Positions 1 to 64,000 of a DNA stretch of 64,000 bases are shown piece by piece. How positions within the stretch are numbered: position 1 is the stretch's first letter; every line of letters starts with the position of its first letter. This DNA is from Naegleria gruberi (Eukaryota). The DNA lies in NCBI GenBank assembly GCA_000004985.1, contig GG738869.1; one strand, given 5' to 3'. Made by a program: the position numbers and the translations under genes. The notes under the pieces were generated by a model. That model was not told where the DNA came from. It worked only from the letters and a program-made list of their open reading frames with translations, and searched no databases.

Positions 1-3000
1 TCGGTTGGAGTATTGTAAACATTATAAGTAACACCACTAGCAGCAGTTCTCCAGTGAACAGTTTGAACTTGAGCATCAATGTTTGGTACATTGTTATTTG
101 TAACTGTAACAAAAACAGTGGCAGTATTTGAGTTCAAAGCACCATCAGTAGCCTTATAAGTGAATTGATTAACACCAGTAGTAGGAGAAGAACCAAGGGT
201 ATATCTAATAAGATTATTATTCTTTTCAATGGTACCTTTGGCAGGTTGAGTGAAAGTATCAACTGAGAGGGTATCAGAATCAGCATCAACATCATTAGCC
301 AAAACATTAATGTCGATATTAGTAGATTTCCAGTGAACAGAGATGGTATCATTACTTGCAACAGGAGCATTATCCTTAATAGTTACATAAACAGTAGATG
401 TACCTTGCGAAATACCATCAGTAATAGTGTAGGTGAATGAATCAGAACCAACAAATCCTTTAGTTGGAGTATAGATAGCTTTGCCGTTAGATTTTAAGGT
501 TGAACCAGAGGTAGCTGAGGAAACAGATTGAAGACTGATAGAATCAGAATCAGCATCTGTGCATCCAGACAAAACATCAATAGTAATACCAGTTGACCAT
601 ACGGACCAGTGAGCTTCAATATTCTTAACTGTTGCTGTTGGAGCAGTATTCTTAACAGAGACAACAAATGTACCTGTCTTACTAACCCAACCATCAGTGA
701 ATTTAGCAGTGAAAGAGGAATCACCCAAAACTGGGCTATCTGGAAGAGTCCAATTAACCTTATCGGAAGAAATACTTGGAGTACCATAAGTAGTAGCACC
801 AGTAGTCAAACTGAATGTAATAGCATCATTATCAGCATCAGTTACTGCAGATAAAACATCAATCAAGGTAGATTTTTGAGTCCAATGAATATTGGTTGGG
901 AAGACTGTAACAACAGGATCGTTATTCAAAATGTTAATAGTCCAGTCAACTGATTTAGTCAACAAACCATCAGTGAAAGTAATAGTAACAATACTTGCAC
1001 CAGTATAACCTTGTTGACCAACAAAAGTAACCATATTACCAGAGAAAGTTGCAGAGCCACCAACATTAACAGAAACTGTCTTGACAGTTACAGTGTCTTC
1101 ATTGTCAGCGTCATTAGCACCACACATTACGACAGCATCACGAGTATAACCAGAAACAACTACGTCAAAGTGCTTGTTTTCAGTAACAGCATTAGCAGTT
1201 GGTGCTTGATCATAGACATTAAGATTGACTTGAACTTGAGAAGTACTAGCACCATCAGTAATGGTTACATTGAATGTATCAGCGCCCAAATAATTGTTTT
1301 GTTGAGTGTATTTGACATTTGGAATTGTAGAAGCATCACCGTTATTGATAGCAACTGAACCCTTAGAAGGAGTTGAAGTTGAAAGAATTGAGAGAGAATC
1401 TCCATCAGCATCGAGCGGTTGAGGAGTAGAGAACATATCAATAGTGGTACCACCAGTTTTTTGAGTAGACCAGTGAATATTCTTATTAATGACTTGATCT
1501 TGAGGAACATTATTATTGGTAACAATAAGTGTAACAGATGAAGAAGCACTCTTGGTAACATCATCGGTAGCAATATAGGTAATTTCTTGCGTACCAACAG
1601 ATGCAGCAACAGGAGAAAAGACAATAGCCTTTCTTTGAGCATCAATAGAAACTGATCCCTTGAAATCAGCAGCTTTGCTAACAGTATCAACAAAGAGAGC
1701 ATCATTGTTTGGATCCTTATCGTTTGCCAAAACATTCAATTGGTTATCACTTGACTTCCAGTGGAAAGTATAAGAGTCAGCAACTGGAAGAGGAGCATCA
1801 TTTCTAAGAGTGACAACAACATTGGCAACAGTTTCCTTTCCATAGTCAGAAACAGTGTATGTGAAAGTTGTTTCACCAGAATACTTTTCAGATGACTTGG
1901 ATGTGAAAACAAGAGCATCAGTACCATCAGCAAGTTGAGTACGAGTAACAACACCCTTTGATGGTTGAGTGAAGCTAGCAATATGAAGTGGGTCAGAATC
2001 AGCATCAACATCATTTGACAATACATTAATAGTAACTGAAGCATCATTCCAGTGAACAGAAGCAGTATCATCAACAGGAGCTGGAGCAGCATTAGTAACT
2101 TGCACAGTGACTGTTCCTTGATTTGATTCATCTAAGCCATCAGTAGTAGTGTAAGTAAATGTAGTGGTACCAGTGAAACCATTGTTTGGTTTAAAGAGAA
2201 CCTTTTTACCACCTTCAAAACTGGAAACTTGACCAGCAGTTGGTTGAGTCAATGTCTTGATAACCAAAGTATCATAATCACCTGGATTGATATCTTGGTC
2301 ATTATTCAAAACTTCAATAACAACACTTCTATTCCAAGATACAGACACAGCATCATTGTTAGCAATAGGAGCATCATTGACAACATTAACAGTGACAGTA
2401 GCATAATTAGAGAGAGCACCTTCATCATCAACAATAGAATAAGTAAAGGTGTCAACATATGTTTGGTTGAGAGCAGCATAGGTAACAAATCTGTTATTTG
2501 GTGAAATGTCAACAGTAATACCTTGAGTAGAAACAGTTGCAAGATCATATTGAATAGCATCACTATTTGGATCATAATCATTACTGATCAATTCAAATTT
2601 ACCAACTAAACCCTTAGAAACTTTAACAATATCGTCAACAGCAACAGGAGCGATATTTTTAACACCAACAATCAAATAACCAGTTACAGTGAAAATGCCT
2701 GTAGTTGATCCATCCTTGTTAGAATTTTTAACCTTGTATGGAGCAACATCGGTACCAGTGAAATCAGCTGGAGGAGTATAAGTCACATTCTTATCATCAA
2801 TCTTCTTGATCTTACCACCATTTTCAGTGGACAATTCATCAAAATCGAGCAAGAGATAATCATTGGAAGCACTATAATCATTAGCAACAACATCAACAGT
2901 GATTGGAACATTCTTATCGCACAAAACAGTATCATTAACAGCAACTGGAGCGACAGGAATAACATTAATAGTAACAGTACTTGTTACTGTATCAATATCA

Positions 3001-4285
3001 TCAGTAATTCTAAGCTTGAAAGATTCACTATAAATTACACCATCTTCAGGAGTGTAAACCATGGTATAACTATTCTTTTTAACATTGTAAAAATCTTGGG
3101 TTGGATAATTGACTTGAGTAATTGTGGATTGTTCCAAGAATTGGAAGGTACCACGAGTTGGCTTGGTCAACAAGGAAACGGTAACAGTATCTAACATATC
3201 AGCATCAGTGTATGTCAAATCCAATTGGTTATCCTTTGAATTCTTTGGAACATTGAGAATTCTATCAGCATTATTTGGTGGAGTATTGACAACTTTCAAG
3301 AAAACATAACTGCTTGAAGTAGTTGGACCATCAGTAATTGTATATTCAAAGGCATCAGTCAAAGCTTCAACCTTTGCAGGTGGAATGTAACTGAGATAGG
3401 TAGCATCTGAGGAAGTGATAACAGTACCAGCACTACCAGTACCAGATGTTGATGCAACAATAGTAATATTATCACCATTAATATCATAATCATTTTCCAT
3501 AACTCTGAGGATAGTCTTGGCATTCTTTGGAACAGTGTAAGTATCTGGATCAGCAACAGGTGGATCATTTTCAACATTAATAGTAATGAGAGCACTAACA
3601 ATAGCATTACCATCAGAAACGGTATAGTTGAATTGATCTTGAGCATTGAAACCATATTTTGGAGTGTAGTATACATATTTAGTGTCAAAAGTAACAACAG
3701 CTTCTGGAACTTGAGAAGCTGTAATACCAACAACAGTCAATTCGTCATTATCTGGATCAGTAATGAAAGCACCGTTATCAGTAACATAAGCAAAAATGTC
3801 AATACTGTTCTTTTTGCTATTCTTACTAACAGTGAGTGTAATATCAACCAATTCAGGTGGACGATTCAAAACTTCTACATGAACATTTGCTGAAGAAATC
3901 ATATAACCATTAGTTACATAATATTGGAAGGTTTCATTTCCAGCAAAAGAGCCTTTTGAAGTATAAACTAGTGTCTTACCATCCTTCAAAGAAACTGTAC
4001 CAGAAGTAGGTTGAGTAACGTTAACGAGAGTTAAATTCAATGATTTTGGATCAGCATCGTTAAGAAGTGGATATATTGTGATTGGGTAACGTTTGTAGAC
4101 TTGAATATAATCCTATTAGTTGTGGGTATTCAGAAAGTTGACATTTAGACATGCATGAATATAATGATGATAAACACAACAAATTCGAAATACTATGAAT
4201 TACTTACGTCTTTTGCGTCAGGAGCAGAGACTCCAGCAGAGACTGTAACCATGACAATAGTAACAACAACACTCGCAACAACCAT
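1..4285 (-). CDS. Giant secreted cadherin-like/VCBS-type tandem-repeat protein (partial; continues past window start). Exon 1 is 4208..4285 (start ATG at 4285), the intron is 4113..4207, and exon 2 is 4112..1 and beyond.
   Basis: Reverse-strand translation gives an open frame over more than 1,350 codons with no stop. It has about 95-100-aa tandem repeats, each carrying motifs such as VLANDVDADSD, NDAPVASNDTISVHW and NAAPAPVDDTASVHW. The N-terminus MVVASVVVTIVMVTVSAGVSAP is signal-peptide-like. The intron has a GTAAGT donor and a CTAAT..TAG 3' end. All ORF-track entries in 1..4100 are wrong-frame artefacts. Confidence 0.8.
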
Positions 4286-5459
4286 TGCAGAAATGATAGC
4301 ACCAACCTGACAAGGCTTTAGTTTATGTTTTAATAATCAAAACTTACAATTGTTTGAGTAATTGTGTTTCCTTTCTATATAGTCAAAGATGATGAAGAAA
4401 CATAAAGGTCAACAATCAGCATGGACCAAAAATTACGTGAGCGCATTAATCAAAACAAGTTAGAATGTCAAATCACCGAGGGATAATACTACAACAACAA
4501 CATACCAACAAGGATACATTCACGCCAAAGCCTGAAGTACCAACAGTAGAGTTGGTGAAAATAACTTGGCCACCAGCAGGCATCTTGTTTGTTTTTTTTA
4601 AGAGAATGTTTTTTATAATGGGTGAGGATGGCACACATGAAATACCAATACAAAGCCTTTCATCACACGCCAATCTGTATCGAAAGAGAGGAGGATATTG
4701 AATATCGAAATGAGCGTTCTAGTGCTCTGTTGTTGGCCTTCTTTGAAAGTTTGTGTGTTTGTAATTAGCTTCATTGCCGAATAAATTTTATGAATTTGTC
4801 GCACAACTTGACAAAAAAACAGACATGGTGACATTTTGATAATTAATGTAGTAGAGTGATGGGTAACATCATACCATTTCAATACAGTCTAATCTTTAAT
4901 AGACAACATGACAAGTAGAATATATTCGAATATTTTATTGAGGAACGAATTGGGGATTCGAGTCATCTAGATTTGAAATATAGATGGTGTTTACTTTATC
5001 TTGATTTATTACTTACTCTACATCTTCTACTACAATTTATGTTGGCAACAATACACAATACACGAATCATGCCATAATATTTTCATGACTCGAAGGCATT
5101 GAGGTTAGAGCGGAAGAGTTTTAAGTGTAAGGAGTCTGGATCTGGTGATGGTTTGTAGAATAGTTGGTTGTTGTGAATTTTGCCTATTTTAATAATTACA
5201 TAAAAGGAAATAGGCAAACTTCCGTTTTACATTCAAAGCAGTTTATTCCAAAGAGGTTCTTTATCAGAAACGGAATGGTAGAAATTTTAGGTCAGTATTC
5301 AAAATTTTGTAACATTCAAATTTCATTTATTTGCACCATCTACAGTTTAGTTTAGGGTTAGGCAACGAATGACGGAGAGTGAGGGAGATCCTGTCTCAAT
5401 GATAAATTTGTTACCTGTGAATGAGAACCTAGGTTTTGAAAGTACCTTACTACTTTCAT

Positions 5460-6300
5460 TCAGTTCAGCAGGGAAGGAATAGGATAAGTTGGACTGTTCA
5501 TTTTCAACAACTTGTGATAGGCATTTGCATTAAATGTGTCAATAACACTCAATGTACCTCCAACAATTACAATCATTACTTCAGCAGAGTTGGAATTTGC
5601 CAATTTGTAACAAAAATCATAATTTCCTTTGTTTGTGAATTGAAAGTTGTATAAACATCTGCAGTATTATTGATTGGTGTAGAGATTGTTGAAACATTAA
5701 CAAGCTGATCTCACACAACAATTCGAAAGCTCTCCAAGATGCTTTACGAACACCAACATTGGTGATTAATCCATAGGTTCCTGAGAAGACTTTAGATTGT
5801 TGACCTCCCTCTTCGAAAATATCAGAAACACACCAAAAACTGAAAATGTCAACCAAGCCATGAATGTATGGTGCTGGAAAGGCTGTATCTTGATAAAAAT
5901 TTGATCCTCCTCCATTTTCTAATCCAGCATTCCATTCAGTGTAATAAAGTGGATAATTCCCAGCTTCCGTTCTGGTTTTTCTATTGGCATTTCACATAAA
6001 ATCTCTCTTAACGGGGAAGATATCAGTTGGATATTCATGTGTTGATATAAAATCAAGTGGAATATTTGCTTTTTTGTGAATTCATTATTTGAGTCTGGTG
6101 ACAATATTGATCTAATATTCAAAATAAATACCACAGCTCCAAATAATATAATATCCACTCAAACTTGCAACTCTTTCATCAAATCCATGCTCATTAATTG
6201 CTTGAACTCGTTAATGAGAAGTAACAAACAATCCATCTCCCCTATTCCAAGAGCTGTTGACAGAGACCAGTTTTTTGAGTTTAAAGTGGTGTCTGAACAA
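5460..6300 (-). pseudogene. Glycoside hydrolase family 39 (beta-xylosidase-like) copy, 5'-truncated and frame-disrupted
   Basis: The reverse strand encodes ...PLDFISTHEY...NYPLYYTEWNAGLENGGG...DTAFPAPYIHGLVDIFSFWCVSDIFEE. This matches what I recall of the GH39 XynB nucleophile region (HITEYN...TPFNAAYIARIL...SFSYWTFSDVFEE). There is an in-frame TGA between THEY and the TEWN nucleophile motif. There is a 1-nt frame change inside an A6 run near 6045, another frame break with a stop near 6160, and a probable intron at 5659..5714. Only about 290 of an expected ~500 aa are present before the next gene begins. Confidence 0.55.
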
Positions 6301-6408
6301 CAACTTGATTAATAATTTAAAGGACATTGACAGTTTGTTTTTATTAAGATATACAGAGAGAAGGTAGAGAGAAGAACAGTGAAAAGGGAAATGAGAAATT
6401 CAAAAAGT

Positions 6409-7783
6409 TTACAAAATCATGCATTTGCCACCAGTCTTCTTTGCTGATTTGTTATCTTGCTTGAATCTTTCAGGATGCAAAACAACAGTGATGGCCAAAT
6501 TGAAACATTCCTTCAAACCAACTTGTGTCTTGGCCGAACATTCACAGTAAGAAATACAGTTGACTTCCTTTGACATTTGTTCACCCATTTCCTTAGTTAT
6601 TGGTGTAAGACCTTGTTCTTTCAATTTCTTTAAAGTGGCATCGTGTTCTCTCATGTCAACCTTCAAACCACACAAAATAATTGGAACAGCTGGACAGTGC
6701 TTACGCAATTCTGGAATCCAACGATCCTTAATGTTAGTGAATGATGATGGTTGAACAACTGAGAAACAAGCAATGAAAATTTCTGTATCTGGATAAGACA
6801 ATGGTCTCAAACGACTATTTTCAATTGTTCATCATCATTAAAATTATTAAATCAAATGGATAGAGTTAATTCACAACATTTAATATTAATATAGTAGAGA
6901 GATGGTGTAGTGTGTTAATAGTGAAGAAGAGGTGTCAAACAAATTATTATTAGAATCAAGTATGAAACTATTCGAATATTATTATTCTAAAACTTACTCA
7001 TAACTGTAAAATGTTGAAGGTTGTTAATATAATGAATAGAAATATAATACATACTCTTCTTGACCAGCTGTATCCCACAAACCTAATGACACTGTATGAT
7101 TTTCATACATGACATTGGCACAATAGTTATCAAAAACAGTTGGAACATATTCTAAAGTGGTGTTATTAGAAAGTCGTCATATTTTAAAAGCATGGTAATT
7201 AAAAGGATATCAGAAATTGATAGTATCATAACAAGATGAAGTGTAGGACTATGCATAAACAAGAAATTGTTTGTTAGAAACTTACCAGTTGGGAAGGAAT
7301 CAGTACTGTAACTAATTAACATGGAAGTTTTACCGACAGCACCATCACCTATAGTGGAAAATAATTATTTGTTATTAGAATGGTTGTTGTTGTTGTTTTG
7401 ATGGTTAGTCATAAGGTTTAGTTGTTTAAAGTGGAAAGTGGTTGATGGTGGTTTGATGTTTAGTTTACATTAATCATGATTGTGTTTTAGAGGTGAAAGA
7501 ATATTCGTTATGAATGTGAAAGATTATCGCGAAAGTCATGGATAGGGTTGAAATTGTTGTTGTTGTGGTTAGAAAGTGTAGAAATTTAACCAGAAAGTGT
7601 ACGAAACAATATTCGAAAAGGATCAAGTAAGAGAAAGCATCAAGTAATAATGATGGAAAGAAGAAGAAAATTTGTTATCATAATCAGATGGTAGAATTAA
7701 AAAATTCGAAACAAAACGGAATAATTAGAAACTAGACTAAACTTTTACATACCAACAACTACACATTTAATATTAGTATCCAT
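6409..7783 (-). CDS. Rac/Rho-family small GTPase with 5 exons: 7783..7753, 7348..7286, 7141..7045, 7003..6998 (a 6-nt micro-exon) and 6814..6409
   Basis: The spliced protein is [80 protein letters not shown]...KTGGKCMIL, ending in a CAAX box. The P-loop (G1), DTAGQE (G3) and CGLKVD (G4) motifs are intact. Donors are GTATGT or GTAAGT and all exon phases are consistent. Confidence 0.85.
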
Positions 7784-8136
7784 TCTTTATATACAAAATC
7801 TATAGACAAAACTTTAATGATGGATTTGTTTCTATGTACGTACTCTCGAGAAAAAATCTAAGAGGGGTAGATTCGGTTTATTTTTTCTAGCTTGATTGCT
7901 GCCAAAAGTCAGAAGGTAACTGAGAACTAAAGGAATGATGTGTGATGGCCAGACGTGCGAACATTGAACTATAAAGTAATGGAAAAAAAGAAGGTATTCT
8001 ATTGAGGAAGGAACTGTGAAATGAAGAATATTACAAATTTCCATGAAGGCGTACAAATCCCTCATAAATGGGTGCGTCAACGAAAAACATCAGTCTGATT
8101 CCTCAATATCCATTAAGGTTCTCAAACTAATGTGCT

Positions 8137-8207
8137 CGTCTCGTGGTGTAATGGTAGCATAGTGGACTTTGAATCCATTGACGGAGGTTCGATTCCTCCC
8201 GAGACGG
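8137..8207 (+). tRNA. tRNA-Gln (anticodon UUG)
   Basis: The cloverleaf was folded by hand. The acceptor CGTCTCG pairs with CGAGACG. The D-arm is GTGT..GCAT. The anticodon stem GTGGA/TCCAT carries loop CTTTGAA. The T-arm is GGAGG-TTCGATT-CCTCC and the discriminator is G. A T-run follows downstream. Confidence 0.8.
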
Positions 8208-8451
8208 TAACGTGGCGAGCCATTGAATTTTATTTTGAATAAATTTGGAATATTGAAGAGAAACCTTATTTGAAACTTTTTTATTTGAAAACATTAGAAG
8301 AAGGAAGCAGTTTGTTTGTTAAAACAATAACAAATTTCGAGATTAAAAATCTTCAAATATATTATGAATAATCTCCAATTGCTTAAAAACATCTCTTTCT
8401 TAATATTTTGACCTGTCAACCATCAATGATTGGCAACTATAAGAAAAAAAA

Positions 8452-9554
8452 ATGTCATCTTCTGGTTATGATTTAATTGCCATTCCTTTGGAAACAATTA
8501 TTGTGAGTGGGGATTTTCCCAAAAGGCTTTCCCTGCAAAGTGATTCCTCTTATAGATTAATCAAAAAGTTCAAGATTTGAGAGAAAGATTCGAACAGTTT
8601 CTTTCAACTGATGAACTATTAGAATCTCTCCATTGCAATCAACAGAAATTGTTGTTTCTTGACTATTTCTACGATTGTAAAAGAAAGAAAGCCATCAAAT
8701 TTAAAGATTATTCCTCACTCTTTCAAGTTTGTAATTGTTTTCTGGGTGAAATTATTGCCAAGTCAAAGGAACAAATTTTGATTAATGACTTGACAGGTAG
8801 GAATTCATTTCTAGCTCAGTTTAATTCAATAGTGGATGAAAATCCTTCATTATTTCCGATATGTAAGAATGTGGAGGTTTATTCTTGGTTTTCAAAACAA
8901 TCAGAATTGAGTAGAAATAGAGAAGGTGATGTAATTCTAGAAGAATCGAATAATGGTATTGGAAATGAGGAAGATGATGTGTTGGAAATGCTAATTCTCA
9001 CATTTAATTATCATTTCAAAGCTTTATTCTATTTCTTTCAGAAGGTAGATTCAAAATTCATTCTAAATTGGACGAAAGAAAGTTTGAGTTCATTACCAAA
9101 GTTTATTCTAGACGAATTGAAAGTGAAACACGAAACTCGTCAATCCTTCAAAGAATTACTTGTCTACAAGGAGGAAGAACTCAATAACAGTACAATCCTG
9201 GATGCAGACTTTGAATTTCTGAATTTCCTCGCAATGAACACAAGTGATTGGAAAGCAAGAACCAAACTGTCAAATGCAAGTAATTGTCACATTTACTCGT
9301 CAAAGGAAAAATACATGGCAACTCCCAGAACAACCATTTACAAATTTGTCTATACAGTGGATAAGACTATTGAAGAATTTTCAAAAGCTTTCCTTTCGTA
9401 TGATTTCTCTGGAGAAAAGATGGTTATTAGTTCGTACTGGAGTTATGACCCAATGAATATTAATCATTCCTCAAAGAAATATTCAATTGTTAAGGGTGAA
9501 TTAGTTTTCAATCCAAACATTCCTCTAATTTCCAAACGAAGATCAGATGATTGA
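8452..9554 (+). CDS. Hypothetical protein with 2 exons (8452..8502 and 8556..9554)
   Basis: The ATG at 8452 encodes MSSSGYDLIAIPLETII. A GTGAGT donor sits at 8503 and a TATAG acceptor ends at 8555. The frame then continues into the 325-aa ORF, whose listed start is actually TTG. I recognise no domain. Confidence 0.5.
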
Positions 9555-9678
9555 TGTGGAGGAATTGATTTCGAATAAAGTTTGCTAAGAAAAAAAGATT
9601 GAAAGCTAAATTGAGATGTTGATTTGCTCTTGCAAATGCTGAATATCCAATGATCGAGGCTAAGAACAAAAAATCAGA

Positions 9679-9752
9679 TACCGACAATGGGGCTCGAACC
9701 CACGACCCCAGGATTAGAAGTCCTGTGCTCTATCCAACTGAGCTATGACGGC
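9679..9752 (-). tRNA. tRNA-Arg (anticodon UCU)
   Basis: The reverse strand reads GCCGTCA-TA-GCTC-AGTTGGATA-GAGC-A-CAGGA-CTTCTAA-TCCTG-GGGTC-GTGGG-TTCGAGC-CCCAT-TGTCGGT-A. There is one U-U mismatch in the acceptor stem. A T-run lies downstream on the minus strand. Confidence 0.75.
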
Positions 9753-9857
9753 TTACATTCAATATGAAAAATATTCCCTTTTTATAAAATTGTCTAGTAT
9801 GTACCTGGCAAGTTCCTCCTTGTGTTCACAAATGTCAAAAAAGTCAACAAACAAAAA

Positions 9858-10751
9858 ATGTCAAAACCTGTCCACACATTGATTGTTTCGTTGTTTCTTG
9901 TCATCATACTTTCATTTTTGACAGCATCATCCACTGCAAAATCTTATGCAATTACTTCACTTTCTTCAGAAGTTCACATTACAAATGGTGCTTGTACTTT
10001 GGACGTGGTCGAAACTTTCGAATACGAATTTACTGGTTCCTATTCAACTATTGGAAGAGCTTTCGCTTCTAATATTGATAACGTCAACAATATTGCAGTT
10101 GTTACACTCACATCTGGTTATAGTATTTCAACTTATTTTGATAGTACTGGTTATATTATCATGTATTTGAGTCCAGCAACTCCAGAATCAGGAACAACAA
10201 TGGTTTCGTTCCAACTGTCGTATACTGTAATAGGAAGACAAAATCTATTTGCCAGTTCTGCATCAGCTTCAAAGAATACTGTTTCGTTCTATTACAAGGA
10301 TAGTGCAATGATTAGAAATTTGACCTCTACTTTTATATTCGATTCGAATATTGGATTCACCAGTGCACCAACTTCAAGTGGTCAACTCATCACTAATGGA
10401 AATCAATATTCAGTCTTATTTTCAGTTCAAAATCTCACCAGTCTATACGTTCCAACAGTTTACTTTAATCCAAATTCAGACAATTTTAATTTGTGTCCAT
10501 TAACAGTTGGTGGAGTGGTAGGAATAGTTATTGGATCTGTGGCTGGAGCCATCATTCTTACACTAATATTTGCATTCATATTAATTAAGGGTAAATCAGG
10601 TGGAGGAGGAGGTGTTGGCAGTGGAACTTCCCACTGGACAGGAAATAATCATCATCATCATAACCATTCTCATACTGGTTATGGATATAGTGGTGGAGGA
10701 GGTGGAGGTGGTGATAGTGGTCACACTGGAGGTTCAGGATTTGCAAATTAA
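9858..10751 (+). CDS. Type I membrane protein with a signal peptide, an extracellular domain, one TM helix and a Gly/His-rich cytoplasmic tail
   Basis: The first in-frame ATG gives MSKPVHTLIVSLFLVIILSFLTASSTAKS. A TM segment VGGVVGIVIGSVAGAIILTLIFAFILI follows. The tail is GGGGGVGSG...NNHHHHNHSHTGYGYSGGGGGGGDSGHTGG. The listed 9822 start is a GTG. Confidence 0.6.
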   Translation: MSKPVHTLIVSLFLVIILSFLTASSTAKSYAITSLSSEVHITNGACTLDVVETFEYEFTGSYSTIGRAFASNIDNVNNIAVVTLTSGYSISTYFDSTGYIIMYLSPATPESGTTMVSFQLSYTVIGRQNLFASSASASKNTVSFYYKDSAMIRNLTSTFIFDSNIGFTSAPTSSGQLITNGNQYSVLFSVQNLTSLYVPTVYFNPNSDNFNLCPLTVGGVVGIVIGSVAGAIILTLIFAFILIKGKSGGGGGVGSGTSHWTGNNHHHHNHSHTGYGYSGGGGGGGDSGHTGGSGFAN

Positions 10752-10922
10752 CTTGTTATTGAAAATGCTCAATTCCAATAAATATTGGAATTCAATTCTT
10801 ATGGACTTTGTTCGAATGTTAAGCCAAACTTTTTTTCCATCAATTACCTTACCAACATATTCAACTAAACTTCTCTCGAACTTTCAATATTTGTGGAGTT
10901 TGTTAGGAGTTGTTTAAAAAAA

Positions 10923-12641
10923 ATGTCTTCAAGAGTTTGCACAGCTTTTGGTCGACTTATTTCCACGCCATCATCACCATCATCACTATCATCACGATCA
11001 TCAAGAAGGAAAATTAATTCATCCTTCTTCATGTTATTATTAAATTATTTCCTTCTCATAATTTCTCTCGTTTTCTTCATCACATCAACCTCCAATTTAA
11101 TACTTGCCAAATCATCATCATCAATAATTACATCATCATCATCGGTGCAATTTAGTAGTAGTAGAATTAAAAATCATGATGTGAAGGATCCACCAAATTT
11201 TAATATTTGTCAATCAGAGGTTTCGAATCAGGTCAAGGATATGCTTTCTAATTTTCCAGCAACTTTTGGTATTCAAGTAATGGTTAATCAAACCATTGAG
11301 TTGTTTTCTTATAATCCAGATCCATTTCTTCAACCTGCTTCTAATAACAAATTATTGACAACTATTGCTGCATTGAATCATTTGGGAAGTAAATTTCGTT
11401 TCTCCACTGATTTCTTCTATGATTATAAGAATAGAAGAGTTGTTGTGAGACCAAAGGGAGATCCAACATTAACATTTGAGCAATTGCAAAAATCATTAAT
11501 GAATGTTTTGGAAAAGGTCACTTCAATGAATCCTCATGAAATTGTTGTGGATGCTAGTTTTTTCAATCCAATTCCATTTACAAATGGTGGAGATGATGAG
11601 GAATTTCCAGATTCATGGGAATGGGGAAATTTACAATATTCATTTAGTTCAGTACCAAGTGCCTTATCTTTGGAACATAATACTTTAACATTTACTGTTA
11701 AAGGTGGAGAGGTTGCTGGTCAAGGATTGAGTATTGTTTTGGATGAACCATTTCAATCATTTGCAAAGGATTTCTTTGAATTTGATACTAGTTTGAGTAG
11801 AACTTTGGATTGTTCAAATGCTAATATTATCAGTAAGGAAAGTGTCACCTCTTATTATAAACCTTTAGATAATAAGATTATTGTTAGAGGTCAATTGTGT
11901 GCAAAGAAGGAATCCAAGCAAACATTGACTGTTTTGGATACTTATGGATTTTTCTTACAAGCAGTTTCAAGTGCTAGCGCCTCTTCAAATGGTCCAAAAT
12001 CTGTTAAAATTGATTATTTGAGTGAGGAGGAACGTTCCTCCATGTTTGAATTCAAAGAGGAATGCGTCTACTCTGATAATATTCTCACAGTTATGAATAC
12101 TACACTTCAAGAGAGTGATAACATGTATGCAGAATTATTCTTGAGACAATTGGGAACTTTCATTAAGGCAAATAGTAGTTTGGACGTTTTTCCATCCATC
12201 ACCACAAGAGGAATTCAAGTTGTTAAGGATATTTTGACAAGTCAATTCAACTTGTCACCATTCACATTCTTCCAAAATGATGGATCTGGACTTTCTCGTC
12301 ACAATCTCATTTCTCCTCGTTCTCTAGTCGATGCATTGAGTGCAATCTATTACAAGGGAGCAGGTGGAGTCAGTGGTGAAACATTTGTCTCCTTATTACC
12401 TCTCGGAGGAAGGAGTGGAACTCTCAGGAATAGATTTGTTGATTTCCCAGGTATTGTGAGTGCTAAAACTGGAAGCTTGGATGGAGTTAGTTCTTTGAGT
12501 GGATATATTAGAAATGCCAATTATAGAGATCCAATTGTTTTTTCAATTATTGTTAATCAGTGTCCACTCTCTGCCAAGGAAATGCATCAAATTATTGATT
12601 CCATTGTTACCTTGTTTGCATTCATGAATCCAAAATGCTAA
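10923..12641 (+). CDS. Bacterial-type D-Ala-D-Ala carboxypeptidase/endopeptidase (peptidase S13, PBP4/DacB family) with an N-terminal Ser-rich segment and a TM anchor
   Basis: The SxxK motif is PASNNKLLTTIAALNHLGSKFRFST. The SxN motif is DGSGLSRHNLISP. The KTG box is GTLRNRF...SAKTGSLDGVSSLSGY...IVFSIIVNQ. The first ATG is at 10923 and is followed by the TM segment FFMLLLNYFLLIISLVFFIT. Confidence 0.85.
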   Translation: MSSRVCTAFGRLISTPSSPSSLSSRSSRRKINSSFFMLLLNYFLLIISLVFFITSTSNLILAKSSSSIITSSSSVQFSSSRIKNHDVKDPPNFNICQSEVSNQVKDMLSNFPATFGIQVMVNQTIELFSYNPDPFLQPASNNKLLTTIAALNHLGSKFRFSTDFFYDYKNRRVVVRPKGDPTLTFEQLQKSLMNVLEKVTSMNPHEIVVDASFFNPIPFTNGGDDEEFPDSWEWGNLQYSFSSVPSALSLEHNTLTFTVKGGEVAGQGLSIVLDEPFQSFAKDFFEFDTSLSRTLDCSNANIISKESVTSYYKPLDNKIIVRGQLCAKKESKQTLTVLDTYGFFLQAVSSASASSNGPKSVKIDYLSEEERSSMFEFKEECVYSDNILTVMNTTLQESDNMYAELFLRQLGTFIKANSSLDVFPSITTRGIQVVKDILTSQFNLSPFTFFQNDGSGLSRHNLISPRSLVDALSAIYYKGAGGVSGETFVSLLPLGGRSGTLRNRFVDFPGIVSAKTGSLDGVSSLSGYIRNANYRDPIVFSIIVNQCPLSAKEMHQIIDSIVTLFAFMNPKC

Positions 12642-12881
12642 ATTATAAAATAAATTAATATGTAATCCAAATAATTCAAATCTCGTTTGATCTAAATATT
12701 AATAATCATCAATTTAACATTCGTCTAAATCTCAAGGGAGTTGATCACTTTTAGAATTGTAAATGTTGATAATGGCCTAACATGAAGTGAAACATCTGTA
12801 TCCTGAAAAGATGATATACTTTCCAATTCGGTTAATAAATTAATCATTTAATTAATTACATATTATTAAAAGTCCCTTAAC

Positions 12882-13823
12882 TTATTGGTCTTTCTTTGCT
12901 TGTTTCTTCTTTTCAGAATGTTCCTCAAAATGAATGCTTGTTCTAAATATTCTGTCCATCACACCATACCAAGTTCCGTAATTATCTTGATAGTGAGAAT
13001 GGTGATAGGCATGTTCATTAGTCAACCACTTGAAAGGATTCAATTTGAAATCGAAACCTGAATGCACATAAGATGTCTCCATCATCTTGAAAACAATCCA
13101 CAAACAATACCAAAACAAGTGTACTCTCAATAAGCTTGGTCCAGATAGAACAGGAATTACATTACCAAACAAGTATTCAACTGGATGAGCATACACACAT
13201 CCAACGCTGACTGTATATCTCAATTCATGATGAAGAGAGTGAACATGTTTGTAGAGGAATGGTACCTTGTGAAGAAGGTAATGAGAACCAAAGAATAAAA
13301 CTTCATCCATGGCCATGAAAATACTCCAATAAATAATAATCTTTGGAATCCAATACCATCCAAAATCTGCCATCAAGCTCTCATACGAACTTTCGTGGAT
13401 TGTGGCCATGACTGATGAATTGAGAATAGTCATTGGAAGTGACATGAAGAAATGAATTTTTGAACAGAATATTAAAATCTTCCAGTAGAATGTTGGATCA
13501 AGAGGAGAATGTGACGGATTGATCAGGAATTTATCCATCCAAGAAATGTATCTTTTCGATAAGGTACTGCAAGTGTTTTCTCTGACCTTTAAAAATTGGT
13601 ATGCAATGAATGGAGCATTAAAAATCCAATAAGTCAACCACTGTGCCAGAAATGGATACACACCATAAACGATCCAAGTTGGTTGGTCCTCTACTGCATG
13701 TTTCCAAAACCTCTCTGTGAAGGAAGTGCTACTGATGTTTGTATGGTCATACGAAGACGACATGACGAAGAAATAGAAAGTGGACGAATAGACGTGGTTT
13801 GTTTTTTTTCTGTTGTCTAACAT
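12882..13823 (-). CDS. Fatty-acid hydroxylase superfamily membrane enzyme (sterol desaturase / C4-methyl oxidase / sphingolipid hydroxylase-like)
   Basis: The histidine boxes are HKVPFLYKHVHSLHH and NEHAYHHSHYQDNYGTWYGVMDRIF. The protein has multiple hydrophobic helices. It is a single exon with an ATG start. Confidence 0.75.
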   Translation of the reverse strand: MLDNRKKTNHVYSSTFYFFVMSSSYDHTNISSTSFTERFWKHAVEDQPTWIVYGVYPFLAQWLTYWIFNAPFIAYQFLKVRENTCSTLSKRYISWMDKFLINPSHSPLDPTFYWKILIFCSKIHFFMSLPMTILNSSVMATIHESSYESLMADFGWYWIPKIIIYWSIFMAMDEVLFFGSHYLLHKVPFLYKHVHSLHHELRYTVSVGCVYAHPVEYLFGNVIPVLSGPSLLRVHLFWYCLWIVFKMMETSYVHSGFDFKLNPFKWLTNEHAYHHSHYQDNYGTWYGVMDRIFRTSIHFEEHSEKKKQAKKDQ

Positions 13824-14452
13824 TCTAATCTATTCTCTCATTTCAATTTGTTTCGGCAAATCATCCGATTATGAATTTCTTCACTCATTCAATAATAAAT
13901 GTTTACAATAAATAGAAGGAGAACACTACGCTAGCCAGCCTATTATTGTACTTTACCGACCGCCACAACAGAAGAGAGATGAAGATGTTGTGAGGTACCT
14001 TGACCGATGACTCTTGAAATCAACCTTTGATTCGTCATCATGTTATTTTAATGGAGGTAGATGTCGGATAGTTCTCCATAATATTATTGTTGTCAGTGCA
14101 CTAAAATCCGTATTCCTTTTTTATTATTTAAACTTTGATATTTAATAGATGAGACGGGACGTTGTTTAATTTTTCTTAAGGCAAGAAATATTTACAGTTT
14201 TTTTTAAACTGCCAGCATAACAATTTTGTGCGGTTTCTGAAGAAGTGAATATTATTACCAACATGATTTAATTATCAATAGGAATATAACAGACTTTCTG
14301 TTGATCAAATTATCAGCGAAGGTGGTCATTCGTGCATGTTCATTCTAAAAATCATAATTTTTCATCATTAGTATTCATCAAGTCTTGTAATCAAGCGACC
14401 AATATTATGTGTTGTACAGTGTATTCTTAATCTTGGAGAGTAATAACCTTCA

Positions 14453-14791
14453 TCAATAGTATTTCCTCTGCTGTTGCTGTTTTGTAGGCGAATATTCAAT
14501 CATGACTTTGCAAAGGTCTTGATACAGCATCGGAGTGAATGAAAAATGTTCAGGCTTCTTTTCAGTTTCTTTCTTTCTGATCAGCATTGTGTTCCTCCTC
14601 AATGCTAGCTTCTTCCTACAACAGTTGTTGGATCTAGAAATCAATTGACTACTAATCCTCGGAACCATTTCGTTATTTTTGTTTGCTCTTTCTCTTTGCT
14701 GATTGATTTTGATAATAATAGGCTCTTGAAAAGGTGCTGAAGAAATTTCCTGTAATTTAAGGATATTCTTCTTCGTTTCATTTACAATCAA
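14453..14791 (-). CDS. Hypothetical small basic protein (weak call)
   Basis: This is a 112-aa ORF, low-complexity and K/R-rich, with no recognisable domain. Confidence 0.2.
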   Translation of the reverse strand: MIVNETKKNILKLQEISSAPFQEPIIIKINQQRERANKNNEMVPRISSQLISRSNNCCRKKLALRRNTMLIRKKETEKKPEHFSFTPMLYQDLCKVMIEYSPTKQQQQRKYY

Positions 14792-14988
14792 TAATAATTA
14801 GTGAGGCAGCTGGAAAAATATGAATATCTTTCGAATCACAGGTTGAAATTATCAGAAACAATAGGATATTGTCTGATATAAAACAAAATCATCCATTCTT
14901 CTTCTGTTTACAAAAGTGTAATTTTTCCAAAACAATTAATCCAAAATATTTTCCAAAATCCATTTACATATATTTACATATTAACTCT

Positions 14989-15357
14989 TTAATTATTATT
15001 ATTATTATATTTTTCCAATCTTTTTAATAATTCGGGAATTGCTTCCTGTTGCCAAAATTCATATGAAATAAATCCACCCGACATTCCACCTCTTGGAATA
15101 TCCTTTACCAATAAATTATCATTCGATTTGAGAATATCTTTTCCATCACATCTTTCCATTGAAATTTTAGAAACTTGTTCAAGAAATTGTTCCGAATTGA
15201 GTGGTTGTTTAATGTGAGAAAAGTGCTCTTGCAGAATTTCCCAGAAATAGGGATCTCCTCTTAGACCCCAATTATAACCAACATGAGAATCGAATAAATT
15301 GGCCATTGTTTGTGGTGTTGATGAAGAGGATGTTCCCGATGAATTATTGTTGCCCAT
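14989..15357 (-). CDS. Small protein with an N-myristoylation-type N-terminus (MGNNNSSG)
   Basis: This ATG-initiated 122-aa ORF has an MGxxxS motif and a poly-N C-terminus. Function is unknown. Confidence 0.4.
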   Translation of the reverse strand: MGNNNSSGTSSSSTPQTMANLFDSHVGYNWGLRGDPYFWEILQEHFSHIKQPLNSEQFLEQVSKISMERCDGKDILKSNDNLLVKDIPRGGMSGGFISYEFWQQEAIPELLKRLEKYNNNNN

Positions 15358-15685
15358 TTTTTTTTGTAAACTATTAGTAATTTAATAATTAGATTTCGCG
15401 CTCTTTTTTTTCGTTTTATTTAAAAATTAATAAAAAAAAATAAGAGAATACGAAATGAGTCACGATCTTCGTTATGATATGCATTATATGCAGGTAGGTA
15501 AAACATGATGTTAAATTTTGATGATTTTATACAATTGTTGTTGATTTTGATTCCGAATAATAAAAAAGCACAAAACAGGATGTGTAAGTTTTAGTTAGAA
15601 ATTTATTAAATCAAGAATTATTGTGGATAATGTTGTAATTATCATCATAAATTAGGGAGAATTGGATGAATATCAATACTTTACC

Positions 15686-17185
15686 ATGATGGGAGTTGAT
15701 CCATCAATGATTCCGAGAACTCCAAAGAAAAAGAAGTTGGAATTGGATGCAAGAACTTGTTTGTTCTGTGCTTTGGAATCGGATGATATTCAAGTTTGCA
15801 AGGAATTCTTCCTCAATTATCATAAACACATTGGAAATGAAGATGTTATTCTCACTCCAATTTCATCATTGACTGAAATGATGTCTTCAATTGATGATTT
15901 GCAAAAGTTTGTGGATTTGGAATGCATTAACATGTTGTTAATGTTTTTGAAGAGTCCTGTGCGATACATTCCATTCTACACTAGTAGAATGATAGATTTA
16001 TTGACTAGGGATAGATGTGGATTAATCTTAATGAAACTGAAGGAAACTGAGGAAGAACAACAAAAGATTGGTTCTGAAAATCTTGTCAGTGTAAAAATGT
16101 TAATTGAAAACCTTACACAACTCATTCATGAAATGACTTGTGTTGAAAAGAGGGAGGCTCTCTTGTCAATTTCCAATATTTGTAAATTTATTGTTCAGGA
16201 GGACACATTGGATGAAGATTTGTATGTGGAAAATGTTTATCAAGTGGCTCAACGTGCTAAAAACTTGCTGTTGGAGGCCAAATTCTTCAAGTCACTGGTT
16301 CATTGCTTGAAAGTTCTAAACATTTCTCAATTGAAGGGAGAGGCCAATATTGCTGAACCAGCCCTTAAAAAAGTTCCAAAAACCTTGTATGCCAAATATA
16401 ATGACGATTGTCTAGATCCTCTCAAATTTGGCAGAGGTGTTCATCAAGAGAAGGTTCTTTCCAGAGGAGCCTACAATGTATTCGGAGATGAAACCTATTT
16501 GAGATATGCCATGACTGACTTCCAAAGAAGTTTAGCCAAGGCAATTTACAGATTTTCTCTGGTCAAATTTGATAAGGAAAAGGCAGTCAATGCGTTCAAA
16601 CCTTTCGTGAAGGACTTTGTGGAATATTTAACAAAATTATTAACACAAACTAAGGACTATCCAACAATGTGTTATCTTATGGGAGCTTTGGAATCATTCA
16701 ATGAGAAGGGATATCTTCAAAGTGGACCAGTTGATGATATCAAGAACAGTTTGCCATACCTTCTCTTTGAAAATCTCAAGAAACAATCAACAAATATTTT
16801 AAATGTTGAAGCCATGAAAAAGATGGACACAACCTATGGCTGGGCCTACTCCTATCCAATGTTACCAGAGAGGGGTTGGAATCCAAACTCATTGTGGATA
16901 AAGGAAAAGGGCACTCTCGAAAAGGAATATCATGAAACTCATCTGAGATTGGAAACTGTATCCACTGCTGTGAGAGCCATGCTTTTGAAATCAGGCATCT
17001 CTGAGGAGAGCTTGAATGAATTGGAAAAATCAGCTCAATCACAATCAACACAAACAATTTGTGCTGTCTGTAAGAAGGCAGCCTCCAAGAAATGTGCCAA
17101 CTGTAAAGCTGTCTATTATTGTTCTGCAGATTGTCAAAAGAAACATTGGAGTGTACATAAGAAGCTCTGTAAGCCAACCAAATAA
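15686..17185 (+). CDS. MYND zinc-finger protein
   Basis: The C-terminus CAVCKKAASKKCANCKAVYYCSADCQKKHWSVHKKLCK has MYND-type Cys/His spacing. The listed start is a TTG, and the first ATG is at 15686. Confidence 0.65.
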   Translation: MMGVDPSMIPRTPKKKKLELDARTCLFCALESDDIQVCKEFFLNYHKHIGNEDVILTPISSLTEMMSSIDDLQKFVDLECINMLLMFLKSPVRYIPFYTSRMIDLLTRDRCGLILMKLKETEEEQQKIGSENLVSVKMLIENLTQLIHEMTCVEKREALLSISNICKFIVQEDTLDEDLYVENVYQVAQRAKNLLLEAKFFKSLVHCLKVLNISQLKGEANIAEPALKKVPKTLYAKYNDDCLDPLKFGRGVHQEKVLSRGAYNVFGDETYLRYAMTDFQRSLAKAIYRFSLVKFDKEKAVNAFKPFVKDFVEYLTKLLTQTKDYPTMCYLMGALESFNEKGYLQSGPVDDIKNSLPYLLFENLKKQSTNILNVEAMKKMDTTYGWAYSYPMLPERGWNPNSLWIKEKGTLEKEYHETHLRLETVSTAVRAMLLKSGISEESLNELEKSAQSQSTQTICAVCKKAASKKCANCKAVYYCSADCQKKHWSVHKKLCKPTK

Positions 17186-17267
17186 AAGATTGAAAGATGA
17201 AAAACAATAGAATACATTTGTACAATTTACATTTAAAACACTCGCTTTACTAATCCACAAAAATAAA

Positions 17268-17780
17268 CTAATTCAATAATTCTTGAATTGAAATTGAAGT
17301 TCTGATAATCTTCCTTTGAAGTGATGAAGTTTCAGCTCTTTGAGGATGGTGAGTTTTCGTCTTGCTTGTCTTTTCAATTTTAGGAATTGTTGGAATGAGA
17401 GGCATTGAAATATCTTTCTGTTTTGCGTGCATTGTGTAATTGAATGGAAAATTCAGTGAGATTGGTCGTTCTATATCTTTACCTCTATTTACATTAGAAA
17501 CTTGTTCATTTTGTGGAATTCTATTCGAAAGATTACAGTCACCACCAGAATAAGGAGCATTCACCATTTGACTCATTGCACCTTTCGAATTACTTGTCAG
17601 TGGTGATCCTTGACCATTCGATGAAGGCACCTGCTGAATCAATTTATCTGTCGATACAACTCTCATCTCACCTCTCTTTGGTACTCTTGTCTTTCTTCCT
17701 CTCTTACTCGGCAAGTGTTCCTCCTTAATGGCCGACTTGTTTGGTTGATAAAACTCAACAATGCTAAACTTATGAATCAT
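17268..17780 (-). CDS. Hypothetical basic (AT-hook-like KRGRKTRVPKRG) protein
   Basis: This is an ATG-initiated 170-aa ORF lying convergent with the MYND gene. Confidence 0.35.
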   Translation of the reverse strand: MIHKFSIVEFYQPNKSAIKEEHLPSKRGRKTRVPKRGEMRVVSTDKLIQQVPSSNGQGSPLTSNSKGAMSQMVNAPYSGGDCNLSNRIPQNEQVSNVNRGKDIERPISLNFPFNYTMHAKQKDISMPLIPTIPKIEKTSKTKTHHPQRAETSSLQRKIIRTSISIQELLN

Positions 17781-18545
17781 TTTCCAAGTGTGTGCACAAA
17801 AAATCTCAAACTCTCTAGCAAACCGCTTTTCGTGTTGTTTGTTTTTTTAAGTGTTTCGAGCTGTATGTTGAGGTTTTCGCGCTCAAATGGAAAGAAATAC
17901 AACCATTCATGACTCAATAAGGACAAATTGACAATTATTTACACCATTTATGGAAAATTCGAATAGTGATCTCGAGTATGAAATTGTAAAGTGATGGCTC
18001 ATGAAATGTTCAAAATAGGTACTTTAGGGCTGATTAGTATTAAATTTACAATGTCTGAAATGAAAATATACAAAATTGGACAATTGAATGACTGGAAATG
18101 ATAACAATGTCTCTCGCATCTATTGTAGTTTCATCTGTTAATCGAATCGAATAATTTAGGATGGAAACAATTATTCCTTTTGTGGATATTATAATATTTT
18201 TGGTAGTGTCGATTGATTTTATTGAAAATATATTGCATTAGTAATTATTAATTTGGATTAGTACGGAAATAAAGGGTTTTTTGAATTTCCAATCAAATAA
18301 AAGTGAACTATCCATTAAACTATATTAGGCCAATCATGCGATGAAATTCATATATTCCAAACAGTAACCTTTACAATATTAAATTCATGATCGAGAGCAT
18401 TTTATCTTGCACAAATATTTGTGTGAAAACAAAAGTATTTTATTAAAATAAAAAGAAATTGATTATTAAATAAATTGATAATCAAAAAAAATGTCAATTA
18501 TTTACCAAGATGCCATTACCATCATTATTCCCTTCCTAGAAATTA

Positions 18546-19583
18546 ATGAATGCATCATTTTCAAGAGTAAACAAAACTTGGCTCCGAGCCATTCAAAGTC
18601 TCCAAAATTATTGGAAAGATTTATGCCATAATTTGTTAAAATTCGATCCGCGATGGCTTAAATCAACTGTTCATAATGATGATAACAAATCCAATGTTTG
18701 TTGGTTGCAAGTTTTTTCCTTCTTAATTTCTCAAATTCCAAAGAAAATTTGCTATGGAACGAGAGATAAGAGTAATCAACAAATGGAAGAATTGAAAGTT
18801 GAAAAATTGGATGCTTCTTGTTATGGAAATATTGATTTGTTGGTAAGATGGGAATCACCTTTTGATGATTCAAGATTTGTAGAGTATCCAGATGTCGTTG
18901 ATTTTGATTTGCAGGAATCAGTTTCGTTTTACAAGTTTGGATTTGATTTGAGAAGAGAAATTATTGATAGGTATAAAATGGAAGAATCTCTTATTCAAAT
19001 CAAATTACAGAAATTGTTCGCATGTTGTTTGATGTATGAATTTTTATCAATTGGAAACTATGTCCCTAACTTGTTTCAGGACAAGATTCGAATAATTCCG
19101 TCTATACAAATTGCTCTTATCAGAAATAAGTCATTCACATGTCCATTTCCATACCTAATTCTTGGATTATTGAACGATGGAATCAGAGATTATTCCCTCT
19201 CTCAAGAATTAACCAAGCATGTTGTTAATTCAATTGAAAATGAGGAATTATTCGGAAGTTTCTTAGATAATACGTCTGGAGAAAAGATTAAGGAAGCAAT
19301 TAATTGTGGAGAAAGAGCAGTTCAGTTTGAAATAACTCCAAATACGCTTAATCCTATTGACTATTGGTTATCATTGAAAACATTCGATGAAATGGTTTCA
19401 AATGTAGAGTGGAATGATAACTTTGAAATGAATTGTGGTATTGCAGGAGATGGAGAAATATTCGCATTATATTACAATGCAGGAGGTGGAATTACGGATA
19501 GTACTACAATTAATGTGAGCATTGATGGGAATGATGGATCATTGGTGAAAGTTGTCAGAAATGAAGCAAGAAAATATTGGTGA
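18546..19583 (+). CDS. Hypothetical protein
   Basis: This is a 345-aa ATG ORF with coding-like composition and no recognised domain. Confidence 0.45.
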   Translation: MNASFSRVNKTWLRAIQSLQNYWKDLCHNLLKFDPRWLKSTVHNDDNKSNVCWLQVFSFLISQIPKKICYGTRDKSNQQMEELKVEKLDASCYGNIDLLVRWESPFDDSRFVEYPDVVDFDLQESVSFYKFGFDLRREIIDRYKMEESLIQIKLQKLFACCLMYEFLSIGNYVPNLFQDKIRIIPSIQIALIRNKSFTCPFPYLILGLLNDGIRDYSLSQELTKHVVNSIENEELFGSFLDNTSGEKIKEAINCGERAVQFEITPNTLNPIDYWLSLKTFDEMVSNVEWNDNFEMNCGIAGDGEIFALYYNAGGGITDSTTINVSIDGNDGSLVKVVRNEARKYW

Positions 19584-19600
19584 AATTGGCAATCAAATAT

Positions 19601-20425
19601 TCACCAATCTATGGTTGGAATAAAGTTATCGATCTTATCATAATATACTTTAGCTTCTTCCTCTGAAACATCTCTCATAAATCTGGATGGTTTGGAGATT
19701 GATTTCATGGCTGCTTTGAGTCTCGTTTGTGGATGCAGCAGCACCATAAAATCTTCCAGTATCTGAAACTCTGTATCATTAATTTTAATGGAATCTCCCA
19801 AATATCCTTTCAGATATTTCATAACTTCAACCTTTTGAATTCCAAACTCAATTTTCAAAATGGACAAATTTAAAAACCAAATAACACAGGTTTTAAAATT
19901 GAAATTCGTTCCATCAAATAATAATGGCACTCCATCATCTCTGAAAAGAATCATTTCTTTCGAGGAACTTTGCAAATTAAGGACCAGATCACTCCTCAAT
20001 AAATTCGTCAATTTCAATTTGGAGAGCAAGTCTTTCAGTAAATTTAACTGTCTCTCATTCAACACATTAAATAACAATTCGAGAGGATTATTCTTCATCT
20101 TGATTTTATGCATTCCAATAGCTTTCAATATTCTAAAGTGAAAATCATTAACATTTGTGCCATCTAGAGTCAAATCAAATGGTTTACCCAATTCTTGATA
20201 GACACTTTTCATCACTTTCTCTCCATCATTATCAATATTCGAAACATGTTCATCCACTGCAACAACAATCGAATTAAAATACAACACGGAAAATGATTTA
20301 CTCTCAATAAGATTTTTCCATAGTGTGGTAACATATCTTCCCTTGATGAATACAAATTGCGGAGGAAGGAAGAGAAGAATTTCACGAATGAGAGGTTCGT
20401 GATGAAACCATTGATTTTGAGACAT
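19601..20425 (-). CDS. Hypothetical protein with an F-box-like N-terminus
   Basis: HEPLIREILLFLPPQFVF resembles an F-box core. This is a 274-aa ATG ORF. Confidence 0.4.
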   Translation of the reverse strand: MSQNQWFHHEPLIREILLFLPPQFVFIKGRYVTTLWKNLIESKSFSVLYFNSIVVAVDEHVSNIDNDGEKVMKSVYQELGKPFDLTLDGTNVNDFHFRILKAIGMHKIKMKNNPLELLFNVLNERQLNLLKDLLSKLKLTNLLRSDLVLNLQSSSKEMILFRDDGVPLLFDGTNFNFKTCVIWFLNLSILKIEFGIQKVEVMKYLKGYLGDSIKINDTEFQILEDFMVLLHPQTRLKAAMKSISKPSRFMRDVSEEEAKVYYDKIDNFIPTIDW

Positions 20426-20602
20426 TTTTTTGGGAAAATTATTAGAAAATTATTTGGAAACTTTTGGAGATGGGTAATTATGTCAAATTGGCATTAAACT
20501 CCTTTCGCCTTATAATATTATGTGTGTTTAATAATATTTAATTTGATTTAAAAATATTTAAAAAAAAATAAGCAAACTTTGATTTCAAATTGTGTACACA
20601 AA

Positions 20603-21757
20603 ATGTTCCACCATTCGGATGCAATGATTGATGGTGAGGATGTTAATATAACTCCTATTGAGAAGGTATTATTTTCTTGTCATGGCGAATTTATGAAAAC
20701 TTCTTCCTCTGCAAGGCAATTGGATTCTTCATCATCAAATATAAATAATTTTCTAATTTATTATGAAATGGATTTAAATAATATTAAACAAAAATTGGAA
20801 GGAAGCGAATGTGATGAATTTAAAGTGGAAAAATTGCTTTTTAATTTGACAAATCGAGTGAGGATGATGGTGAAGGATTGGGACAAGCCTTCGGAACATT
20901 ACAGAGTACCTTTTTATCATTATATTGTTGGGAATCCATATCAGTTGCCTAATTTAATGTTTTTTAGAAAGTTGGTGATGGAATCGAATGAGTTTATTGA
21001 GGATTTAATTCTGGAGAATCTGTCATTGTCAGTTTTTAGGCAAATGTTTGAAGTTGCTTGTAAATTTACCAAGGAATATTACAATTTTACGAGTAGGAAG
21101 AGTTTTACCTTGTTTATGAGTCCTACTCCAATTGTAAATTTTATTAGAAATTTGTTGAAATCATTTGGATATGATTCAATATTGAATGGTTATTGTAAAG
21201 CTGGAAATTCAAGTCAATTACTCGCTTTGAAATGTGAAAGTGTAAATTTATGTGGAATAATCTCAAATGATCTATCAGAACAAACTGAAGAAGAGTGGAA
21301 GAATTGCATTCTTATTCCACAAATAATGCAGAGAAGAAACAAGCATGGTCACTTTGAAGATTCACTTTCGTTTATCATTCATGGACAATCAATTTCATTC
21401 TTCTTTACCAATTATTCACTCTCGAGTTCTATTTATCATTTCAGGACAAATTTCATCAAGACAATGAACATGAACAATTTGGATGATATAATTGATCTAA
21501 TTGGTTTATTATGGTCCTATCTGATGACTGTTCTGATGCGAAAGAAGGTTCCAATTCTATTGGGATGTGATGTAAATACATTACTCCCACTTCGATACAC
21601 TATTCTACTCTATCACATGGACAGTAAACTAAAAAAGAAGGAAGAAGAAGAGCCATCCATACTCAATAGGAATGATCAAAGAATTAAAAAGAAATCCCAG
21701 AAATCTGACATTGCAGACAAGGTCAGGAAGAGTTTAAAAAAGGCAAATATGTTCTAG
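20603..21757 (+). CDS. Hypothetical protein
   Basis: The long ORF has a TTG-listed start, and the first ATG is at 20603. No domain is recognised. Confidence 0.4.
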   Translation: MFHHSDAMIDGEDVNITPIEKVLFSCHGEFMKTSSSARQLDSSSSNINNFLIYYEMDLNNIKQKLEGSECDEFKVEKLLFNLTNRVRMMVKDWDKPSEHYRVPFYHYIVGNPYQLPNLMFFRKLVMESNEFIEDLILENLSLSVFRQMFEVACKFTKEYYNFTSRKSFTLFMSPTPIVNFIRNLLKSFGYDSILNGYCKAGNSSQLLALKCESVNLCGIISNDLSEQTEEEWKNCILIPQIMQRRNKHGHFEDSLSFIIHGQSISFFFTNYSLSSSIYHFRTNFIKTMNMNNLDDIIDLIGLLWSYLMTVLMRKKVPILLGCDVNTLLPLRYTILLYHMDSKLKKKEEEEPSILNRNDQRIKKKSQKSDIADKVRKSLKKANMF

Positions 21758-21769
21758 TAGAATACACCA

Positions 21770-22168
21770 TCAAGAGTTGGGATTTATCTTGGAGTTTGCC
21801 AATTGACTAACCATCGATTGGAATAATACATGTTCAGGTAAACTCTGAAAATCTGTAAATCTAGAAATCAACATTCCAAACAAGACATTCACTTGGTCTG
21901 AAGAAGTTGCACAAAACTCATTCCAATCATTCAACAGACGTTTTTCAGCTTCAGGAGAAAGAACATGTGCTTCACTAATCTTTCGCTTTTTGTTATCTTG
22001 ATAACTAGTAGTAGTAATTGTATCGTTATCATTATTGACATACTCTCGTTTTCCTACCGAATTAATTCTGTCATCATCATAACAATCTAACGAAGAAGAA
22101 GAACACATATCAGTGCGCTGCATAATATTTTCTTCAGAGAATTGTTGTTGGTTTGGTTGTTGAATCAT
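21770..22168 (-). CDS. Hypothetical protein
   Basis: This is a 132-aa ATG ORF. Confidence 0.3.
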   Translation of the reverse strand: MIQQPNQQQFSEENIMQRTDMCSSSSLDCYDDDRINSVGKREYVNNDNDTITTTSYQDNKKRKISEAHVLSPEAEKRLLNDWNEFCATSSDQVNVLFGMLISRFTDFQSLPEHVLFQSMVSQLANSKINPNS

Positions 22169-22659
22169 GTTGTTGGTTGTTAGTTGTGATTTTTTTTTCG
22201 TTCTGAATGCCTGAAGTTTAGGAGATGGACCATTTGGCTGTCACAAATACGGTTTTAGAAAAGCTTATTTCTAAATTGGTATTATAGAAAATACAATTAT
22301 ATCTCCTCGGTTTATCTAAATATTGACCTGTGTGTCGAATTGAGGAGGTTTATGAACCTACGCAGCTGAGCAAGTTATTTATTTTTGCAATTAGGAAACA
22401 CAAACAAACATTCAAGAAACTCTTTGAGTTGCATTGCAATTATTGTAGTAGTTATTACACTATTAACTGAATAAAATTGGTTTCCATCTGGTACGATTAT
22501 TAATATAATAGATCAAAATCATCATTAAGCAATATGACATCGGAACATGATTATAATAATCTCACTTATTAAATCACCACAATGAGATAATTAATTTTAA
22601 TTTCATTAGATAGAAGACGAGGATGAAAAGATTCTACTTTGAAGATATATATCCAGATC

Positions 22660-22835
22660 TATATGTTACTGACTCTTCTGGTAAGACCTTTTACATTGAT
22701 GTCGATGCTAACACCTCTGATGCCTAACTTTTCTCTCAAGAATGCTGGAAAGGTCAATATTAACCTTAACATGTTGAAGGCTGGTGATGAAGTTGATATC
22801 TTTACAGTTATTCCATTACATTTATTGTGGATACG
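22660..22835 (+). pseudogene. Partial, internally deleted duplicate of the downstream PPC-domain gene (source 24897..25135)
   Basis: 22741..22792 is near-identical to 25071..25122 (aatgctggaaaggtcaatattaaccttaacatgttgaaggctggtgatgaag). 22683..22740 is a diverged match to 24900..24950. About 100 nt of the source segment are missing between short direct repeats. Confidence 0.7.
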
Positions 22836-23289
22836 CACAAACATACATTTAAGAAACTTTTCGAGTTATATTGATAATCATTTAATATTCTAAAAAATTA
22901 AGAAATGGAAAGAAGAGGATGAACAGAAGATAGTTGGCCGTTACTTTGAAGAAAATTTAATCCTTTGATTTGCACATGGCTCATGTATCAACTAGGATTT
23001 AAAAGACCAAGAAATCAATTTGATTGCATAGTTACGCAGCCGCGACTCTAAGGTTTTGTTAAGAAACTATTTTTAAGAGTATTGAATTTTCCAGACTTCC
23101 TTAGTTTTCCTCAAGTTAAATACTTGGCCGAGACACATGCCGTGTGATTGATACAATTGTCTTAAATAGACAAAACCTACATCATTTCTATATTCTATCC
23201 TACCGTAATCTACCGCCCCTCAATGTAGATTCAATGGAATGAAAATTGTGTCAAAAGACTCACCAGTACCAAAAAATTAGCCTTAAAAA

Positions 23290-26200
23290 ATGAAAGAACT
23301 GCTATTAGCTACTATTGCCATATGCTTATTTTGCTGCTCTCTTGTTTTTGCTCAGAATACCGTCATTAAGTATGATGTTTCTGGTAAGAACGTTTCAAAG
23401 ACCCTGATAAGGGGAGAAATTCAATATTTTCTCGTTGATGTTTCATCGTGGGGTTGGAAAGAAGGAGATTTTGTTACCCTTAGTTTGAATTCACTCTCGG
23501 GTGATTGTGATATGTGGATTAGCAGTGTTGACTATCCAAAAACTGCTTGTGCCAATTGCCTTGGTCCAAATGGCTTTGGTGATGTTCGAATTATATACTA
23601 CAATTCCACTGAGAATGCACAGGGTGTTTTCTATGTTGGAATCATTGCTCAAGAAAGGAGTGCTGAATTTACTTTTGTTGCTTGGAAGTCTAATGGTAAG
23701 TTTTGATTGTTCAATTCCGAATGACATTAATTAGAAATTATCAATATTAACAAGAATGAAATTATCTTTGCTCAATCCCCAACTGGAAAGAAGAATACCT
23801 TTTTATTCAACATTCCAAGCGAAGCCAATTTGATTACAATCAATGTTGATGGTATCTATGGCGATCCAGATCTATATGTTACTGGTTCTAATGGTGATTC
23901 ATGGGCTTCTGAGAATTACGGATTTGAGACTTTGAAGATTAAGGCTGTCCCAGGACTGACTCAATTGAAAATTACTATTGTTGCCGTCTCTGATACTGTC
24001 TATAGTGTAGTTATCAAAGTCAATGACCAATCTGTGCGTTTACCAGAAGGTATCTTCTCACCAATACTGTCAATGCGAATGAAATGGATACCTTCATGTT
24101 CAGAAGTCTTGAAGCTGTTCAAAATATATTTGTTGAAATTAAACACCCCAGTAATGAAGAGGGAGAAACCAAGTTATACGTTCGTAAAGGAGCTATACCA
24201 ACTAGCAGTGAATTTGATTATGTCATTTCAGGTGAGGGTACATACACTGTAGCGGATGCCACTGTTGGTGATTACTATTTTGGTGTTGTTGGTTTGATGA
24301 ATAATACCAACTATAAGATTTGGGCATTTGGTGAAAACCAAAATCAAGTTGTTCTTTTCACCAGTCAACCAGTGCAAAAGGCATTCACTGCTACCACAAA
24401 GTCTTACACTTTCAAGTATGCCAATAACGATCAAGCCAAGACCATTGTTGCTACTGCGAAGCTTGTTTCTGGATCCTCAATTAATGTTTATGGAGCTCAA
24501 TTCTCTAGACCTAGTTCCACAAAGTACCATTCTAAGGCTGTTGCAATCACTGGTGCCGATGGTGTCTTAAAGTTTGTTGCTCCATCTCCACGTCCAAACA
24601 TTTACTTTACTGTTGCTGCTGATTCTGGTGAATTCTCAATTGAAGTCACCACTTCTCAACCAATCATGGCCCTCAGTGATGGTGAAGAAGTTTATTTGAA
24701 TTGGGTTCCAAAGGGATCATACAGATATTTCTCCTTTGTTGCTGATAAGTATCCAGAAAAGGCCATCTCCATCACTGCCCACCCATTTAGTGGCGACGTT
24801 GGTGTCCAAGTTTCAACCATTCTTCAATATCCATCTGTTAATAGTAACCAATGGTTTGCTAAACACACTGTTTACATACCAGCTCAAGATTCTAAGGCTT
24901 CTGGTAAGACCTTTTACATTGGTGTCCATGCTTTCACTTCTGATGCATACTTTTCCATATGCGCTTCTCAAGTCAGAGCCATAATGCCTCTCTCTGAAGG
25001 AACATCAACCTCAAGTTCTGTTATTGAAAGAGAGTATGCTTACTTTTCTCTCAATATCAAGAATGCTGGAAAGGTCAATATTAACCTTAACATGTTGAAG
25101 GCTGGTGATGAAGCTGATATCTTCTACAGTTATTCCGTCAAGACACCAAACAGATATGATTATGAAGGGAGATCTATTAATAATGGTAAGAATGTTTTGA
25201 CCATTGAAGATGCCAACCCAGGAGAAATTTACATTTCTGTTTTTGGTATTGTTTCAACTACTGATAGTACCACTAAAGCTATTCCATTTACTCTCTCAAT
25301 TGCCACTGATTATTTGAACTTGTTCCCAAATGGAGATACTGCTCTCGTCAATTCTGCAAAGGGTACTATTACTCATTTCAGAACTAACATTACCAGCGCA
25401 TTGAGGATTATCACTGCTTCTGCAACCCTCATTTCTGGTAAAACTGCAATGTACATCTCCACAAATGGAGAAAAGGCTAGTTTTACCAATTTTGTTTGGT
25501 CTGACCAAAATACGAATGGTAATAGCATTGTTATCAAGCAAACTGACCTTGCCTTTAGACGTGGAGTTTGTTTTATTGCAATTCTTGCTATTGAAAACTC
25601 TGTCTATCGCATGTCATTGGCTAGTAATATTGGTGCCACAGTTTTGGAAAACATTCCAACACTTGGTAGAACTGCACCTGACGGAAATATGGAGTCTTTG
25701 ATTTATAGTTTCTCATTCAATGACTCTTCTAAGGATGTCTATCTTCACATTAAGGAATTGGAAGGAAAAGTTGATGTTTTTGTTAATCAAAACAATTATA
25801 CATCAGAAAGAAATTACACTTGGAAGTCTCTTTCTAATGGTGAAATTGCTAGAGGGATCACTCTCAAGAAGGAAAGTCTTGTTGTTGAAAAGGCTGTCTA
25901 TGTTTCTGTAATCGGTAAGGATCAAGGAAAGAGCTCTCTGTTCTCTATTGAATTCAGATATATGGCACCTCCAGTCAGTAATATTACATTCAAAGTTCAA
26001 ATAATTTCTCCAAATAATCCAAATCTTCAAAAGATTAATCCTAATGAAGATTTAATTTTAACAAGTGTTATTGAACCATTACCAAATGAAATGTTCTCCT
26101 ACAAATGGGTAATTCCAATGAATGACATTGAAATAACAAAGAGTTATATTGTCATTCCTAAACATTTACTAACAAGTGGAATTTCATTTTATATAACTTT

Positions 26201-27724
26201 AGAAATTACAACAACAAACCAAGAAAAAAGTACAACCTTTATTAACGTTAAAGTGAATGAATCTCCAAAATTGGGAGAGTTTGCAGTTTCTCCAAAAACT
26301 GGTTATGTTTTAGAAACTCAATTTAACTTGACAGCAAATAACTGGTATGAAAATGAACCTGTGACTTATCGATTGTGTATCGATATGTTGGAGATTTAAC
26401 ATGGAAAACTCTTTCAGAACAATCATCTCAAAGATCTTTGACAACTTCATTACCTTTTGGAAATATTGAATTAGCAGTGTTTATTTATGATTCATTCAAT
26501 TCATTTACCCAATCACAAACTATTTCAATTCAAGTGCTTCAAAAATCAGAATTTTCAAATGAAGTATTAACTACATTAGAAAGCGAAACATCACTCTCGC
26601 CACCAATTCTCGCAACTCTGTCAACAATAATATCAGATCAAAATATACAGGTCAAGGAAAGGGTGATTCGAATAATTTCAAACTATTTTACAAAACAATT
26701 AGATCTATTGAGAAGTAATAATATAACTACTAATCAATTAAGCTCCATTGCTTCAACTATTTCATCTGTTAGCACATCAATTTCCCATTTAGATACAAAC
26801 ACTAAAACTGTTATTTTGGATTATTTTTCAGGTACATTGGAAAAAGTAGCAAGTAATAGTATTCAACTTTCAGATAATGATTTCCAAGTTTGTTTATCAT
26901 CAATTTCAACGATGGAAGAGCAAACAAACAGCATAGTTCAGAAATATACTACCAAGGTGATCAAAATTTACAAACTACTTTCAGATTTTAAATTAAGATC
27001 CTTATTAGAAGATGGTTCTCCGTTTAAGATTTCTGGTAAAGTTTACAAATCATATTCAAAATATGTAAAGAATTACTCGGCACTTCAAGATGTTCTCTAT
27101 GATCAAACTGAAATTACTATGAATCCACTTCAAATTCCATCATGTATTGTTGGTGTGAAAACATACACTAATGAATTATTAAGTAGTGATTTCAAATTCT
27201 CTCAAGTTATAGAATTTACTCTTCAAAATGCTAACACTTTGCAAAATATTGATCTTGGAGTGAACTCTAATTTATTATCACAAATAACATTCCCTTATAA
27301 TTCAAGTGCAGTTTCTAGAAAGTTAACATTACAGACCACTCATTGCAAATATCAATTATCGACAGGAGATTTTGTGGATGATCATTGTACTTTGCATAGC
27401 AATGATGATGGCACTTTATCTATGAGAATTTCTAGAACTGGAATTTTTGTTATTGGATATCAAGAAACCAAAATTGAACCTACTCAATCGGTTCATCCAA
27501 CTCAATCAGAATCTTCAAATATTCCATTGATTATAGGATTATCTATTTTCTTTCCTGTTACATTTATTGTGGTTGGCATTATTTTAATATTGGTATTTTA
27601 CTTATTAAGGAGAAATAGAAATGTGAAATCTAAAATCAAAAAGACGTTCGCCAATATTAGGGATGGTCAATATCTTGAAAAGTTTGAAGATTCAAAAGTC
27701 GAAATGCAAGAAAGTACTTGTTGA
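23290..27724 (+). CDS. Multi-domain secreted or membrane-anchored protein with tandem PPC-like (pre-peptidase C-terminal) beta-sandwich domains and a C-terminal TM anchor. The gene model has two unresolved frame discontinuities.
   Basis: A signal peptide MKELLLATIAICLFCCSLVFAQ begins at 23290. Repeated modules carry the GxxDLYV motif (GDPDLYV, GETKLYV, GKVDVFV, GDEADIF). A C-terminal TM segment IPLIIGLSIFFPVTFIVVGIILILVFYLL ends at 27724. There is an intron at 23696..23734 (39 nt, GTAAGT..TTAG). A -1 frame change at about 24050-24105 is best explained by a 35-nt GT..AG intron at 24069..24103. A second -1 change at about 26377-26417 has as its only GT-AG solution one that creates a TAA. Confidence 0.6.
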
Positions 27725-27898
27725 TTTCATTGTGCAATATGTAATGAATATTCAAGATATTAAAAGGAAATTCCTCAATGTTATAGATCAATTAAACTAT
27801 TGCTTTGAAACTTAAACTTCTATTTTTGTAAAGAGTATTGTAAAATATTTAAACATTTAGTGGTTTCCAAGTTCCAATCAAAACTCTCATTTAAAAAA

Positions 27899-30800
27899 AT
27901 GCCAGAAAATCAAAGCGAACAAGGTGAGAACAATTCGCCACTAATTACATGGCTTAAAGTTGTGTTTCCATCTGGTATGAATAATAATAGATCATCAACT
28001 TTGGAACATTATGCAAATTCTTCACAGTACGCTTCGGAACATGATGAGGATCATCAGCAGCAAGAAATTATTAAATCACCAACAATTAATTCGAGTTTGA
28101 GTTTGATTTGGTTTAGTGGTTTGCTATTGGAGAATGATCATCATTCAATGCTGGTAGTTGAAAGCTTTACGGAAATGGCCAAGTTAATTAAATCATCATC
28201 AGAAGATTCATCAACAATATGTGAGGAAATGTATTTTGGATTATCGGAGGAGGGAAAATACTTTATTCATAATAACAATAATAAGAACAATAAGAAAATC
28301 GATACGGAATCCAATAATACCAACACTAGCCTATTTGTAAATCCTCCTCCACTCATGATGAAAAGTTCTGTCAATTCTTCCCTGCTTGGAAAACCAACCT
28401 CCTCATTGGAGACATTTATTTATTTATTTTCATTATGTTCACTATGCAATGCTTGTTCGGAGGAAATTTTCAACAACTTTAATGAAATAGTGCAGGTAGT
28501 AGAATATAGTTTACAGGATGTAAATTGTCAGAATGACATTTATTGGCAGGAGATTTATAATAATATTTCTGCCGATTCACAATCACTGATCATATTGGGA
28601 AAGTTTATTTGTGCAATTTTTCCTCATATTCAGATTTTAAACAAATCCAATTCGACTATACTGTTCGGTCACATTTGTAGATGTTGGACTAAACAAGTCG
28701 TGAATAATTCGAGTGAAGAGTTGTGGAAATTATTGGCCAGGTTTTTATCATATCCCGAACTCTCTAGGTATTACTTTTTTACCAATTCAGAAATTGGTCA
28801 TACTACTAGTGTGCTATTGGCAAATTACACGATTGACATTTTAGATAAGGACCATTATTGTGATGATAGTAATTTTACACTTTCAGAGAAATTCGAGCTC
28901 TTCTTGAAAGTATTTAAAAACAAATTCCTCACATCAGATTTCAAGGAATCTTCAGAGATTTACGAATATTGTAAATTATTTATTGATACAGATACATTCA
29001 AGGAGGAACATTTCGAGCTGTATCTAAGATTCAAAGCAGAAATGGAATATATTGTCATATTATCGCCTCCTTTTGTATCATATTATAGAGCTATAGAATA
29101 CTTGTTGAATTTAGCAAATCAAGTCGAGGAGAGTAAGGAAACACTCTCAGAGAATGTATATATCTTCCTCAAATCTCAAATTATTTTACACAAACTAAAG
29201 AAGGCATCAACCTTTGAAATATCTGCCGAGTATTACTCCCAAAAGGATTATTTGATTACAACCTTCAAGAAGGAATTGGAAGATTTGGTTGATATCAAGA
29301 ACGAATACTTCACTAAGGGGTATTTGAACCCATTCATCATACATATACTTTCTCCTGGCAAATTAATGCGCAATTGGCTGCTGGTTAACAATAAGAATAC
29401 TCTCTCAAAAATTCAACATTACAGCTCTCTTGCTGGCTGGTACAAGGAGAGAGGAAATTGTGTCAAACACAGAGAGTACCTCCAAAAGGCCTACTCTCTC
29501 TTCCAATATATTAATATGAGAGATTGGATGAATAATGGAATATTTGAAGTGGCCGAGAGTTTGGTATCTGCTTATGCCTCTGAAAGTCTTCCTCCTTTTT
29601 TCAGCAAAAAGCTATTGATTGAATTGGAGGCATTGTGGAGTGGATTGGACTCAACTAGAGAGCTATACTTTCCTGGAGCCTATAAAATTCTCATCAATTT
29701 GAAAGCAAGTCTATGTCCAGAAAAAGAGAGTAGAGAAATTCTTGACTCTGCCATATCTTTATTCAAATCTGCACTTTGCCTGAGAAAGGACAATTATGCA
29801 ATTGAAGAGAATCCAAATTATGAACAAATTCTTAAATATGGAGGTGAAGATAACAAGAAGAAGGATACCTCCGCATATCAAGTTTACATTTCTCTCATCA
29901 AGGATCATGCCAATACCTATTCCAAATCAGCTCCTAAAGTTTCACTTAAAATTTACAGGAACCTTTTGATAGAGAATACTGTCAAGCATGACCACTGCTC
30001 CATTAGATTGTTTATTCTCTCACTGTTCTCATCATTGAACATGCAAAATGACATGATCCATTTATGTGACCAACTCTTTGAGTATTATGGAACATATCCT
30101 GTCGTAAAAATCAGATGCTATCAATACTTGGCTGATTATTACAAGAGAAAGATCAAGTTTTCTACTCTTCTTTCAGAAGAATTACAATTAATTGAAAAAT
30201 CTCTACTCAACCTGACTGGTGCTGTGGAAGTTTTGAAAGAAAACGACTTGGATACTTACTCTTCCCTATCAGACTTTTTATTGTGTGCACAGACAGCATC
30301 TTCCCTATATTCAAGTTTTAGTGATCGAATCAAGAAGGATGTCAAGTGGGAATCTTTCGAAAAGTCCCTTTCAACAATATTTGAAGACCTTATTGAATTC
30401 TTGAAAAAGTTTGACTTTTCTAATTGTATTTCCAAAAGTAATATCGATTTAGTCCAAAGTATGTTTTCAATACTTTCAGGTGCTATGGAATTCTTGAGCA
30501 CTTCCCAATTGAAGACCATTCTTCTCAAGGCACTTCTACTCTCAGAGAATATCAAACCAATTGTTAACATTTACAATAATTCCACGATTATGTATGGATT
30601 TTATGATATTCTGATTCTCTCCAACAAGTTCTTTTCTCAGGTTGAAGAACCAGTTGTTAAGGAAATTAACTATGAAAAAAGAGACTTATTGGGGTCAATT
30701 TTTTCTGTGGATGAGGAAAATACCAATTTTTGGAACCACATGATAGAATATCCAGAGGATCAGTTTCCAACATTTTTGGAAATTGAGTATGGCTTTTTAA

Positions 30801-32491
30801 ATTTCCTATTGGAGGGGTTTCAACATCACGGAGTATACAAATCTCTCATCTATAAGCAAATATTTGATATCCACAGAAGAAATAAGAATTGCACAAAAGA
30901 ATTATTCCTCAAGCATCTCGAATCATGGAAAGAGGTTGCAATCGACTCAGACACTAGAAGACACTACCCAACTCACATTCTTGATTGTGAACTCTATGAG
31001 AATTTTACCAAATTCAAAACAAAGGGAGATTTGACACTCACCAGAATGAATATCATTACCGATGTTTCCTCTATTGATGAGACAACCAAACAAAGAGTAG
31101 TAAGGGATTTGTCAAATGATATATTCTTCCATGAAAAGTTTTTACAAACCGTCTCAATGATTCAATCTTATGAAATGATACTTGCCATCAACTTGAGACA
31201 AGTGGATTTATTCTCTAAAATTCCTACCAGCTTTTGCAAACTAAGAGCACTGAGATCTATCCTATTTCTTGAATCTGTGACTGGAATTAATGGACTCAGT
31301 GAACACTTTTTCGAAAGAGTGCAACAAATTCAAGTCTCAGACGATCTCATTGTCAACATTGGATGTGGTAATGATGATAGAATTTACATTTATGCTAAAA
31401 TTGAAGGTCTCGATTTGAATTATGATGTCATTACTGAAGATAGAGTCAAGGTAATGGAAAAATTATTGGAATCATCATTCTTTGGATTTATGGATATATA
31501 CAGTGAAATTGATTACTTGTCGTGTGGTTTGAGTGAGGATGGCTCCATCTATTTGCACACATACTATGAACTGAAGACGAGCTCCTTCTCCAAACTTCTC
31601 TACACCCTTCAAACCTTCATCAAGAATGCAGAAAATTGGAAGAGTGAGGTATTTGAATTGATATCCAAGAAAACCAAACATACTAGTGCAACCAACATTA
31701 GAGAACGTATCTTTAATACTCGATACCTAGCCACACACAACACAAAGAAAAAGTATGGTTTGAGCAAGGATCAAGGTACTCTTGTTGAATCAATCATTAC
31801 ACTGATTGAAAAGAAAGAGGAGGAATCTAAAACACCAACCCACGAAAAGCAAGACGAAAATGAAATGCTCGAAGTATTCACAGATAGTACCCTGGAAGTG
31901 TTGGAATCATACCTATCCAACTCAACACAAGATCTCTACGATGGAACTCTTCAAAAGTATAAGGCTAAGGAAATGATTGAAAATAGTTTGAATGCTCTGT
32001 GTTTCATCTCTGATCTGTATCACTTAGGTCAGTTGAAATCAAAGGAAAGAGCAGACAATTTATTGCAAAATTTAGGAGATGCCCTTGGATTGGCAGGAAA
32101 TCTCCAATTTACTGAGAGTGATAGAATTTGCACCATTGCAGCCAATGGTTTGAATATTTATCTTCAACATCGAAGAAAGGAGGGCAGATTACTCGATCAC
32201 ATTTTCATTTTTGCCATTTGTAGTGTCAAGATTAATTGTGTTCACAAGAAGGATCAAGTTTACACATACTTTTTAAAGAGTTCACTATTAGGAGGAAATT
32301 CTATGGGAGGTGGATTCGGTGTCATTAAGAATGAGAATGATCCAGCCAAGATTTCAATTTATTACTACACTAGATTGAGTGTTGAGAATGCATCAGATAC
32401 AGCACTGATGGAGGTTCTTCCAGGATTTGTCACTTCTTATAGTGAATTGTTGGATGATTTGGAGAAGATTCTATCGGATAGAAGTTGTTAA
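27899..32491 (+). CDS. Large hypothetical protein (about 1530 aa, helical-repeat-like)
   Basis: This is one continuous ORF. Its listed start is a GTG, and the first ATG is at 27899. No recognisable catalytic motif is present. Confidence 0.55.
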   Translation: MPENQSEQGENNSPLITWLKVVFPSGMNNNRSSTLEHYANSSQYASEHDEDHQQQEIIKSPTINSSLSLIWFSGLLLENDHHSMLVVESFTEMAKLIKSSSEDSSTICEEMYFGLSEEGKYFIHNNNNKNNKKIDTESNNTNTSLFVNPPPLMMKSSVNSSLLGKPTSSLETFIYLFSLCSLCNACSEEIFNNFNEIVQVVEYSLQDVNCQNDIYWQEIYNNISADSQSLIILGKFICAIFPHIQILNKSNSTILFGHICRCWTKQVVNNSSEELWKLLARFLSYPELSRYYFFTNSEIGHTTSVLLANYTIDILDKDHYCDDSNFTLSEKFELFLKVFKNKFLTSDFKESSEIYEYCKLFIDTDTFKEEHFELYLRFKAEMEYIVILSPPFVSYYRAIEYLLNLANQVEESKETLSENVYIFLKSQIILHKLKKASTFEISAEYYSQKDYLITTFKKELEDLVDIKNEYFTKGYLNPFIIHILSPGKLMRNWLLVNNKNTLSKIQHYSSLAGWYKERGNCVKHREYLQKAYSLFQYINMRDWMNNGIFEVAESLVSAYASESLPPFFSKKLLIELEALWSGLDSTRELYFPGAYKILINLKASLCPEKESREILDSAISLFKSALCLRKDNYAIEENPNYEQILKYGGEDNKKKDTSAYQVYISLIKDHANTYSKSAPKVSLKIYRNLLIENTVKHDHCSIRLFILSLFSSLNMQNDMIHLCDQLFEYYGTYPVVKIRCYQYLADYYKRKIKFSTLLSEELQLIEKSLLNLTGAVEVLKENDLDTYSSLSDFLLCAQTASSLYSSFSDRIKKDVKWESFEKSLSTIFEDLIEFLKKFDFSNCISKSNIDLVQSMFSILSGAMEFLSTSQLKTILLKALLLSENIKPIVNIYNNSTIMYGFYDILILSNKFFSQVEEPVVKEINYEKRDLLGSIFSVDEENTNFWNHMIEYPEDQFPTFLEIEYGFLNFLLEGFQHHGVYKSLIYKQIFDIHRRNKNCTKELFLKHLESWKEVAIDSDTRRHYPTHILDCELYENFTKFKTKGDLTLTRMNIITDVSSIDETTKQRVVRDLSNDIFFHEKFLQTVSMIQSYEMILAINLRQVDLFSKIPTSFCKLRALRSILFLESVTGINGLSEHFFERVQQIQVSDDLIVNIGCGNDDRIYIYAKIEGLDLNYDVITEDRVKVMEKLLESSFFGFMDIYSEIDYLSCGLSEDGSIYLHTYYELKTSSFSKLLYTLQTFIKNAENWKSEVFELISKKTKHTSATNIRERIFNTRYLATHNTKKKYGLSKDQGTLVESIITLIEKKEEESKTPTHEKQDENEMLEVFTDSTLEVLESYLSNSTQDLYDGTLQKYKAKEMIENSLNALCFISDLYHLGQLKSKERADNLLQNLGDALGLAGNLQFTESDRICTIAANGLNIYLQHRRKEGRLLDHIFIFAICSVKINCVHKKDQVYTYFLKSSLLGGNSMGGGFGVIKNENDPAKISIYYYTRLSVENASDTALMEVLPGFVTSYSELLDDLEKILSDRSC

Positions 32492-32546
32492 ATCTTCCCT
32501 ATTGGATATCAATTATCAGTTCTTTCCTCATGGACAAGTTCCACTC

Positions 32547-32978
32547 TTATTGAGTTGCAACTTTTTCCAATAATCCAATAATTTCTAGGGCTACTTCCTC
32601 ATCAATAGAACAATCTATTGCAAGTTGTTCATGAGTAACAATACTATTCACAAAATAATCACCTCCAATATGTTTCTCAAATAATTTCAATACAACATTC
32701 TCAGGAATTTGATTAAAAGCAAGATAAACCATCAATTCCGAATCAGTCCAATTCTTCAATGATTTCCCATTCGCATTCTTCTTTGATGATTTATTAATTT
32801 CCCTCAAATATTGATTAACCTCATCATCGGAGAGTAAACCCGTAGAAAAATCTTCCTCCCAATCCAAATCTAACATTGAATCAATAACTGTACCACTTTT
32901 TCCATCCTCTTTATTTTCAGCATTATTAGCCTTTGTTGATGATGACTTCTTATCGAGGTAGGCTAAAAGGTCTTCCAT
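32547..32978 (-). CDS. Small protein with a C-terminal SAM-like domain
   Basis: The real start is probably MEDLLAYLDKK, with its ATG at 32978. The C-terminus WTDSELMVYLAFNQIPENVVLKLFEKHIGGDYFVNSIVTHEQLAIDCSIDEEVALEIIGLL looks like a sterile-alpha-motif. The upstream part of the listed ORF is Leu-rich junk. Confidence 0.45.
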   Translation of the reverse strand: MEDLLAYLDKKSSSTKANNAENKEDGKSGTVIDSMLDLDWEEDFSTGLLSDDEVNQYLREINKSSKKNANGKSLKNWTDSELMVYLAFNQIPENVVLKLFEKHIGGDYFVNSIVTHEQLAIDCSIDEEVALEIIGLLEKVATQ

Positions 32979-33262
32979 CGTTTTTTTCCTTAAATTTTTC
33001 AAAAAATACAACAAACATACAACGCCTAGGTAAAGCGAAGAATTGCATTTCAAAGCCTTCGCCTTAGTATTAAACAAAATATTCAAGGGACGTAAAGGAA
33101 TGTATTGATAGTGTGGTAAAGAAAATGACCTTTTTGCAACCTTAAATAATATTGTCTTCAACTTTCCAAAAACGAAATCAATTTTGTATCCGAATATCAC
33201 ATGTCGGTAATGTATAAAAGTTAATTGCTGAACCTGTGTTGATATGAAGCGAGCATGAACAA

Positions 33263-35526
33263 ATGGAAGGAAGAGCACATCAATCGTTCATGATTGTACA
33301 TCAAACACCACAAAAAAAGCATCGCTCTCCATACACATTGCAATTAATCATCATCAACAACTTTAAAAGCATGAGTGAAACATCATCAACAACAGCTGCT
33401 GATAATTCAGCATCAACAACACCAATAACATCTCCCAGAGTCATCAAGAGAGTTGTTGTGAGAAGAGTTGTGCAGTCATCATCCAATAATAATACAAACA
33501 CTAATAACAACACACAAACAACCAGTACTGAAAGTAATGGCAACAATATTGAAGTGAGTGTACAGTTTCCATCTGATGAGAATATTACCGAAACTACTAC
33601 CAATCTCACCTCTGCACTTTCCCTTTCACCAAATAATCAAACTGGACTTTCCTCTAGTGTATCACCACCATCATTTAATGGTTTAAATTCACCAATAATG
33701 ATTGTGTCGAGGGAGGACGAATCTCTTTCAAGTCAATCATCACCTTCACCCAATAACAAAAGTGTCCTTTCAACGACCATGAATGGAACACGAAAAGAAA
33801 ACGATTCGTGTGTGTCTCCCTCATTATTTGTTGATGGAAGAAAGACAATGAGCAATTCTGATATCAACCAACAGTCAACCAACAAAAAAACAGATCAAAG
33901 CCGTTCTACTTCCAATTTAGCCTCACCACCTTCAAATAATAATAGACATTCTAGTGGGGGAGGTGTATTTGGTTTTCTACAACGTATTGCTTCTCCACTC
34001 TTATCATCAACACCTTTAGAACAAAAGCAATATTCAGCAAGTTTTACTGAGGGAAGTTCTACTAATTCATATCTAGCTCGACAATTATCTCCCCGATCAT
34101 CGTCATCAATAGAAGAAACAGAGGATATGAGAGCAAGATCTGGTGGAAAAGCCATTGCTAATGTGCAGTTGGCAGATGAACAAGTTGTTAGTGGATTCTT
34201 GAAAGATTGCCAAAGTTTGAGAGAGAAGAGAAAGATTGCAGAATTGGAAAAACTGTGTAGAGATTTCTTACCACGTTACTATTCTTCCAAATCAAATATG
34301 GCTAAAGTCCACATCTACCTTGCCTTGGCATTGAGAGAAGGCTTACTGTTCAAAGATGCCCTTCATCATTTCGAAGAAGCTTTTGAATTAGAAAATGAAG
34401 ATCATGTAAATAATAATGAAGGAGAAAATACAATTGTACATACAAATTCGTTCACTATTGCAGATTATGCTCATACCTTGTTCTGTGATAGACAGTATGA
34501 GTTAGCTAGAGAATATTTTGAAAAAGCACTCTCGATATCTATCAAAGAGAATCAAAGCAATGCAGAAGAGTTGAGAAGTGCAATCATTCTGTGCCAAATA
34601 ATGTCACCAAACATTGATCCATCACAAAAAGCAGAATTGATTGATGACCTCCTTAAAAAATCCAACAACAATCAAGCCTTCACCTACTATGTAATTGGGT
34701 TGTATTATGAGAAATTACACGACTATAACAAGGCTATTGAATATTATACCCTTTCATTGAAGCGTGAACCTTCATATGATTGCAACTATGAAAGAATAGG
34801 CACATGCCAATCAAAAATTGGCTTGTTAGAGAGAGCTAAATGCAATTTAGACATGGCTTGTACATTGAACAAGCAAAACTTTAGAGCTATTTTGGCTCTA
34901 AGCAAAGTAAGTATATCATATTTAATTTAAATTATCTAACATTAACACAGCTTCATATTCGAGGAGGAATGACAGGATCTTGTAAAACAAAACTAAAGAT
35001 CATTATAGAAAGATCAGTACAATTGGTCAATTCGTCATCTGATAAGCTTCGATTATACATGGTTCTGGCAGAGTCATTCTACATATTAGGAATTATCAAG
35101 AGCAGTTGTGAATTTGAAACTAATTTTGAAAAGGTAAAATCTCTCTTCAGAGAAGCCATTCACTACTATTCCATGTATCACGAACTTGTACAGGATGATG
35201 CAGAAGAATTGGAACATTACTCTGCTGAGAGTTATTATAATACTATTGGACTTTGTTATCTCTATATGAAGGAATTTGAGACAGCCATGGATATGTTCAA
35301 CAAGGCTTCACAAGTATCTCCAAAATCCTGTGATGGAATTTATAATAAGGGTGTTGTCATGGAACAACTTGGATTATATAAGGAAGCTCTTCAATATTAT
35401 AACAAGGCACTCAAAATTGCTCCAAATGATCAAGATTCCCAAGATGCTGTCAAGAGAGTGCAAAGAAAGTATAAGAACTCTCTCTACACTAATTATGGCA
35501 TGATTGGATTGGATATTTGCAAATAA
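33263..35526 (+). CDS. TPR-repeat protein with a Ser/Asn/Thr-rich N-terminus and 2 exons (..34906 and 34951..35526)
   Basis: The intron at 34907..34950 has a GTAAGT donor, a CTAAC branch and a CACAG acceptor, and joins in frame. TPR-like helices include AHTLFCDRQYELAREYFEKAL, YYVIGLYYEKLHDYNKAIEYY and AMDMFNKASQVSPKSCDGIYNKGVVMEQLGLYKEALQYYNKALKIAP. The start is the ATG at 33263 or at 33371 (MSETSS...). Confidence 0.7.
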
Positions 35527-35756
35527 ATAAACTGTTTCAATTTACTTTTAACTTACATTGTAATCAATTTACAATTTAATAGTAATCACAAAGTTCTCAC
35601 TTAACAAAAACAATACACCGTACTATTCCACCTTACCAAATAATGACTTGTATTACAAGCACCATTATAATCATGTTACTCGTCAAGAACACGTTCTAGC
35701 CGAATCTAAGCGAATCAACTATGCATCGTTATTTTACTCATCACAAAAAAAACAAA

Positions 35757-36203
35757 ATGAAGACAACCTCTGTACTTATCATTGCAGTCTTGATGGCCAT
35801 TTTGATGGCTACCTATGTCACTGCCTCCCAAGATCCATTCGATGCTATGGCCGATGCTCTCGCTGATGCTTTCACCATGAAACGTCGTGGAAGAAGAGGT
35901 GGTAGACGTGGTGGACGTAGACAACAACAACAACCTGTTGAACAAGTTGCTCAACCAGTTGCTGCTGCTGAACCACAAGAAACTCAAGAAGAAGCTGACG
36001 TTTTTGCTCTTGTTGAAGCTTTGAGAAGAAGAGGAAAGAGAAGAGGAGGAAGAAAGGGAAGACGTGGTCAACAACCACAACAACCTGAACAACCTCAAGT
36101 TCAAGCTCCACCTGCTCCAGTTGAACAAGTTGCTCAACCAGAACCTGCTCAAGAACAACCACAAGAAGAATCAGATGCTCTTGCTACATGCGCTCATTCG
36201 TAA
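35757..36203 (+). CDS. Secreted repetitive precursor-like protein. It has a signal peptide followed by two repeats of an acidic amphipathic helix, a poly-(Arg-Gly) basic block and a Gln/Pro/Glu-rich spacer.
   Basis: MKTTSVLIIAVLMAILMATYVTAS is followed by DPFDAMADALADAFTM-KRRGRRGGRRGGRR-QQQQPVEQVAQPVAAAEPQETQEE and then ADVFALVEAL-RRRGKRRGGRKGRRG-QQPQQPEQPQVQAPPAPVEQVAQPEPAQEQPQEE. The DNA-level direct repeat gttgaacaagttgctcaaccag occurs at 35937 and 36119. The gene is markedly GC-richer than its flanks. Confidence 0.65.
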   Translation: MKTTSVLIIAVLMAILMATYVTASQDPFDAMADALADAFTMKRRGRRGGRRGGRRQQQQPVEQVAQPVAAAEPQETQEEADVFALVEALRRRGKRRGGRKGRRGQQPQQPEQPQVQAPPAPVEQVAQPEPAQEQPQEESDALATCAHS

Positions 36204-36311
36204 GTTTTAAAATTTGCATGATTCTTTACACATTATCCTCTTGCATGATATTTCTAAATTTTTAAATAATTGTCATGGAATGCTTTTTGGAAATTATTCG
36301 AAACTCTAAAG

Positions 36312-36735
36312 TTTCCCATTGTTCAAGCAATGTGGTCAATCATGGAGCTCTCAATTGATTAGTACTGATACCATCTGTAAATCTGGTTGTTTGATGACCT
36401 CCATGTGTATGGCTTTGAACGGTCGTGGAAAGACTAGCATGAACCCAGGTCAATTTGCATCTTGGTTAAAGTCAAACGGTGGTTTCAGTGGTAATCTCTT
36501 TGTCTGGGGAAGTGTTTCCAAGTTTGGTCTTACTTATGAAGGTAAAATTAAGGGAACTAGCTCAATTGCTTCACAACTCTGTGCTGGAAAGATTGTCATC
36601 CTCAATGTCCGTTATGGTGGACATTGGGTTTTGGCCACTGGTTTCGATGGTTCTTCATTCACTGTTAATGATCCAGGTTATTCCAAGTCTTCATATGCTG
36701 CCTCTGAAGTTACTCAAGCTGCTATTTATCATTAG
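36312..36735 (+). CDS. Peptidase_C39-like (C39_2-type) cysteine peptidase domain. It has no own ATG before the catalytic Cys and is probably a downstream exon of the 35757 gene.
   Basis: The motifs are QCGQSW...CKSGCLMTSMCMALNG (Cys motif), QLCAGKIVILNV, and GGHWVLATGFDGSSFTVNDPG (the His and Asp of the C39-like triad). The frame opens immediately after a TAA at 36306. The GTAAGT donor at 36200 (phase 2) and the AG at 36310-36311 (phase 2) join it in frame to the upstream gene. Confidence 0.6.
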
Positions 36736-37173
36736 TTTCGAATAGTTTTTACTACTGAGGAAAAGAAAAACCTTAATTTTGATGAACGAATGATTTTTGA
36801 GATTTGAATAAAGTGTTAATTCATCATGATTTAAACATTGTTAATTTGTGGTTTCATTGTTTCTGAATCTTTCACTTTAGGTTCAATAGATTCCTAGCAC
36901 AATTGGCGGGAAAACAATATTCTCTCCAAATAAGTAAACGAATAAGCTTAAAATAAGAAAATTCATTTTGAGAATATGCAAACAAACCCAGATATCTCTT
37001 CAATACACTTGAAAAAAAAACAGAGATCGTATTCACTGCTAACAAACATACTCTTCAGCATCATCAACAGATTGAAGAAGAAGAAGCGAGAGAGTTTGAA
37101 ATAAACGATCAATGTTGAAGCGTCACTTACTGTTAATATTAAACAAGTAGAAGAATTCAAAATATTATCAGGG

Positions 37174-39243
37174 ATGCCTGGGAAAACTATTTTCTTTTCT
37201 CCTCCGAATAGTAGTTGTGCTAATAGTAGCAATAATAATAATTTGGATACAAAAGATGGTGAAGGTAATAATAATTCGTCCCCATCTTCAATTTCTATTA
37301 AAGGAGCTATTAAACCCTCATTACTATCGAGAGGAGATGAAGGAAGTTTATCTGAGTATATCAGATTGCACAGCACGAATATTGTTGAGGAATTAATGTT
37401 TTCGGCAACTTCATCTAGGATTGGGTTGGCAATTATAATTTTAATGTCGTTTGTGTTGTCTTTAATTTATGGATTTGTAACAATGAGTTGGGAAAAGAAT
37501 GTGATTAATATTGTGGTGATTGTGGGGCAAATTCTTCTAAGTAAGAATGGAGTTAGGTCGTTGTTTGTGAAGGATGAGGTTATCAAGGTCGAGAATGGAG
37601 ATCGACTTCGTTTGGCAGTATTGTTGGTCTTGTTGACAACTCGATTCTTTCTCTTTGATAAGAATAAGATTTTATTTGTGCCAACCATGTTGACCTATCA
37701 TTTTGGAGGGAATAAGGTTTATTTGCAATCAACCTTTTTGGGATTACTGCCAACTTTCTACTTGTGTTCACTGTATTGTGGATCTGCTTGTTGGCAGGGA
37801 TATTTGCACTATTTGGAAAATGGATTTAATGAAGAATGTGTCTGTATTTTGGCAGAAGGTTGTGGATTGGGTTTTTGTTTGTGGGTGACAACTTTTTATT
37901 TGGTAACAGCTACTGGTTATCTAACTATGAAAGTCAAAACATTGGAAGATACTAGAAACAAATTGGAGGAAGCTCTTAGTGTGAGGAATACATTTATGAG
38001 TCATATTTCTCATGAATTTAGGTAAGTTATTTGGAATTCTATTGGAATGTTAATTTATTGACATCTGTAAATTCCAAAAAGGTGTCCTATTCAATCGAGT
38101 ATGGGGTGCCTACAATTATTAAAAGAAACAGAAATGAATAGAAAGCAACATGAACTGGTGGATACTATCATATTATCAAATAGTATTTCTTTATTGTTGA
38201 TTGAAGACATTTTACGACTTGTTAAGATTGAACACGAAAAGGGAAAAAATGGGAGCAAACATGTATTTGATCTGGGAAAGGCCTTGAATGTGTTGGATAA
38301 AATGGTGAGTGGATATGCAAAGCAATTCAGTGTTACTTTGAAATTTACATATGAAAGTGTAAAGAATTTGATAATTGAATCAAACCAGTCACAGTTATTG
38401 CAAATTTTGAGTAATTTAATAACAAATGGAATTAAAGCGTCCAAGGCGAATTCTATTGTAGAAATTGAAGCAAAAGTCATTCAAAAGAATGAAGAAAATA
38501 ATAGTGCCATGGTCCAATTCAAAATTATCGATCACGGAAAAGGAATACCAGAAAGCATGATTCCATCAATTTTTGAACCATTTGTTCAATTGGGAAATGT
38601 TAATGAATCCAAAGTGCCTAGCTCAGGATTAGGTCTAACAACAGTAGCTCATTTAGTGAATTTAATGAATGGAGAAATCAATGTTAAATCAACTCTTGGA
38701 AAGGGAAGTGAGTTTATTGTAGAGTTACCATTTGATCTTGCTTCACCTGAATCTCAAGAAGAAATTAACCAAGATCCCATTTTAGAACTCCAATTAGCAG
38801 TTCCTCAAGAGCAATTAAAAGCTGGATCTTCTGCATGTATGGATGAGGGCATTACAGGGAATGTTATTGTTGCTGAGGATAATGCAGTGAACAGAAAGGT
38901 CATTGTTAAAATGTTGTCCAGTTTAGGTTATAAGGCAGATTCAGTATGTAATGGTGAGGAGTTAATTCAACAATTTGATCCAACAAGACACAAAATTGTA
39001 ATCACAGATATGGTATGTTTGAAACTCTATTTCATTTTCTTATTCAGTTATATTTAATAGAACATGCCAAGTATGAATGGAATTGATGCAGCAAAAGAGT
39101 TGAGAAATAGATATGGAAATGATTTTAAGATTTTCCTCTTGACGGGAAATGTAATGGCAAATGAGGATAATTATTCATCAATTATTGATAGGGTCATTAT
39201 CAAACCTATTTCCAAATCAAGCTTGGAACAATTAATATCATAA
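37174..39243 (+). CDS. Hybrid sensor histidine kinase with 3 exons (37174..38021, 38082..39012 and 39061..39243)
   Basis: The N-terminus has multiple TM segments. The HisKA H-box is SHISHEF-R|CPIQ, split by an intron whose GTAAGT donor is at 38022. The HATPase_c motifs are IIDHGKGIP and GLGLTTVAHLVNLMNGEINVKS. The receiver domain is VIVAEDNAVNRKVIVKMLS...KIVITDM|NMPSMNGIDAAKELR...KIFLLTGN, split by a GTATGT intron at 39013..39060. Confidence 0.85.
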
Positions 39244-39473
39244 TGAACTTCAATAGAGGATATAAATTTGTACAAAGTACTAGTAGTTAACTACTCAATA
39301 TCAGCCAAACAGAAAAAACACCCTACTCAATGGCAATTTACAATCCCTAATTACCAAAAAATAACTTCCAGCTGTACTATTACAATATGTTCTTACAAAC
39401 AATCCCATCTCATTAATTGATAAAACATTTACTAGTTTAAGTTATAATTATTCAACATTTTCTGAATTAATAG

Positions 39474-42400
39474 TTAATTTGATGAAGGTTTTTTACAAAC
39501 AAATTTGTGGAAATTCCAATCTGCTAGTTGGCATTCCCTACTACAATAAGGAGTTTGTTTACACTCTCCACACTTTGATTTACAAGGTTGATTAGCACAG
39601 AATGCACATGATGGTTGATGAGGTCCTTGGAAACCTTTTCCTTTCTCTTCAGTTTCACTTTCAAAATCAACATTTGGAATTCTACCCTCGTGTAATGCTC
39701 CAATTATTTGAAGAACCATCATACAGATATACTGTTTCTGTTGATCGTTTGATAGGGCATTTTTTTGGACCCAATTCATAAATAGAACATATTCTGAATT
39801 AGAATCATACTTGTCAAGTAGATTAGGGAAATCAGTGTGAGACATTGATACAATGATAACAGAAACCAAGTTACTTTGTAATCTTATTGGTGCCTTAAGG
39901 AAGAGGGAAATGTAATATGCGAGACCCTTATCAGTATTATCCAATAAGAATGTAGTGCTCCGGCTATCATTACTGCAAGCAGTGCCGAGAACAACAGAGG
40001 CATGTCTACCGAGAGCTACTTGGTCTTCGTTGAAAGTCTTAGTTCCTGGTGGCATGAAGTGCTGCATGGATCGAACGGTCAGTAAAATGGTATTCTCCTT
40101 CTCAGATTGTGGCATTGTCTTGAAATTAAGCAATAAGGCCAATGAACGAATTAAATAATTGGAGAAATTTGCTCCACGTGATAAATCTTTCAATAAATTC
40201 AAGAGCTTTCCAGATAATTTGTACTTTCTTTCAATATTCCTTTTTGTGCTGGGATTTACATTTTGTAAAATTCCGAAAAAGATTGAGAGTGCATTTTCAG
40301 CAGTGGCTGTATCAATGTATTCCAAATTGTCAATGTACTTTTCTGCCACTTCAATGGCTCCACTCTCTAGTATGTCCTTTGGGAAGTCCCAAGCAGCTGC
40401 TCCAAGAGCACTCAACATTACTTCAGCTCCATTGGCAATAATTAATTTGAGTCCCGAGTCCAAGTGCTTATTGAGCAGTGAGACAATAATTTTAAATCCA
40501 TCAATGCTCTTGATTCTGGAATGATGATGATATATTAAATCAATTCTGCCAGTCAATTTAACAGTAATATCTTGCAATATGGTGGCACCAGCAACTTGCT
40601 CTTTTTCATTGCCATTAAGAAGTAGAATTAGGCCATTATTTCTAAGGGCACCAAGACTTCCACCTGGCAATTTCGCAGCAGTATCCACTACTGTACCAAT
40701 GTATAAATGTCTAAAGCAATAGAAAGCAGCTGCCAATATCTTTAAATTATTCATTCTCTCCTTCGAAAACAATAATTTAGCAAAGTAGTTTTGGCTTTGC
40801 TTGGAGTTTTTGATTTTGGATTTTTTGCTCTCGTTCATGAATATGAAAATATTTGAAACCATTGAAATAATGATGAGTTGAGGTTGCTCTTTCAAATTCG
40901 GTTTGAATAGCAAATCATACCACCCCATTTCCAAATTATTCTTACAGAGTCTAGTGAGAGCATTGTTATCAATCATGAATTCATCCAAAATATCTACCAA
41001 ATCTTGAGGAACCTCACTACCAATGTATAAAGTTACCTTTTCTAATAATTCTTTCATTTTTTGTTGGAAAGCGCTTTCAGAAAGGTCTTCCCAAATTGTA
41101 TTTTTGATATTTTTGGAAGGTACTGGGCTTTCAACAGAAAGTGAAGGATCTTCTTTTTGAGAGTTTGGTAATTGTGTAGATTGTTGTTTCTTCTTTGAAT
41201 GCTCTTCAATTTTTTTTCTCAATTTCTCAACATCTTTAATCATTATGCCATAACTTTCGAAATGTCTCAACAATGCATCAAAGGCATCCAAATTTGAGGC
41301 GTGGGCTGCAATCTCAATACAAGTCATGTTCTCTTTTCTGGTCTTGTGCATCATTAATTGTAGTACCTTTACCTTATGTTCATTACTCTTTTTAGCCAAA
41401 GCTCCCAAATATGGGAAGATAATATCAAATAATTTACCGTCTGCTTTATAAGCTGCTGCTGTGAGGACACTATTTCCTTCACAGTCAATCAATAGAGGAT
41501 CTGCTCCAATACTCAATAAATGGGATACCACTGCATGACGATTTGACAAACATGCAATATGTAATGGAAGGGTGACTTTTGGTGGAGCTACATTCACATT
41601 GATAGATTGCTTTTTATAGCTCAGCAATAGCTTGACAATGTCCAAATTTCCTACAAGACATGCAAGTGTCAATGGTGTGTTTTTAGGATCCTTATTATCA
41701 AAGGACCAAGCAAAATTGATGTCACTGATAGCATTTCTATCCAATAAAATTTTACAACAATTGTAAAAACCGTCAACAATAGCATTGTGTAAAGAGTCAT
41801 TGGCAGCTTTAACATTATTATCCAATAGAATTTGTAAACACTTTGAGTGTCCTCTCAGGCAGGCCAGTCCAGTTAGAGTGTAGCATTCTTCGTGGGAATG
41901 TTGACTCTTTGAGAGTGAACCAACTTCTATAAGTGTTTGTGTACACTGATGATGCCCATAAAAGATGGACTGAGCTAATGGTGTTCTCTTCTCTTTGTTT
42001 TGAATGAAAAGATCGGCTCCAAGCTCTGAAGCAAGTACATCAATAACTTGTGAATGGACACACGAATCTGATGAGTGGTCACACAAAATTGGATTACTAA
42101 TTTTGTGACTTCCCATGTCTATTGATGCTAATCTATTTCCCAATGCTGCTGAATGGAGAGGAGTATCACCAACATTGTCCTGACCATTAACATCCAGATA
42201 TTTAACTATTCCATTTTCAATAATAAAACGTAATGTCTTGCAAGATCCTCTGTCAGCAATCAAATGCAACAAGGTTTGTCCACTAACTTGGAGTTTTGAT
42301 AATTTCTCCCTATCAATAATTCCACTCTTTACCAAGTGAGAATCATAAATAAGTTTGATACATTCGACAGAGTCTGTGAAAATGGCAACCAAAAGTGGTG

Positions 42401-43244
42401 AATAACATGGAGCTTCCAGTGAAAAGAAAGTGGTTGTAATAAATTGGACGGTCTTTTCCTTAGTGGAGGATGATTCACAATCTATTTCCAATTTATCCAA
42501 TAATACTGACAAGAAATCTGCATTTCCAGTGGTACAGACAATGTGGAAAATGTTATATTTGAATGGTAAATCTGATTTCTTATCATATGTGCATCCTGAA
42601 TTGAGTAACAATTCAAAAGCTTCCTTACTCTCTGTTGCCAGTGCAGCGAGTAATCCATCTGCACTACTGGTAAATTGTAAATTTACCTTCATCTTCTCAT
42701 TAACATCTTGTCCTGCATCCAATAGTTTCTTCAAAGCTGTGCAATCATTCTCCACAATTGACTTGAAGAAGGCATTCAATTTCACTCCTAAAATTCTTTC
42801 CTTCAATTCAATCCTCGATAACCTAACCTGATCCAACTTGCTTTCCTTATTGTTCTTCTCTTCCGATGACATCCTTCTTTTTTCAATTTGTTCTTTTAAT
42901 TTATTCATTGCTTCCAATCCTTCTCCTGATGGCAAATTAACTAATGCATTCGAGCAAACTTCCATGGCTTCGTCCAATCTCTTGAGCATCATCAAACTGG
43001 TTGCCTTTCGATGATAGCCCTTCCAGAAGGTCCCATCCCGAGCAATACTACACTCACTATCATTCAATGCATTCTCGTATTGTCCCAAATCGAGATAAAT
43101 TTTAGCTCTATTTGAATAGGTGATGTAATCGTTGGGATTATGCAGAATTGCCTTCGAGTAGCTGTGGAGAGCATCTTGTAATCGGTTGTGTTTGGCATGT
43201 TGATTGCCCTCTTGACGATATTGTTCGGCTGTTTTATTGGACAT
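39474..43244 (-). CDS. TPR + ankyrin-repeat + C-terminal MYND zinc-finger protein (1256 aa, single exon)
   Basis: The N-terminal TPR region is AEQYRQEGNQHAKHNRLQDALHSYSKAILHNPNDYITYSNRAKIYLDLGQYENAL. The central ANK repeats include GQTLLHLIADRG and GDTPLHSAALGN. The C-terminus is CAFCANQPCKSKCGECKQTPYCSRECQLADWNFHKFVC. Confidence 0.8.
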   Translation of the reverse strand: MSNKTAEQYRQEGNQHAKHNRLQDALHSYSKAILHNPNDYITYSNRAKIYLDLGQYENALNDSECSIARDGTFWKGYHRKATSLMMLKRLDEAMEVCSNALVNLPSGEGLEAMNKLKEQIEKRRMSSEEKNNKESKLDQVRLSRIELKERILGVKLNAFFKSIVENDCTALKKLLDAGQDVNEKMKVNLQFTSSADGLLAALATESKEAFELLLNSGCTYDKKSDLPFKYNIFHIVCTTGNADFLSVLLDKLEIDCESSSTKEKTVQFITTTFFSLEAPCYSPLLVAIFTDSVECIKLIYDSHLVKSGIIDREKLSKLQVSGQTLLHLIADRGSCKTLRFIIENGIVKYLDVNGQDNVGDTPLHSAALGNRLASIDMGSHKISNPILCDHSSDSCVHSQVIDVLASELGADLFIQNKEKRTPLAQSIFYGHHQCTQTLIEVGSLSKSQHSHEECYTLTGLACLRGHSKCLQILLDNNVKAANDSLHNAIVDGFYNCCKILLDRNAISDINFAWSFDNKDPKNTPLTLACLVGNLDIVKLLLSYKKQSINVNVAPPKVTLPLHIACLSNRHAVVSHLLSIGADPLLIDCEGNSVLTAAAYKADGKLFDIIFPYLGALAKKSNEHKVKVLQLMMHKTRKENMTCIEIAAHASNLDAFDALLRHFESYGIMIKDVEKLRKKIEEHSKKKQQSTQLPNSQKEDPSLSVESPVPSKNIKNTIWEDLSESAFQQKMKELLEKVTLYIGSEVPQDLVDILDEFMIDNNALTRLCKNNLEMGWYDLLFKPNLKEQPQLIIISMVSNIFIFMNESKKSKIKNSKQSQNYFAKLLFSKERMNNLKILAAAFYCFRHLYIGTVVDTAAKLPGGSLGALRNNGLILLLNGNEKEQVAGATILQDITVKLTGRIDLIYHHHSRIKSIDGFKIIVSLLNKHLDSGLKLIIANGAEVMLSALGAAAWDFPKDILESGAIEVAEKYIDNLEYIDTATAENALSIFFGILQNVNPSTKRNIERKYKLSGKLLNLLKDLSRGANFSNYLIRSLALLLNFKTMPQSEKENTILLTVRSMQHFMPPGTKTFNEDQVALGRHASVVLGTACSNDSRSTTFLLDNTDKGLAYYISLFLKAPIRLQSNLVSVIIVSMSHTDFPNLLDKYDSNSEYVLFMNWVQKNALSNDQQKQYICMMVLQIIGALHEGRIPNVDFESETEEKGKGFQGPHQPSCAFCANQPCKSKCGECKQTPYCSRECQLADWNFHKFVCKKPSSN

Positions 43245-43583
43245 TTTTTTTTTTGAAGTTTTTTTTGTTTGGATTAATTTTGGCGGTTCAGCTTCGATGT
43301 GCTTTAGACTTGTATTTTTACTTAATAACTTCTAAGGTCGTTACCAAAGAAGCGAATATAATAAAATTACAATTTATTATTTTTACTAAATAACTTCTGA
43401 AATTTTTTGACATTTCACAAAGTCACACAATAATTGATAAACAACAATGATGGTGAAATGATCTGGAAATGATGATACCCAGTTGAGATAATATCGTTAA
43501 ATAATATGGTGATTTAAAGATGAGATAAAAAGATTGAGAATAGTAAATATACAATTGAAATATTGGCAATATATTTGAATAAT

Positions 43584-44605
43584 TTACAAAACCATACACT
43601 TTCCACCTTCCTTTGATTTCTTTCCGCTCTTCTTTTCTTCTTGTGGTGGTTCCAAATAAACAGCAATACACTTATTGAAAATCTCACGCAAACCATCTTG
43701 AGTTCTAGCAGAACATTCACCAAAATCAGCAGCACCAACTTCTTGTTTCATCATTTCACCTTCCTTTTGTGTGATTGGTTTTTGATCCTTTTCTTCGAGA
43801 ATTTTAATAAATTCTGGATCTTCACGAAGATCCTTCTTGGTACCAACCAAGACAATTGGTGTATCTGGACAGTGATGACGAACTTCTGGGACCCATTTGG
43901 CCTTGATATTTTCCAATGAACTTGGATTGACGATGGAGTAACTGTTGTTTTTGTTATCAATCATATCAACAAGGTGATATATATTATATTGTATATGTTA
44001 TTATTATTATCACATCATTGTCATCATCATTATCGTCGTGTATTGTATAATATTCGAGAGAGAATATTTTTAAAATCACAAAATTTGAATATTCGAAAAA
44101 CAACGCGCATGTAAATTTGTGATTATTATTGTTGTTATGGTCAGTGATTCGATCACATTAAATGTATATATATAAAGATGATACAATGGATGATAATATT
44201 GTTGTTGTTGTAAAAAGGTAAACATCATTGAATTATGCTTCTTTCGAATACTTACCAAGCCAAGAAAACGTTAGTATCAGGATAGGACAATGGTCTCAAA
44301 CGATCGTAATCTATATATTTTCAATAAAAGGCATAATTAGAATAAAATTATTAGAAAGTAAAAAACTAACCTTCTTGACCAGCTGTATCCCACAAACCAA
44401 GAGAAACGTTAATTTCCTTATATTTAACGTTAGCATTGTAATTGTCAAAAACTGTTGGAACGTAGTCCTCTGGGAAAGTCTATTGTTGTTGTTGATTAGT
44501 TTCGAATAGTTTCGAATAACGTACATTTGAAGCGAAAGAGATGAGAAGACATGTCTTACCGACAGCACCGTCACCTACTACTACACATTTAATTGATTCG
44601 TCCAT
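43584..44605 (-). CDS. Rac/Rho-family small GTPase with 4 exons: 44605..44525, 44479..44371, 44310..44256 and 43941..43584
   Basis: The spliced protein is [123 protein letters not shown]...GGKCMVL. The introns are 45, 60 and 308 nt with GTACGT, GTTAGT and GTAAGT donors. Confidence 0.85.
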
Positions 44606-45858
44606 TGTTGTTGATGTATGTGTTGTTTATTTTGTTTTAATAAATAATTTGACGTTGATGGGGCGACGTATGGCATTTTCGTATTGACGGGTCAACTCGT
44701 CAGCCATAAGCCGTTACAATCTGCAGAGAACTTGGAAATTTAAGAGGTCCGAGTTCTGATGTTTGGTTGATTTAGTACAAATTCAATTAGTTTCTTGTGA
44801 TAATTTGTGGAGTGCTCTATTAGAATCTTTTAGATTCGAATAAATATTTGAAGGAAATGGCTTCGAAGGAGGTATGAGTCATTGTATTATTGAGACTGAG
44901 ATGGGTTATTATTGAAATGATGTTTGAGATTTTCAAGTAAACAGTTCTTTTATGAAACTTGGAACTTTTACAATACTTGTTGTAATTGTAGTTTAGAATA
45001 AAGTTTCCCTTCATTGAAAAGTTCAATTCCATTTCCTTTATTATTAAACACATAACAATGTCATTACTAGCAAAAATGATTCTTTGTTAACAATTTTCAA
45101 ACTTTTCAATTAAACAACCAAATATTCATACGAAAGTCCTACTTTAATTTGAAAAGCATCAGCTTTTAAGATAGATTTTTATGATAGATTGAATAATCTG
45201 GCAATTAATGTAATTTGACCTTATTCAAAAATATAATCAAATTTCATTGTTGATGAAACAGAGAGTACAATGTACTGTAATTAGGTCAAAATTCCTAGAT
45301 CCAATCAGTCTGCACAAACACCTATTTTATTTTTCCCGCCCATTTTTCATCATAATTCACGCCTTTGAAATCAACTGGATAACAAATCAGGGCAGTAAAT
45401 TCATCTTCTTACTATTCCACAATTGATATTTTGTAAAATAATTGTAATAAATGGTATTTACATTTTACAATAGGTTTTTTGAGTTTCTCCTAAAAAGTCA
45501 ATCTATTGCGTTTTTTAAATTAGGAGTGATAAAGACAACTTTTTCAATTTCGGCCTTTAGTTTCCTCGTTAATTTGATCAAAGAAGGATTTCTCTCGTCT
45601 TGTTTCAAACACGAAAAAATTCGAACAGTGCTATTCGAAAGGTTGTTAACAAACCATAAGAAAAAATTGATATCTCATCATTTGTTTGAAATTAAAGTTT
45701 CTATCAGATATTCGAATACATTCGAATAACAATAATTGATCTGAATTTCTAGAACTGTCCCAAATAGTTGGGTGGTAAAGCCCTTAAATCAAGAAATTTT
45801 TCTATCTGCTGCAAAGTTTAGCATAAATTCCCAGCCATCAACATCAAACATCAAAAAA

Positions 45859-48800
45859 ATGTCATCGCCAAGTGCCGACTGTTCAGAAGGAGTAAACAAT
45901 CTTTTGATGAGTAGCAGCACAACAACAATAACGGAGGAGCAACAACCAACAAATTCCATTGAACCAAATGATGCTCCAACAAATGCTGATGAGAAAGTAG
46001 AAGAATCTTCTTCATCATCCAAAACTATTACAACAGATAGTAGTAATACAACAATAACAATAACAACAACTCAACTTCATGAGACAATAACATTGACTCA
46101 ATCAACTTTATCTCAACAAGCAGTAGAAGAACAACAAACAGCAAATAATCAACTTGTTGCCAACAATACTTCCACTACAACAACAACAACTACAGAAGAA
46201 GAAAATGGCGCCATTTTACAACCAAGAGGTTCTGTTGTTGTTCTGATGAATGCGCCATCACACCACGACAGAATCAATAGCAGCACGAGTGAAGATGATG
46301 ACAATGGTGATGATAATATTGTATTTGAATCACGTACGGCTACTACGACTCCAGAGCACATTGATACAACAACAAACCCATTTGTAACAGGTGTTGTTTT
46401 TAATAATATTATTGAGAATAGTGATGAGACAATTAATAATAATAATAATAACAATGATGATGATAATAATAATAATAATACAACAACAAATGAATATCAT
46501 GTTGATGTTGATGATGATGATACAAATAATAATAACAATGAACAAATAACAGAGGAACAAGATCAATCATATCAAGATGTTGTTATGACTCCAACATATA
46601 ATGTTCAACAACAACAACAACAAACATTTACAACCTATGATCGTAATGACTTGTTGTTAAATGTTGATGATTCACAACTTCCTTTGTGGATGAGATTGGA
46701 AGAACGATTAAATGTACACCCAGAGGCAAAACCTGTTCATTATCCACTTCCACCTTCTGTTAGAGTTGCCAGTAGTCATCCAGAATTACAACAATCCAAG
46801 TATCCACACTTGCAAGAGTATCATCGTCAATTTTATGAGCCATTTACTGTTCTTGAGAGAGAAGATCCATACTCTTTCAAATCTGTACAATTCAAACCAC
46901 TTGAAAACCATCCAACCTCTCATATCTCTCACAATTCAGCATCCTTGAACAATTCATCCTCTGCCAATTTACTTACACTCACATTGACAAATCCAAATAT
47001 ACAATCTAGCGGTAATGGAAAGAGTATTGTTGATTCTTTCTTTAAAGCTTTATATCATCTTGATTCTATGGCTTCAAACAGTCAACTAGGAAAAGATCAA
47101 GTTCATGTAATTCAAAATGGAAATGGTAGTGCTAGTGCATCTCTCAATGACTTGTCAAACGATTCATCACATGATGAAACATCAGAAGTTGGTTCATCAC
47201 TCTCTCCACTCAAGGGATCACTTAAAAATTTGAAGGAACAAGAAGGTCTCGATGGAAAGAGAAAAGGAAGCATTTTCGCTTTGAAATTTAAACATCAAGC
47301 ACAAGCTTCTTCTTCTGATAATTCTAAAATTATGAGTACTTCAACTCAAAATCCAAAAATGCTTTTGGATGGTTATGATTCTCTTGAAGTCAACACATCA
47401 GATTTGGAATCTCACAATGATCAATCGTCTGATGTAAATAGAAATGAATCACAAACACCTGTTAGTACTACTTCAGGCGCTCCTGGAGGCAGTGATCCTA
47501 ACCAAGTACAAGAAGAAGATACTGAAGAACAATATCTTAAAAAGTTGAGTTTGGTTGAATTTTCCAAACATTGTAGTGCCAAGAGACGTGTAAAACAATT
47601 TGATTTCCTTTCTGGAGATTCCACTTTTGATAAACCTCCTCTCATTAGTAAGAAAATTCCATCCAATATGAGCCTTGCTTCTCCAACTGGTGAAGAGAAA
47701 CCTCCAGTTGTTTCTGAAGATGGTAAATTGAACATTTCTGATACTGAAATACTTCCAGAATCAACCACTCGTCTTATGAGTTGTCTCAAACCAAACTTTA
47801 AATATAGACCTATAGAAACATCAATGTGTTTCCGTCAACCACAAAATCAAGCTAGCTTGGCATATCCTATCAAGAAGAGAACACAACTAGTTATTTCATG
47901 TCATACACCACCAAAATTCGAAAGACCTGTTTCTGAAATTCACTACTTCTCAATGGCTCTTTATGATTTGGAGAGGGGTTCTAAAATTAGTGAAGATTTC
48001 CACTTCCATTTCCTTTTGAAGGAACAAATTGAAACTCTTTCTCCTTGGGTTCAAAATTATTTAAAGACTATGGCATCAGCACTTCCAGTTAAACCAGTTC
48101 AACAACCACTCATGTCTCCTCGTTCAGGTGAAAATGGTCAACCTCAAGTTCAACACGAAGAACAAAAGGCATTATTCACTATTACTTATCCAAATGATCA
48201 AATATATTTGGTTATTCAAGTATATCGTTTACCAACTGGAAGTATGAAGGATGCTCTTAAACTCTACAAGAGGGACACCAAACAATCAGAAATTAATGAT
48301 GTTGAAAAACAATACAATGAACTCAAACAACAAGTTGCTCACTTTAGACAAGCCATTCTCTTTGGATATACTCCATTATTCAGCAAGAGAGGTAATGTTT
48401 ATCAATTGACCTCTACAAAGTATGAGCTCAAACCAATGTATTCTATTGAAGGATTTGATTTCAAGACTCCTTTCGATGCCATGACCATGATTAGGACTAT
48501 TCAAAAGGAAAAGAAATTGAAGAATATTACACAAATTGATGGTGGATTTTTATTGAGAGCAGAAATTTTGAAAAATCACTCGAATGCCAACAAACAACCT
48601 AAACATAATAGACATCGTTCTATCGAGCACAATCTTCATCCAATTATTGGATCATCAGGTAATAGTGCATCTTTAGTGACTAGTCCACAAAGTTATGAAA
48701 ATCAACTTACTGATGAAAGTGGTAATTTATTAGTTTCAAATGGAGTTTCATCATCACTTTCAAGCTCTTCACCATCTCCACTCTCTCCATCCAACTCACT

Positions 48801-51800
48801 TCTTAAGGAACGTTTAATGAATGATTTGGGAAGATCGGATTCAATGCCTAGTAGTCCTCTTAAGGGTATGATTGATCATGAAAAGACTGCCCACGATGAT
48901 GAAAATAGCCTTGAAACTGACTTGATTAGAGTTCAAGAACTTCCAATTCAACTCTCCAAATATCCAAACATGGAGGTTCTCAATCACTTCTTCTTTAATC
49001 CAATTGTTGCCCAATTCGAAAAGACATTTGGTGGAAAGAATATTTTCTGTGAGGTATTGTATCGTGAGTCTGATTCTGAAGTTGTGAATGAAACAACTGG
49101 TCAAGTTAATGCAGAGCCAAGAATCATGACTAGGTTCAGTAGAAATTCATCTAAATATGATTTCTCATGTGTTTCGTATGATGAAGAGAAGCAGCCACAC
49201 TTTTACGATGAGTTCAAGATTGATATTCCTTGTGAACCAAGGAGGGATCAACACGTTTTGGTTGTTTTCTATCACTTGGATGTAGATAATAAGAAGTCTA
49301 AAAAGTTGAACTATGTGAGTGGTGCTAATGACATTAGAAAGGAAGATTTTGGAACTTCTCACAGAGCTGTTCTTGGGTATGCTTTCATGGAATTGAACGA
49401 TAGCAAGAAGTTTGATAGCGAAGGCTACTCAATGTTCCCTCAATTCCGTAAACATACCTTCCCTGATGAAATTACTATTTACAAAGAACTTCCAGCCAAT
49501 TATTTGAAGGACTCTGAAGAAAAATTGAAGAATCTCAAGATTGGTAAATTGAAAGTTAGATCCCATTTGGTTACAACCATTGATCCATCTGATGAAATTA
49601 TTACCCTCTTCTTCTCCACAATGTATGATTTACAAAATGTTCCAGATTATCAAAAACCACAAGTCTTAACCTTCTTATGTGACTATGTCTTCCCTCAATT
49701 CAACAAGATTGATTTCAAGGTATTCATGCCACATTTACCAGTTGTTTTGAATATGCTGTTTGGTTTAATGGCAAGAGTTTCTGCCATGCTTCAAGCAAGT
49801 GCTGTTTCTTACATTATTGAAAAGGTTGAAATTGCAACATTTGAACAAATTTTGGTTTGCTTGCGTGGTTGTTATCACTTCCTCAGTGAGACCAATCCAG
49901 AGAATGAATCACACTCTAGGCTCAATGTTTTCTTCTCCAGTTACACCAAATATATTCTTACTGAACCAAAAGGAGCTAAATATCCATTGTTTAGTATCTT
50001 GTTGAGATTGATGGCTGAATATTTGGAAGTTCCAGAAACTGAAAAGATGGCTCCTGCCAAGGGTTCAGACTATCTCAATGATTTGAGTCAAATGGTAAAG
50101 AAATCTCGTCAAAAGAAGGAAAATATGGACAATGTCAAGCAACAAATTGACCAGAGAAGAAATCAACTTTCAGAACACGATCCAATTCGTTTCTCCTGGT
50201 TCATTTTTGATGTTATTATCAAATCAATGACTATTTTCTTCAATGAAAAGGCAAAGAAGGAAGACAGTGCTTCACAAAGAAGAAGACGTATTTCTGCTCA
50301 TGATGAACACGAGTTGGACTATCCAATTTCTGATAGACACATTTTAAACAGATTGAGACAGCTCACTGATAACATGGTTGTTCGTATCTACAAGTTATTA
50401 CTTGCCAGTGGTATTGGTCGTCAAAATATTGGTATTGGTGGTAACAGAAATTTGGCTCTCTTCTTACGTGATCTCATTCCATTCATTCCAGACAAACAAC
50501 TCTACATTGAACACTTGATTGATCGTTACTTCCAAAGTTTGGATGGTATTGATGAACGTAAATTGAGACTTAAAGCAGAATTTATTGCCATCTTGACTGA
50601 TTACGATTATTACATTCCATTCAATTTGCACTTGTTACGTCTCTTTTCTAAGGGAGAAGGAGATTCTGTCGAATCCACAGCTACAACCACAGAGGAAAAT
50701 GCTGAATACTTGATGAGCCAAGAAGTCAACTCAAAGCAAGTTACCTTCTCTTCAATTTTGATTGAATTATTCTACGATGTTGTAAAGAGTGGTAATGACA
50801 AGTTGCTTATCAAAATTTCAAAGATTTTATTGGATCACTTCTGTAAATTAGACTATGATAGCAGATACCAAGAAGACTCTAGAAGAGCTATTGTTACTGG
50901 ATTGTACATTGAATTTGTTGATAGATTCCTCGAAAATGATGAAAATCTTACTCGTTTCAAGAATGACGAGATTTATGTAGTTCTCTCTTCATGTATCATG
51001 TGGATTTTGAGAGGTTTATCAAAGGACAAGTTGTTACGTTGGTGGAAGTCTCGTCCATTCTACGTAATGCTCAATTTGATTACCTTCTTGGAACATACCA
51101 CTGTTGCCTTTAACAATTTGGACTTTTCAGGAAAGATGACTGACGACAGTATTCTTCGTACTGAAATTGCTTGTATTACAAGTTATTTGATATCAACACT
51201 CCTTTCTAATAGAAGTTTATTCGATGAAATTTTACCAGAATTGAAAACCCAAGATGAAAACATTCAAATGTTGGAGAATATCCAAATTACCGATATTGTC
51301 TTGCAACGTCAACAGCAAATTGCTGACTTGTTCGAAGCAAAGAGCGTCAGGACTCAACCACACACAGTTGCCTTATTCTTTAGACGTATTTCACACTTGT
51401 TGTTAAACTTTATTCTTCAACTTACTTTAAGGTCTGATTCTGCACATTGCCACTTGATCTTTAGACAATGTGTATTGCCTCTTGTGAGAGATATGACTGA
51501 TCAATTGGTTGTTTCTGAATTGTACGATGACTCCATTCCAAAGAGAGAAAGAGTTCCTCCAGTTCAAAAGAAGCATGTCGAACAAAAATGGCGTTGGTTG
51601 CTTGGTTCTGTTATTCTTCACTGGAGCTTTAATCCAAAACTTGAGAACCAAATCCACGACCTTGTTCGTGCATCCCTTGAATTGCTCTTGAGACCTATGG
51701 AAAAGATCTTGAAAGAAAAGCAAACAAATGCAACAGGTCAAGCTGATGAAGATGGAGATGTCATTCTCGATGAAGATGGTACTATTCGTGCTGCCACATT

Positions 51801-53064
51801 CAACAAGCTTGTTGAAAGAATGTTGGAAATTAACATTTCTGAAGGTGATTCTGAAGAACATGGTAAATTCAAACACATTTTCCAAATTACCTATGGTTCT
51901 TTCACAACACCTCTCGAATTGTTGACCATTTTATCTACACTCTACCAAACTCCTAACCCTAATCAAAACATTATCAGAATTCGTGTTGAACAATTCTTGT
52001 GTGATTGGATTCGTGACAGTTTCCACGAATTTGATAACCTTGTCATTGCTGAACTTGTAAGATTCTTAATTGTCAATGATCGTGACTTGAAGACTAACAC
52101 CAAGAAGAAGATTCGTCGTTATGCCATCAAGAACTTGCTCAACTTTAAACAAGAACATATCAAACAAAAGGGTGTTCAAGATTGTTTACCACAACTTCCA
52201 AAAGGTATTTTATTCGAAGAGTTAGAAAAACCAGTAGTTGACATTAAGGAATGGAGAATTAAAAAGTCACAAAGAAAGAATTATAAGAATCCATTCGATA
52301 GATCATTCGACTTGTTGGCTTGGCCACCAGTAGAAATTGCAAGACAAATGACACTCATTGATGCCAAGTTATTCAGAAAGATTGAAGCAAGAGAGTTCTT
52401 CGACAATGCTTGGGCTGATAAGGATTACAAGTATGAACTCGCTCCAACAATTTGTGCAATCACTGATCGTACTAATAGTATTTCCTATTGGGTTCGTAAC
52501 AGAATTCTCATGGAAACCAATCCAGAAAATCGTAAGAAGGTCTACAAGAGATTCTTGGATATCATGCGTGAATTGTACTTGATGAATAACTTTACATCTG
52601 TGATGGCTATTTCATCTGGTCTTAACTCTGCTCCAATCTCTAGATTGAGGGCTGCAAAGGAAGGTATCAGTAAGGACGATGTACAACTTATTGAAGATTG
52701 TGGAAACTTGTTCCAACAAAACTATTCACTCATGAGAAAGAGATTGGAAAGCTTGAGCATTGAAAGATCTCCTTGTATTCCTTTCACTGGTGCCTTCTTG
52801 ACCGATGTCACCTTCACTAAAGATGGTAACCAAGATTTTATTGACCACGTTTCTAATCCAGATAAGAAATTGGTCAACTTTAAGAAGAGACGTACCTATT
52901 ATAAGACTATCAGAACTGTTCAAGATTTAAAGACATCTCTTCACTATCCATTCAAACCAATTCCATTCTTGGAATATATTTTGAAGGAAGATATCTTCCA
53001 CAACCTTAACAATGATGATAAGGAATTGTATAATTTATCCATTAAAGTGGAACCAAGAAAATAA
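45859..53064 (+). CDS. Giant RasGEF (Cdc25-type guanine-nucleotide exchange factor) with a long Asn/Thr/Gln-rich low-complexity N-terminus
   Basis: This is a single 7.2-kb exon. The RasGEF-N (REM) region is TFNKLVERMLEI...TPLELLTILSTLYQ. The catalytic domain is WPPVEIARQMTLIDAKLFRKIEAREF...NNFTSVMAISSGLNSAPISRL...PCIPFTGAFLTDVTF. The listed start is a GTG, and the first ATG is at 45859. The poly-N/D/T tract lies at about 46430-46620. Confidence 0.85.
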   Translation: MSSPSADCSEGVNNLLMSSSTTTITEEQQPTNSIEPNDAPTNADEKVEESSSSSKTITTDSSNTTITITTTQLHETITLTQSTLSQQAVEEQQTANNQLVANNTSTTTTTTTEEENGAILQPRGSVVVLMNAPSHHDRINSSTSEDDDNGDDNIVFESRTATTTPEHIDTTTNPFVTGVVFNNIIENSDETINNNNNNNDDDNNNNNTTTNEYHVDVDDDDTNNNNNEQITEEQDQSYQDVVMTPTYNVQQQQQQTFTTYDRNDLLLNVDDSQLPLWMRLEERLNVHPEAKPVHYPLPPSVRVASSHPELQQSKYPHLQEYHRQFYEPFTVLEREDPYSFKSVQFKPLENHPTSHISHNSASLNNSSSANLLTLTLTNPNIQSSGNGKSIVDSFFKALYHLDSMASNSQLGKDQVHVIQNGNGSASASLNDLSNDSSHDETSEVGSSLSPLKGSLKNLKEQEGLDGKRKGSIFALKFKHQAQASSSDNSKIMSTSTQNPKMLLDGYDSLEVNTSDLESHNDQSSDVNRNESQTPVSTTSGAPGGSDPNQVQEEDTEEQYLKKLSLVEFSKHCSAKRRVKQFDFLSGDSTFDKPPLISKKIPSNMSLASPTGEEKPPVVSEDGKLNISDTEILPESTTRLMSCLKPNFKYRPIETSMCFRQPQNQASLAYPIKKRTQLVISCHTPPKFERPVSEIHYFSMALYDLERGSKISEDFHFHFLLKEQIETLSPWVQNYLKTMASALPVKPVQQPLMSPRSGENGQPQVQHEEQKALFTITYPNDQIYLVIQVYRLPTGSMKDALKLYKRDTKQSEINDVEKQYNELKQQVAHFRQAILFGYTPLFSKRGNVYQLTSTKYELKPMYSIEGFDFKTPFDAMTMIRTIQKEKKLKNITQIDGGFLLRAEILKNHSNANKQPKHNRHRSIEHNLHPIIGSSGNSASLVTSPQSYENQLTDESGNLLVSNGVSSSLSSSSPSPLSPSNSLLKERLMNDLGRSDSMPSSPLKGMIDHEKTAHDDENSLETDLIRVQELPIQLSKYPNMEVLNHFFFNPIVAQFEKTFGGKNIFCEVLYRESDSEVVNETTGQVNAEPRIMTRFSRNSSKYDFSCVSYDEEKQPHFYDEFKIDIPCEPRRDQHVLVVFYHLDVDNKKSKKLNYVSGANDIRKEDFGTSHRAVLGYAFMELNDSKKFDSEGYSMFPQFRKHTFPDEITIYKELPANYLKDSEEKLKNLKIGKLKVRSHLVTTIDPSDEIITLFFSTMYDLQNVPDYQKPQVLTFLCDYVFPQFNKIDFKVFMPHLPVVLNMLFGLMARVSAMLQASAVSYIIEKVEIATFEQILVCLRGCYHFLSETNPENESHSRLNVFFSSYTKYILTEPKGAKYPLFSILLRLMAEYLEVPETEKMAPAKGSDYLNDLSQMVKKSRQKKENMDNVKQQIDQRRNQLSEHDPIRFSWFIFDVIIKSMTIFFNEKAKKEDSASQRRRRISAHDEHELDYPISDRHILNRLRQLTDNMVVRIYKLLLASGIGRQNIGIGGNRNLALFLRDLIPFIPDKQLYIEHLIDRYFQSLDGIDERKLRLKAEFIAILTDYDYYIPFNLHLLRLFSKGEGDSVESTATTTEENAEYLMSQEVNSKQVTFSSILIELFYDVVKSGNDKLLIKISKILLDHFCKLDYDSRYQEDSRRAIVTGLYIEFVDRFLENDENLTRFKNDEIYVVLSSCIMWILRGLSKDKLLRWWKSRPFYVMLNLITFLEHTTVAFNNLDFSGKMTDDSILRTEIACITSYLISTLLSNRSLFDEILPELKTQDENIQMLENIQITDIVLQRQQQIADLFEAKSVRTQPHTVALFFRRISHLLLNFILQLTLRSDSAHCHLIFRQCVLPLVRDMTDQLVVSELYDDSIPKRERVPPVQKKHVEQKWRWLLGSVILHWSFNPKLENQIHDLVRASLELLLRPMEKILKEKQTNATGQADEDGDVILDEDGTIRAATFNKLVERMLEINISEGDSEEHGKFKHIFQITYGSFTTPLELLTILSTLYQTPNPNQNIIRIRVEQFLCDWIRDSFHEFDNLVIAELVRFLIVNDRDLKTNTKKKIRRYAIKNLLNFKQEHIKQKGVQDCLPQLPKGILFEELEKPVVDIKEWRIKKSQRKNYKNPFDRSFDLLAWPPVEIARQMTLIDAKLFRKIEAREFFDNAWADKDYKYELAPTICAITDRTNSISYWVRNRILMETNPENRKKVYKRFLDIMRELYLMNNFTSVMAISSGLNSAPISRLRAAKEGISKDDVQLIEDCGNLFQQNYSLMRKRLESLSIERSPCIPFTGAFLTDVTFTKDGNQDFIDHVSNPDKKLVNFKKRRTYYKTIRTVQDLKTSLHYPFKPIPFLEYILKEDIFHNLNNDDKELYNLSIKVEPRK

Positions 53065-53127
53065 ATGTAAATAAAATTTTTATTCACATCAATATACCAT
53101 GATGTCATTTGGAGCTAATTACATCAA

Positions 53128-54272
53128 TTACAAAGCTGGTTTTCCAGACCAAACAGTCTTACCCAATCCACATTCACCTCTTCCTCTTGCAATCCAAAAG
53201 TAACCATCAAGTCCCCAATCTTGTTTCAAACATTTTGATTAATACTTGATAAACGACAATAAAATAGAAAACAAACCTTCTCCCCATGAATTAGCACAAA
53301 TCCAATAAGGAAGTTTTGAAGCAGAATCAACTCCCCATCTATTATAGAGTTATTTCACAATTTTGCAACAATATAAAAAAACATACCCAACAATCTTGAT
53401 GGCATGTGCACCAACCATTCTTCCAGAAACGTGATGATAAACGCCAGATTTATAACTGAAAAAGTCCTTATAAACAATCATAGTTGCTTGCAAAGGCCCA
53501 TTGGCTTTCAAATCTGCCATCATGTCAACCATTCCTTTAAGTTTTCTAGCAGATTTGACTTTGTAAAATGGTGACTTTTCTCCACTGACTGCACAAGATT
53601 TTATATTGCAAGCAGGGACTGCTCCTCCAAAGGAAACATAAGGAACACATTGCTCACTTGCAGTTCCAACTGCAGCAAGGAATCTCCAAGTTGCTACTAA
53701 GAAACCACCTGTTATATCATTGAGCTTTTTATGAAAACTTTGTTAGTATTCGAAACCTACCTCTACAACCATTATTTTGTCCACTGCATGATAGCATGAA
53801 TTGTGGAGATAAATCAACATTTATTCTCCTTCCACTTACAATGCAGAATCTTTGAAATTTTTCATTAATTATAATAATTATAGATTGCTTACCTGTCAGC
53901 TAATGAACTACTTGCCTATCGAACAAGATTAATTTGTCTCATTCAAAACTAATTACAACTTACCGAAAACTATTCATATACCATTCAATTCACTTTGTTA
54001 AATCTCAAGAACAAGCTCCAAGTAACTTTTCCATCAGTTGCAACATTATCCGATCACACTTTGATACTTACATGTGCCAACTCTGCAATACTTTTATCCT
54101 TAAATCTTGGATATTCAACTGCTTGCCAAGCTGCTGCGGGCATTGAATTAATACTCTGGACAAATTCTGCAGTTTGAACTGGTAATTGAGTCCAATCAGC
54201 ATGTTCTTCATCATTAGCCATGGAAACAACCATCAAATTTAATAAAGCGAGCATCATCATGATGATGATCAT
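53128..54272 (-). CDS. Cathepsin B-like papain-family (C1) protein, multi-exon. The active-site Cys segment is not recognisable, so it may be a non-catalytic homologue or a pseudogene.
   Basis: Exon 1 at 54272..54072 encodes a signal peptide MIIIMMMLALLNLMVVSMA plus a propeptide. A 23-nt exon at 53783..53761 encodes GQNNGCR. Exon 53708..53387 encodes GFLVATWRFLAAVGTASEQCVPY...NGPLQATMIVYKDFFSYKSGVYHHVSGRMVGAHAIKIVG. The last exons encode WGVDSASKLPYWICANSWGE|DWGLDGYFWIARGRGECGLG. One intron contains TACTAAC. The His and Asn region is intact, but no QGSCGSCWAF-type segment could be found between 54060 and 53790. Confidence 0.6.
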
Positions 54273-54503
54273 CGCCTTACTAATTTCTTTCTTTTTTACT
54301 AACAAACACTTCATTATCCTTAATTTTCCAGCACACAGGGTGATTCGAGGTTTTTGTTTCTTGTGAGATAATTGTTCATCTCATAATTATCCTCCTCCAC
54401 TTATTACTGTATGTCCTGGAAAATTACTGCTTATTGTAGAGGTGGGGAGTTTGAAACTCCTAAAGAACCTAGCCAACTCCTCTCAATATTTCAACATAAA
54501 TGG

Positions 54504-55253
54504 TTATTTATTTACAAACAGTTTTCTCCATCTTTCCATAAACACTTTCCAATTATTGAATTGCTCCTCTATTCCTGCACTGATTTCAATAATGCAATCA
54601 TTATCCTCAGTAAGAACAGAAAATGGTGAAAGAGCTTTTTTAACCTTAACTATTTTTGAGCCGAAATTGAACTTTCCCTTTTTGATTCTCTCCTCCAAAC
54701 TTTCATTGTAAGTAAAATTGGGATGAAACATTATTCTAAGACTTCCTCTTTGTTTTAAAACTTGCAAATGTCCCTTAATCTTTGCATTCATCATTCACAA
54801 ATGGGCTCATTTCTTTTTCATTGTAATTTTCATTGTAAATATTTTGTAAATCTTGGTTGCGAAATCGTTTGTTGTTTTTTCGTATTGTTGGTCCAGGCAA
54901 ACATTGGCAAATTGGTTGATTTTCATTCTAAGGTTACTGGCTAGAAATTCTATCATCAAAGATGACAAACGAATATCATCCTTGTTTTTGGACTCTATAA
55001 ATGTCAATACTCTTCCTTTCTTAATGTATTCCTCTCTATCATCGTATTTGTTGCTAGGGAATGTTGGGGCAAAGGAACAAGCAATCGGACATGAATTTGC
55101 TTTTTCATCAATGTTATAATCCTCAACCTTAGGATACATGTACACGAAAGAATCATCTTTAGAAAGACCTAACTTTTTCATCTGTTCATTAAACGTAGTA
55201 ACAGACAGTTTTAATTTTGTCCATTTTCTCTTGCTGATCAGATTTATAATCAT
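54504..55253 (-). CDS. Hypothetical gene, represented by two adjacent ORFs (54807..55253 and 54504..54794), possibly joined by an intron
   Basis: The composition is coding-like and no domain is recognised. Confidence 0.25.
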
Positions 55254-55523
55254 TCAAATAAATATAATAAGGTTTCACAACTAATTGAGTTTAAAAAATT
55301 CTCCTAGAAAAACGTGGCGATAATTCAATCCTGTTCTCTTCATCATATACAAACGAACAAAACAACCTAATTAGCAGGATCTAAGGTAATGTAATTTTCC
55401 ATTTTTTTATACCAACGGCATCCATTATCTCGATCCGATATACACAGGATGAGATGGTAATAAGGAACCATTTCGTTATTTAATAATACTTTGAGTTTTA
55501 TTTGTGTGAAAATTTGTGACGAA

Positions 55524-56549
55524 TTAGGTCAAATCCAATACAGAAATTGCCTCCTTAATTTTGAGAAGGAGAGTAGTATTCCAACTGTCGAGAGTTTTCA
55601 TCTTGTCAAACTTTTTCAAAGCAGAGGCCATTTCTTTTGGATTTTTCTTCTTGACAGATTCAATTAACTTTAAAATCATATTTCCTTCCAAAGAACCATC
55701 CAAATGAATGCAAATTTCACAGTATCTATCATAACAATCTCTCAAATCTTCATAACCTTGACATAGAGCACCTGTCAAGTCATCATTTTCAGCTTTTGCT
55801 AAATTTTCTAGGATTTTACAAAGGAAAGATCTCAATAATGGTTCACGTGCATTGAAAGCAGTTAATTTCTCAGATGCCAAAACAGAAGCAACCTTTTCAA
55901 AATATTTCATTGCATTTGAATAATCAGCAATCAATCCATAAATCTCTGCACATTTCAAGAAACATTCCATCATGCTGGTTTTACTGTTTTCTGTCTGAAA
56001 CATTTCACCTGCATTCTTATAATGTTCAATTGCCTTTGCGTAAAAGTAATTTTCCTCCAATTCACCAACATTATCAACTGAAGGACCTTCCTCTTCCAAA
56101 AATTTAGCCAAATCCTTTTCAATTCCTGCAGATTTATAGAATTTTCCATCTTCTGCCAATAAAATACAGGCATTTTGTGTAATTTCTTCCAATCTTTCCA
56201 TTTCTTTCACTGTTCTCACTCCAATTTCTCTCAAACATTCAGAAATTTCCAAATAAACTTCACCCTTTTCACGTGATCTAAATTCCTTTGGTTTCTTTTC
56301 CATTAAAATCAAAGCCTGCTCGAAACAATCAATAGCTTGTTGATTGTCATTTCCTGTCATGAAAAAATCAGCAGCTTCTTTGTATTTTTCAATGGAATCT
56401 TTAATTTTGTTTCCGAAATAAACTGAACGATTTGCGATGGATTGGGCTTCTTTTTTTAATAATTGGCCTTTGATTCGTTGAGCTTCAAAGAGTGCAGAAT
56501 CAACTTCATCAAAAACTCCTTCATCAACTTCTGGTAGTTTTGGTGGCAT
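55524..56549 (-). CDS. Soluble NSF-attachment protein (SNAP) family protein, probably gamma-SNAP-like
   Basis: There are TPR-like helices. The C-terminal half resembles yeast Sec17 as I recall it: ECFLKCAEIYGL matches KCFIKCADL, and KKFDKMKTLDSWNTTLLLKIKEAI matches FDNFMRLDKWKITILNKIKESI. The start is at MPPKLPEVDE, with its ATG at 56549. Confidence 0.55.
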   Translation of the reverse strand: MPPKLPEVDEGVFDEVDSALFEAQRIKGQLLKKEAQSIANRSVYFGNKIKDSIEKYKEAADFFMTGNDNQQAIDCFEQALILMEKKPKEFRSREKGEVYLEISECLREIGVRTVKEMERLEEITQNACILLAEDGKFYKSAGIEKDLAKFLEEEGPSVDNVGELEENYFYAKAIEHYKNAGEMFQTENSKTSMMECFLKCAEIYGLIADYSNAMKYFEKVASVLASEKLTAFNAREPLLRSFLCKILENLAKAENDDLTGALCQGYEDLRDCYDRYCEICIHLDGSLEGNMILKLIESVKKKNPKEMASALKKFDKMKTLDSWNTTLLLKIKEAISVLDLT

Positions 56550-56679
56550 TTTTTTAAATAGTGATTGGCAGGTGAAATGTACGATACAAAGTTTTAAAAG
56601 TGCTTCTTGGAATGAAGAAGGAATGGGAGTATCGTGATTAAAACTTGTAACCAATGGTTGTGCAAAGTAAAAGATTGAG

Positions 56680-56752
56680 TGGAGATGCGGGGTATCGATC
56701 CCCGTACCTCTTCCATGCTAAATAAGCGCTCTACCATGTGAGCTACATCCCC
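56680..56752 (-). tRNA. tRNA-Ala (anticodon AGC)
   Basis: The reverse strand reads GGGGATGTAGCTCACATGGTAGAGCGCTTATTTAGCATGGAAGAGGTACGGGGATCGATACCCCGCATCTCCA. This is close to what I recall of the canonical eukaryotic tRNA-Ala(AGC). The G3:U70 identity pair is present, and there is one A-G mismatch in the anticodon stem. Confidence 0.8.
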
Positions 56753-57796
56753 TTACATTCACAATGAAATTACGCTATTTACGAACAAGATTTCAATATG
56801 TTCTTTAAACTATGTACGAATAGAGTGTTTGTTGTGGAATTTTGTTATTCCATTATTATATTTAGTTTTTACAATTGGATGTTTACAAAACGAGATTTTA
56901 TTTTTGACTTATGTAAAACGTAAATTAAAAACTATTCGAATCGAGACTACCTTTCTCATTAAGAATCCAAAAACGTGATTTTAAATTTATCAAAACAAAA
57001 TGCTAGAACACATCGCCAGGTATTTGGTGGCTTTCTTTGTGGGCTTGCAATACTGTGCACTCACGTAGTCCAATTCAAAGAAGCGGTTTCCAATATTGAA
57101 AGTATTGAATTGGCCCAATCTGAAGTTTCTATTGGTGAACAGGTTTCAAGTATTGTTGTTTCAAGTGAGCTGTCTCATAATAACGAATTAGTTTTGGTTT
57201 CGTCTCAGGAATTATCCGACATGTTTGGCAAAAAGATGAATTGTCATTGGATTAAGCAACATTTTATTTTGGATATTGTGGGGAGTTGGTAGAGATTTGG
57301 TGGAAAGATATTGGCGTTTCAAATCTTCATCCGAAAATGAAAATTCGAAACTTCCCAATAAGGAAGGCTCAATAGAATTCGAGTTCCAATAATTGTTACT
57401 CAAAATTATGGATCTGGATGTTATGATATTCAAACATTACTCAATGAACTCAACTCTAAATGCACAAAATACAGTTTCGAATTGGTGGCCGAATCTGAGA
57501 CTAATCCTCCCTACCTAATTCGATGATTCCACTCTCTACATTGTTAATGCAAAATTTTCTGAAAGTATTAACAGACCGAAAATGTACATTTGTGCTCATA
57601 CTAAAAATATGCTAGAATTGAAAAGTTTACAACCATTGGAACAATATCTTTAATCACAATTTATTCACAATAGATTATAATATAATCAATATTGTAAAAA
57701 ATTAATAAAAAAATAATTGGATTTTTATAAATTTCCTTTTTAGTCAATTTGTTCTATTTTAAAAAACTTTGAAAAATCAAAAAATTTCAAAAAAAA

Positions 57797-59881
57797 ATGC
57801 AATCATTTCAATCTTCACCACCATCCGAACCTCTTCCCTCCTGCTCTTCAACCACTTGCCAATCCTGCAGAAAACTCCACAGAAAATGTGATAAACTTCT
57901 TCCGTCCTGTTCCTACTGCACAAAAAGAGGCTACGTTTGTTGTTATGAAAAAACCAGAGATGAACAATCGGTTGTAATCCGAAAAAAGAATGAAAACCCT
58001 TCGTTAAATTATCATCTCCATCATGACAATGATACAACTCTTGTAAATAATAGTAATCATCATAATAATAATAATAATTTAGTATCATCTGGATTTGATA
58101 GTAGTAGTAATAATATGATGATGGTGATGAATAATAGTAATAATAATTTTAATGTAAATAATAATAATCAAAATAGGTATAGATCGGTTCCTTATCAATC
58201 GACTGCTGGTTCTTCGTTGATATTTTCCTCTCAAAGAAATGAAAACAATTCTATGAATTATTCAATGATGATGAATGATTATCAACAGCAGCAGCAATCA
58301 GCAGCTTTTGTAAATATTGCAAATATGTTTAATCAACAAATGCAAATGAATTACAGATTGGTGACAAATCAAACTTTGGATATTTATTATCAATATCTTT
58401 CAAATGGATTTCCAATGGCTGATAGGAGAGTTTTGGAAAGAGTTTTGGAGTATAATTCAATAACTGCAAATGATTATTCTGTAAATAATACATTATCATC
58501 CTCAATGATGAGTCACTTGTATAGTAGCATATCAGAGTTTGAAAAGGATCAGTGTTTATTATTTACATTACAGGCCATGTGTTTGCAACAACTCGGTCAA
58601 AGAGAAACAGCCAATTTAATTTACTCAAATGCAAGACAAATCATGGGTAAATATTTTGATGATCTCGATTCTCAAAGTATGATGGTTGCCATGACTTTTA
58701 TGGGATTGTATTTGATTGGAGAGGGTGAAAATAGGAAGGCCAAGAATATTCTATCATCTGTGAAGAGTGCTATAGCTCCGTATAAGAATCCAGCAGATGT
58801 CTTGCAAAGTAATAACAATCCAATGCCATCATTTTCATTGTCATCAAATGAAAAACAGCAAGATGATGACACCATTTCAGAATGGGTTATTACGCAACCA
58901 AAGTGTTTTACTTCATTCTTGGTAGATACTCAGCTTCGTGGATTGGAAGCTTATTTTGGAGAGGAAGAAAATCCAAAAACCTACATTTTGGATGGATTTG
59001 AAACTCTTGGAAATAATAATTTGAATCTTTCAAAACTACGTGAAATGATTCCTGATTGTAGAGTGTTGAATAAGGAAGCAATTGATAGCTTATTGTCGTT
59101 GCTCCCTGCTTTGGAGTGTCTAGCTAAGGTTGTCTTGACAAATTTCAACAAGGCGCCCACACTCAAACTCCTCTACTCTTTAATGTTCAAACAAGCTCAC
59201 TTGGACATTTTGAAAAATGCAGAAGAAAGTATTCGAGACATTCCACAAATCTTGAATGTTTGCAGTCAAGTAATAGAATTGACTAGAGATGAATTATTTT
59301 CATTTTTACCAATTGTTGCTACCAAACCAATTGTAATGGCCTCTACACTAAGAGTGCACTATTTCAGTTCGCTAGATTCAACTGAAAATTTCAATGATGA
59401 CCTGCGTGCCTTGAAAATACTCTCTAAAAACTTTAAGGCCATTCAGGCAAGCTGTGCTCCCCTCATTAAAGCTCTGGAGAGTTTGATCTATTTACAGCAG
59501 AGAAATAGTGCATCGGGAATAGAGTCATTATTTGATTTTGGAGAGGATATCTTTTCCATAGAGTCTCTTTCCAATTCATCACCAAGCTCATCAAATTGCT
59601 CGAAAGAAAATCTAACACCACAAACCATTTTCGATACCTATCAGTCAGATTACGCCCCACTTTTCCGAGACTTTGGTATAGATATGGAAATAGTTGATGT
59701 ATTCATTGAGAATATGAGTGAACAAGAAAAATTATTTCATAATGACAAGACGAAACTAGCAGAAAAGAGAATGGAACTTGTAGAATCTTTCAAGGCAATA
59801 TCTGGAAAGAAGAAGGATGTATTTGGCATTGTAGCTTGTGAATTTTTAAAGAAACAACTTCTTTTTAATGAAAATAACTAG
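57797..59881 (+). CDS. Zn(II)2Cys6 binuclear-cluster transcription factor
   Basis: The N-terminal motif is CQSCRKLHRKCDKLLPSCSYCTKRGYVCCYE. Poly-N tracts follow. There is a middle homology region shared with the 61710..63797 paralogue. Confidence 0.8.
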   Translation: MQSFQSSPPSEPLPSCSSTTCQSCRKLHRKCDKLLPSCSYCTKRGYVCCYEKTRDEQSVVIRKKNENPSLNYHLHHDNDTTLVNNSNHHNNNNNLVSSGFDSSSNNMMMVMNNSNNNFNVNNNNQNRYRSVPYQSTAGSSLIFSSQRNENNSMNYSMMMNDYQQQQQSAAFVNIANMFNQQMQMNYRLVTNQTLDIYYQYLSNGFPMADRRVLERVLEYNSITANDYSVNNTLSSSMMSHLYSSISEFEKDQCLLFTLQAMCLQQLGQRETANLIYSNARQIMGKYFDDLDSQSMMVAMTFMGLYLIGEGENRKAKNILSSVKSAIAPYKNPADVLQSNNNPMPSFSLSSNEKQQDDDTISEWVITQPKCFTSFLVDTQLRGLEAYFGEEENPKTYILDGFETLGNNNLNLSKLREMIPDCRVLNKEAIDSLLSLLPALECLAKVVLTNFNKAPTLKLLYSLMFKQAHLDILKNAEESIRDIPQILNVCSQVIELTRDELFSFLPIVATKPIVMASTLRVHYFSSLDSTENFNDDLRALKILSKNFKAIQASCAPLIKALESLIYLQQRNSASGIESLFDFGEDIFSIESLSNSSPSSSNCSKENLTPQTIFDTYQSDYAPLFRDFGIDMEIVDVFIENMSEQEKLFHNDKTKLAEKRMELVESFKAISGKKKDVFGIVACEFLKKQLLFNENN

Positions 59882-60073
59882 TTAATTACCTATATAATTT
59901 ATTTTTCTAGTTCAACAATGTCAACAATCTGAAAATGTGAAAAGAAGACATGAGTTATTATTTTAAGGAATTAAGAAAAGGTAGCTTTTTTAAATTTTAA
60001 TTTTTATTATTTCAATGCTTGATTGTTCAATTATTACATTAACAATATTGCACTGAAAGTGAGATTAATGGAT

Positions 60074-61441
<1,368 letters not shown>

Positions 61442-61709
61442 TTATTATTATTTACGAGTGTTTTGCAAGTTTCTCTATAATGGAGGACGAGCGATTTTTT
61501 TTTGTTGTGTTTTGTAGATTGGCTGTTACCCAGTTTAGTTTTAAAGCAAGTTTTGGCGGCAACTAACCGTAAACACAAAAGTTGTAATTTTTGGAGGGAA
61601 ATTTTGTAGGTGGTTCCAAGTACTATTGTCATTATACAACATTGTAGATTTTTAGAGTTCTTAAACTGATTGAAGTTGAAATACAATATTACTCATACAT
61701 ATACATGAT

Positions 61710-63797
61710 TTATTTCTGTTGTTGCAATTTTGCCTTTTCCAACTCCATTTCATAACTGAGTTGCTTTTGCATGAGCTCTGTTTCAATCACATGATAAACA
61801 TCCTTCCTATTGATTGCCTTATTTCGGTAGACTTGAACTAGTTGTAATTTTCTTTGATGCAAGCTCTCTATTTTTTGAACAGGATCAGTAACTTCTTTCT
61901 TAATCTTGTCTTGGTCCAATAGACAATTGACTAGCTCATCTATAAGATCAGCATCATCCTTCATCACTTCATTCAGAATAGGTCTGTGGTGTTCTATATA
62001 GTCATTATAATAAACATAAATACCTCCTTCAATATGTGGTTTCAATGTTGGTTCAATTTTGGAGGTAAAGTTACAAATTTCATCCACAGAAAATGGATTC
62101 ATGCTTCCATTATTTGATGACATGTATGTCAGTGTTTCAAGTGCCTTTATCAAATCAACACATTCTGTTTGGATGTATTTGTACTTATTTGAGAGTGATC
62201 TGAGAGCTCTTAGATCATCATTCACATTTTCATTAGGTCCTAGTTTGTAATAGTAATTTGCCCTCAGCGTGGTTGCTAAAATGATACCCTTAGTGGCATT
62301 GATTTGTAGATAGGGAAAGAATCTAGTCCTCGTTAATCCAATAATTTCACTCGAAACTTGTAAAATTTCATCCAAATCTCTGATACTTTCATCTGCATTA
62401 ATTAGAATTTCCAACCAAATCTGCTTTGTTGTGAGCAGCAAACCAAGCATAAGCAAATTATCTATATTTTGTGTTCTTTCACTCTCAACATATATCGTTG
62501 TGAGACTCATGAACGCTTTCATGATAGACCTCAGCTTGTGATACATTTCTTTGCCCAGTTTTTTACAACCTCTGGATCGTTCTTCTTCAGTGAATTTCAT
62601 TTTTCGGCTAGAAATTTCTTCAATAGCCTCGAAAAGATATGTATCCGGGTAGGTTTCTTCATATAGGTAAAGATCAACCAGTTTCAACATGGATTCAATC
62701 ATTAATGACGTAAAAGACTTGGTATTCTTCAATATCAGGTCTAGATCAGTATGTTCTTTGAGCTTCTCGTTTTTCAACAGGTATGGCTCTATACCTGCCT
62801 TTACAGTTGACATCATGACTCTAGCTTTTCTTCTTTCACCTTCTCCCAGCAAGTAGAGTGATGTAAATTTCATAGCGAGTAGGACATTCATCGAATCAGT
62901 ATCATCAAAATATTTTCCTAATAATTGTTTTCCTTGGTGATAGAGTTGAGTAGAAACGTCTCGATGACCCATCTGTTGTAAACACAATGCTTGTAGTGTG
63001 AATAAGAGTGATTGATCCTTCTCAAATTCAAACTGATTAGTGTAAAAATCACACCCAGAGGTTGAGAATGAAGGATGATACAAATTAGATTGATATTCCA
63101 AAACTTGTTCCAATTTCTTTCTTTCAACAAGTGGCATTCCACAAGCAATTACACCAAAATATACATCCAGAGTTTGAGTACTAACGAACCGATAATTCAA
63201 TTCGTTTTGCATTGGATTATTACTAGTTGTATTATTTCCAATCCTATTCAAACTATTATTTACAATATTTACATAAGGTTCTCCTCTCCTGACAATAGCC
63301 TTTGAATTTCCACTCGAAGAGACAACTGATTCATTCACTGAAACAAAATCAGCACCATTCACGCTACTTCTCACATTGGTAGTTCCTCTGTATGATGATA
63401 TTTCAGAACATTGATCCATTGTTGGCTGATTCATTTGGTGTGATAACTGTCTTTGCTTTCTTCCTTCATCGACAAACACAAACTTTGGTTGATTTGGTTT
63501 TGCAGCTCTCTTTGGTTTTTCATACGTACAATTGTATCCTCTCTTCAAACAATAGGAACAGGATGGCAGTAATTTATCACACTTTCTGTGTAATTGACGA
63601 CAGGACAAACATGAGTATTCACTCTTTTCAACCATCAAAACCACAATCTGAGGAGTAGCCGAAGTCGACGATGAAGAATTAATTGATTGTCCCAAACTAT
63701 TCTCACAATTAACCATACTATAATTACTAGTGCATTGATCATTATTTGGCATGATCATCATACTCGAATAATATCCTCCTCCATTTAAATTATTCAT
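61710..63797 (-). CDS. Zn(II)2Cys6 binuclear-cluster transcription factor (paralogue of 57797..59881)
   Basis: The motif is CLSCRQLHRKCDKLLPSCSYCLKRGYNCTYE. Blocks shared with the paralogue include QTLDVYF, LEQVLEY, FEKDQSLLFTLQALCLQQMG, GKYFDD and LYLLGEGERRKAR. Confidence 0.8.
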   Translation of the reverse strand: MNNLNGGGYYSSMMIMPNNDQCTSNYSMVNCENSLGQSINSSSSTSATPQIVVLMVEKSEYSCLSCRQLHRKCDKLLPSCSYCLKRGYNCTYEKPKRAAKPNQPKFVFVDEGRKQRQLSHQMNQPTMDQCSEISSYRGTTNVRSSVNGADFVSVNESVVSSSGNSKAIVRRGEPYVNIVNNSLNRIGNNTTSNNPMQNELNYRFVSTQTLDVYFGVIACGMPLVERKKLEQVLEYQSNLYHPSFSTSGCDFYTNQFEFEKDQSLLFTLQALCLQQMGHRDVSTQLYHQGKQLLGKYFDDTDSMNVLLAMKFTSLYLLGEGERRKARVMMSTVKAGIEPYLLKNEKLKEHTDLDLILKNTKSFTSLMIESMLKLVDLYLYEETYPDTYLFEAIEEISSRKMKFTEEERSRGCKKLGKEMYHKLRSIMKAFMSLTTIYVESERTQNIDNLLMLGLLLTTKQIWLEILINADESIRDLDEILQVSSEIIGLTRTRFFPYLQINATKGIILATTLRANYYYKLGPNENVNDDLRALRSLSNKYKYIQTECVDLIKALETLTYMSSNNGSMNPFSVDEICNFTSKIEPTLKPHIEGGIYVYYNDYIEHHRPILNEVMKDDADLIDELVNCLLDQDKIKKEVTDPVQKIESLHQRKLQLVQVYRNKAINRKDVYHVIETELMQKQLSYEMELEKAKLQQQK

Positions 63798-63816
63798 ATT
63801 TAAATTATTATTATTA

Positions 63817-64000
63817 TTAATTCATATTCATCTCCGAAGAATTAATTTGCTCATTCATTGGTGGTTGTTGGAATTGTTCTGGATACAGAAAACTTTCAAA
63901 TTCATCATCGTCATTAACTCCACTCCAACCAATATTATTACTATCATAACCCGATGAATGGATCATTCGAAACTCTATTTTGGCGCCTTTTTTTTGATAT
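63817..64000 (-). CDS. 3' end of an unidentified gene running in from beyond the window end
   Basis: The reverse-strand frame is open to the window edge and ends ...PPMNEQINSSEMNMN followed by TAA (63817..63819). Confidence 0.25.
   Translation of the reverse strand, partial: YQKKGAKIEFRMIHSSGYDSNNIGWSGVNDDDEFESFLYPEQFQQPPMNEQINSSEMNMN

Follow-up and report, generated by a model that had tools for sequence, protein, structure and literature searches.

A 6-nt internal coding micro-exon, very probably constitutive, in switch II of a Rac-like GTPase gene of Naegleria gruberi

Introduction

The micro-exons of animal neurons are regulated alternative exons that need dedicated factors, and animal exons of micro-exon size are typically alternative; the chicken cardiac troponin T gene has an exon of 6 nt. 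Land plants have constitutive micro-exons of 1-15 nt that lie inside conserved protein motifs and have been kept, together with gene structure, over long evolutionary distances (Yu et al. 2022, PMC8831610). It has been documented at scale that plant micro-exons are often missed or misannotated, and the same study argues that the two introns flanking such an exon cannot be engaged at once (PMC8831610).

Here we describe the 6-nt exon of gene A, a Rac-like GTPase gene of the heterolobosean Naegleria gruberi. The DNA analyzed, called the window below, is a stretch of 64,000 nt from contig GG738869.1 (assembly GCA_000004985.1) of N. gruberi strain NEG-M. Five lines of evidence, namely the exon-intron anatomy, the uniqueness of the gene model, the identity of its product to a deposited protein, conservation across the genus and purifying selection, form the basis on which the feature is explained as an internal coding micro-exon, and we consider it very probable that this exon is constitutive. 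A full-text literature search for Naegleria together with micro-exon found incidental co-occurrence only, and no paper on Naegleria micro-exons.

Results

Anatomy of gene A and its micro-exon

All four introns of gene A are GT-AG introns (Table 1). As the first-pass annotation of the window had proposed, the TTATGA at 6998-7003, which is TCATAA on the plus strand, is a separate exon when read on the minus strand. Directly before it stands ...aacattttacAG (ttttacAG) and directly after it GTAAGTttt, so that an internal exon well under 15 nt has a 3' AG on one border and a 5' GT on the other (acAG/TTATGA/GTAAGT). In the spliced reading the end of exon 3, ...CAA GAA GA, is followed by T TAT GA and then by T CGT TTG, which translates as Q-E-D-Y-D-R-L. 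The micro-exon closes Asp64 with its T (GA/T), encodes the whole of Tyr65 (TAT), and opens Asp66 with its GA (GA/T). The exon-included junction is thus ...GAAGA/TTATGA/TCGTTTG..., and the skipped junction would be ...GGTCAAGAAGA/TCGTTTGAGACC....

The length and ends that had been given for the downstream intron agree with our measurement, and the upstream intron, which had been put at 41 nt, is 10 nt longer. The 5' splice sites of both flanking introns are strong (GTATGT and GTAAGT); on its exonic side the downstream one (TGA/GT) is a poor match to the usual AG/GT. By eye, a TTAAC about 23 nt ahead of the AG of intron 3 is a possible branch site.

Table 1. Features of gene A, of paralogue B and of the switch-II introns of related genes. 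Positions are those of the window; intron positions are given as the last CDS nucleotide before the intron.
Feature	Position	Strand	Length	Intron site and phase	Remarks
Gene A, CDS	6409..7783	minus	200 aa		Rac-like Rho-family GTPase; 5 exons
Gene A exon 1	7753..7783	minus	31 nt		10 codons and G of the following codon
Gene A intron 1	7349..7752	minus	404 nt	nt 31, phase 1	GTATGT..TATAG
Gene A exon 2	7286..7348	minus	63 nt		P-loop GDGAVGKT ... SFPT
Gene A intron 2	7152..7285	minus	134 nt	nt 94, phase 1
Gene A exon 3	7055..7151	minus	97 nt		EYVPT...LWDTAGQE and GA of the first Asp codon
Gene A intron 3	7004..7054	minus	51 nt	nt 191, phase 2	upstream flank; GTATGT...TTTTACAG
Gene A exon 4	6998..7003	minus	6 nt		micro-exon TTATGA
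Gene A intron 4	6815..6997	minus	183 nt	nt 197, phase 2	downstream flank; GTAAGT...AAAATAG
Gene A exon 5	6409..6814	minus	406 nt		stop included; T of Asp66, RLRPLSYP... to CAAX box CMIL
Paralogue B, gene	43584..44605	minus			Rho-family GTPase; identical to EFC44255.1 / XP_002676999.1 (D2VFV8)
Paralogue B exon 1	44605-44525	minus	81 nt
Paralogue B intron 1		minus		nt 81, phase 0
Paralogue B exon 2	44479-44371	minus	109 nt
Paralogue B intron 2	44311-44370	minus		nt 190, phase 1	switch-II intron, N. gruberi
Paralogue B exon 3	44310-44256	minus	55 nt		(D)YDRL...LA(C)
Paralogue B intron 3		minus		nt 245, phase 2
Paralogue B exon 4	43941-43584	minus	358 nt
Gene A, three Naegleria species				nt 191, phase 2; nt 197, phase 2	switch-II introns
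Third paralogue, N. fowleri (P0158) and N. lovaniensis (P0215)				nt 191, phase 2	exactly the gene A position
Willaertia relative of third paralogue (P0160)				nt 186, phase 0	77% identical
Fourth paralogue, N. lovaniensis (P0178)				equivalent of nt 190, phase 1

The gene A product and its deposited model

The gene A product aligned without a gap to residues 4-185 of human Rac1 (E = 1.6e-75). Its P-loop, GDGAVGKT at residues 11-18, fits GxxxxGK[ST] and aligned identically to that of Rac1. There was likewise no gap at the Rho insert (beta5-alpha4), which is present, and the C-terminal CAAX box, CMIL, has basic residues ahead of it. The product scored 109.5 bits against TIGR00231 small_GTP (cutoff 42.5), and the gene A orthologues matched PF00071 Ras. 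In switch II, DTAGQE with the 7-residue spacer is obtained only with the 6-nt exon included. The spacer between DTAGQ and PL[SA]Y was 7 residues throughout about 190 Rho-family proteins fetched, the sole exception being a model from N. lovaniensis, treated below, that skips the exon. The G4 box (residues 115-120, encoded within 6409-6814) reads LKVD where [NT]KxD is usual, with the Lys and Asp kept; its first residue is Leu in all orthologues, the Willaertia box being LKID. The G4 box of paralogue B, TKKD, has the usual form. The best solved relatives of gene A are human RAC1, RAC2 and RAC3 (for example PDB 5FI0, 1MH1 and 1DS6), aligned gap-free over residues 5-186, which share with it the P-loop, an identical 17-residue switch-II stretch, the Rho insert and a CAAX end; they differ in having TKLD where gene A has LKVD, and gene A has its own tail, CMIL.

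The five-exon product is identical to a deposited N. gruberi NEG-M protein, 'rho family small GTPase' (EFC44249.1 / XP_002676993.1 / D2VFU2_NAEGR), the exact 200-aa sequence being found in GenBank, RefSeq and UniProt. There is no sequence-level difference between the deposited and the five-exon model, and the micro-exon is therefore already annotated; the present finding is a confirmation of a feature of the public gene model and not a discovery. The expectation that exons this short are rarely annotated automatically thus failed at gene A itself, where the reference annotation has the exon, and held for one of the N. lovaniensis models. The finding has little meaning beyond annotation quality; for N. 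gruberi, it bears out the reference model. An exact-sequence cluster look-up for the 198-aa form that skips the exon showed it to be absent from the protein collection.

Further window proteins that exactly match N. gruberi entries are alpha-tubulin (TBA1_NAEGR), EFC44254.1 and EFC44144.1. A fungal origin of the DNA, which its AT-richness and GTATGT donors might suggest, is excluded by the exact protein matches. The alpha-tubulin gene (60077-61435, minus strand) is intronless and lies between two long ORFs. One of these (61710-63797, minus strand) matches, in Pfam, the Zn(2)-Cys(6) cluster domain of fungal type; the other (57797-59881, plus strand) has a similar N-terminal cysteine pattern, seen by eye only.

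Conservation in Naegleria and Willaertia

Orthologous genes were fetched and re-modelled from N. fowleri (L004) and from two N. lovaniensis contigs (L005 and L006). All three copies read AG/TTACGA/GTATGT, with introns at identical phase-2 positions, after CDS nt 191 and 197, and the sole difference from the N. gruberi micro-exon is a synonymous TAT to TAC change in the Tyr codon. The upstream flanking intron, 51 nt in N. gruberi, is 71 and 54 nt in the other two species, and the downstream one, 183 nt in N. gruberi, is 155 and 164-165 nt. Compared with their N. gruberi counterparts, the flanking introns of the other species are only 37-54% identical, a divergence near saturation. Over the complete CDS, comparison of N. 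gruberi with each of these two species gave a dS of 0.79-0.94 and a dN/dS of about 0.05. Given a unit conserved in N. fowleri and N. lovaniensis, introns that have diverged around it, and the low dN/dS, the micro-exon is common to Naegleria as a genus and is under purifying selection. DYD is present, too, in CAG4717489.1, from a second annotation of N. fowleri.

Orthology is supported by synteny: in N. fowleri and N. lovaniensis, as in the window, gene A has a Peptidase_S13 neighbor. In the window this neighbor is an ORF at 10893-12641 (plus strand) with a full-length match to bacterial D-Ala-D-Ala carboxypeptidase (E = 1.4e-57). It has the look of a bacterial-type enzyme that a eukaryote has kept.

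A contig from an environmental metagenome (L002; ENA ERZ929261, k127_223804) is about 97% identical to window 6066-8213, and the sample accordingly contained a closely related strain. Over gene A, 603 of 603 exon bases are identical, and all 10 differences are intronic, some of them indels of a length not divisible by three. A literature search on PRJEB11402, the source project of this contig, found no paper.

The gene A ortholog of Willaertia magna (P0002, 86% identity) reads caagaagattatgatagattaaga and is intronless at this site, and the Willaertia ortholog of paralogue B likewise has no intron at the switch-II site. The comparison with orthologous Rho genes that had been proposed as a check thus bore the micro-exon out in Naegleria, where it is kept between diverged introns, with Willaertia lacking introns there. 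Among the other introns of gene A, the position of intron 2 is common to all Naegleria orthologs and Willaertia, and intron 1 occurs in N. gruberi only, being absent from N. fowleri and N. lovaniensis. In these two species a further intron, absent in N. gruberi, follows CDS nt 224 and leaves a 27-nt exon directly after the 6-nt exon. In Willaertia, gene A has only two introns, both toward the 5' end (after nt 51 and after nt 94), as would fit intron loss with a 3' bias. Either the micro-exon dates from after the Willaertia split, or both of its flanking introns were lost in Willaertia.

Other splice models and chance

Canonical, in-frame, stop-free alternatives were enumerated between exon 3 and exon 5, the enumeration covering GT-AG introns and, in single-intron models, GC donors as well. 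It returned 52 models, 8 with a single intron and 44 with two, and only the micro-exon model restores the conserved 12-residue DYD motif. The claim that DYD can be rebuilt only through the 6-nt exon was in this respect sound; the other canonical one- and two-intron models were rejected, as none restores the motif. The best single-intron alternative removes a 240-nt intron, skips the exon, and yields an in-frame protein of 198 aa that lacks two switch-II residues. Skipping keeps the frame, since the length of the exon is divisible by three and the introns on either side of it are in phase 2. The exon is therefore not, as had been asserted, essential for the reading frame; what is lost is the two residues.

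The 240-nt alternative has canonical ends (GTATGT...ATAG) and leaves the frame open, and it might be thought that gene A is a degenerate or pseudogenized GTPase in which TTATGA stands between AG and GT by accident, inside one intron. AGTTAYGAGT occurs once in the whole 64-kb window, both strands considered, where 0.22 occurrences are expected; scaled to the relevant 240-nt interval and strand, the expectation is about 4e-4. A chance origin of the unit is unlikely, given this expectation and the presence of the motif at the equivalent place in three other Naegleria gene copies. Further, three species keep the unit in that position although the intron sequence around it has come near saturation, and with dN/dS at about 0.05 gene A cannot be a pseudogene. 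The conservation of the unit effectively refutes the single-intron reading, to which we give almost no credence.

It is also conceivable that DYD is rebuilt by some other route, such as non-canonical sites or other junctions, rather than by an exact 6-nt exon; such room as this suggestion has lies in splice-site classes beyond those enumerated, namely AT-AC pairs, and GC donors in two-intron models. On the minus strand, however, TTATGA occurs in the exon 3-exon 5 interval at 7003-6998 only, strong canonical sites abut it directly, and identical boundaries fit all four Naegleria copies. Such a route is accordingly very improbable, and an exact 6-nt exon is the reading followed below.

Inclusion and skipping of the micro-exon

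The N. lovaniensis model XP_044551487.1 / KAG2387495.1 (P0126, 198 aa; PYSW02000012.1, L006 1501-2750) omits the exon, and with it two invariant switch-II residues, where the DNA has AG/TTACGA/GTATGT. The model from the sister contig, XP_044541954.1 (P0125), includes it. The published N. lovaniensis annotation was made by BRAKER1 with RNA-seq hints (PMC6125883). XP_044551487.1 probably contains an annotation error, namely a missed micro-exon, although real skipped reads could be its source.

Transcript-side searches were made in two ways. A scan of metagenome and metatranscriptome contigs specific for the N. gruberi spliced junction, with or without the exon, gave 0 matches. A degenerate junction scan of metagenome and metatranscriptome contigs gave two contigs, neither from gene A; they were rejected as gene A transcripts, being unrelated Rac genes about 57% identical. 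Further, the protein cluster of the 200-aa product had no transcript-derived member. We infer inclusion of the micro-exon in the mRNA from its conservation. As skipping is in frame, sequence alone leaves room for some exon-skipped mRNA.

The exon might thus be a cassette exon, skipped in a substantial share of transcripts to give an in-frame Rac without Tyr65-Asp66, for example an inactive or regulatory isoform. The skipped product is stop-free through its 198 aa, the deposited XP_044551487.1 has exactly this form, and the published N. lovaniensis annotation drew on RNA-seq hints (PMC6125883). Yet a 5-residue spacer is found nowhere else in the set of roughly 190 Rho-family proteins. The second N. 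lovaniensis contig, with the same exon and splice-site sequence, is annotated with the exon, and the 5' splice sites are strong on both flanks. That animal exons this small are typically alternative speaks for a cassette. On balance we regard a cassette exon as unlikely, though less so than the two readings weighed above, and constitutive inclusion remains the preferred reading.

Switch-II introns of the paralogues

The first-pass annotation had also pointed to a second Rho gene in the window, paralogue B, as carrying DYDRL...LAC on a 55-nt exon, and this is the case (Table 1). Its introns were said to occupy positions not shared with gene A. Literally this is true, since the gene A introns (nt 31, 94, 191 and 197) and those of paralogue B (nt 81, 190 and 245) have no exact position in common; but intron 2 of paralogue B (nt 190) is 1 nt from intron 3 of gene A (nt 191), and the third paralogue has its intron at nt 191 exactly. 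Read from the window and from loci L007, L008, L009 and L012, the cluster comprises four distinct switch-II intron positions inside 12 nt across the paralogues: nt 186, 190, 191 and 197. The protein search gave no clear N. fowleri or N. lovaniensis ortholog of paralogue B.

Tentatively, introns may have been gained repeatedly, or have slid by 1 nt, at a hot spot in the switch-II segment of Rho genes in Heterolobosea, the 6-nt exon having been made in Naegleria, after the Willaertia split, by a second intron inserting 6 nt from an older one; we would not put this above a possibility. Otherwise, ancestral introns would have been lost differentially, and Willaertia gene A would have kept 5' introns only. 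The near-coincident introns of the paralogues are a possible small test case for the debate over intron gain versus intron sliding.

In a separate case at this segment, N. gruberi XP_002674299.1 / D2VNU5 (P0214), a Rho paralogue encoded outside the window, is annotated with DTAGQDYDRLR, one Asp fewer than its N. fowleri and N. lovaniensis orthologs (DTAGQDDYDRLR). The orthologs have a phase-2 intron inside that Asp codon, and the missing Asp is likely a 3-nt misannotation of the junction.

Discussion

The preferred account of gene A is that two GT-AG spliceosomal introns of 51 and 183 nt, both in phase 2, split the coding segment for switch II at points 6 nt apart. Removal of both would join GA/TTATGA/T, encoding Asp-Tyr-Asp, and so restore an invariant stretch of 16 residues. 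In a genome of short introns, each flank is probably recognized by intron definition. The upstream 3' and downstream 5' splice sites are only 6 nt apart, which makes their joint occupancy unlikely, and for this reason the two flanking introns are probably removed sequentially and not simultaneously. As to origin, the intron after nt 197 may have been gained in the Naegleria lineage 6 nt from the nt 191 intron, or both introns may be older and have been lost in Willaertia.

Gene A is a clear example, from neither plants nor animals, of an ultra-short exon that a whole genus of protists has conserved. Its exon resembles the plant micro-exons in being a tiny coding exon within a conserved motif, and also in that one N. 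lovaniensis model misses it much as plant annotations miss theirs. It differs from them in lineage, the Heterolobosea, and in gene family; further, the reference annotation of gene A is correct, and the exon is known here from DNA. With the neuronal micro-exons of animals and the 6-nt exon of chicken cardiac troponin T, the gene A exon shares its size class and the steric problem of 3' and 5' splice sites a few bases apart. Unlike the neuronal micro-exons, the exon of gene A encodes invariant residues of a catalytic switch and is most likely constitutive.

What the first reader, a model, noticed from the sequence alone, without database searches (positions are those of the whole stretch)
10923..12641. 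Bacterial PBP4/DacB (peptidase S13) D-Ala-D-Ala carboxypeptidase domesticated in a eukaryotic gene
The SxxK, SxN and KTG motifs and flanking residues are classic peptidase S13. The ORF carries a eukaryote-style Ser-rich N-terminal segment plus a TM anchor. It sits between a eukaryotic membrane-protein gene and a fatty-acid hydroxylase gene, near tRNA genes, so it is integrated and not contamination. S13 enzymes act on peptidoglycan. In a eukaryote this suggests bacterial cell-wall remodelling or killing, and probable horizontal gene transfer. Comparable S13 acquisitions have been reported in social amoebae, as far as I recall.
Basis: partly seen in the sequence, partly recalled or inferred. 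Interest (0 to 1): 0.7.

Follow-up and report, generated by a model that had tools for sequence, protein, structure and literature searches.

The report
Bacterial-type cell-wall peptidase in Naegleria
The amoeba Naegleria gruberi carries an intact, host-adapted and conserved gene for a bacterial-type enzyme (PBP4, peptidase S13) that cuts peptidoglycan peptide links, most likely to digest the bacteria it eats; an active enzyme of this family was already described in Dictyostelium, so this old gene transfer is real but not unprecedented.

Summary
Window 10923-12641(+) is one uninterrupted 572-codon ORF. It matches Peptidase_S13 (E 1.4e-57) and TIGR00666 PBP4 above their cut-offs. The SxxK, SxN and KTG motifs are intact, and the AlphaFold model superposes on full-length PBP4 structures. 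The window is Naegleria gruberi nuclear DNA: a public protein matches at 100%, and tubulin, SNAP, RasGEF and Ras genes lie around the ORF. Contamination is excluded. N. fowleri and N. lovaniensis have single-exon orthologs on 0.7-0.8 Mb scaffolds beside the same Ras gene. Codon usage is host-like, and dN/dS is 0.12. The transfer is old, not Naegleria-specific. The nearest relatives are other eukaryotic sequences (Percolomonas, Ceratiomyxa, Nematostelium, and an environmental relative with a spliceosomal intron). The closest named bacteria are cyanobacteria, at about 30% identity, and they share a terminal cysteine pair. The Ser-rich N-terminus is not conserved; what orthologs share is a signal-peptide-like hydrophobic segment. 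Most likely function: a secreted or phagolysosomal DD-endo/carboxypeptidase acting on prey peptidoglycan. This is inferred, not shown. Dictyostelium pscA is a published precedent with measured activity, so this is a new member of a known kind, of moderate interest.

The parts
10923..12641 (+). Complete intronless ORF (572 aa plus TAA) for a class-C1 penicillin-binding protein / peptidase S13 of Naegleria gruberi
10923..11030 (+). Ser/Arg-rich N-terminal 36 codons (13 Ser), not conserved in orthologs. They form either a cytoplasmic tail of a signal anchor or 5' leader sequence if translation starts at ATG 11031. ATG 10923 follows an A7 run.
11031..11108 (+). Hydrophobic segment M37-A62 (MLLLNYFLLIISLVFFITSTSNLILA). 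It is a signal peptide or signal anchor and aligns with the N-terminal signal peptides of the N. fowleri and N. lovaniensis orthologs.
11109..11207 (+). Ser-rich low-complexity linker (11 Ser in 33 residues) between the hydrophobic segment and the conserved domain
11208..11210 (+). Cys96. This N-terminal cysteine is conserved in the eukaryotic clade and in cyanobacterial PBP4s, and is the presumed disulfide partner of Cys572.
11262..12614 (+). Peptidase_S13 (PF02113) match, residues 114-564. The public NCBI model (453 aa) starts only at M120 and is N-terminally truncated.
11340..11351 (+). SxxK motif S140-N-N-K143 (catalytic serine and general-base lysine)
11352..12113 (+). Stretch between the SxxK and SxN motifs (258 residues from Ser140 to Ser398) that holds domains II and III of class-C1 PBPs. 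It includes W232-E-W-G-N236...F241, which aligns with E. coli PBP4 D155/F160 of the meso-Dap pocket.
12096..12104 (+). N392-T-T N-glycosylation sequon, three residues before the SxN motif (N392-T-T-L-Q-E-S398). It is present in 16/22 eukaryote-clade sequences and 0/15 cyanobacterial ones.
12114..12122 (+). SxN motif S398-D-N400
12279..12305 (+). D453-G-S-G-L-S-R-H-N461. R459 aligns with E. coli PBP4 R361 (meso-Dap pocket).
12465..12473 (+). KTG motif K515-T-G517
12636..12638 (+). Cys572, the last residue (...FMNPKC). A C-terminal cysteine is shared by the eukaryotic clade and cyanobacterial PBP4s only.
6412..6828 (-). Context: an exon of a Ras-family GTPase gene. It is 87-89% identical to the gene lying divergently upstream of the S13 ortholog in N. 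fowleri and N. lovaniensis, and is the only conserved neighbour.

Best explanation
Window 10923-12641 is a functional nuclear gene of Naegleria gruberi. It encodes a complete class-C1 penicillin-binding protein (PBP4 type, MEROPS S13) of bacterial ancestry. The gene was acquired long before the Naegleria species diverged and is now part of a small eukaryotic clade found in heterolobosean and amoebozoan amoebae. Its closest named bacterial relatives are cyanobacterial PBP4s.

Proposed mechanism. Shown: an N-terminal hydrophobic signal sequence precedes an intact catalytic domain. Inferred: this sequence sends the protein into the ER and secretory pathway, so the domain ends up in the lumen of phagolysosomes or outside the cell. 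Ser140 then attacks the D-Ala-D-Ala or D-Ala-(meso)Dap peptide bond of peptidoglycan stem peptides, an acyl-enzyme forms and is hydrolysed, and terminal D-Ala is trimmed and cross-links are cut (DD-carboxypeptidase and DD-endopeptidase activity). This would loosen the sacculus of ingested bacteria and help lysozyme-type enzymes digest prey or kill bacteria that resist digestion.
For: Identity: Pfam and TIGRFAM scores are above their cut-offs. The AF2 model has pLDDT 92.7 and pTM 0.92. Foldseek matches it to full-length E. coli PBP4, R39 and B. subtilis PBP4a at E about 1e-33 and TM 0.74-0.83 over about 500 columns. All three catalytic motifs are intact. Counterparts of the E. coli meso-Dap pocket D155/F160/R361 are N236/F241/R459 (alignment; residues named in PMC3276566).

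Eukaryotic and functional status: there is a 100% match to an N. gruberi protein on a 747 kb scaffold. Eukaryotic genes lie all around. GC is 0.343, GC3 is 0.251, and RSCU correlates at r=0.93 with the other ORFs in the window. Single-exon orthologs exist in N. fowleri and N. lovaniensis beside the same Ras gene. dN/dS is 0.117 at dS 0.67. An environmental relative at 51% identity lies next to a DHHC gene and carries a 38-nt GT..AG intron.

Targeting: hydrophobic N-termini are present in all three species, and in N. lovaniensis the segment is preceded by a stop codon. A conserved N-x-T sequon is specific to the eukaryotic clade.

Clade: Naegleria scores 398-424 bits against a profile of the Percolomonas-side sequences and 333-335 bits against an Amoebozoa-like profile. 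It scores 244 bits against cyanobacteria and 162-242 bits against other bacteria. In the unbiased search of 1.84e9 representatives, every looked-up single-domain hit scoring above about 313 bits (what the same profile gives the best cyanobacterial-type hit, P0006) was eukaryotic or unnamed; none carried a bacterial organism name.

Precedent: Dictyostelium pscA is an active penicillin-sensitive S13 peptidase in a bacterivore. Bdellovibrio uses secreted PBP4 homologs to de-crosslink prey walls.
Against: There is no expression, localisation or activity data for the Naegleria protein. The function of Dictyostelium pscA is itself stated to be unknown. The start codon is unresolved between ATG 10923 and ATG 11031, so whether the protein is membrane-anchored or soluble is open. 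The protein keeps the 'housekeeping' architecture with domain III. In Bdellovibrio, loss of domain III was argued to be the predatory adaptation. Asp155 of the Dap pocket is Asn in Naegleria. The phylogeny is only neighbour-joining with modest support: 32% for all eukaryotes together and 41% for the union with cyanobacteria. A generic profile of mixed bacteria scores about the same as the cyanobacterial one, so the donor assignment rests mainly on the shared Cys pair and on ranked hits.
Confidence: 0.7

Rival explanations
1. The ORF is bacterial contamination or a chimeric assembly, not a Naegleria gene.
For: The protein family is otherwise overwhelmingly bacterial: 20119 hits, mostly PBP4-annotated. 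The gene has no intron.
Against: Composition and codon usage are host-like (r=0.93, GC3 0.25). Tubulin, SNAP, RasGEF, Ras and tRNA genes lie on the same 64 kb. Orthologs in two independently assembled Naegleria genomes sit on 0.7-0.8 Mb scaffolds beside the same Ras gene. The best bacterial identity is only about 30-33%.
Confidence: 0.01
2. It is a recent, Naegleria-specific direct transfer from a bacterium, the simplest reading of 'probable HGT'.
For: The gene is intronless in all three Naegleria species. The immediate downstream neighbours differ between N. gruberi and N. fowleri/N. lovaniensis.
Against: Identity between Naegleria species is 60-63% with dS above 1.7, which means long residence. 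Codon usage is fully adapted to the host. The closest sequences are other eukaryotes, including Percolomonas (Heterolobosea), with a shared ...DPxC C-terminus and a shared N-x-T sequon. No bacterium exceeds about 34% identity.
Confidence: 0.07
3. The enzyme is real and secreted, but its role is not prey digestion. Candidate roles are defence against intracellular or resistant bacteria (Legionella- or chlamydia-like), generation or destruction of muropeptide signals, sequestration of beta-lactams, or processing of an endogenous D-amino-acid-containing or cyst-wall component.
For: The function of Dictyostelium pscA is unknown despite measured activity. Keeping domain III and a near-complete Dap pocket suggests a restricted 'housekeeping-like' substrate range rather than a broad lytic enzyme. 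Strong purifying selection fits any of these roles.
Against: No endogenous D-Ala-D-Ala substrate is known in Naegleria (my own knowledge; not tested here). PBPs turn over beta-lactams poorly (established enzymology). The known carriers are all bacterivorous amoebae, which is most simply explained by feeding.
Confidence: 0.2
4. Alternative origin: the eukaryotic clade does not come from a direct cyanobacterium-to-amoeba transfer. It descends from a plastid-derived (endosymbiotic) or algal copy that spread between eukaryotes, or from one very old acquisition followed by many losses.
For: The cysteine pair is shared only with cyanobacterial PBP4s. All eukaryotic and eukaryote-like sequences group together and score better against each other than against bacteria. 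A sister group of GC-rich sequences includes a TARA contig whose neighbouring genes look eukaryotic to me: signal peptides and Ala/Glu/Gly low-complexity regions (judged by eye only).
Against: No named alga or plant was recovered among the hits I could label. Bootstrap support is 32-67% on a distance tree. The taxonomy of most environmental sequences is unknown. Independent transfers from related donors into several amoebae would give a similar picture.
Confidence: 0.25
5. The gene is a decaying or catalytically dead relic.
For: The public N. gruberi model is truncated and named only 'predicted protein'.
Against: The ORF is full length in three species. All catalytic motifs are intact. dN/dS is 0.12. 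The fold prediction is confident.
Confidence: 0.03

Closest known systems
Dictyostelium discoideum pscA (DDB_G0271902), penicillin-sensitive carboxypeptidase, a Peptidase S13 HGT candidate
   Same: Both are nuclear genes of a bacterivorous amoeba encoding an S13 / class-C1 PBP of bacterial ancestry. pscA is conserved within its lineage, with a D. purpureum ortholog. It is reported as enzymatically active and penicillin-sensitive (PMC3188802; PMC4604126).
   Different: The host supergroup differs (Amoebozoa versus Discoba/Heterolobosea). I could not obtain the pscA sequence, so orthology or common origin is untested. Named amoebozoan sequences (Ceratiomyxa, Nematostelium) fall in a sister subclade with weak support. 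No activity data exist for Naegleria.
Housekeeping class-C1 PBPs: E. coli PBP4/DacB (2ex2), B. subtilis PBP4a (1w5d), Actinomadura R39 DD-peptidase (1w79)
   Same: The three-domain fold is the same (TM 0.74-0.83 over the full length). SxxK, SxN and KTG are present. R361 and F160 of the meso-Dap pocket are conserved. Expected chemistry: DD-carboxypeptidase and DD-endopeptidase via a serine acyl-enzyme.
   Different: Sequence identity is only 21-24%. The protein fails the enterobacterial DacB equivalog model (135.9 versus 527 bits). It has a eukaryotic signal sequence, a Ser-rich linker, an N-x-T sequon next to SxN, and a terminal Cys pair. The host has no peptidoglycan of its own, so the substrate must be foreign.
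Cyanobacterial PBP4 (Nostoc, Anabaena, Microcoleus, Halomicronema, Fischerella, Thermosynechococcus)
   Same: These are the best named bacterial matches, at 440-460 bits to the eukaryote-clade profile and 30-34% identity. They share the N-terminal Cys and the C-terminal Cys, which other bacterial groups lack. They are sister to the eukaryote-containing clade in the NJ tree.
   Different: They lack the ...DPxC ending and the N-x-T sequon, and have S-N-N more often than S-D-N. Support for the sister relationship is weak (41%). A mixed bacterial profile scores about as well as the cyanobacterial one.
Bdellovibrio bacteriovorus predatory DD-endopeptidases Bd3459/Bd0816 (3v39, 5cer)
   Same: They are PBP4-family enzymes secreted by a predator to cut cross-links in prey peptidoglycan. 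This shows the family can be used offensively (PMC3276566). They appear as structural matches at E about 1e-11.
   Different: The Bdellovibrio enzymes lost domain III and the Dap pocket and match only at TM 0.48-0.60. The Naegleria protein keeps the full housekeeping architecture. The resemblance is in the proposed use, not in family membership.

Membership tests
Peptidase S13 / class-C1 penicillin-binding proteins (PBP4 type) | Sequence match to the family models above curated thresholds | tested here: met
   PF02113 scores 195.9 bits against 22.8. TIGR00666 scores 166.2 against 107.8.
Peptidase S13 / class-C1 penicillin-binding proteins (PBP4 type) | Catalytic motifs SxxK, SxN and KTG, in that order | tested here: met
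   S140NNK143, S398DN400 and K515TG517. All three are intact in every Naegleria ortholog, and the catalytic residues are invariant or at least 90% conserved across the 51- and 18-sequence alignments.
Peptidase S13 / class-C1 penicillin-binding proteins (PBP4 type) | Three-domain architecture, with domains II and III inserted between SxxK and SxN (definition in PMC4604126) | tested here: met
   There are 258 residues from Ser140 to Ser398. The AF2 model (pLDDT 92.7) superposes on full-length 2ex2, 1w79 and 1w5d at TM 0.74-0.83 over 485-504 alignment columns.
Peptidase S13 / class-C1 penicillin-binding proteins (PBP4 type) | Pocket for the free meso-Dap/stem-peptide terminus (E. coli D155, F160, R361; PMC3276566) | tested here: inconclusive
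   These residues align to N236, F241 and R459 (alignment). Two are identical and one is Asp to Asn. This rests on a pairwise alignment only; no docking or structural check was done.
Peptidase S13 / class-C1 penicillin-binding proteins (PBP4 type) | Penicillin binding and DD-carboxy/endopeptidase activity | not testable with these tools
   Needs recombinant protein. The only eukaryotic measurement is for Dictyostelium pscA (cited in PMC3188802).
Enterobacterial DacB equivalog (NF008322 / PRK11113) | Score at or above the curated equivalog cut-off | tested here: not met
   135.9 bits against a cut-off of 527. It is a member of the PBP4 family but not an ortholog of E. coli DacB.
Eukaryotic, horizontally acquired C1-PBPs (Dictyostelium pscA type) | Encoded in a eukaryotic nuclear genome, with host-like composition and vertical inheritance within the lineage | tested here: met
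Eukaryotic, horizontally acquired C1-PBPs (Dictyostelium pscA type) | Common origin with pscA (same clade) | not tested
   The pscA sequence could not be obtained. Amoebozoan sequences from Ceratiomyxa and Nematostelium group with the Naegleria clade at only 32% bootstrap, though profile scores favour eukaryotes over bacteria by about 90 bits.
Bdellovibrio-type predatory PBP4 endopeptidases | Loss of domain III and of the Dap pocket, giving an exposed active site (PMC3276566) | tested here: not met
   Full-length architecture is retained. TM is 0.48-0.60 to 3v39/5cer against 0.74-0.83 to housekeeping PBP4s. R459 and F241 are retained.

The most novel reading that the evidence does not exclude
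The Naegleria gene would be one branch of a single, ancient, cyanobacterial-type PBP4 family. That family was taken up once, directly or through a plastid-bearing alga, and then kept or passed on among phagotrophic eukaryotes of at least two supergroups (Heterolobosea in Discoba; Dictyostelia, Ceratiomyxa and protosteloid amoebae in Amoebozoa; possibly GC-rich marine protists). It acquired eukaryote-specific features: an ER signal peptide, a glycosylation sequon beside the SxN motif, a ...DPxC end, and introns in some lineages. It would then be a conserved, so far unstudied component of the phagolysosomal machinery that dismantles peptidoglycan cross-links.
Probability: 0.3. Interest if true: 0.6.

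Novelty: new member of a known kind. Interest (0 to 1): 0.35.

Why it matters
Eukaryotes make no peptidoglycan. A conserved, selected peptidoglycan DD-peptidase in a free-living amoeba, including the pathogen N. fowleri, therefore points to enzymatic tools for eating or resisting bacteria that were borrowed from bacteria themselves. The case adds a second supergroup to the Dictyostelium example. The data also hint that such enzymes form one amoeba-centred eukaryotic clade rather than scattered one-off transfers. That is testable, and it would bear on how bacterivory evolved. In practice, the public N. gruberi gene model is truncated and unnamed and should be corrected. The enzyme would be a penicillin-sensitive target or marker in Naegleria, although nothing suggests it is essential in axenic growth.

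Tried and rejected
(1) The genome-contig scan with the eukaryote profile returned only six Acidobacteria loci at 25-35% identity. The degenerate-pattern step is too narrow to identify a donor. (2) A second word-index search with alignment A1 returned no proteins that one search had not already found. (3) Microsynteny downstream is not conserved. The FA-hydroxylase gene of N. gruberi is unrelated to the gene downstream in N. fowleri and N. lovaniensis. Only the upstream Ras gene is shared. (4) The ~960-aa top hits looked like candidate fused eukaryotic proteins, but they are Firmicutes (Brevibacillus, Scopulibacillus) with tandem S13 modules. Their high scores are sums over two domains. (5) A viral vector is unsupported: there is no relative in IMG/VR, and only weak partial S11-type matches in BFVD. 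(7) The Dictyostelium (Eichinger 2005) and Naegleria (Fritz-Laylin 2010) genome papers are not held. I therefore cannot say whether this gene is in the published list of Naegleria HGT candidates. Full-text searches for Naegleria with D-Ala-D-Ala carboxypeptidase or penicillin-binding protein found nothing relevant. (8) The cyanobacterial-genes-in-protists paper (PMC3087521) does not mention this gene. It remains an inference from co-conservation.
Full report
**1. What is at the coordinates.** The region holds one open reading frame, 10893..12641 on the + strand. Its first ATG is at 10923, giving 572 codons, and it ends in TAA at 12639-12641. No other ORF of 80 aa or more lies under the S13 domain on either strand; only the 3' end of a 105-aa + strand ORF (10600-10917) overlaps the GTG-initiated leader upstream of ATG 10923. 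The protein matches Pfam Peptidase_S13 (PF02113) at E 1.4e-57, 195.9 bits against a gathering score of 22.8. The match runs nearly end to end: residues 114-564, profile positions 18-440 of 444. It also passes NCBIfam TIGR00666 'PBP4' at 166.2 bits against 107.8. It fails the equivalog model for enterobacterial DacB, NF008322, at 135.9 bits against 527. By sequence alone it finds the solved PBP4 structures of E. coli (2ex2, E 2.9e-22) and H. influenzae, B. subtilis PBP4a and the Actinomadura R39 DD-peptidase. The three catalytic motifs are S140-N-N-K143, S398-D-N400 and K515-T-G517. The Ser and Lys of SxxK and the Ser and Asn of SxN are invariant in the 51-sequence alignment, where K-T-G is at least 90% conserved; K-T-G is invariant in the 18-sequence alignment.

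**2. Fold.** An AlphaFold2 model of residues 90-572, built on a 51-sequence alignment, is confident: mean pLDDT 92.7 and pTM 0.92. Foldseek against the PDB puts full-length class-C1 PBPs on top. These are E. coli PBP4 (E 8e-34, TM 0.74/0.78), R39 (TM 0.78/0.81) and B. subtilis PBP4a (TM 0.79/0.83), over 485-504 alignment columns. Class-C1 PBPs are defined by a penicillin-binding domain with two extra domains inserted between SxxK and SxN (PMC4604126). Here 258 residues separate Ser140 from Ser398. The Bdellovibrio predatory endopeptidases Bd3459 and Bd0816 appear much lower (E about 1e-11, TM 0.48-0.60). Those enzymes have lost domain III and the meso-Dap pocket D155/F160/R361 (PMC3276566). 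In the phmmer alignment to E. coli PBP4 these three positions correspond to N236, F241 and R459 of the Naegleria protein (numbering worked out from that alignment). The amoeba enzyme thus keeps the 'housekeeping' architecture and most of the Dap pocket.

**3. Whose DNA it is.** The best database match is a 'predicted protein' of Naegleria gruberi, 100% identical, on a 747 kb scaffold. The 64 kb window carries typical eukaryotic genes. These include tubulin, SNAP, a RasGEF/DOCK-C2 protein, ankyrin/TPR/zf-MYND proteins, a Ras GTPase, Zn2Cys6 proteins, a fatty-acid hydroxylase and three tRNA genes. GC content is even, at 0.29-0.39. The S13 ORF has GC 0.343 and GC3 0.251. Its relative synonymous codon usage correlates at r=0.93 with the pooled other long ORFs, one of the highest values in the window. 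N. fowleri and N. lovaniensis have orthologs at 60-63% identity, as single exons on 814 kb and 716 kb scaffolds. In all three species a Ras-family gene lies upstream on the opposite strand, and it is 87-89% identical between species. In N. gruberi, two tRNA genes and two ORFs have come to lie between the Ras gene and the S13 gene. The downstream neighbours are not conserved. Between N. fowleri and N. lovaniensis, dN/dS is 0.117 at dS 0.67. Contamination, chimerism and pseudogene status are therefore excluded.

**4. The N-terminus.** If ATG 10923 is used (it follows an A7 run), the protein begins with 36 Ser/Arg-rich residues. A 26-residue hydrophobic segment follows, then a Ser-rich linker. 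The Ser-rich head is not conserved. N. lovaniensis starts directly with MALHHLRVFICTIATLLLLLSVSIIASA, and a stop codon lies just upstream. The annotated N. fowleri protein likewise starts at the hydrophobic segment, although short in-frame extensions are possible. In N. gruberi, M37 (ATG 11031) would give the same kind of signal peptide. The shared feature is entry into the ER and secretory pathway with the catalytic domain on the luminal or extracellular side. Whether N. gruberi makes an anchored or a soluble form cannot be decided from sequence. Conservation with orthologs and other relatives starts at about residue 93, including Cys96. The public 453-aa model starts at M120 and is therefore truncated.

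**5. Relatives and origin.**
- *Unbiased search.* I ran a profile search of 1.84 billion cluster representatives. After the Naegleria proteins, the best single-domain hits that I could label are eukaryotic or carry eukaryote-style features.
  - An environmental sequence at 51% identity lies next to a DHHC gene. It is interrupted by a 38-nt GT..AG intron just before the KTG codons.
  - Named hits are Percolomonas cosmopolitus (Heterolobosea), Ceratiomyxa fruticulosa and Nematostelium gracile (Amoebozoa), plus unnamed EukProt transcripts.
  - The ~960-aa hits that scored highly are Firmicutes with two S13 modules, so their scores are sums over two domains.
- *Named bacteria.* A profile of the eukaryotic group, searched against 5.8 billion proteins, finds cyanobacteria as the best named bacteria: Halomicronema, Anabaena, Nostoc, Nodularia, Microcoleus and Fischerella, at 440-460 bits and 30-34% identity.
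- *Shared characters.* A discrete character agrees with this. An N-terminal Cys (C96) and a Cys at or near the C-terminus (C572, the last residue) occur together in the eukaryotic group and in cyanobacterial PBP4s. The pair is absent from the other bacterial groups sampled, apart from one unnamed sequence (P0029) that has the N-terminal Cys alone. Within the eukaryotic group, a Naegleria/Percolomonas-side set ends in ...DPxC (...NPxC in Naegleria). An N-x-T sequon three residues before the SxN motif is present in 16/22 eukaryote-clade sequences and 0/15 cyanobacterial ones.
- *Rough tree.* I built a neighbour-joining tree of 54 sequences and 451 columns with 200 bootstraps.

| Grouping | Bootstrap |
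|---|---|
| Naegleria + the environmental relative | 100% |
| The DPxC set including Percolomonas | 54% |
| All eukaryotic and eukaryote-like sequences | 32% |
| These plus four GC-rich unknown sequences | 67% |
| Union with cyanobacteria | 41% |

- *Group profiles.* Naegleria scores 398-424 bits against the Percolomonas-side profile (Naegleria excluded) and 333-335 bits against the Amoebozoa-like profile. It scores 244 bits against cyanobacteria, 220-242 bits against a mixed bacterial set and 162-168 bits against Firmicutes.
- *Reading.* The gene's ancestry is bacterial. The transfer long predates the Naegleria radiation. Naegleria belongs to an amoeba-centred eukaryotic clade. A cyanobacterial-type donor is the best guess, at only moderate confidence. 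One acquisition or several, and direct transfer or transfer through an alga, remain open questions.
- *Viruses.* No viral relatives were found.

**6. How it most likely works.**
- *Shown.* The catalytic apparatus of a serine DD-peptidase is complete. The fold is that of PBP4. There is a secretory signal, the gene is under strong purifying selection, and the host lacks peptidoglycan.
- *Inferred.* The enzyme is delivered to phagolysosomes or secreted. There Ser140 is acylated by the D-Ala-D-Ala or D-Ala-Dap bond of stem peptides and the acyl-enzyme is hydrolysed. This trims pentapeptides and, as argued for PBP4s in vivo, opens cross-links, so the sacculus of ingested bacteria becomes accessible to glycosidases. 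The retained R459/F241 pocket suggests Dap-type peptidoglycan, found in Gram-negatives, cyanobacteria and bacilli.
[quoted passage not shown] PMC4604126 explicitly links a functional C1-PBP to a phagocyte of bacteria. Bdellovibrio secretes PBP4 homologs against prey walls.
- *Alternatives.* Defence against intracellular bacteria, muropeptide signalling, beta-lactam binding or an endogenous substrate cannot be excluded.

**7. Comparison and novelty.** The protein is a member of peptidase S13 / class-C1 PBPs. All sequence and fold criteria tested are met, and activity is untestable here. It is not an E. coli DacB ortholog and not a Bdellovibrio-type predatory variant. As a eukaryotic, horizontally derived C1-PBP it is a new member of a kind already known from Dictyostelium. 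I found no paper that discusses the Naegleria gene. However, the two genome papers most likely to list it are not in the library, and databases already label the N. fowleri and N. lovaniensis orthologs as D-Ala-D-Ala carboxypeptidases. The modestly new elements are three:
- membership in a eukaryotic clade spanning Heterolobosea and Amoebozoa, with eukaryote-specific signatures;
- the cyanobacterial-type cysteine pair;
- the truncated public gene model.

**8. Verdict.** Interest is 0.35. The case is solid and clean but not surprising to a specialist. The single-origin amoeba-wide family reading (probability about 0.3) would raise it to about 0.6.

Noticed in passing
window 3-4112 (-), ORF runs off the window start: An ORF of at least 1370 aa is made of bacterial-type repeats: Big_9 (bacterial Ig) x11 at E 4e-134, Cadherin_4 x7 and Cadherin_5 x8. 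Its composition is host-like (GC 0.363, GC3 0.212). It may be a second bacterial-derived, adhesin-like gene in the same window.
   Followed up: no
window 10923-12641 versus public protein P0001: The public N. gruberi gene model (453 aa, 'predicted protein') starts at M120. It omits the signal sequence and the conserved N-terminal part, including Cys96. Orthologs and other relatives align from about residue 93.
   Followed up: yes
L004 about 3140-3180 (environmental relative P0004, JGI 3300002220): A 38-nt GTAAGT...TGTAG intron interrupts the S13 gene just before the KTG codons. The prokaryotic gene caller therefore produced a corrupted C-terminus. The exons rejoin as ...PGVVW|AKTGTLDGV... and the protein ends ...FMNPNC, like Naegleria. 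A DHHC palmitoyltransferase gene lies next door.
   Followed up: yes
window 8136-10751, compared with L001/L002 about 7400-8000: In N. gruberi, tRNA-Gln (8136-8208), an ORF (8577-9554), tRNA-Arg (9679-9752, -) and a Gly/His-tailed membrane-protein ORF (9822-10751) lie between the conserved Ras gene and the S13 gene. In N. fowleri and N. lovaniensis that gap is only about 0.6 kb.
   Followed up: partly
proteins P0073, P0074, P0077, P0079, P0088, P0089, P0091 (Brevibacillus, Scopulibacillus and relatives): These Firmicutes proteins of about 960 aa carry two tandem S13 modules. In Scopulibacillus the second module has lost the SxN serine (ENDN) and the KTG motif (GITE), so it looks like a pseudo-enzyme domain.
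   Followed up: partly
window 57773-59878 (+), 60077-61441 (-), 61713-63821 (-): Two paralogous ORFs (the first with a Pfam fungal-type Zn2Cys6 Zn_clus match) flank a tubulin gene, which has the highest GC in the window (0.426). Similar Zn_clus genes, at 31-34% identity, lie about 4 kb downstream of the S13 ortholog in N. fowleri and N. lovaniensis.
   Followed up: no
L012 (TARA scaffold carrying P0027), whole 8.9 kb: A GC-rich (0.636) marine contig carries an S13 gene that groups next to the eukaryotic clade. Its neighbours include a TIR_2 protein and low-complexity Ala/Glu/Gly-rich secreted proteins that look eukaryotic to the eye. If the source is an alga, this would bear on the origin of the eukaryotic S13 clade.
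   Followed up: partly
window 45745-53061 (+): A single 2439-aa ORF combines a DOCK-type C2 domain with RasGEF_N and RasGEF domains. This is an unusual pairing of modules from two different GEF families in one protein.
   Followed up: no

What the first reader, a model, noticed from the sequence alone, without database searches (positions are those of the whole stretch)
22660..27724. PPC-domain surface protein gene with two -1 frame discontinuities and a partial deleted duplicate 2 kb upstream
Signal peptide, PPC-like modules and the TM anchor are clearly one protein. Yet the reading frame shifts by -1 twice, near 24050-24105 and near 26377-26417. The first shift is rescued by an unusually short 35-nt GT-AG intron at 24069..24103, which restores the 28-29-residue domain spacing. 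For the second, the only GT-AG pair in the right frame creates a TAA. Upstream at 22660..22835 is a fragment copy of 24897..25135 with an internal ~100-nt deletion and a 52-nt stretch of near-perfect identity. Together these suggest recent duplication or gene conversion plus decay, programmed frameshifting, or indel errors.
Basis: seen in the sequence. Interest (0 to 1): 0.5.

Follow-up and report, generated by a model that had tools for sequence, protein, structure and literature searches.

The report
Frameshifted Naegleria surface-protein gene, mis-annotated
A Naegleria gruberi gene for a large cell-surface protein lacks one base at each of two places inside its coding sequence, so it is most likely a recently broken gene or a sequencing error that the public annotation hides with two invented introns; this is an ordinary finding.

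Summary
The window is Naegleria gruberi reference sequence. The gene at 23290..27724 (+) encodes a signal peptide, eight PPC/UPF0669-like modules, a REJ domain, a GAIN-like stalk, one transmembrane helix and a short tail. Both -1 frame breaks are real. The 35-nt GT-AG "intron" at 24069..24103 is not an intron. It encodes the first strands of module 3, and adding one base instead raises that module from 11.7 to 23.5 bits and from partial to full length. The second break is one base missing at 26376-26377. With one base added, the REJ domain reads on (81 bits against 51), and the sequence aligns without gaps to four intact N. gruberi paralogues. The public gene model (1344 aa) hides the two breaks behind that 35-nt "intron" and a 326-nt one. 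Neither break has a slippery heptamer, a homopolymer run or a downstream RNA structure. The best reading is two single-base deletions, either a young pseudogene or null allele (about 0.6) or assembly errors (about 0.3). It is a collinear four-piece relic of the whole gene, and a relic of the downstream neighbour's 5' end lies beside it. Both look like leftovers of older tandem duplication.

The parts
23290..27724 (+). Whole disrupted gene. It encodes a signal peptide, 8 PPC/UPF0669-like modules, a REJ domain, a GAIN-like stalk, one TM helix and a short cytoplasmic tail. The conceptual product is 1465 aa after adding one base at each break.
23696..23734 (+). Intron, 39 nt, phase 1, GTAAGT..TTAG, 28% GC, with in-frame stops. 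It is also present in the public model.
23380..25946 (+). Eight tandem PPC/UPF0669-like beta-sandwich modules (aa 31-873 of the conceptual protein).
   Evidence: module HMM built from 62 modules of homologues P0002-P0005; i-Evalues 7e-5 to 4e-17; weak Pfam PPC/UPF0669 hits
24049..24062 (+). Frame break 1. One base is missing somewhere in GGTATCTTCTCACC, inside module 3 (24040..24320). The reading ..LPEGIFS|TNTVNANEMDTFMF.. matches the module HMM without a gap.
24069..24103 (+). It is coding sequence, not an intron.
26001..26620 (+). REJ domain (Pfam PF02010 profile positions 207-441). It runs straight across frame break 2.
   Evidence: (81.2 bits with a one-base fix; 50.6 bits for the public model)
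26376..26377 (+). Frame break 2. The dinucleotide TG is what remains of a codon between TTG (26373-75) and TAT (26378-80), so exactly one base is missing.
26377..26702 (+). The 326-nt 'intron' of the public model (GTATCG..TTAG). It is an open frame encoding the second half of the REJ domain and the first part of the GAIN-like region, and is not an intron.
26540..27467 (+). GAIN-like region: a helical bundle followed by a beta sandwich, ending in the conserved C..C..TG(F/Y) pre-membrane motif.
27521..27607 (+). Transmembrane helix (..IPLIIGLSIFFPVTFIVVGIILILVFYLL..), followed by a basic cytoplasmic tail.
22632..22830 (+). Decayed mosaic relic of the gene, in four collinear pieces. A: 22651-22682 matches 23864-23895. 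B: 22675-22733 matches 24898-24955. C: 22724-22814 matches 25039-25136. D: 22816-22830 equals 27558-27572. Adjacent pieces A/B and B/C overlap by 8-10 nt in the relic. The relic has an internal stop and frameshifts.
22458..22607 (+). Decayed relic of the 5' coding part of the downstream neighbour gene (aligns with 27939-28108).
   Evidence: local alignment score 96; the maximum of 200 shuffles was 74; collinear BLAST pieces
22399..22436 (+). First copy of a 38-nt direct repeat (84% identical to the copy at 22836-22873).
22836..22873 (+). Second copy of the 38-nt direct repeat, starting 6 nt after the end of the gene relic.

Best explanation
The locus is a Naegleria gruberi gene for a single-pass surface protein. 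The protein has a signal peptide, eight PPC/UPF0669-like modules, a REJ domain, a GAIN-like stalk, one TM helix and a short tail. As assembled, the coding sequence lacks one base inside module 3 (24049-24062) and one base inside the REJ domain (26376-26377). Neither break is an intron. Translation from the start codon would stop at 24250-24252, after two complete modules. The most likely reading is a young pseudogene or null allele: the lesions are real, and they are too recent for any further stop codon to have accumulated.

The public 1344-aa gene model hides both lesions. It splices out 35 nt and 326 nt of coding sequence.

The intergenic DNA upstream holds heavily deleted relics of this gene and of the 5' end of its downstream neighbour. 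This points to older tandem duplication of the boundary between the two genes, followed by deletional decay.

Shown: the position and one-base nature of both breaks, the spurious status of the two annotation introns, the domain architecture, and the relics. Inferred: that the deletions exist in the organism's DNA and are not artefacts of the assembly, and that the gene is not expressed as a full-length protein.
For: Identity: the public N. gruberi protein P0001 is reproduced exactly from the window using exons 23290-23695, 23735-24068, 24104-26376 and 26703-27724.

Break 1: a module HMM was built only from homologues, using 62 modules. With a one-base fix, module 3 matches HMM positions 2-97 at 23.5 bits with no gap across the break. 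With the 35-nt intron it matches only positions 38-97 at 11.7 bits.

Break 2: Pfam REJ scores 81.2 bits over profile positions 207-441 with a one-base fix, and 50.6 bits over 207-372 with the public model. Four intact N. gruberi paralogues (NAEGRDRAFT_66049, _74497, _76453, _45249) align without gaps, PLMYEFKYRVVGDSTWK against PVTYRLxYRYVGDLTWK.

Intron signals: supported introns in the window have GTAAGT donors and 18-28% GC. The 35-nt stretch has GTCAAT and 40% GC.

Recoding signals are absent. There is no in-phase X XXY YYZ heptamer, no homopolymer run of 4 or more, and no downstream RNA structure more stable than in shuffled sequence (z = 0.03 and +1.32).

Recency: the corrected frame has no stop in 1465 codons, while the off-frame readings of the same DNA hold 57-106 stops.

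No orthologue or close relative was found outside N. gruberi, which is compatible with a dispensable, lineage-specific gene. Decayed relics next door show that this locus has lost gene copies before.
Against: No read-level, transcript or second-strain data could be reached, so assembly errors are not excluded. Apart from the two missing bases the gene is undamaged, which is also what two sequencing errors in a functional gene would look like. My estimate that two independent consensus errors 2.3 kb apart are unlikely rests on general knowledge of Sanger assemblies, not on this assembly's quality values.
Confidence: 0.6

Rival explanations
1. The two missing bases are consensus errors in the reference assembly. 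The real gene is intact and encodes the full 1465-aa surface protein.
For: Each break is exactly one missing base. The rest of the 4.4-kb reading frame is undamaged, with no stops in 1465 codons. Such a clean pattern is what sequencing errors in a functional gene would produce.
Against: Neither site is a homopolymer or simple repeat. The window contains no N or gap. The two sites are 2.3 kb apart, which is farther than one Sanger read, so two independent errors would be needed (my inference from general knowledge). No other gene in the window was tested against homologues for frame breaks; an ORF scan flagged one other overlapping ORF pair (35564-36200) that was not resolved.
Confidence: 0.3
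2. Both breaks are bridged by real spliceosomal introns, as in the public model: 24069..24103 (35 nt) and 26377..26702 (326 nt). The mature protein would be the 1344-aa P0001.
For: Both stretches have GT..AG ends and restore one open frame. Introns of 39-60 nt exist in this genome.
Against: Both 'introns' are open in a frame that continues the homology. Splicing them out removes module 3 HMM positions 2-37 (a loss of 11.8 bits) and REJ profile positions 373-441 (a loss of 30.6 bits). The deleted REJ segment aligns with four paralogues. The donors are GTCAAT and GTATCG, against GTAAGT in the supported introns. GC is 40% in the 35-nt stretch, against 18-28% in real introns.
Confidence: 0.05
3. 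The breaks are bypassed during expression, by programmed -1 ribosomal frameshifting, transcriptional slippage or insertional RNA editing, so that a full-length protein is made.
For: Both shifts go in the same direction (-1), and the downstream frames remain intact.
Against: There is no in-phase slippery heptamer in either overlap zone and no homopolymer run on which a polymerase could slip. The downstream RNA folds no better than shuffled sequence. There is no Rfam match in 21500-28500. The four paralogues need no recoding at the equivalent position. To my knowledge no such nuclear mechanism has been described in Naegleria.
Confidence: 0.03

Closest known systems
Unitary or young pseudogenes whose frameshifts are hidden by automatic gene models with compensating 'introns'
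   Same: There are two disabling one-base deletions inside conserved domain-coding sequence. The public model P0001 inserts a 35-nt and a 326-nt intron that restore the frame at the cost of homologous sequence.
   Different: Pseudogene status is not proven here. No read or expression data were available, and there are no lesions other than the two frameshifts.
N. gruberi EGF-REJ-TM paralogue family (NAEGRDRAFT_66049, _74497, _76453, _45249)
   Same: The C-terminal 450 aa are 25-31% identical to these proteins. They share the REJ domain, a helical plus beta stalk, the conserved C..C..TG(F/Y) motif before a single TM helix, and a basic tail.
   Different: The paralogues carry EGF/teneurin-type repeats N-terminally (plus NHL repeats and a C-terminal kinase in _66049), not PPC modules. 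Their frames are uninterrupted.
Polycystin-1 / sea-urchin REJ (PKD-REJ) proteins
   Same: A REJ domain (Pfam PF02010, 81 bits) is followed by a GAIN-like domain next to the membrane.
   Different: There is only one TM helix, no PLAT domain and no channel-like region. The GPS cleavage motif HL|T is absent, although the Thr is conserved as 'TG'. This protein shares the ectodomain module, not the family architecture.
Eukaryotic multi-PPC/UPF0669-repeat surface proteins (P0002-P0005: unnamed Logan (P0002, P0004, P0005) and JGI (P0003) proteins, 1100-2515 aa)
   Same: The module of about 100 aa is the same, with the consensus ..G.Y.YF.F....L.I.V.P..GDPDLYVS....G.YYIGVYG... Identity is 22-29% over about half of the protein.
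   Different: Of these four, only P0004 was scanned against Pfam here: it ends in an ATG27/mannose-6-phosphate-receptor-like TM tail and shows no REJ hit. P0002 ends in a similar C-terminal sequence (by eye). In the window gene the modules are fused to REJ-GAIN-TM.

Membership tests
Spliceosomal intron (claim for 24069..24103) | GT..AG termini that restore the reading frame | tested here: met
Spliceosomal intron (claim for 24069..24103) | Splice signals and composition like other introns of the same genome (GTAAGT donor, AT-rich) | tested here: not met
   The donor is GTCAAT and GC is 40%. Four supported introns in the window have GTAAGT and 18-28% GC.
Spliceosomal intron (claims for 24069..24103 and 26377..26702) | The removed sequence is non-coding, so removing it does not delete conserved protein sequence | tested here: not met
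   Removal deletes module HMM positions 2-37 (23.5 falls to 11.7 bits) and REJ profile positions 373-441 (81.2 falls to 50.6 bits). The removed REJ segment aligns with four paralogues.
Spliceosomal intron (both claims) | Spliced junction observed in transcripts | not testable with these tools
   No RNA-seq or EST data were reachable.
Programmed -1 ribosomal frameshift site | In-phase slippery heptamer X XXY YYZ in the overlap zone | tested here: not met
   None in 24027-24252 or 26357-26399.
Programmed -1 ribosomal frameshift site | Stable stimulatory RNA structure just downstream | tested here: not met
   z = 0.03 and +1.32 against shuffled sequence.
Pseudogene | Disabling lesions inside sequence that is homologous to functional coding sequence | tested here: met
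   There are two one-base deletions relative to the homologues and paralogues.
Pseudogene | The lesions are present in the organism's DNA and are not sequencing artefacts | not testable with these tools
   No reads or second assembly were available. The metagenome scan and the exact-protein look-ups found nothing.
REJ domain (Pfam PF02010) | Score above Pfam's gathering threshold of 25 bits | tested here: met
   50.5 bits for the raw ORF and 81.2 bits for the frame-corrected sequence.
PPC / UPF0669 module (Pfam PF04151 / PF17065) | Score above Pfam's gathering threshold (25.9 / 27 bits) | tested here: inconclusive
   The best direct hits are 23.9 and 23.6 bits, just below threshold. Homologue P0004 passes (61.5 and 66.6 bits), and an HMM of the homologues' modules finds 8 modules here (i-Evalues 7e-5 to 4e-17).
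Polycystin-1 / PKD-REJ family | REJ + GAIN/GPS followed by multi-pass TM region with PLAT domain | tested here: not met
   There is a single TM helix and a roughly 40-aa tail, with no PLAT or other Pfam hit.
GAIN domain | Helical subdomain plus beta-sandwich subdomain, with the fold matching solved GAIN domains | tested here: inconclusive
GAIN domain | GPS motif with C..C pairs and an HL|T/S autoproteolysis site | tested here: not met
   One Cys is invariant across the five proteins (C337); a second nearby Cys is present in each sequence (by eye) but is not an invariant alignment column. The motif is ..SR|TGIFVIGY... Thr-Gly is invariant among the 5 paralogues, but there is no His-Leu.

The most novel reading that the evidence does not exclude
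The two missing bases are real in the DNA, yet the cell still makes the full-length protein. That would require an undescribed nuclear recoding mechanism in Naegleria, either insertional correction of the transcript or signal-independent -1 frameshifting, acting at two sites that have no slippery sequence or stimulatory structure.
Probability: 0.03. Interest if true: 0.75.

Novelty: new member of a known kind. Interest (0 to 1): 0.15.

Why it matters
The main value is for annotation. The public N. gruberi protein for this locus (1344 aa) is a product of two invented introns and lacks 11 residues of a PPC-like module and 109 residues spanning the end of its REJ domain and the start of the GAIN-like region. 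Anyone using it for domain or family analysis would be misled. The locus is also a small, well-resolved example of gene birth and death in an amoeba. It shows a lineage-specific fusion of PPC-repeat and REJ-GAIN-TM modules, its apparent recent inactivation, and older collapsed duplicates beside it. None of this is surprising to a specialist.

Tried and rejected
1. I first thought the second break was an 11-nt tandem duplication, TATCGATTGTG / TATCGATATGT. Removing it gives a lower REJ score (76.0 against 81.2 bits) and needs a 4-residue gap against all four paralogues. Rejected in favour of one missing base.

2. Gene conversion between the relic and the gene. A 57-nt identical run has p of about 0.056 given 15 differences in 189 columns. 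It is not required.

3. Search for independent copies of the locus. The metagenome scan with the junction-spanning protein found no relative. Exact-product look-ups of P0001, the 771-aa ORF and the 449-aa ORF found nothing on record. The first homology search returned no second near-identical protein. Real mutation and assembly error therefore could not be separated.

4. PDB sequence search with the C-terminal profile gave no meaningful hit.

5. Rfam search of 21500-28500 found nothing.

6. Homology of the sequence after relic piece D (22831-23289) to the parent's tail and downstream region is not above shuffled controls (score 50, against a 95th percentile of 49).

7. Literature searches for N. 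gruberi pseudogenes or frameshifts found nothing specific. One paper gives an average annotated intron length of 203 bp for N. gruberi (PMC8296547).
Full report
**Source and gene.** The window is Naegleria gruberi nuclear DNA. A search with the conceptual protein returned "predicted protein [Naegleria gruberi]" (P0001, 1344 aa, on a 747-kb contig). P0001 is reproduced exactly by joining window exons 23290-23695, 23735-24068, 24104-26376 and 26703-27724. The window therefore equals the reference assembly. The public model contains three introns, of 39, 35 and 326 nt.

**Checking the observation.** ORF listing and three-frame translation confirm a single plus-strand gene. It starts at ATG 23290 with a typical signal peptide and ends at 27724, after a hydrophobic helix and a basic tail. 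The frame stays the same across a 39-nt GTAAGT..TTAG intron (23696-23734) that contains in-frame stops. The frame then changes by -1 near 24050-24062 and again by -1 at 26376-26377. Both breaks are real in the sequence. The window has no N or gap.

**Break 1 is not an intron.**
- I built a module HMM only from the repeats of four distant homologues (P0002-P0005, 62 modules, 98 positions) and scored both reconstructions.
- With one base added between 24049 and 24062, module 3 reads ..LPEGIFSTNTVNANEMDTFMFRSLEAVQNIFVEIK.. . It matches HMM positions 2-97 at 23.5 bits, with no gap across the break.
- With the 35-nt intron, only positions 38-97 match, at 11.7 bits. The "intron" therefore encodes the first beta strands of the module, the G.Y.YF.F motif.
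- Its donor is GTCAAT and its GC content is 40%. The four supported introns in the window (39, 44, 60 and 112 nt) all begin GTAAGT and have 18-28% GC. The 44-nt intron joins two TPR-coding exons.
- A 35-nt length is not odd for this genome. The content of the stretch is what rules it out.

**Break 2 is one missing base.**
- Pfam REJ (PF02010) scores 81.2 bits over profile positions 207-441 when one base is added. It scores 76.0 bits if an apparent 11-nt duplication is removed, and 50.6 bits over positions 207-372 for the public model.
- An exhaustive HMMER search with the 449-aa downstream ORF found four proteins. All four are N. gruberi paralogues: NAEGRDRAFT_66049, _74497, _76453 and _45249. 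Each has an uninterrupted REJ domain.
- In a MAFFT alignment, PVTYRLxYRYVGDLTWKTLSE aligns without gaps to PLMYEFKYRVVGDSTWKVLSE and its counterparts. The 11-nt-removal version needs a 4-residue gap. The public model loses the homologous segment altogether.
- The dinucleotide TG at 26376-26377 is thus the remnant of a codon that has lost one base.
It does so by deleting 326 nt of REJ- and stalk-coding sequence.

**Recoding.** Neither overlap zone contains an in-phase X XXY YYZ heptamer, and neither break sits in a homopolymer run. The 81 nt starting at each break fold no better than shuffled controls (z = 0.03 and +1.32). Rfam finds nothing in 21500-28500. Programmed frameshifting or polymerase slippage has no support.

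**Real lesion or assembly error.**
- The corrected frame has no stop in 1465 codons, whereas the off-frame readings of the same DNA hold 57-106 stops. The gene was therefore under selection until very recently, or still is.
- I could not reach reads, transcripts or another strain.
- Two independent consensus errors 2.3 kb apart, at sites that are not error-prone, seem less likely to me than two real deletions. The gene is lineage-specific, with no orthologue found elsewhere, and the neighbourhood already contains dead copies.
- That judgement is inference. I put a real lesion (young pseudogene or null allele) at about 0.6 and assembly error at about 0.3.

**The protein.**
- After the signal peptide come eight modules of about 100 aa. 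They are related to Pfam PPC and UPF0669. Direct hits fall just below threshold, but homologue P0004 passes clearly.
- The REJ domain follows. After it comes a region that AlphaFold2, given a five-sequence alignment, models as a helical bundle plus a beta sandwich before the TM helix (pLDDT 69).
- The pre-membrane motif C..C....TG(F/Y)xV is conserved in all five paralogues (T and G invariant), but it lacks the His-Leu of cleavable GPS sites.
- The protein shares the REJ-GAIN ectodomain module of polycystin-1/REJ proteins. It does not share their multi-pass architecture.
- It is a fusion of a PPC-repeat ectodomain, like P0002-P0005, with the REJ-stalk-TM cassette of the N. gruberi EGF-REJ family.

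**The upstream fragment.** BLAST confirms the fragment and extends it.
- There are four collinear pieces: A 22651-22682 matches 23864-23895 (88%); B 22675-22733 matches 24898-24955 (88%); C 22724-22814 matches 25039-25136 (91%, E 1.5e-33); D 22816-22830 equals 27558-27572 (15/15, TM-coding).
- Pieces A and B, and pieces B and C, overlap by 8-10 nt in the relic. That pattern fits deletions between short repeats, of about 1.0 kb, 83 nt and 2.4 kb.
- The relic contains a stop codon and frame changes.
- The longest identical run is 57 nt. Given the other differences, this is only marginally unusual (p of about 0.056), so gene conversion need not be invoked.
- Immediately upstream, 22458-22607 aligns with 27939-28108, the 5' coding part of the downstream neighbour ORF 27860-32491. 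The alignment score is 96, against a maximum of 74 in 200 shuffles.
- A 38-nt direct repeat (22399-22436 and 22836-22873, 84% identical) brackets this stretch.
- Together these look like remains of one or two older tandem duplications that spanned the junction of the two genes and were then almost wholly deleted.

**Verdict.** The intron rescue is wrong. The finding is an ordinary frameshift-disrupted, or mis-sequenced, gene whose lesions are masked by the public annotation. It has annotation value and some interest as an example of gene turnover, but it is not mechanistically novel.

Noticed in passing
window 22458-22607 (compare 27939-28108): A decayed relic of the 5' coding region of the downstream neighbour gene (ORF 27860-32491) lies just upstream of the relic of the PPC-REJ gene. 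The order, downstream-gene relic then gene relic then intact gene, suggests repeated tandem duplication of the junction between the two genes.
   Followed up: partly
window 22399-22436 and 22836-22873: A 38-nt direct repeat (84% identical) brackets the relic-bearing stretch. The second copy starts 6 nt after relic piece D. Its origin is unclear, and I found no convincing match to the parent gene's tail.
   Followed up: partly
window 35564-36200 (+): Two open frames (35564-35863 and 35700-36200) overlap by 164 nt in different frames, with no GTAAGT-type donor. They lie upstream of a GTAAGT intron (from 36200) and an exon with a Peptidase_C39_2 match (36310-36732). This could be another frameshift or an intron with a weak donor.
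   Followed up: no
P0006 (NAEGRDRAFT_66049), paralogue elsewhere in the N. gruberi genome: This paralogue combines EGF/teneurin-type repeats, NHL repeats, a REJ domain, the same GAIN-like stalk, one TM helix and a cytoplasmic protein kinase domain (Pfam Pkinase, 147 bits). It is a receptor-kinase architecture with a REJ ectodomain.
   Followed up: partly
window 27380-27470; alignment A1: The pre-membrane motif C..C....x-T-G-(F/Y) has invariant Thr-Gly in all five N. gruberi paralogues but lacks the His-Leu of canonical GPS autoproteolysis sites. Whether it is cleaved is unknown.
   Followed up: no
window 27860-32491 (+): The 1543-aa ORF immediately downstream has no significant Pfam domain; the only hit is a weak CesT match at 26 bits. 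Its function is unknown.
   Followed up: no
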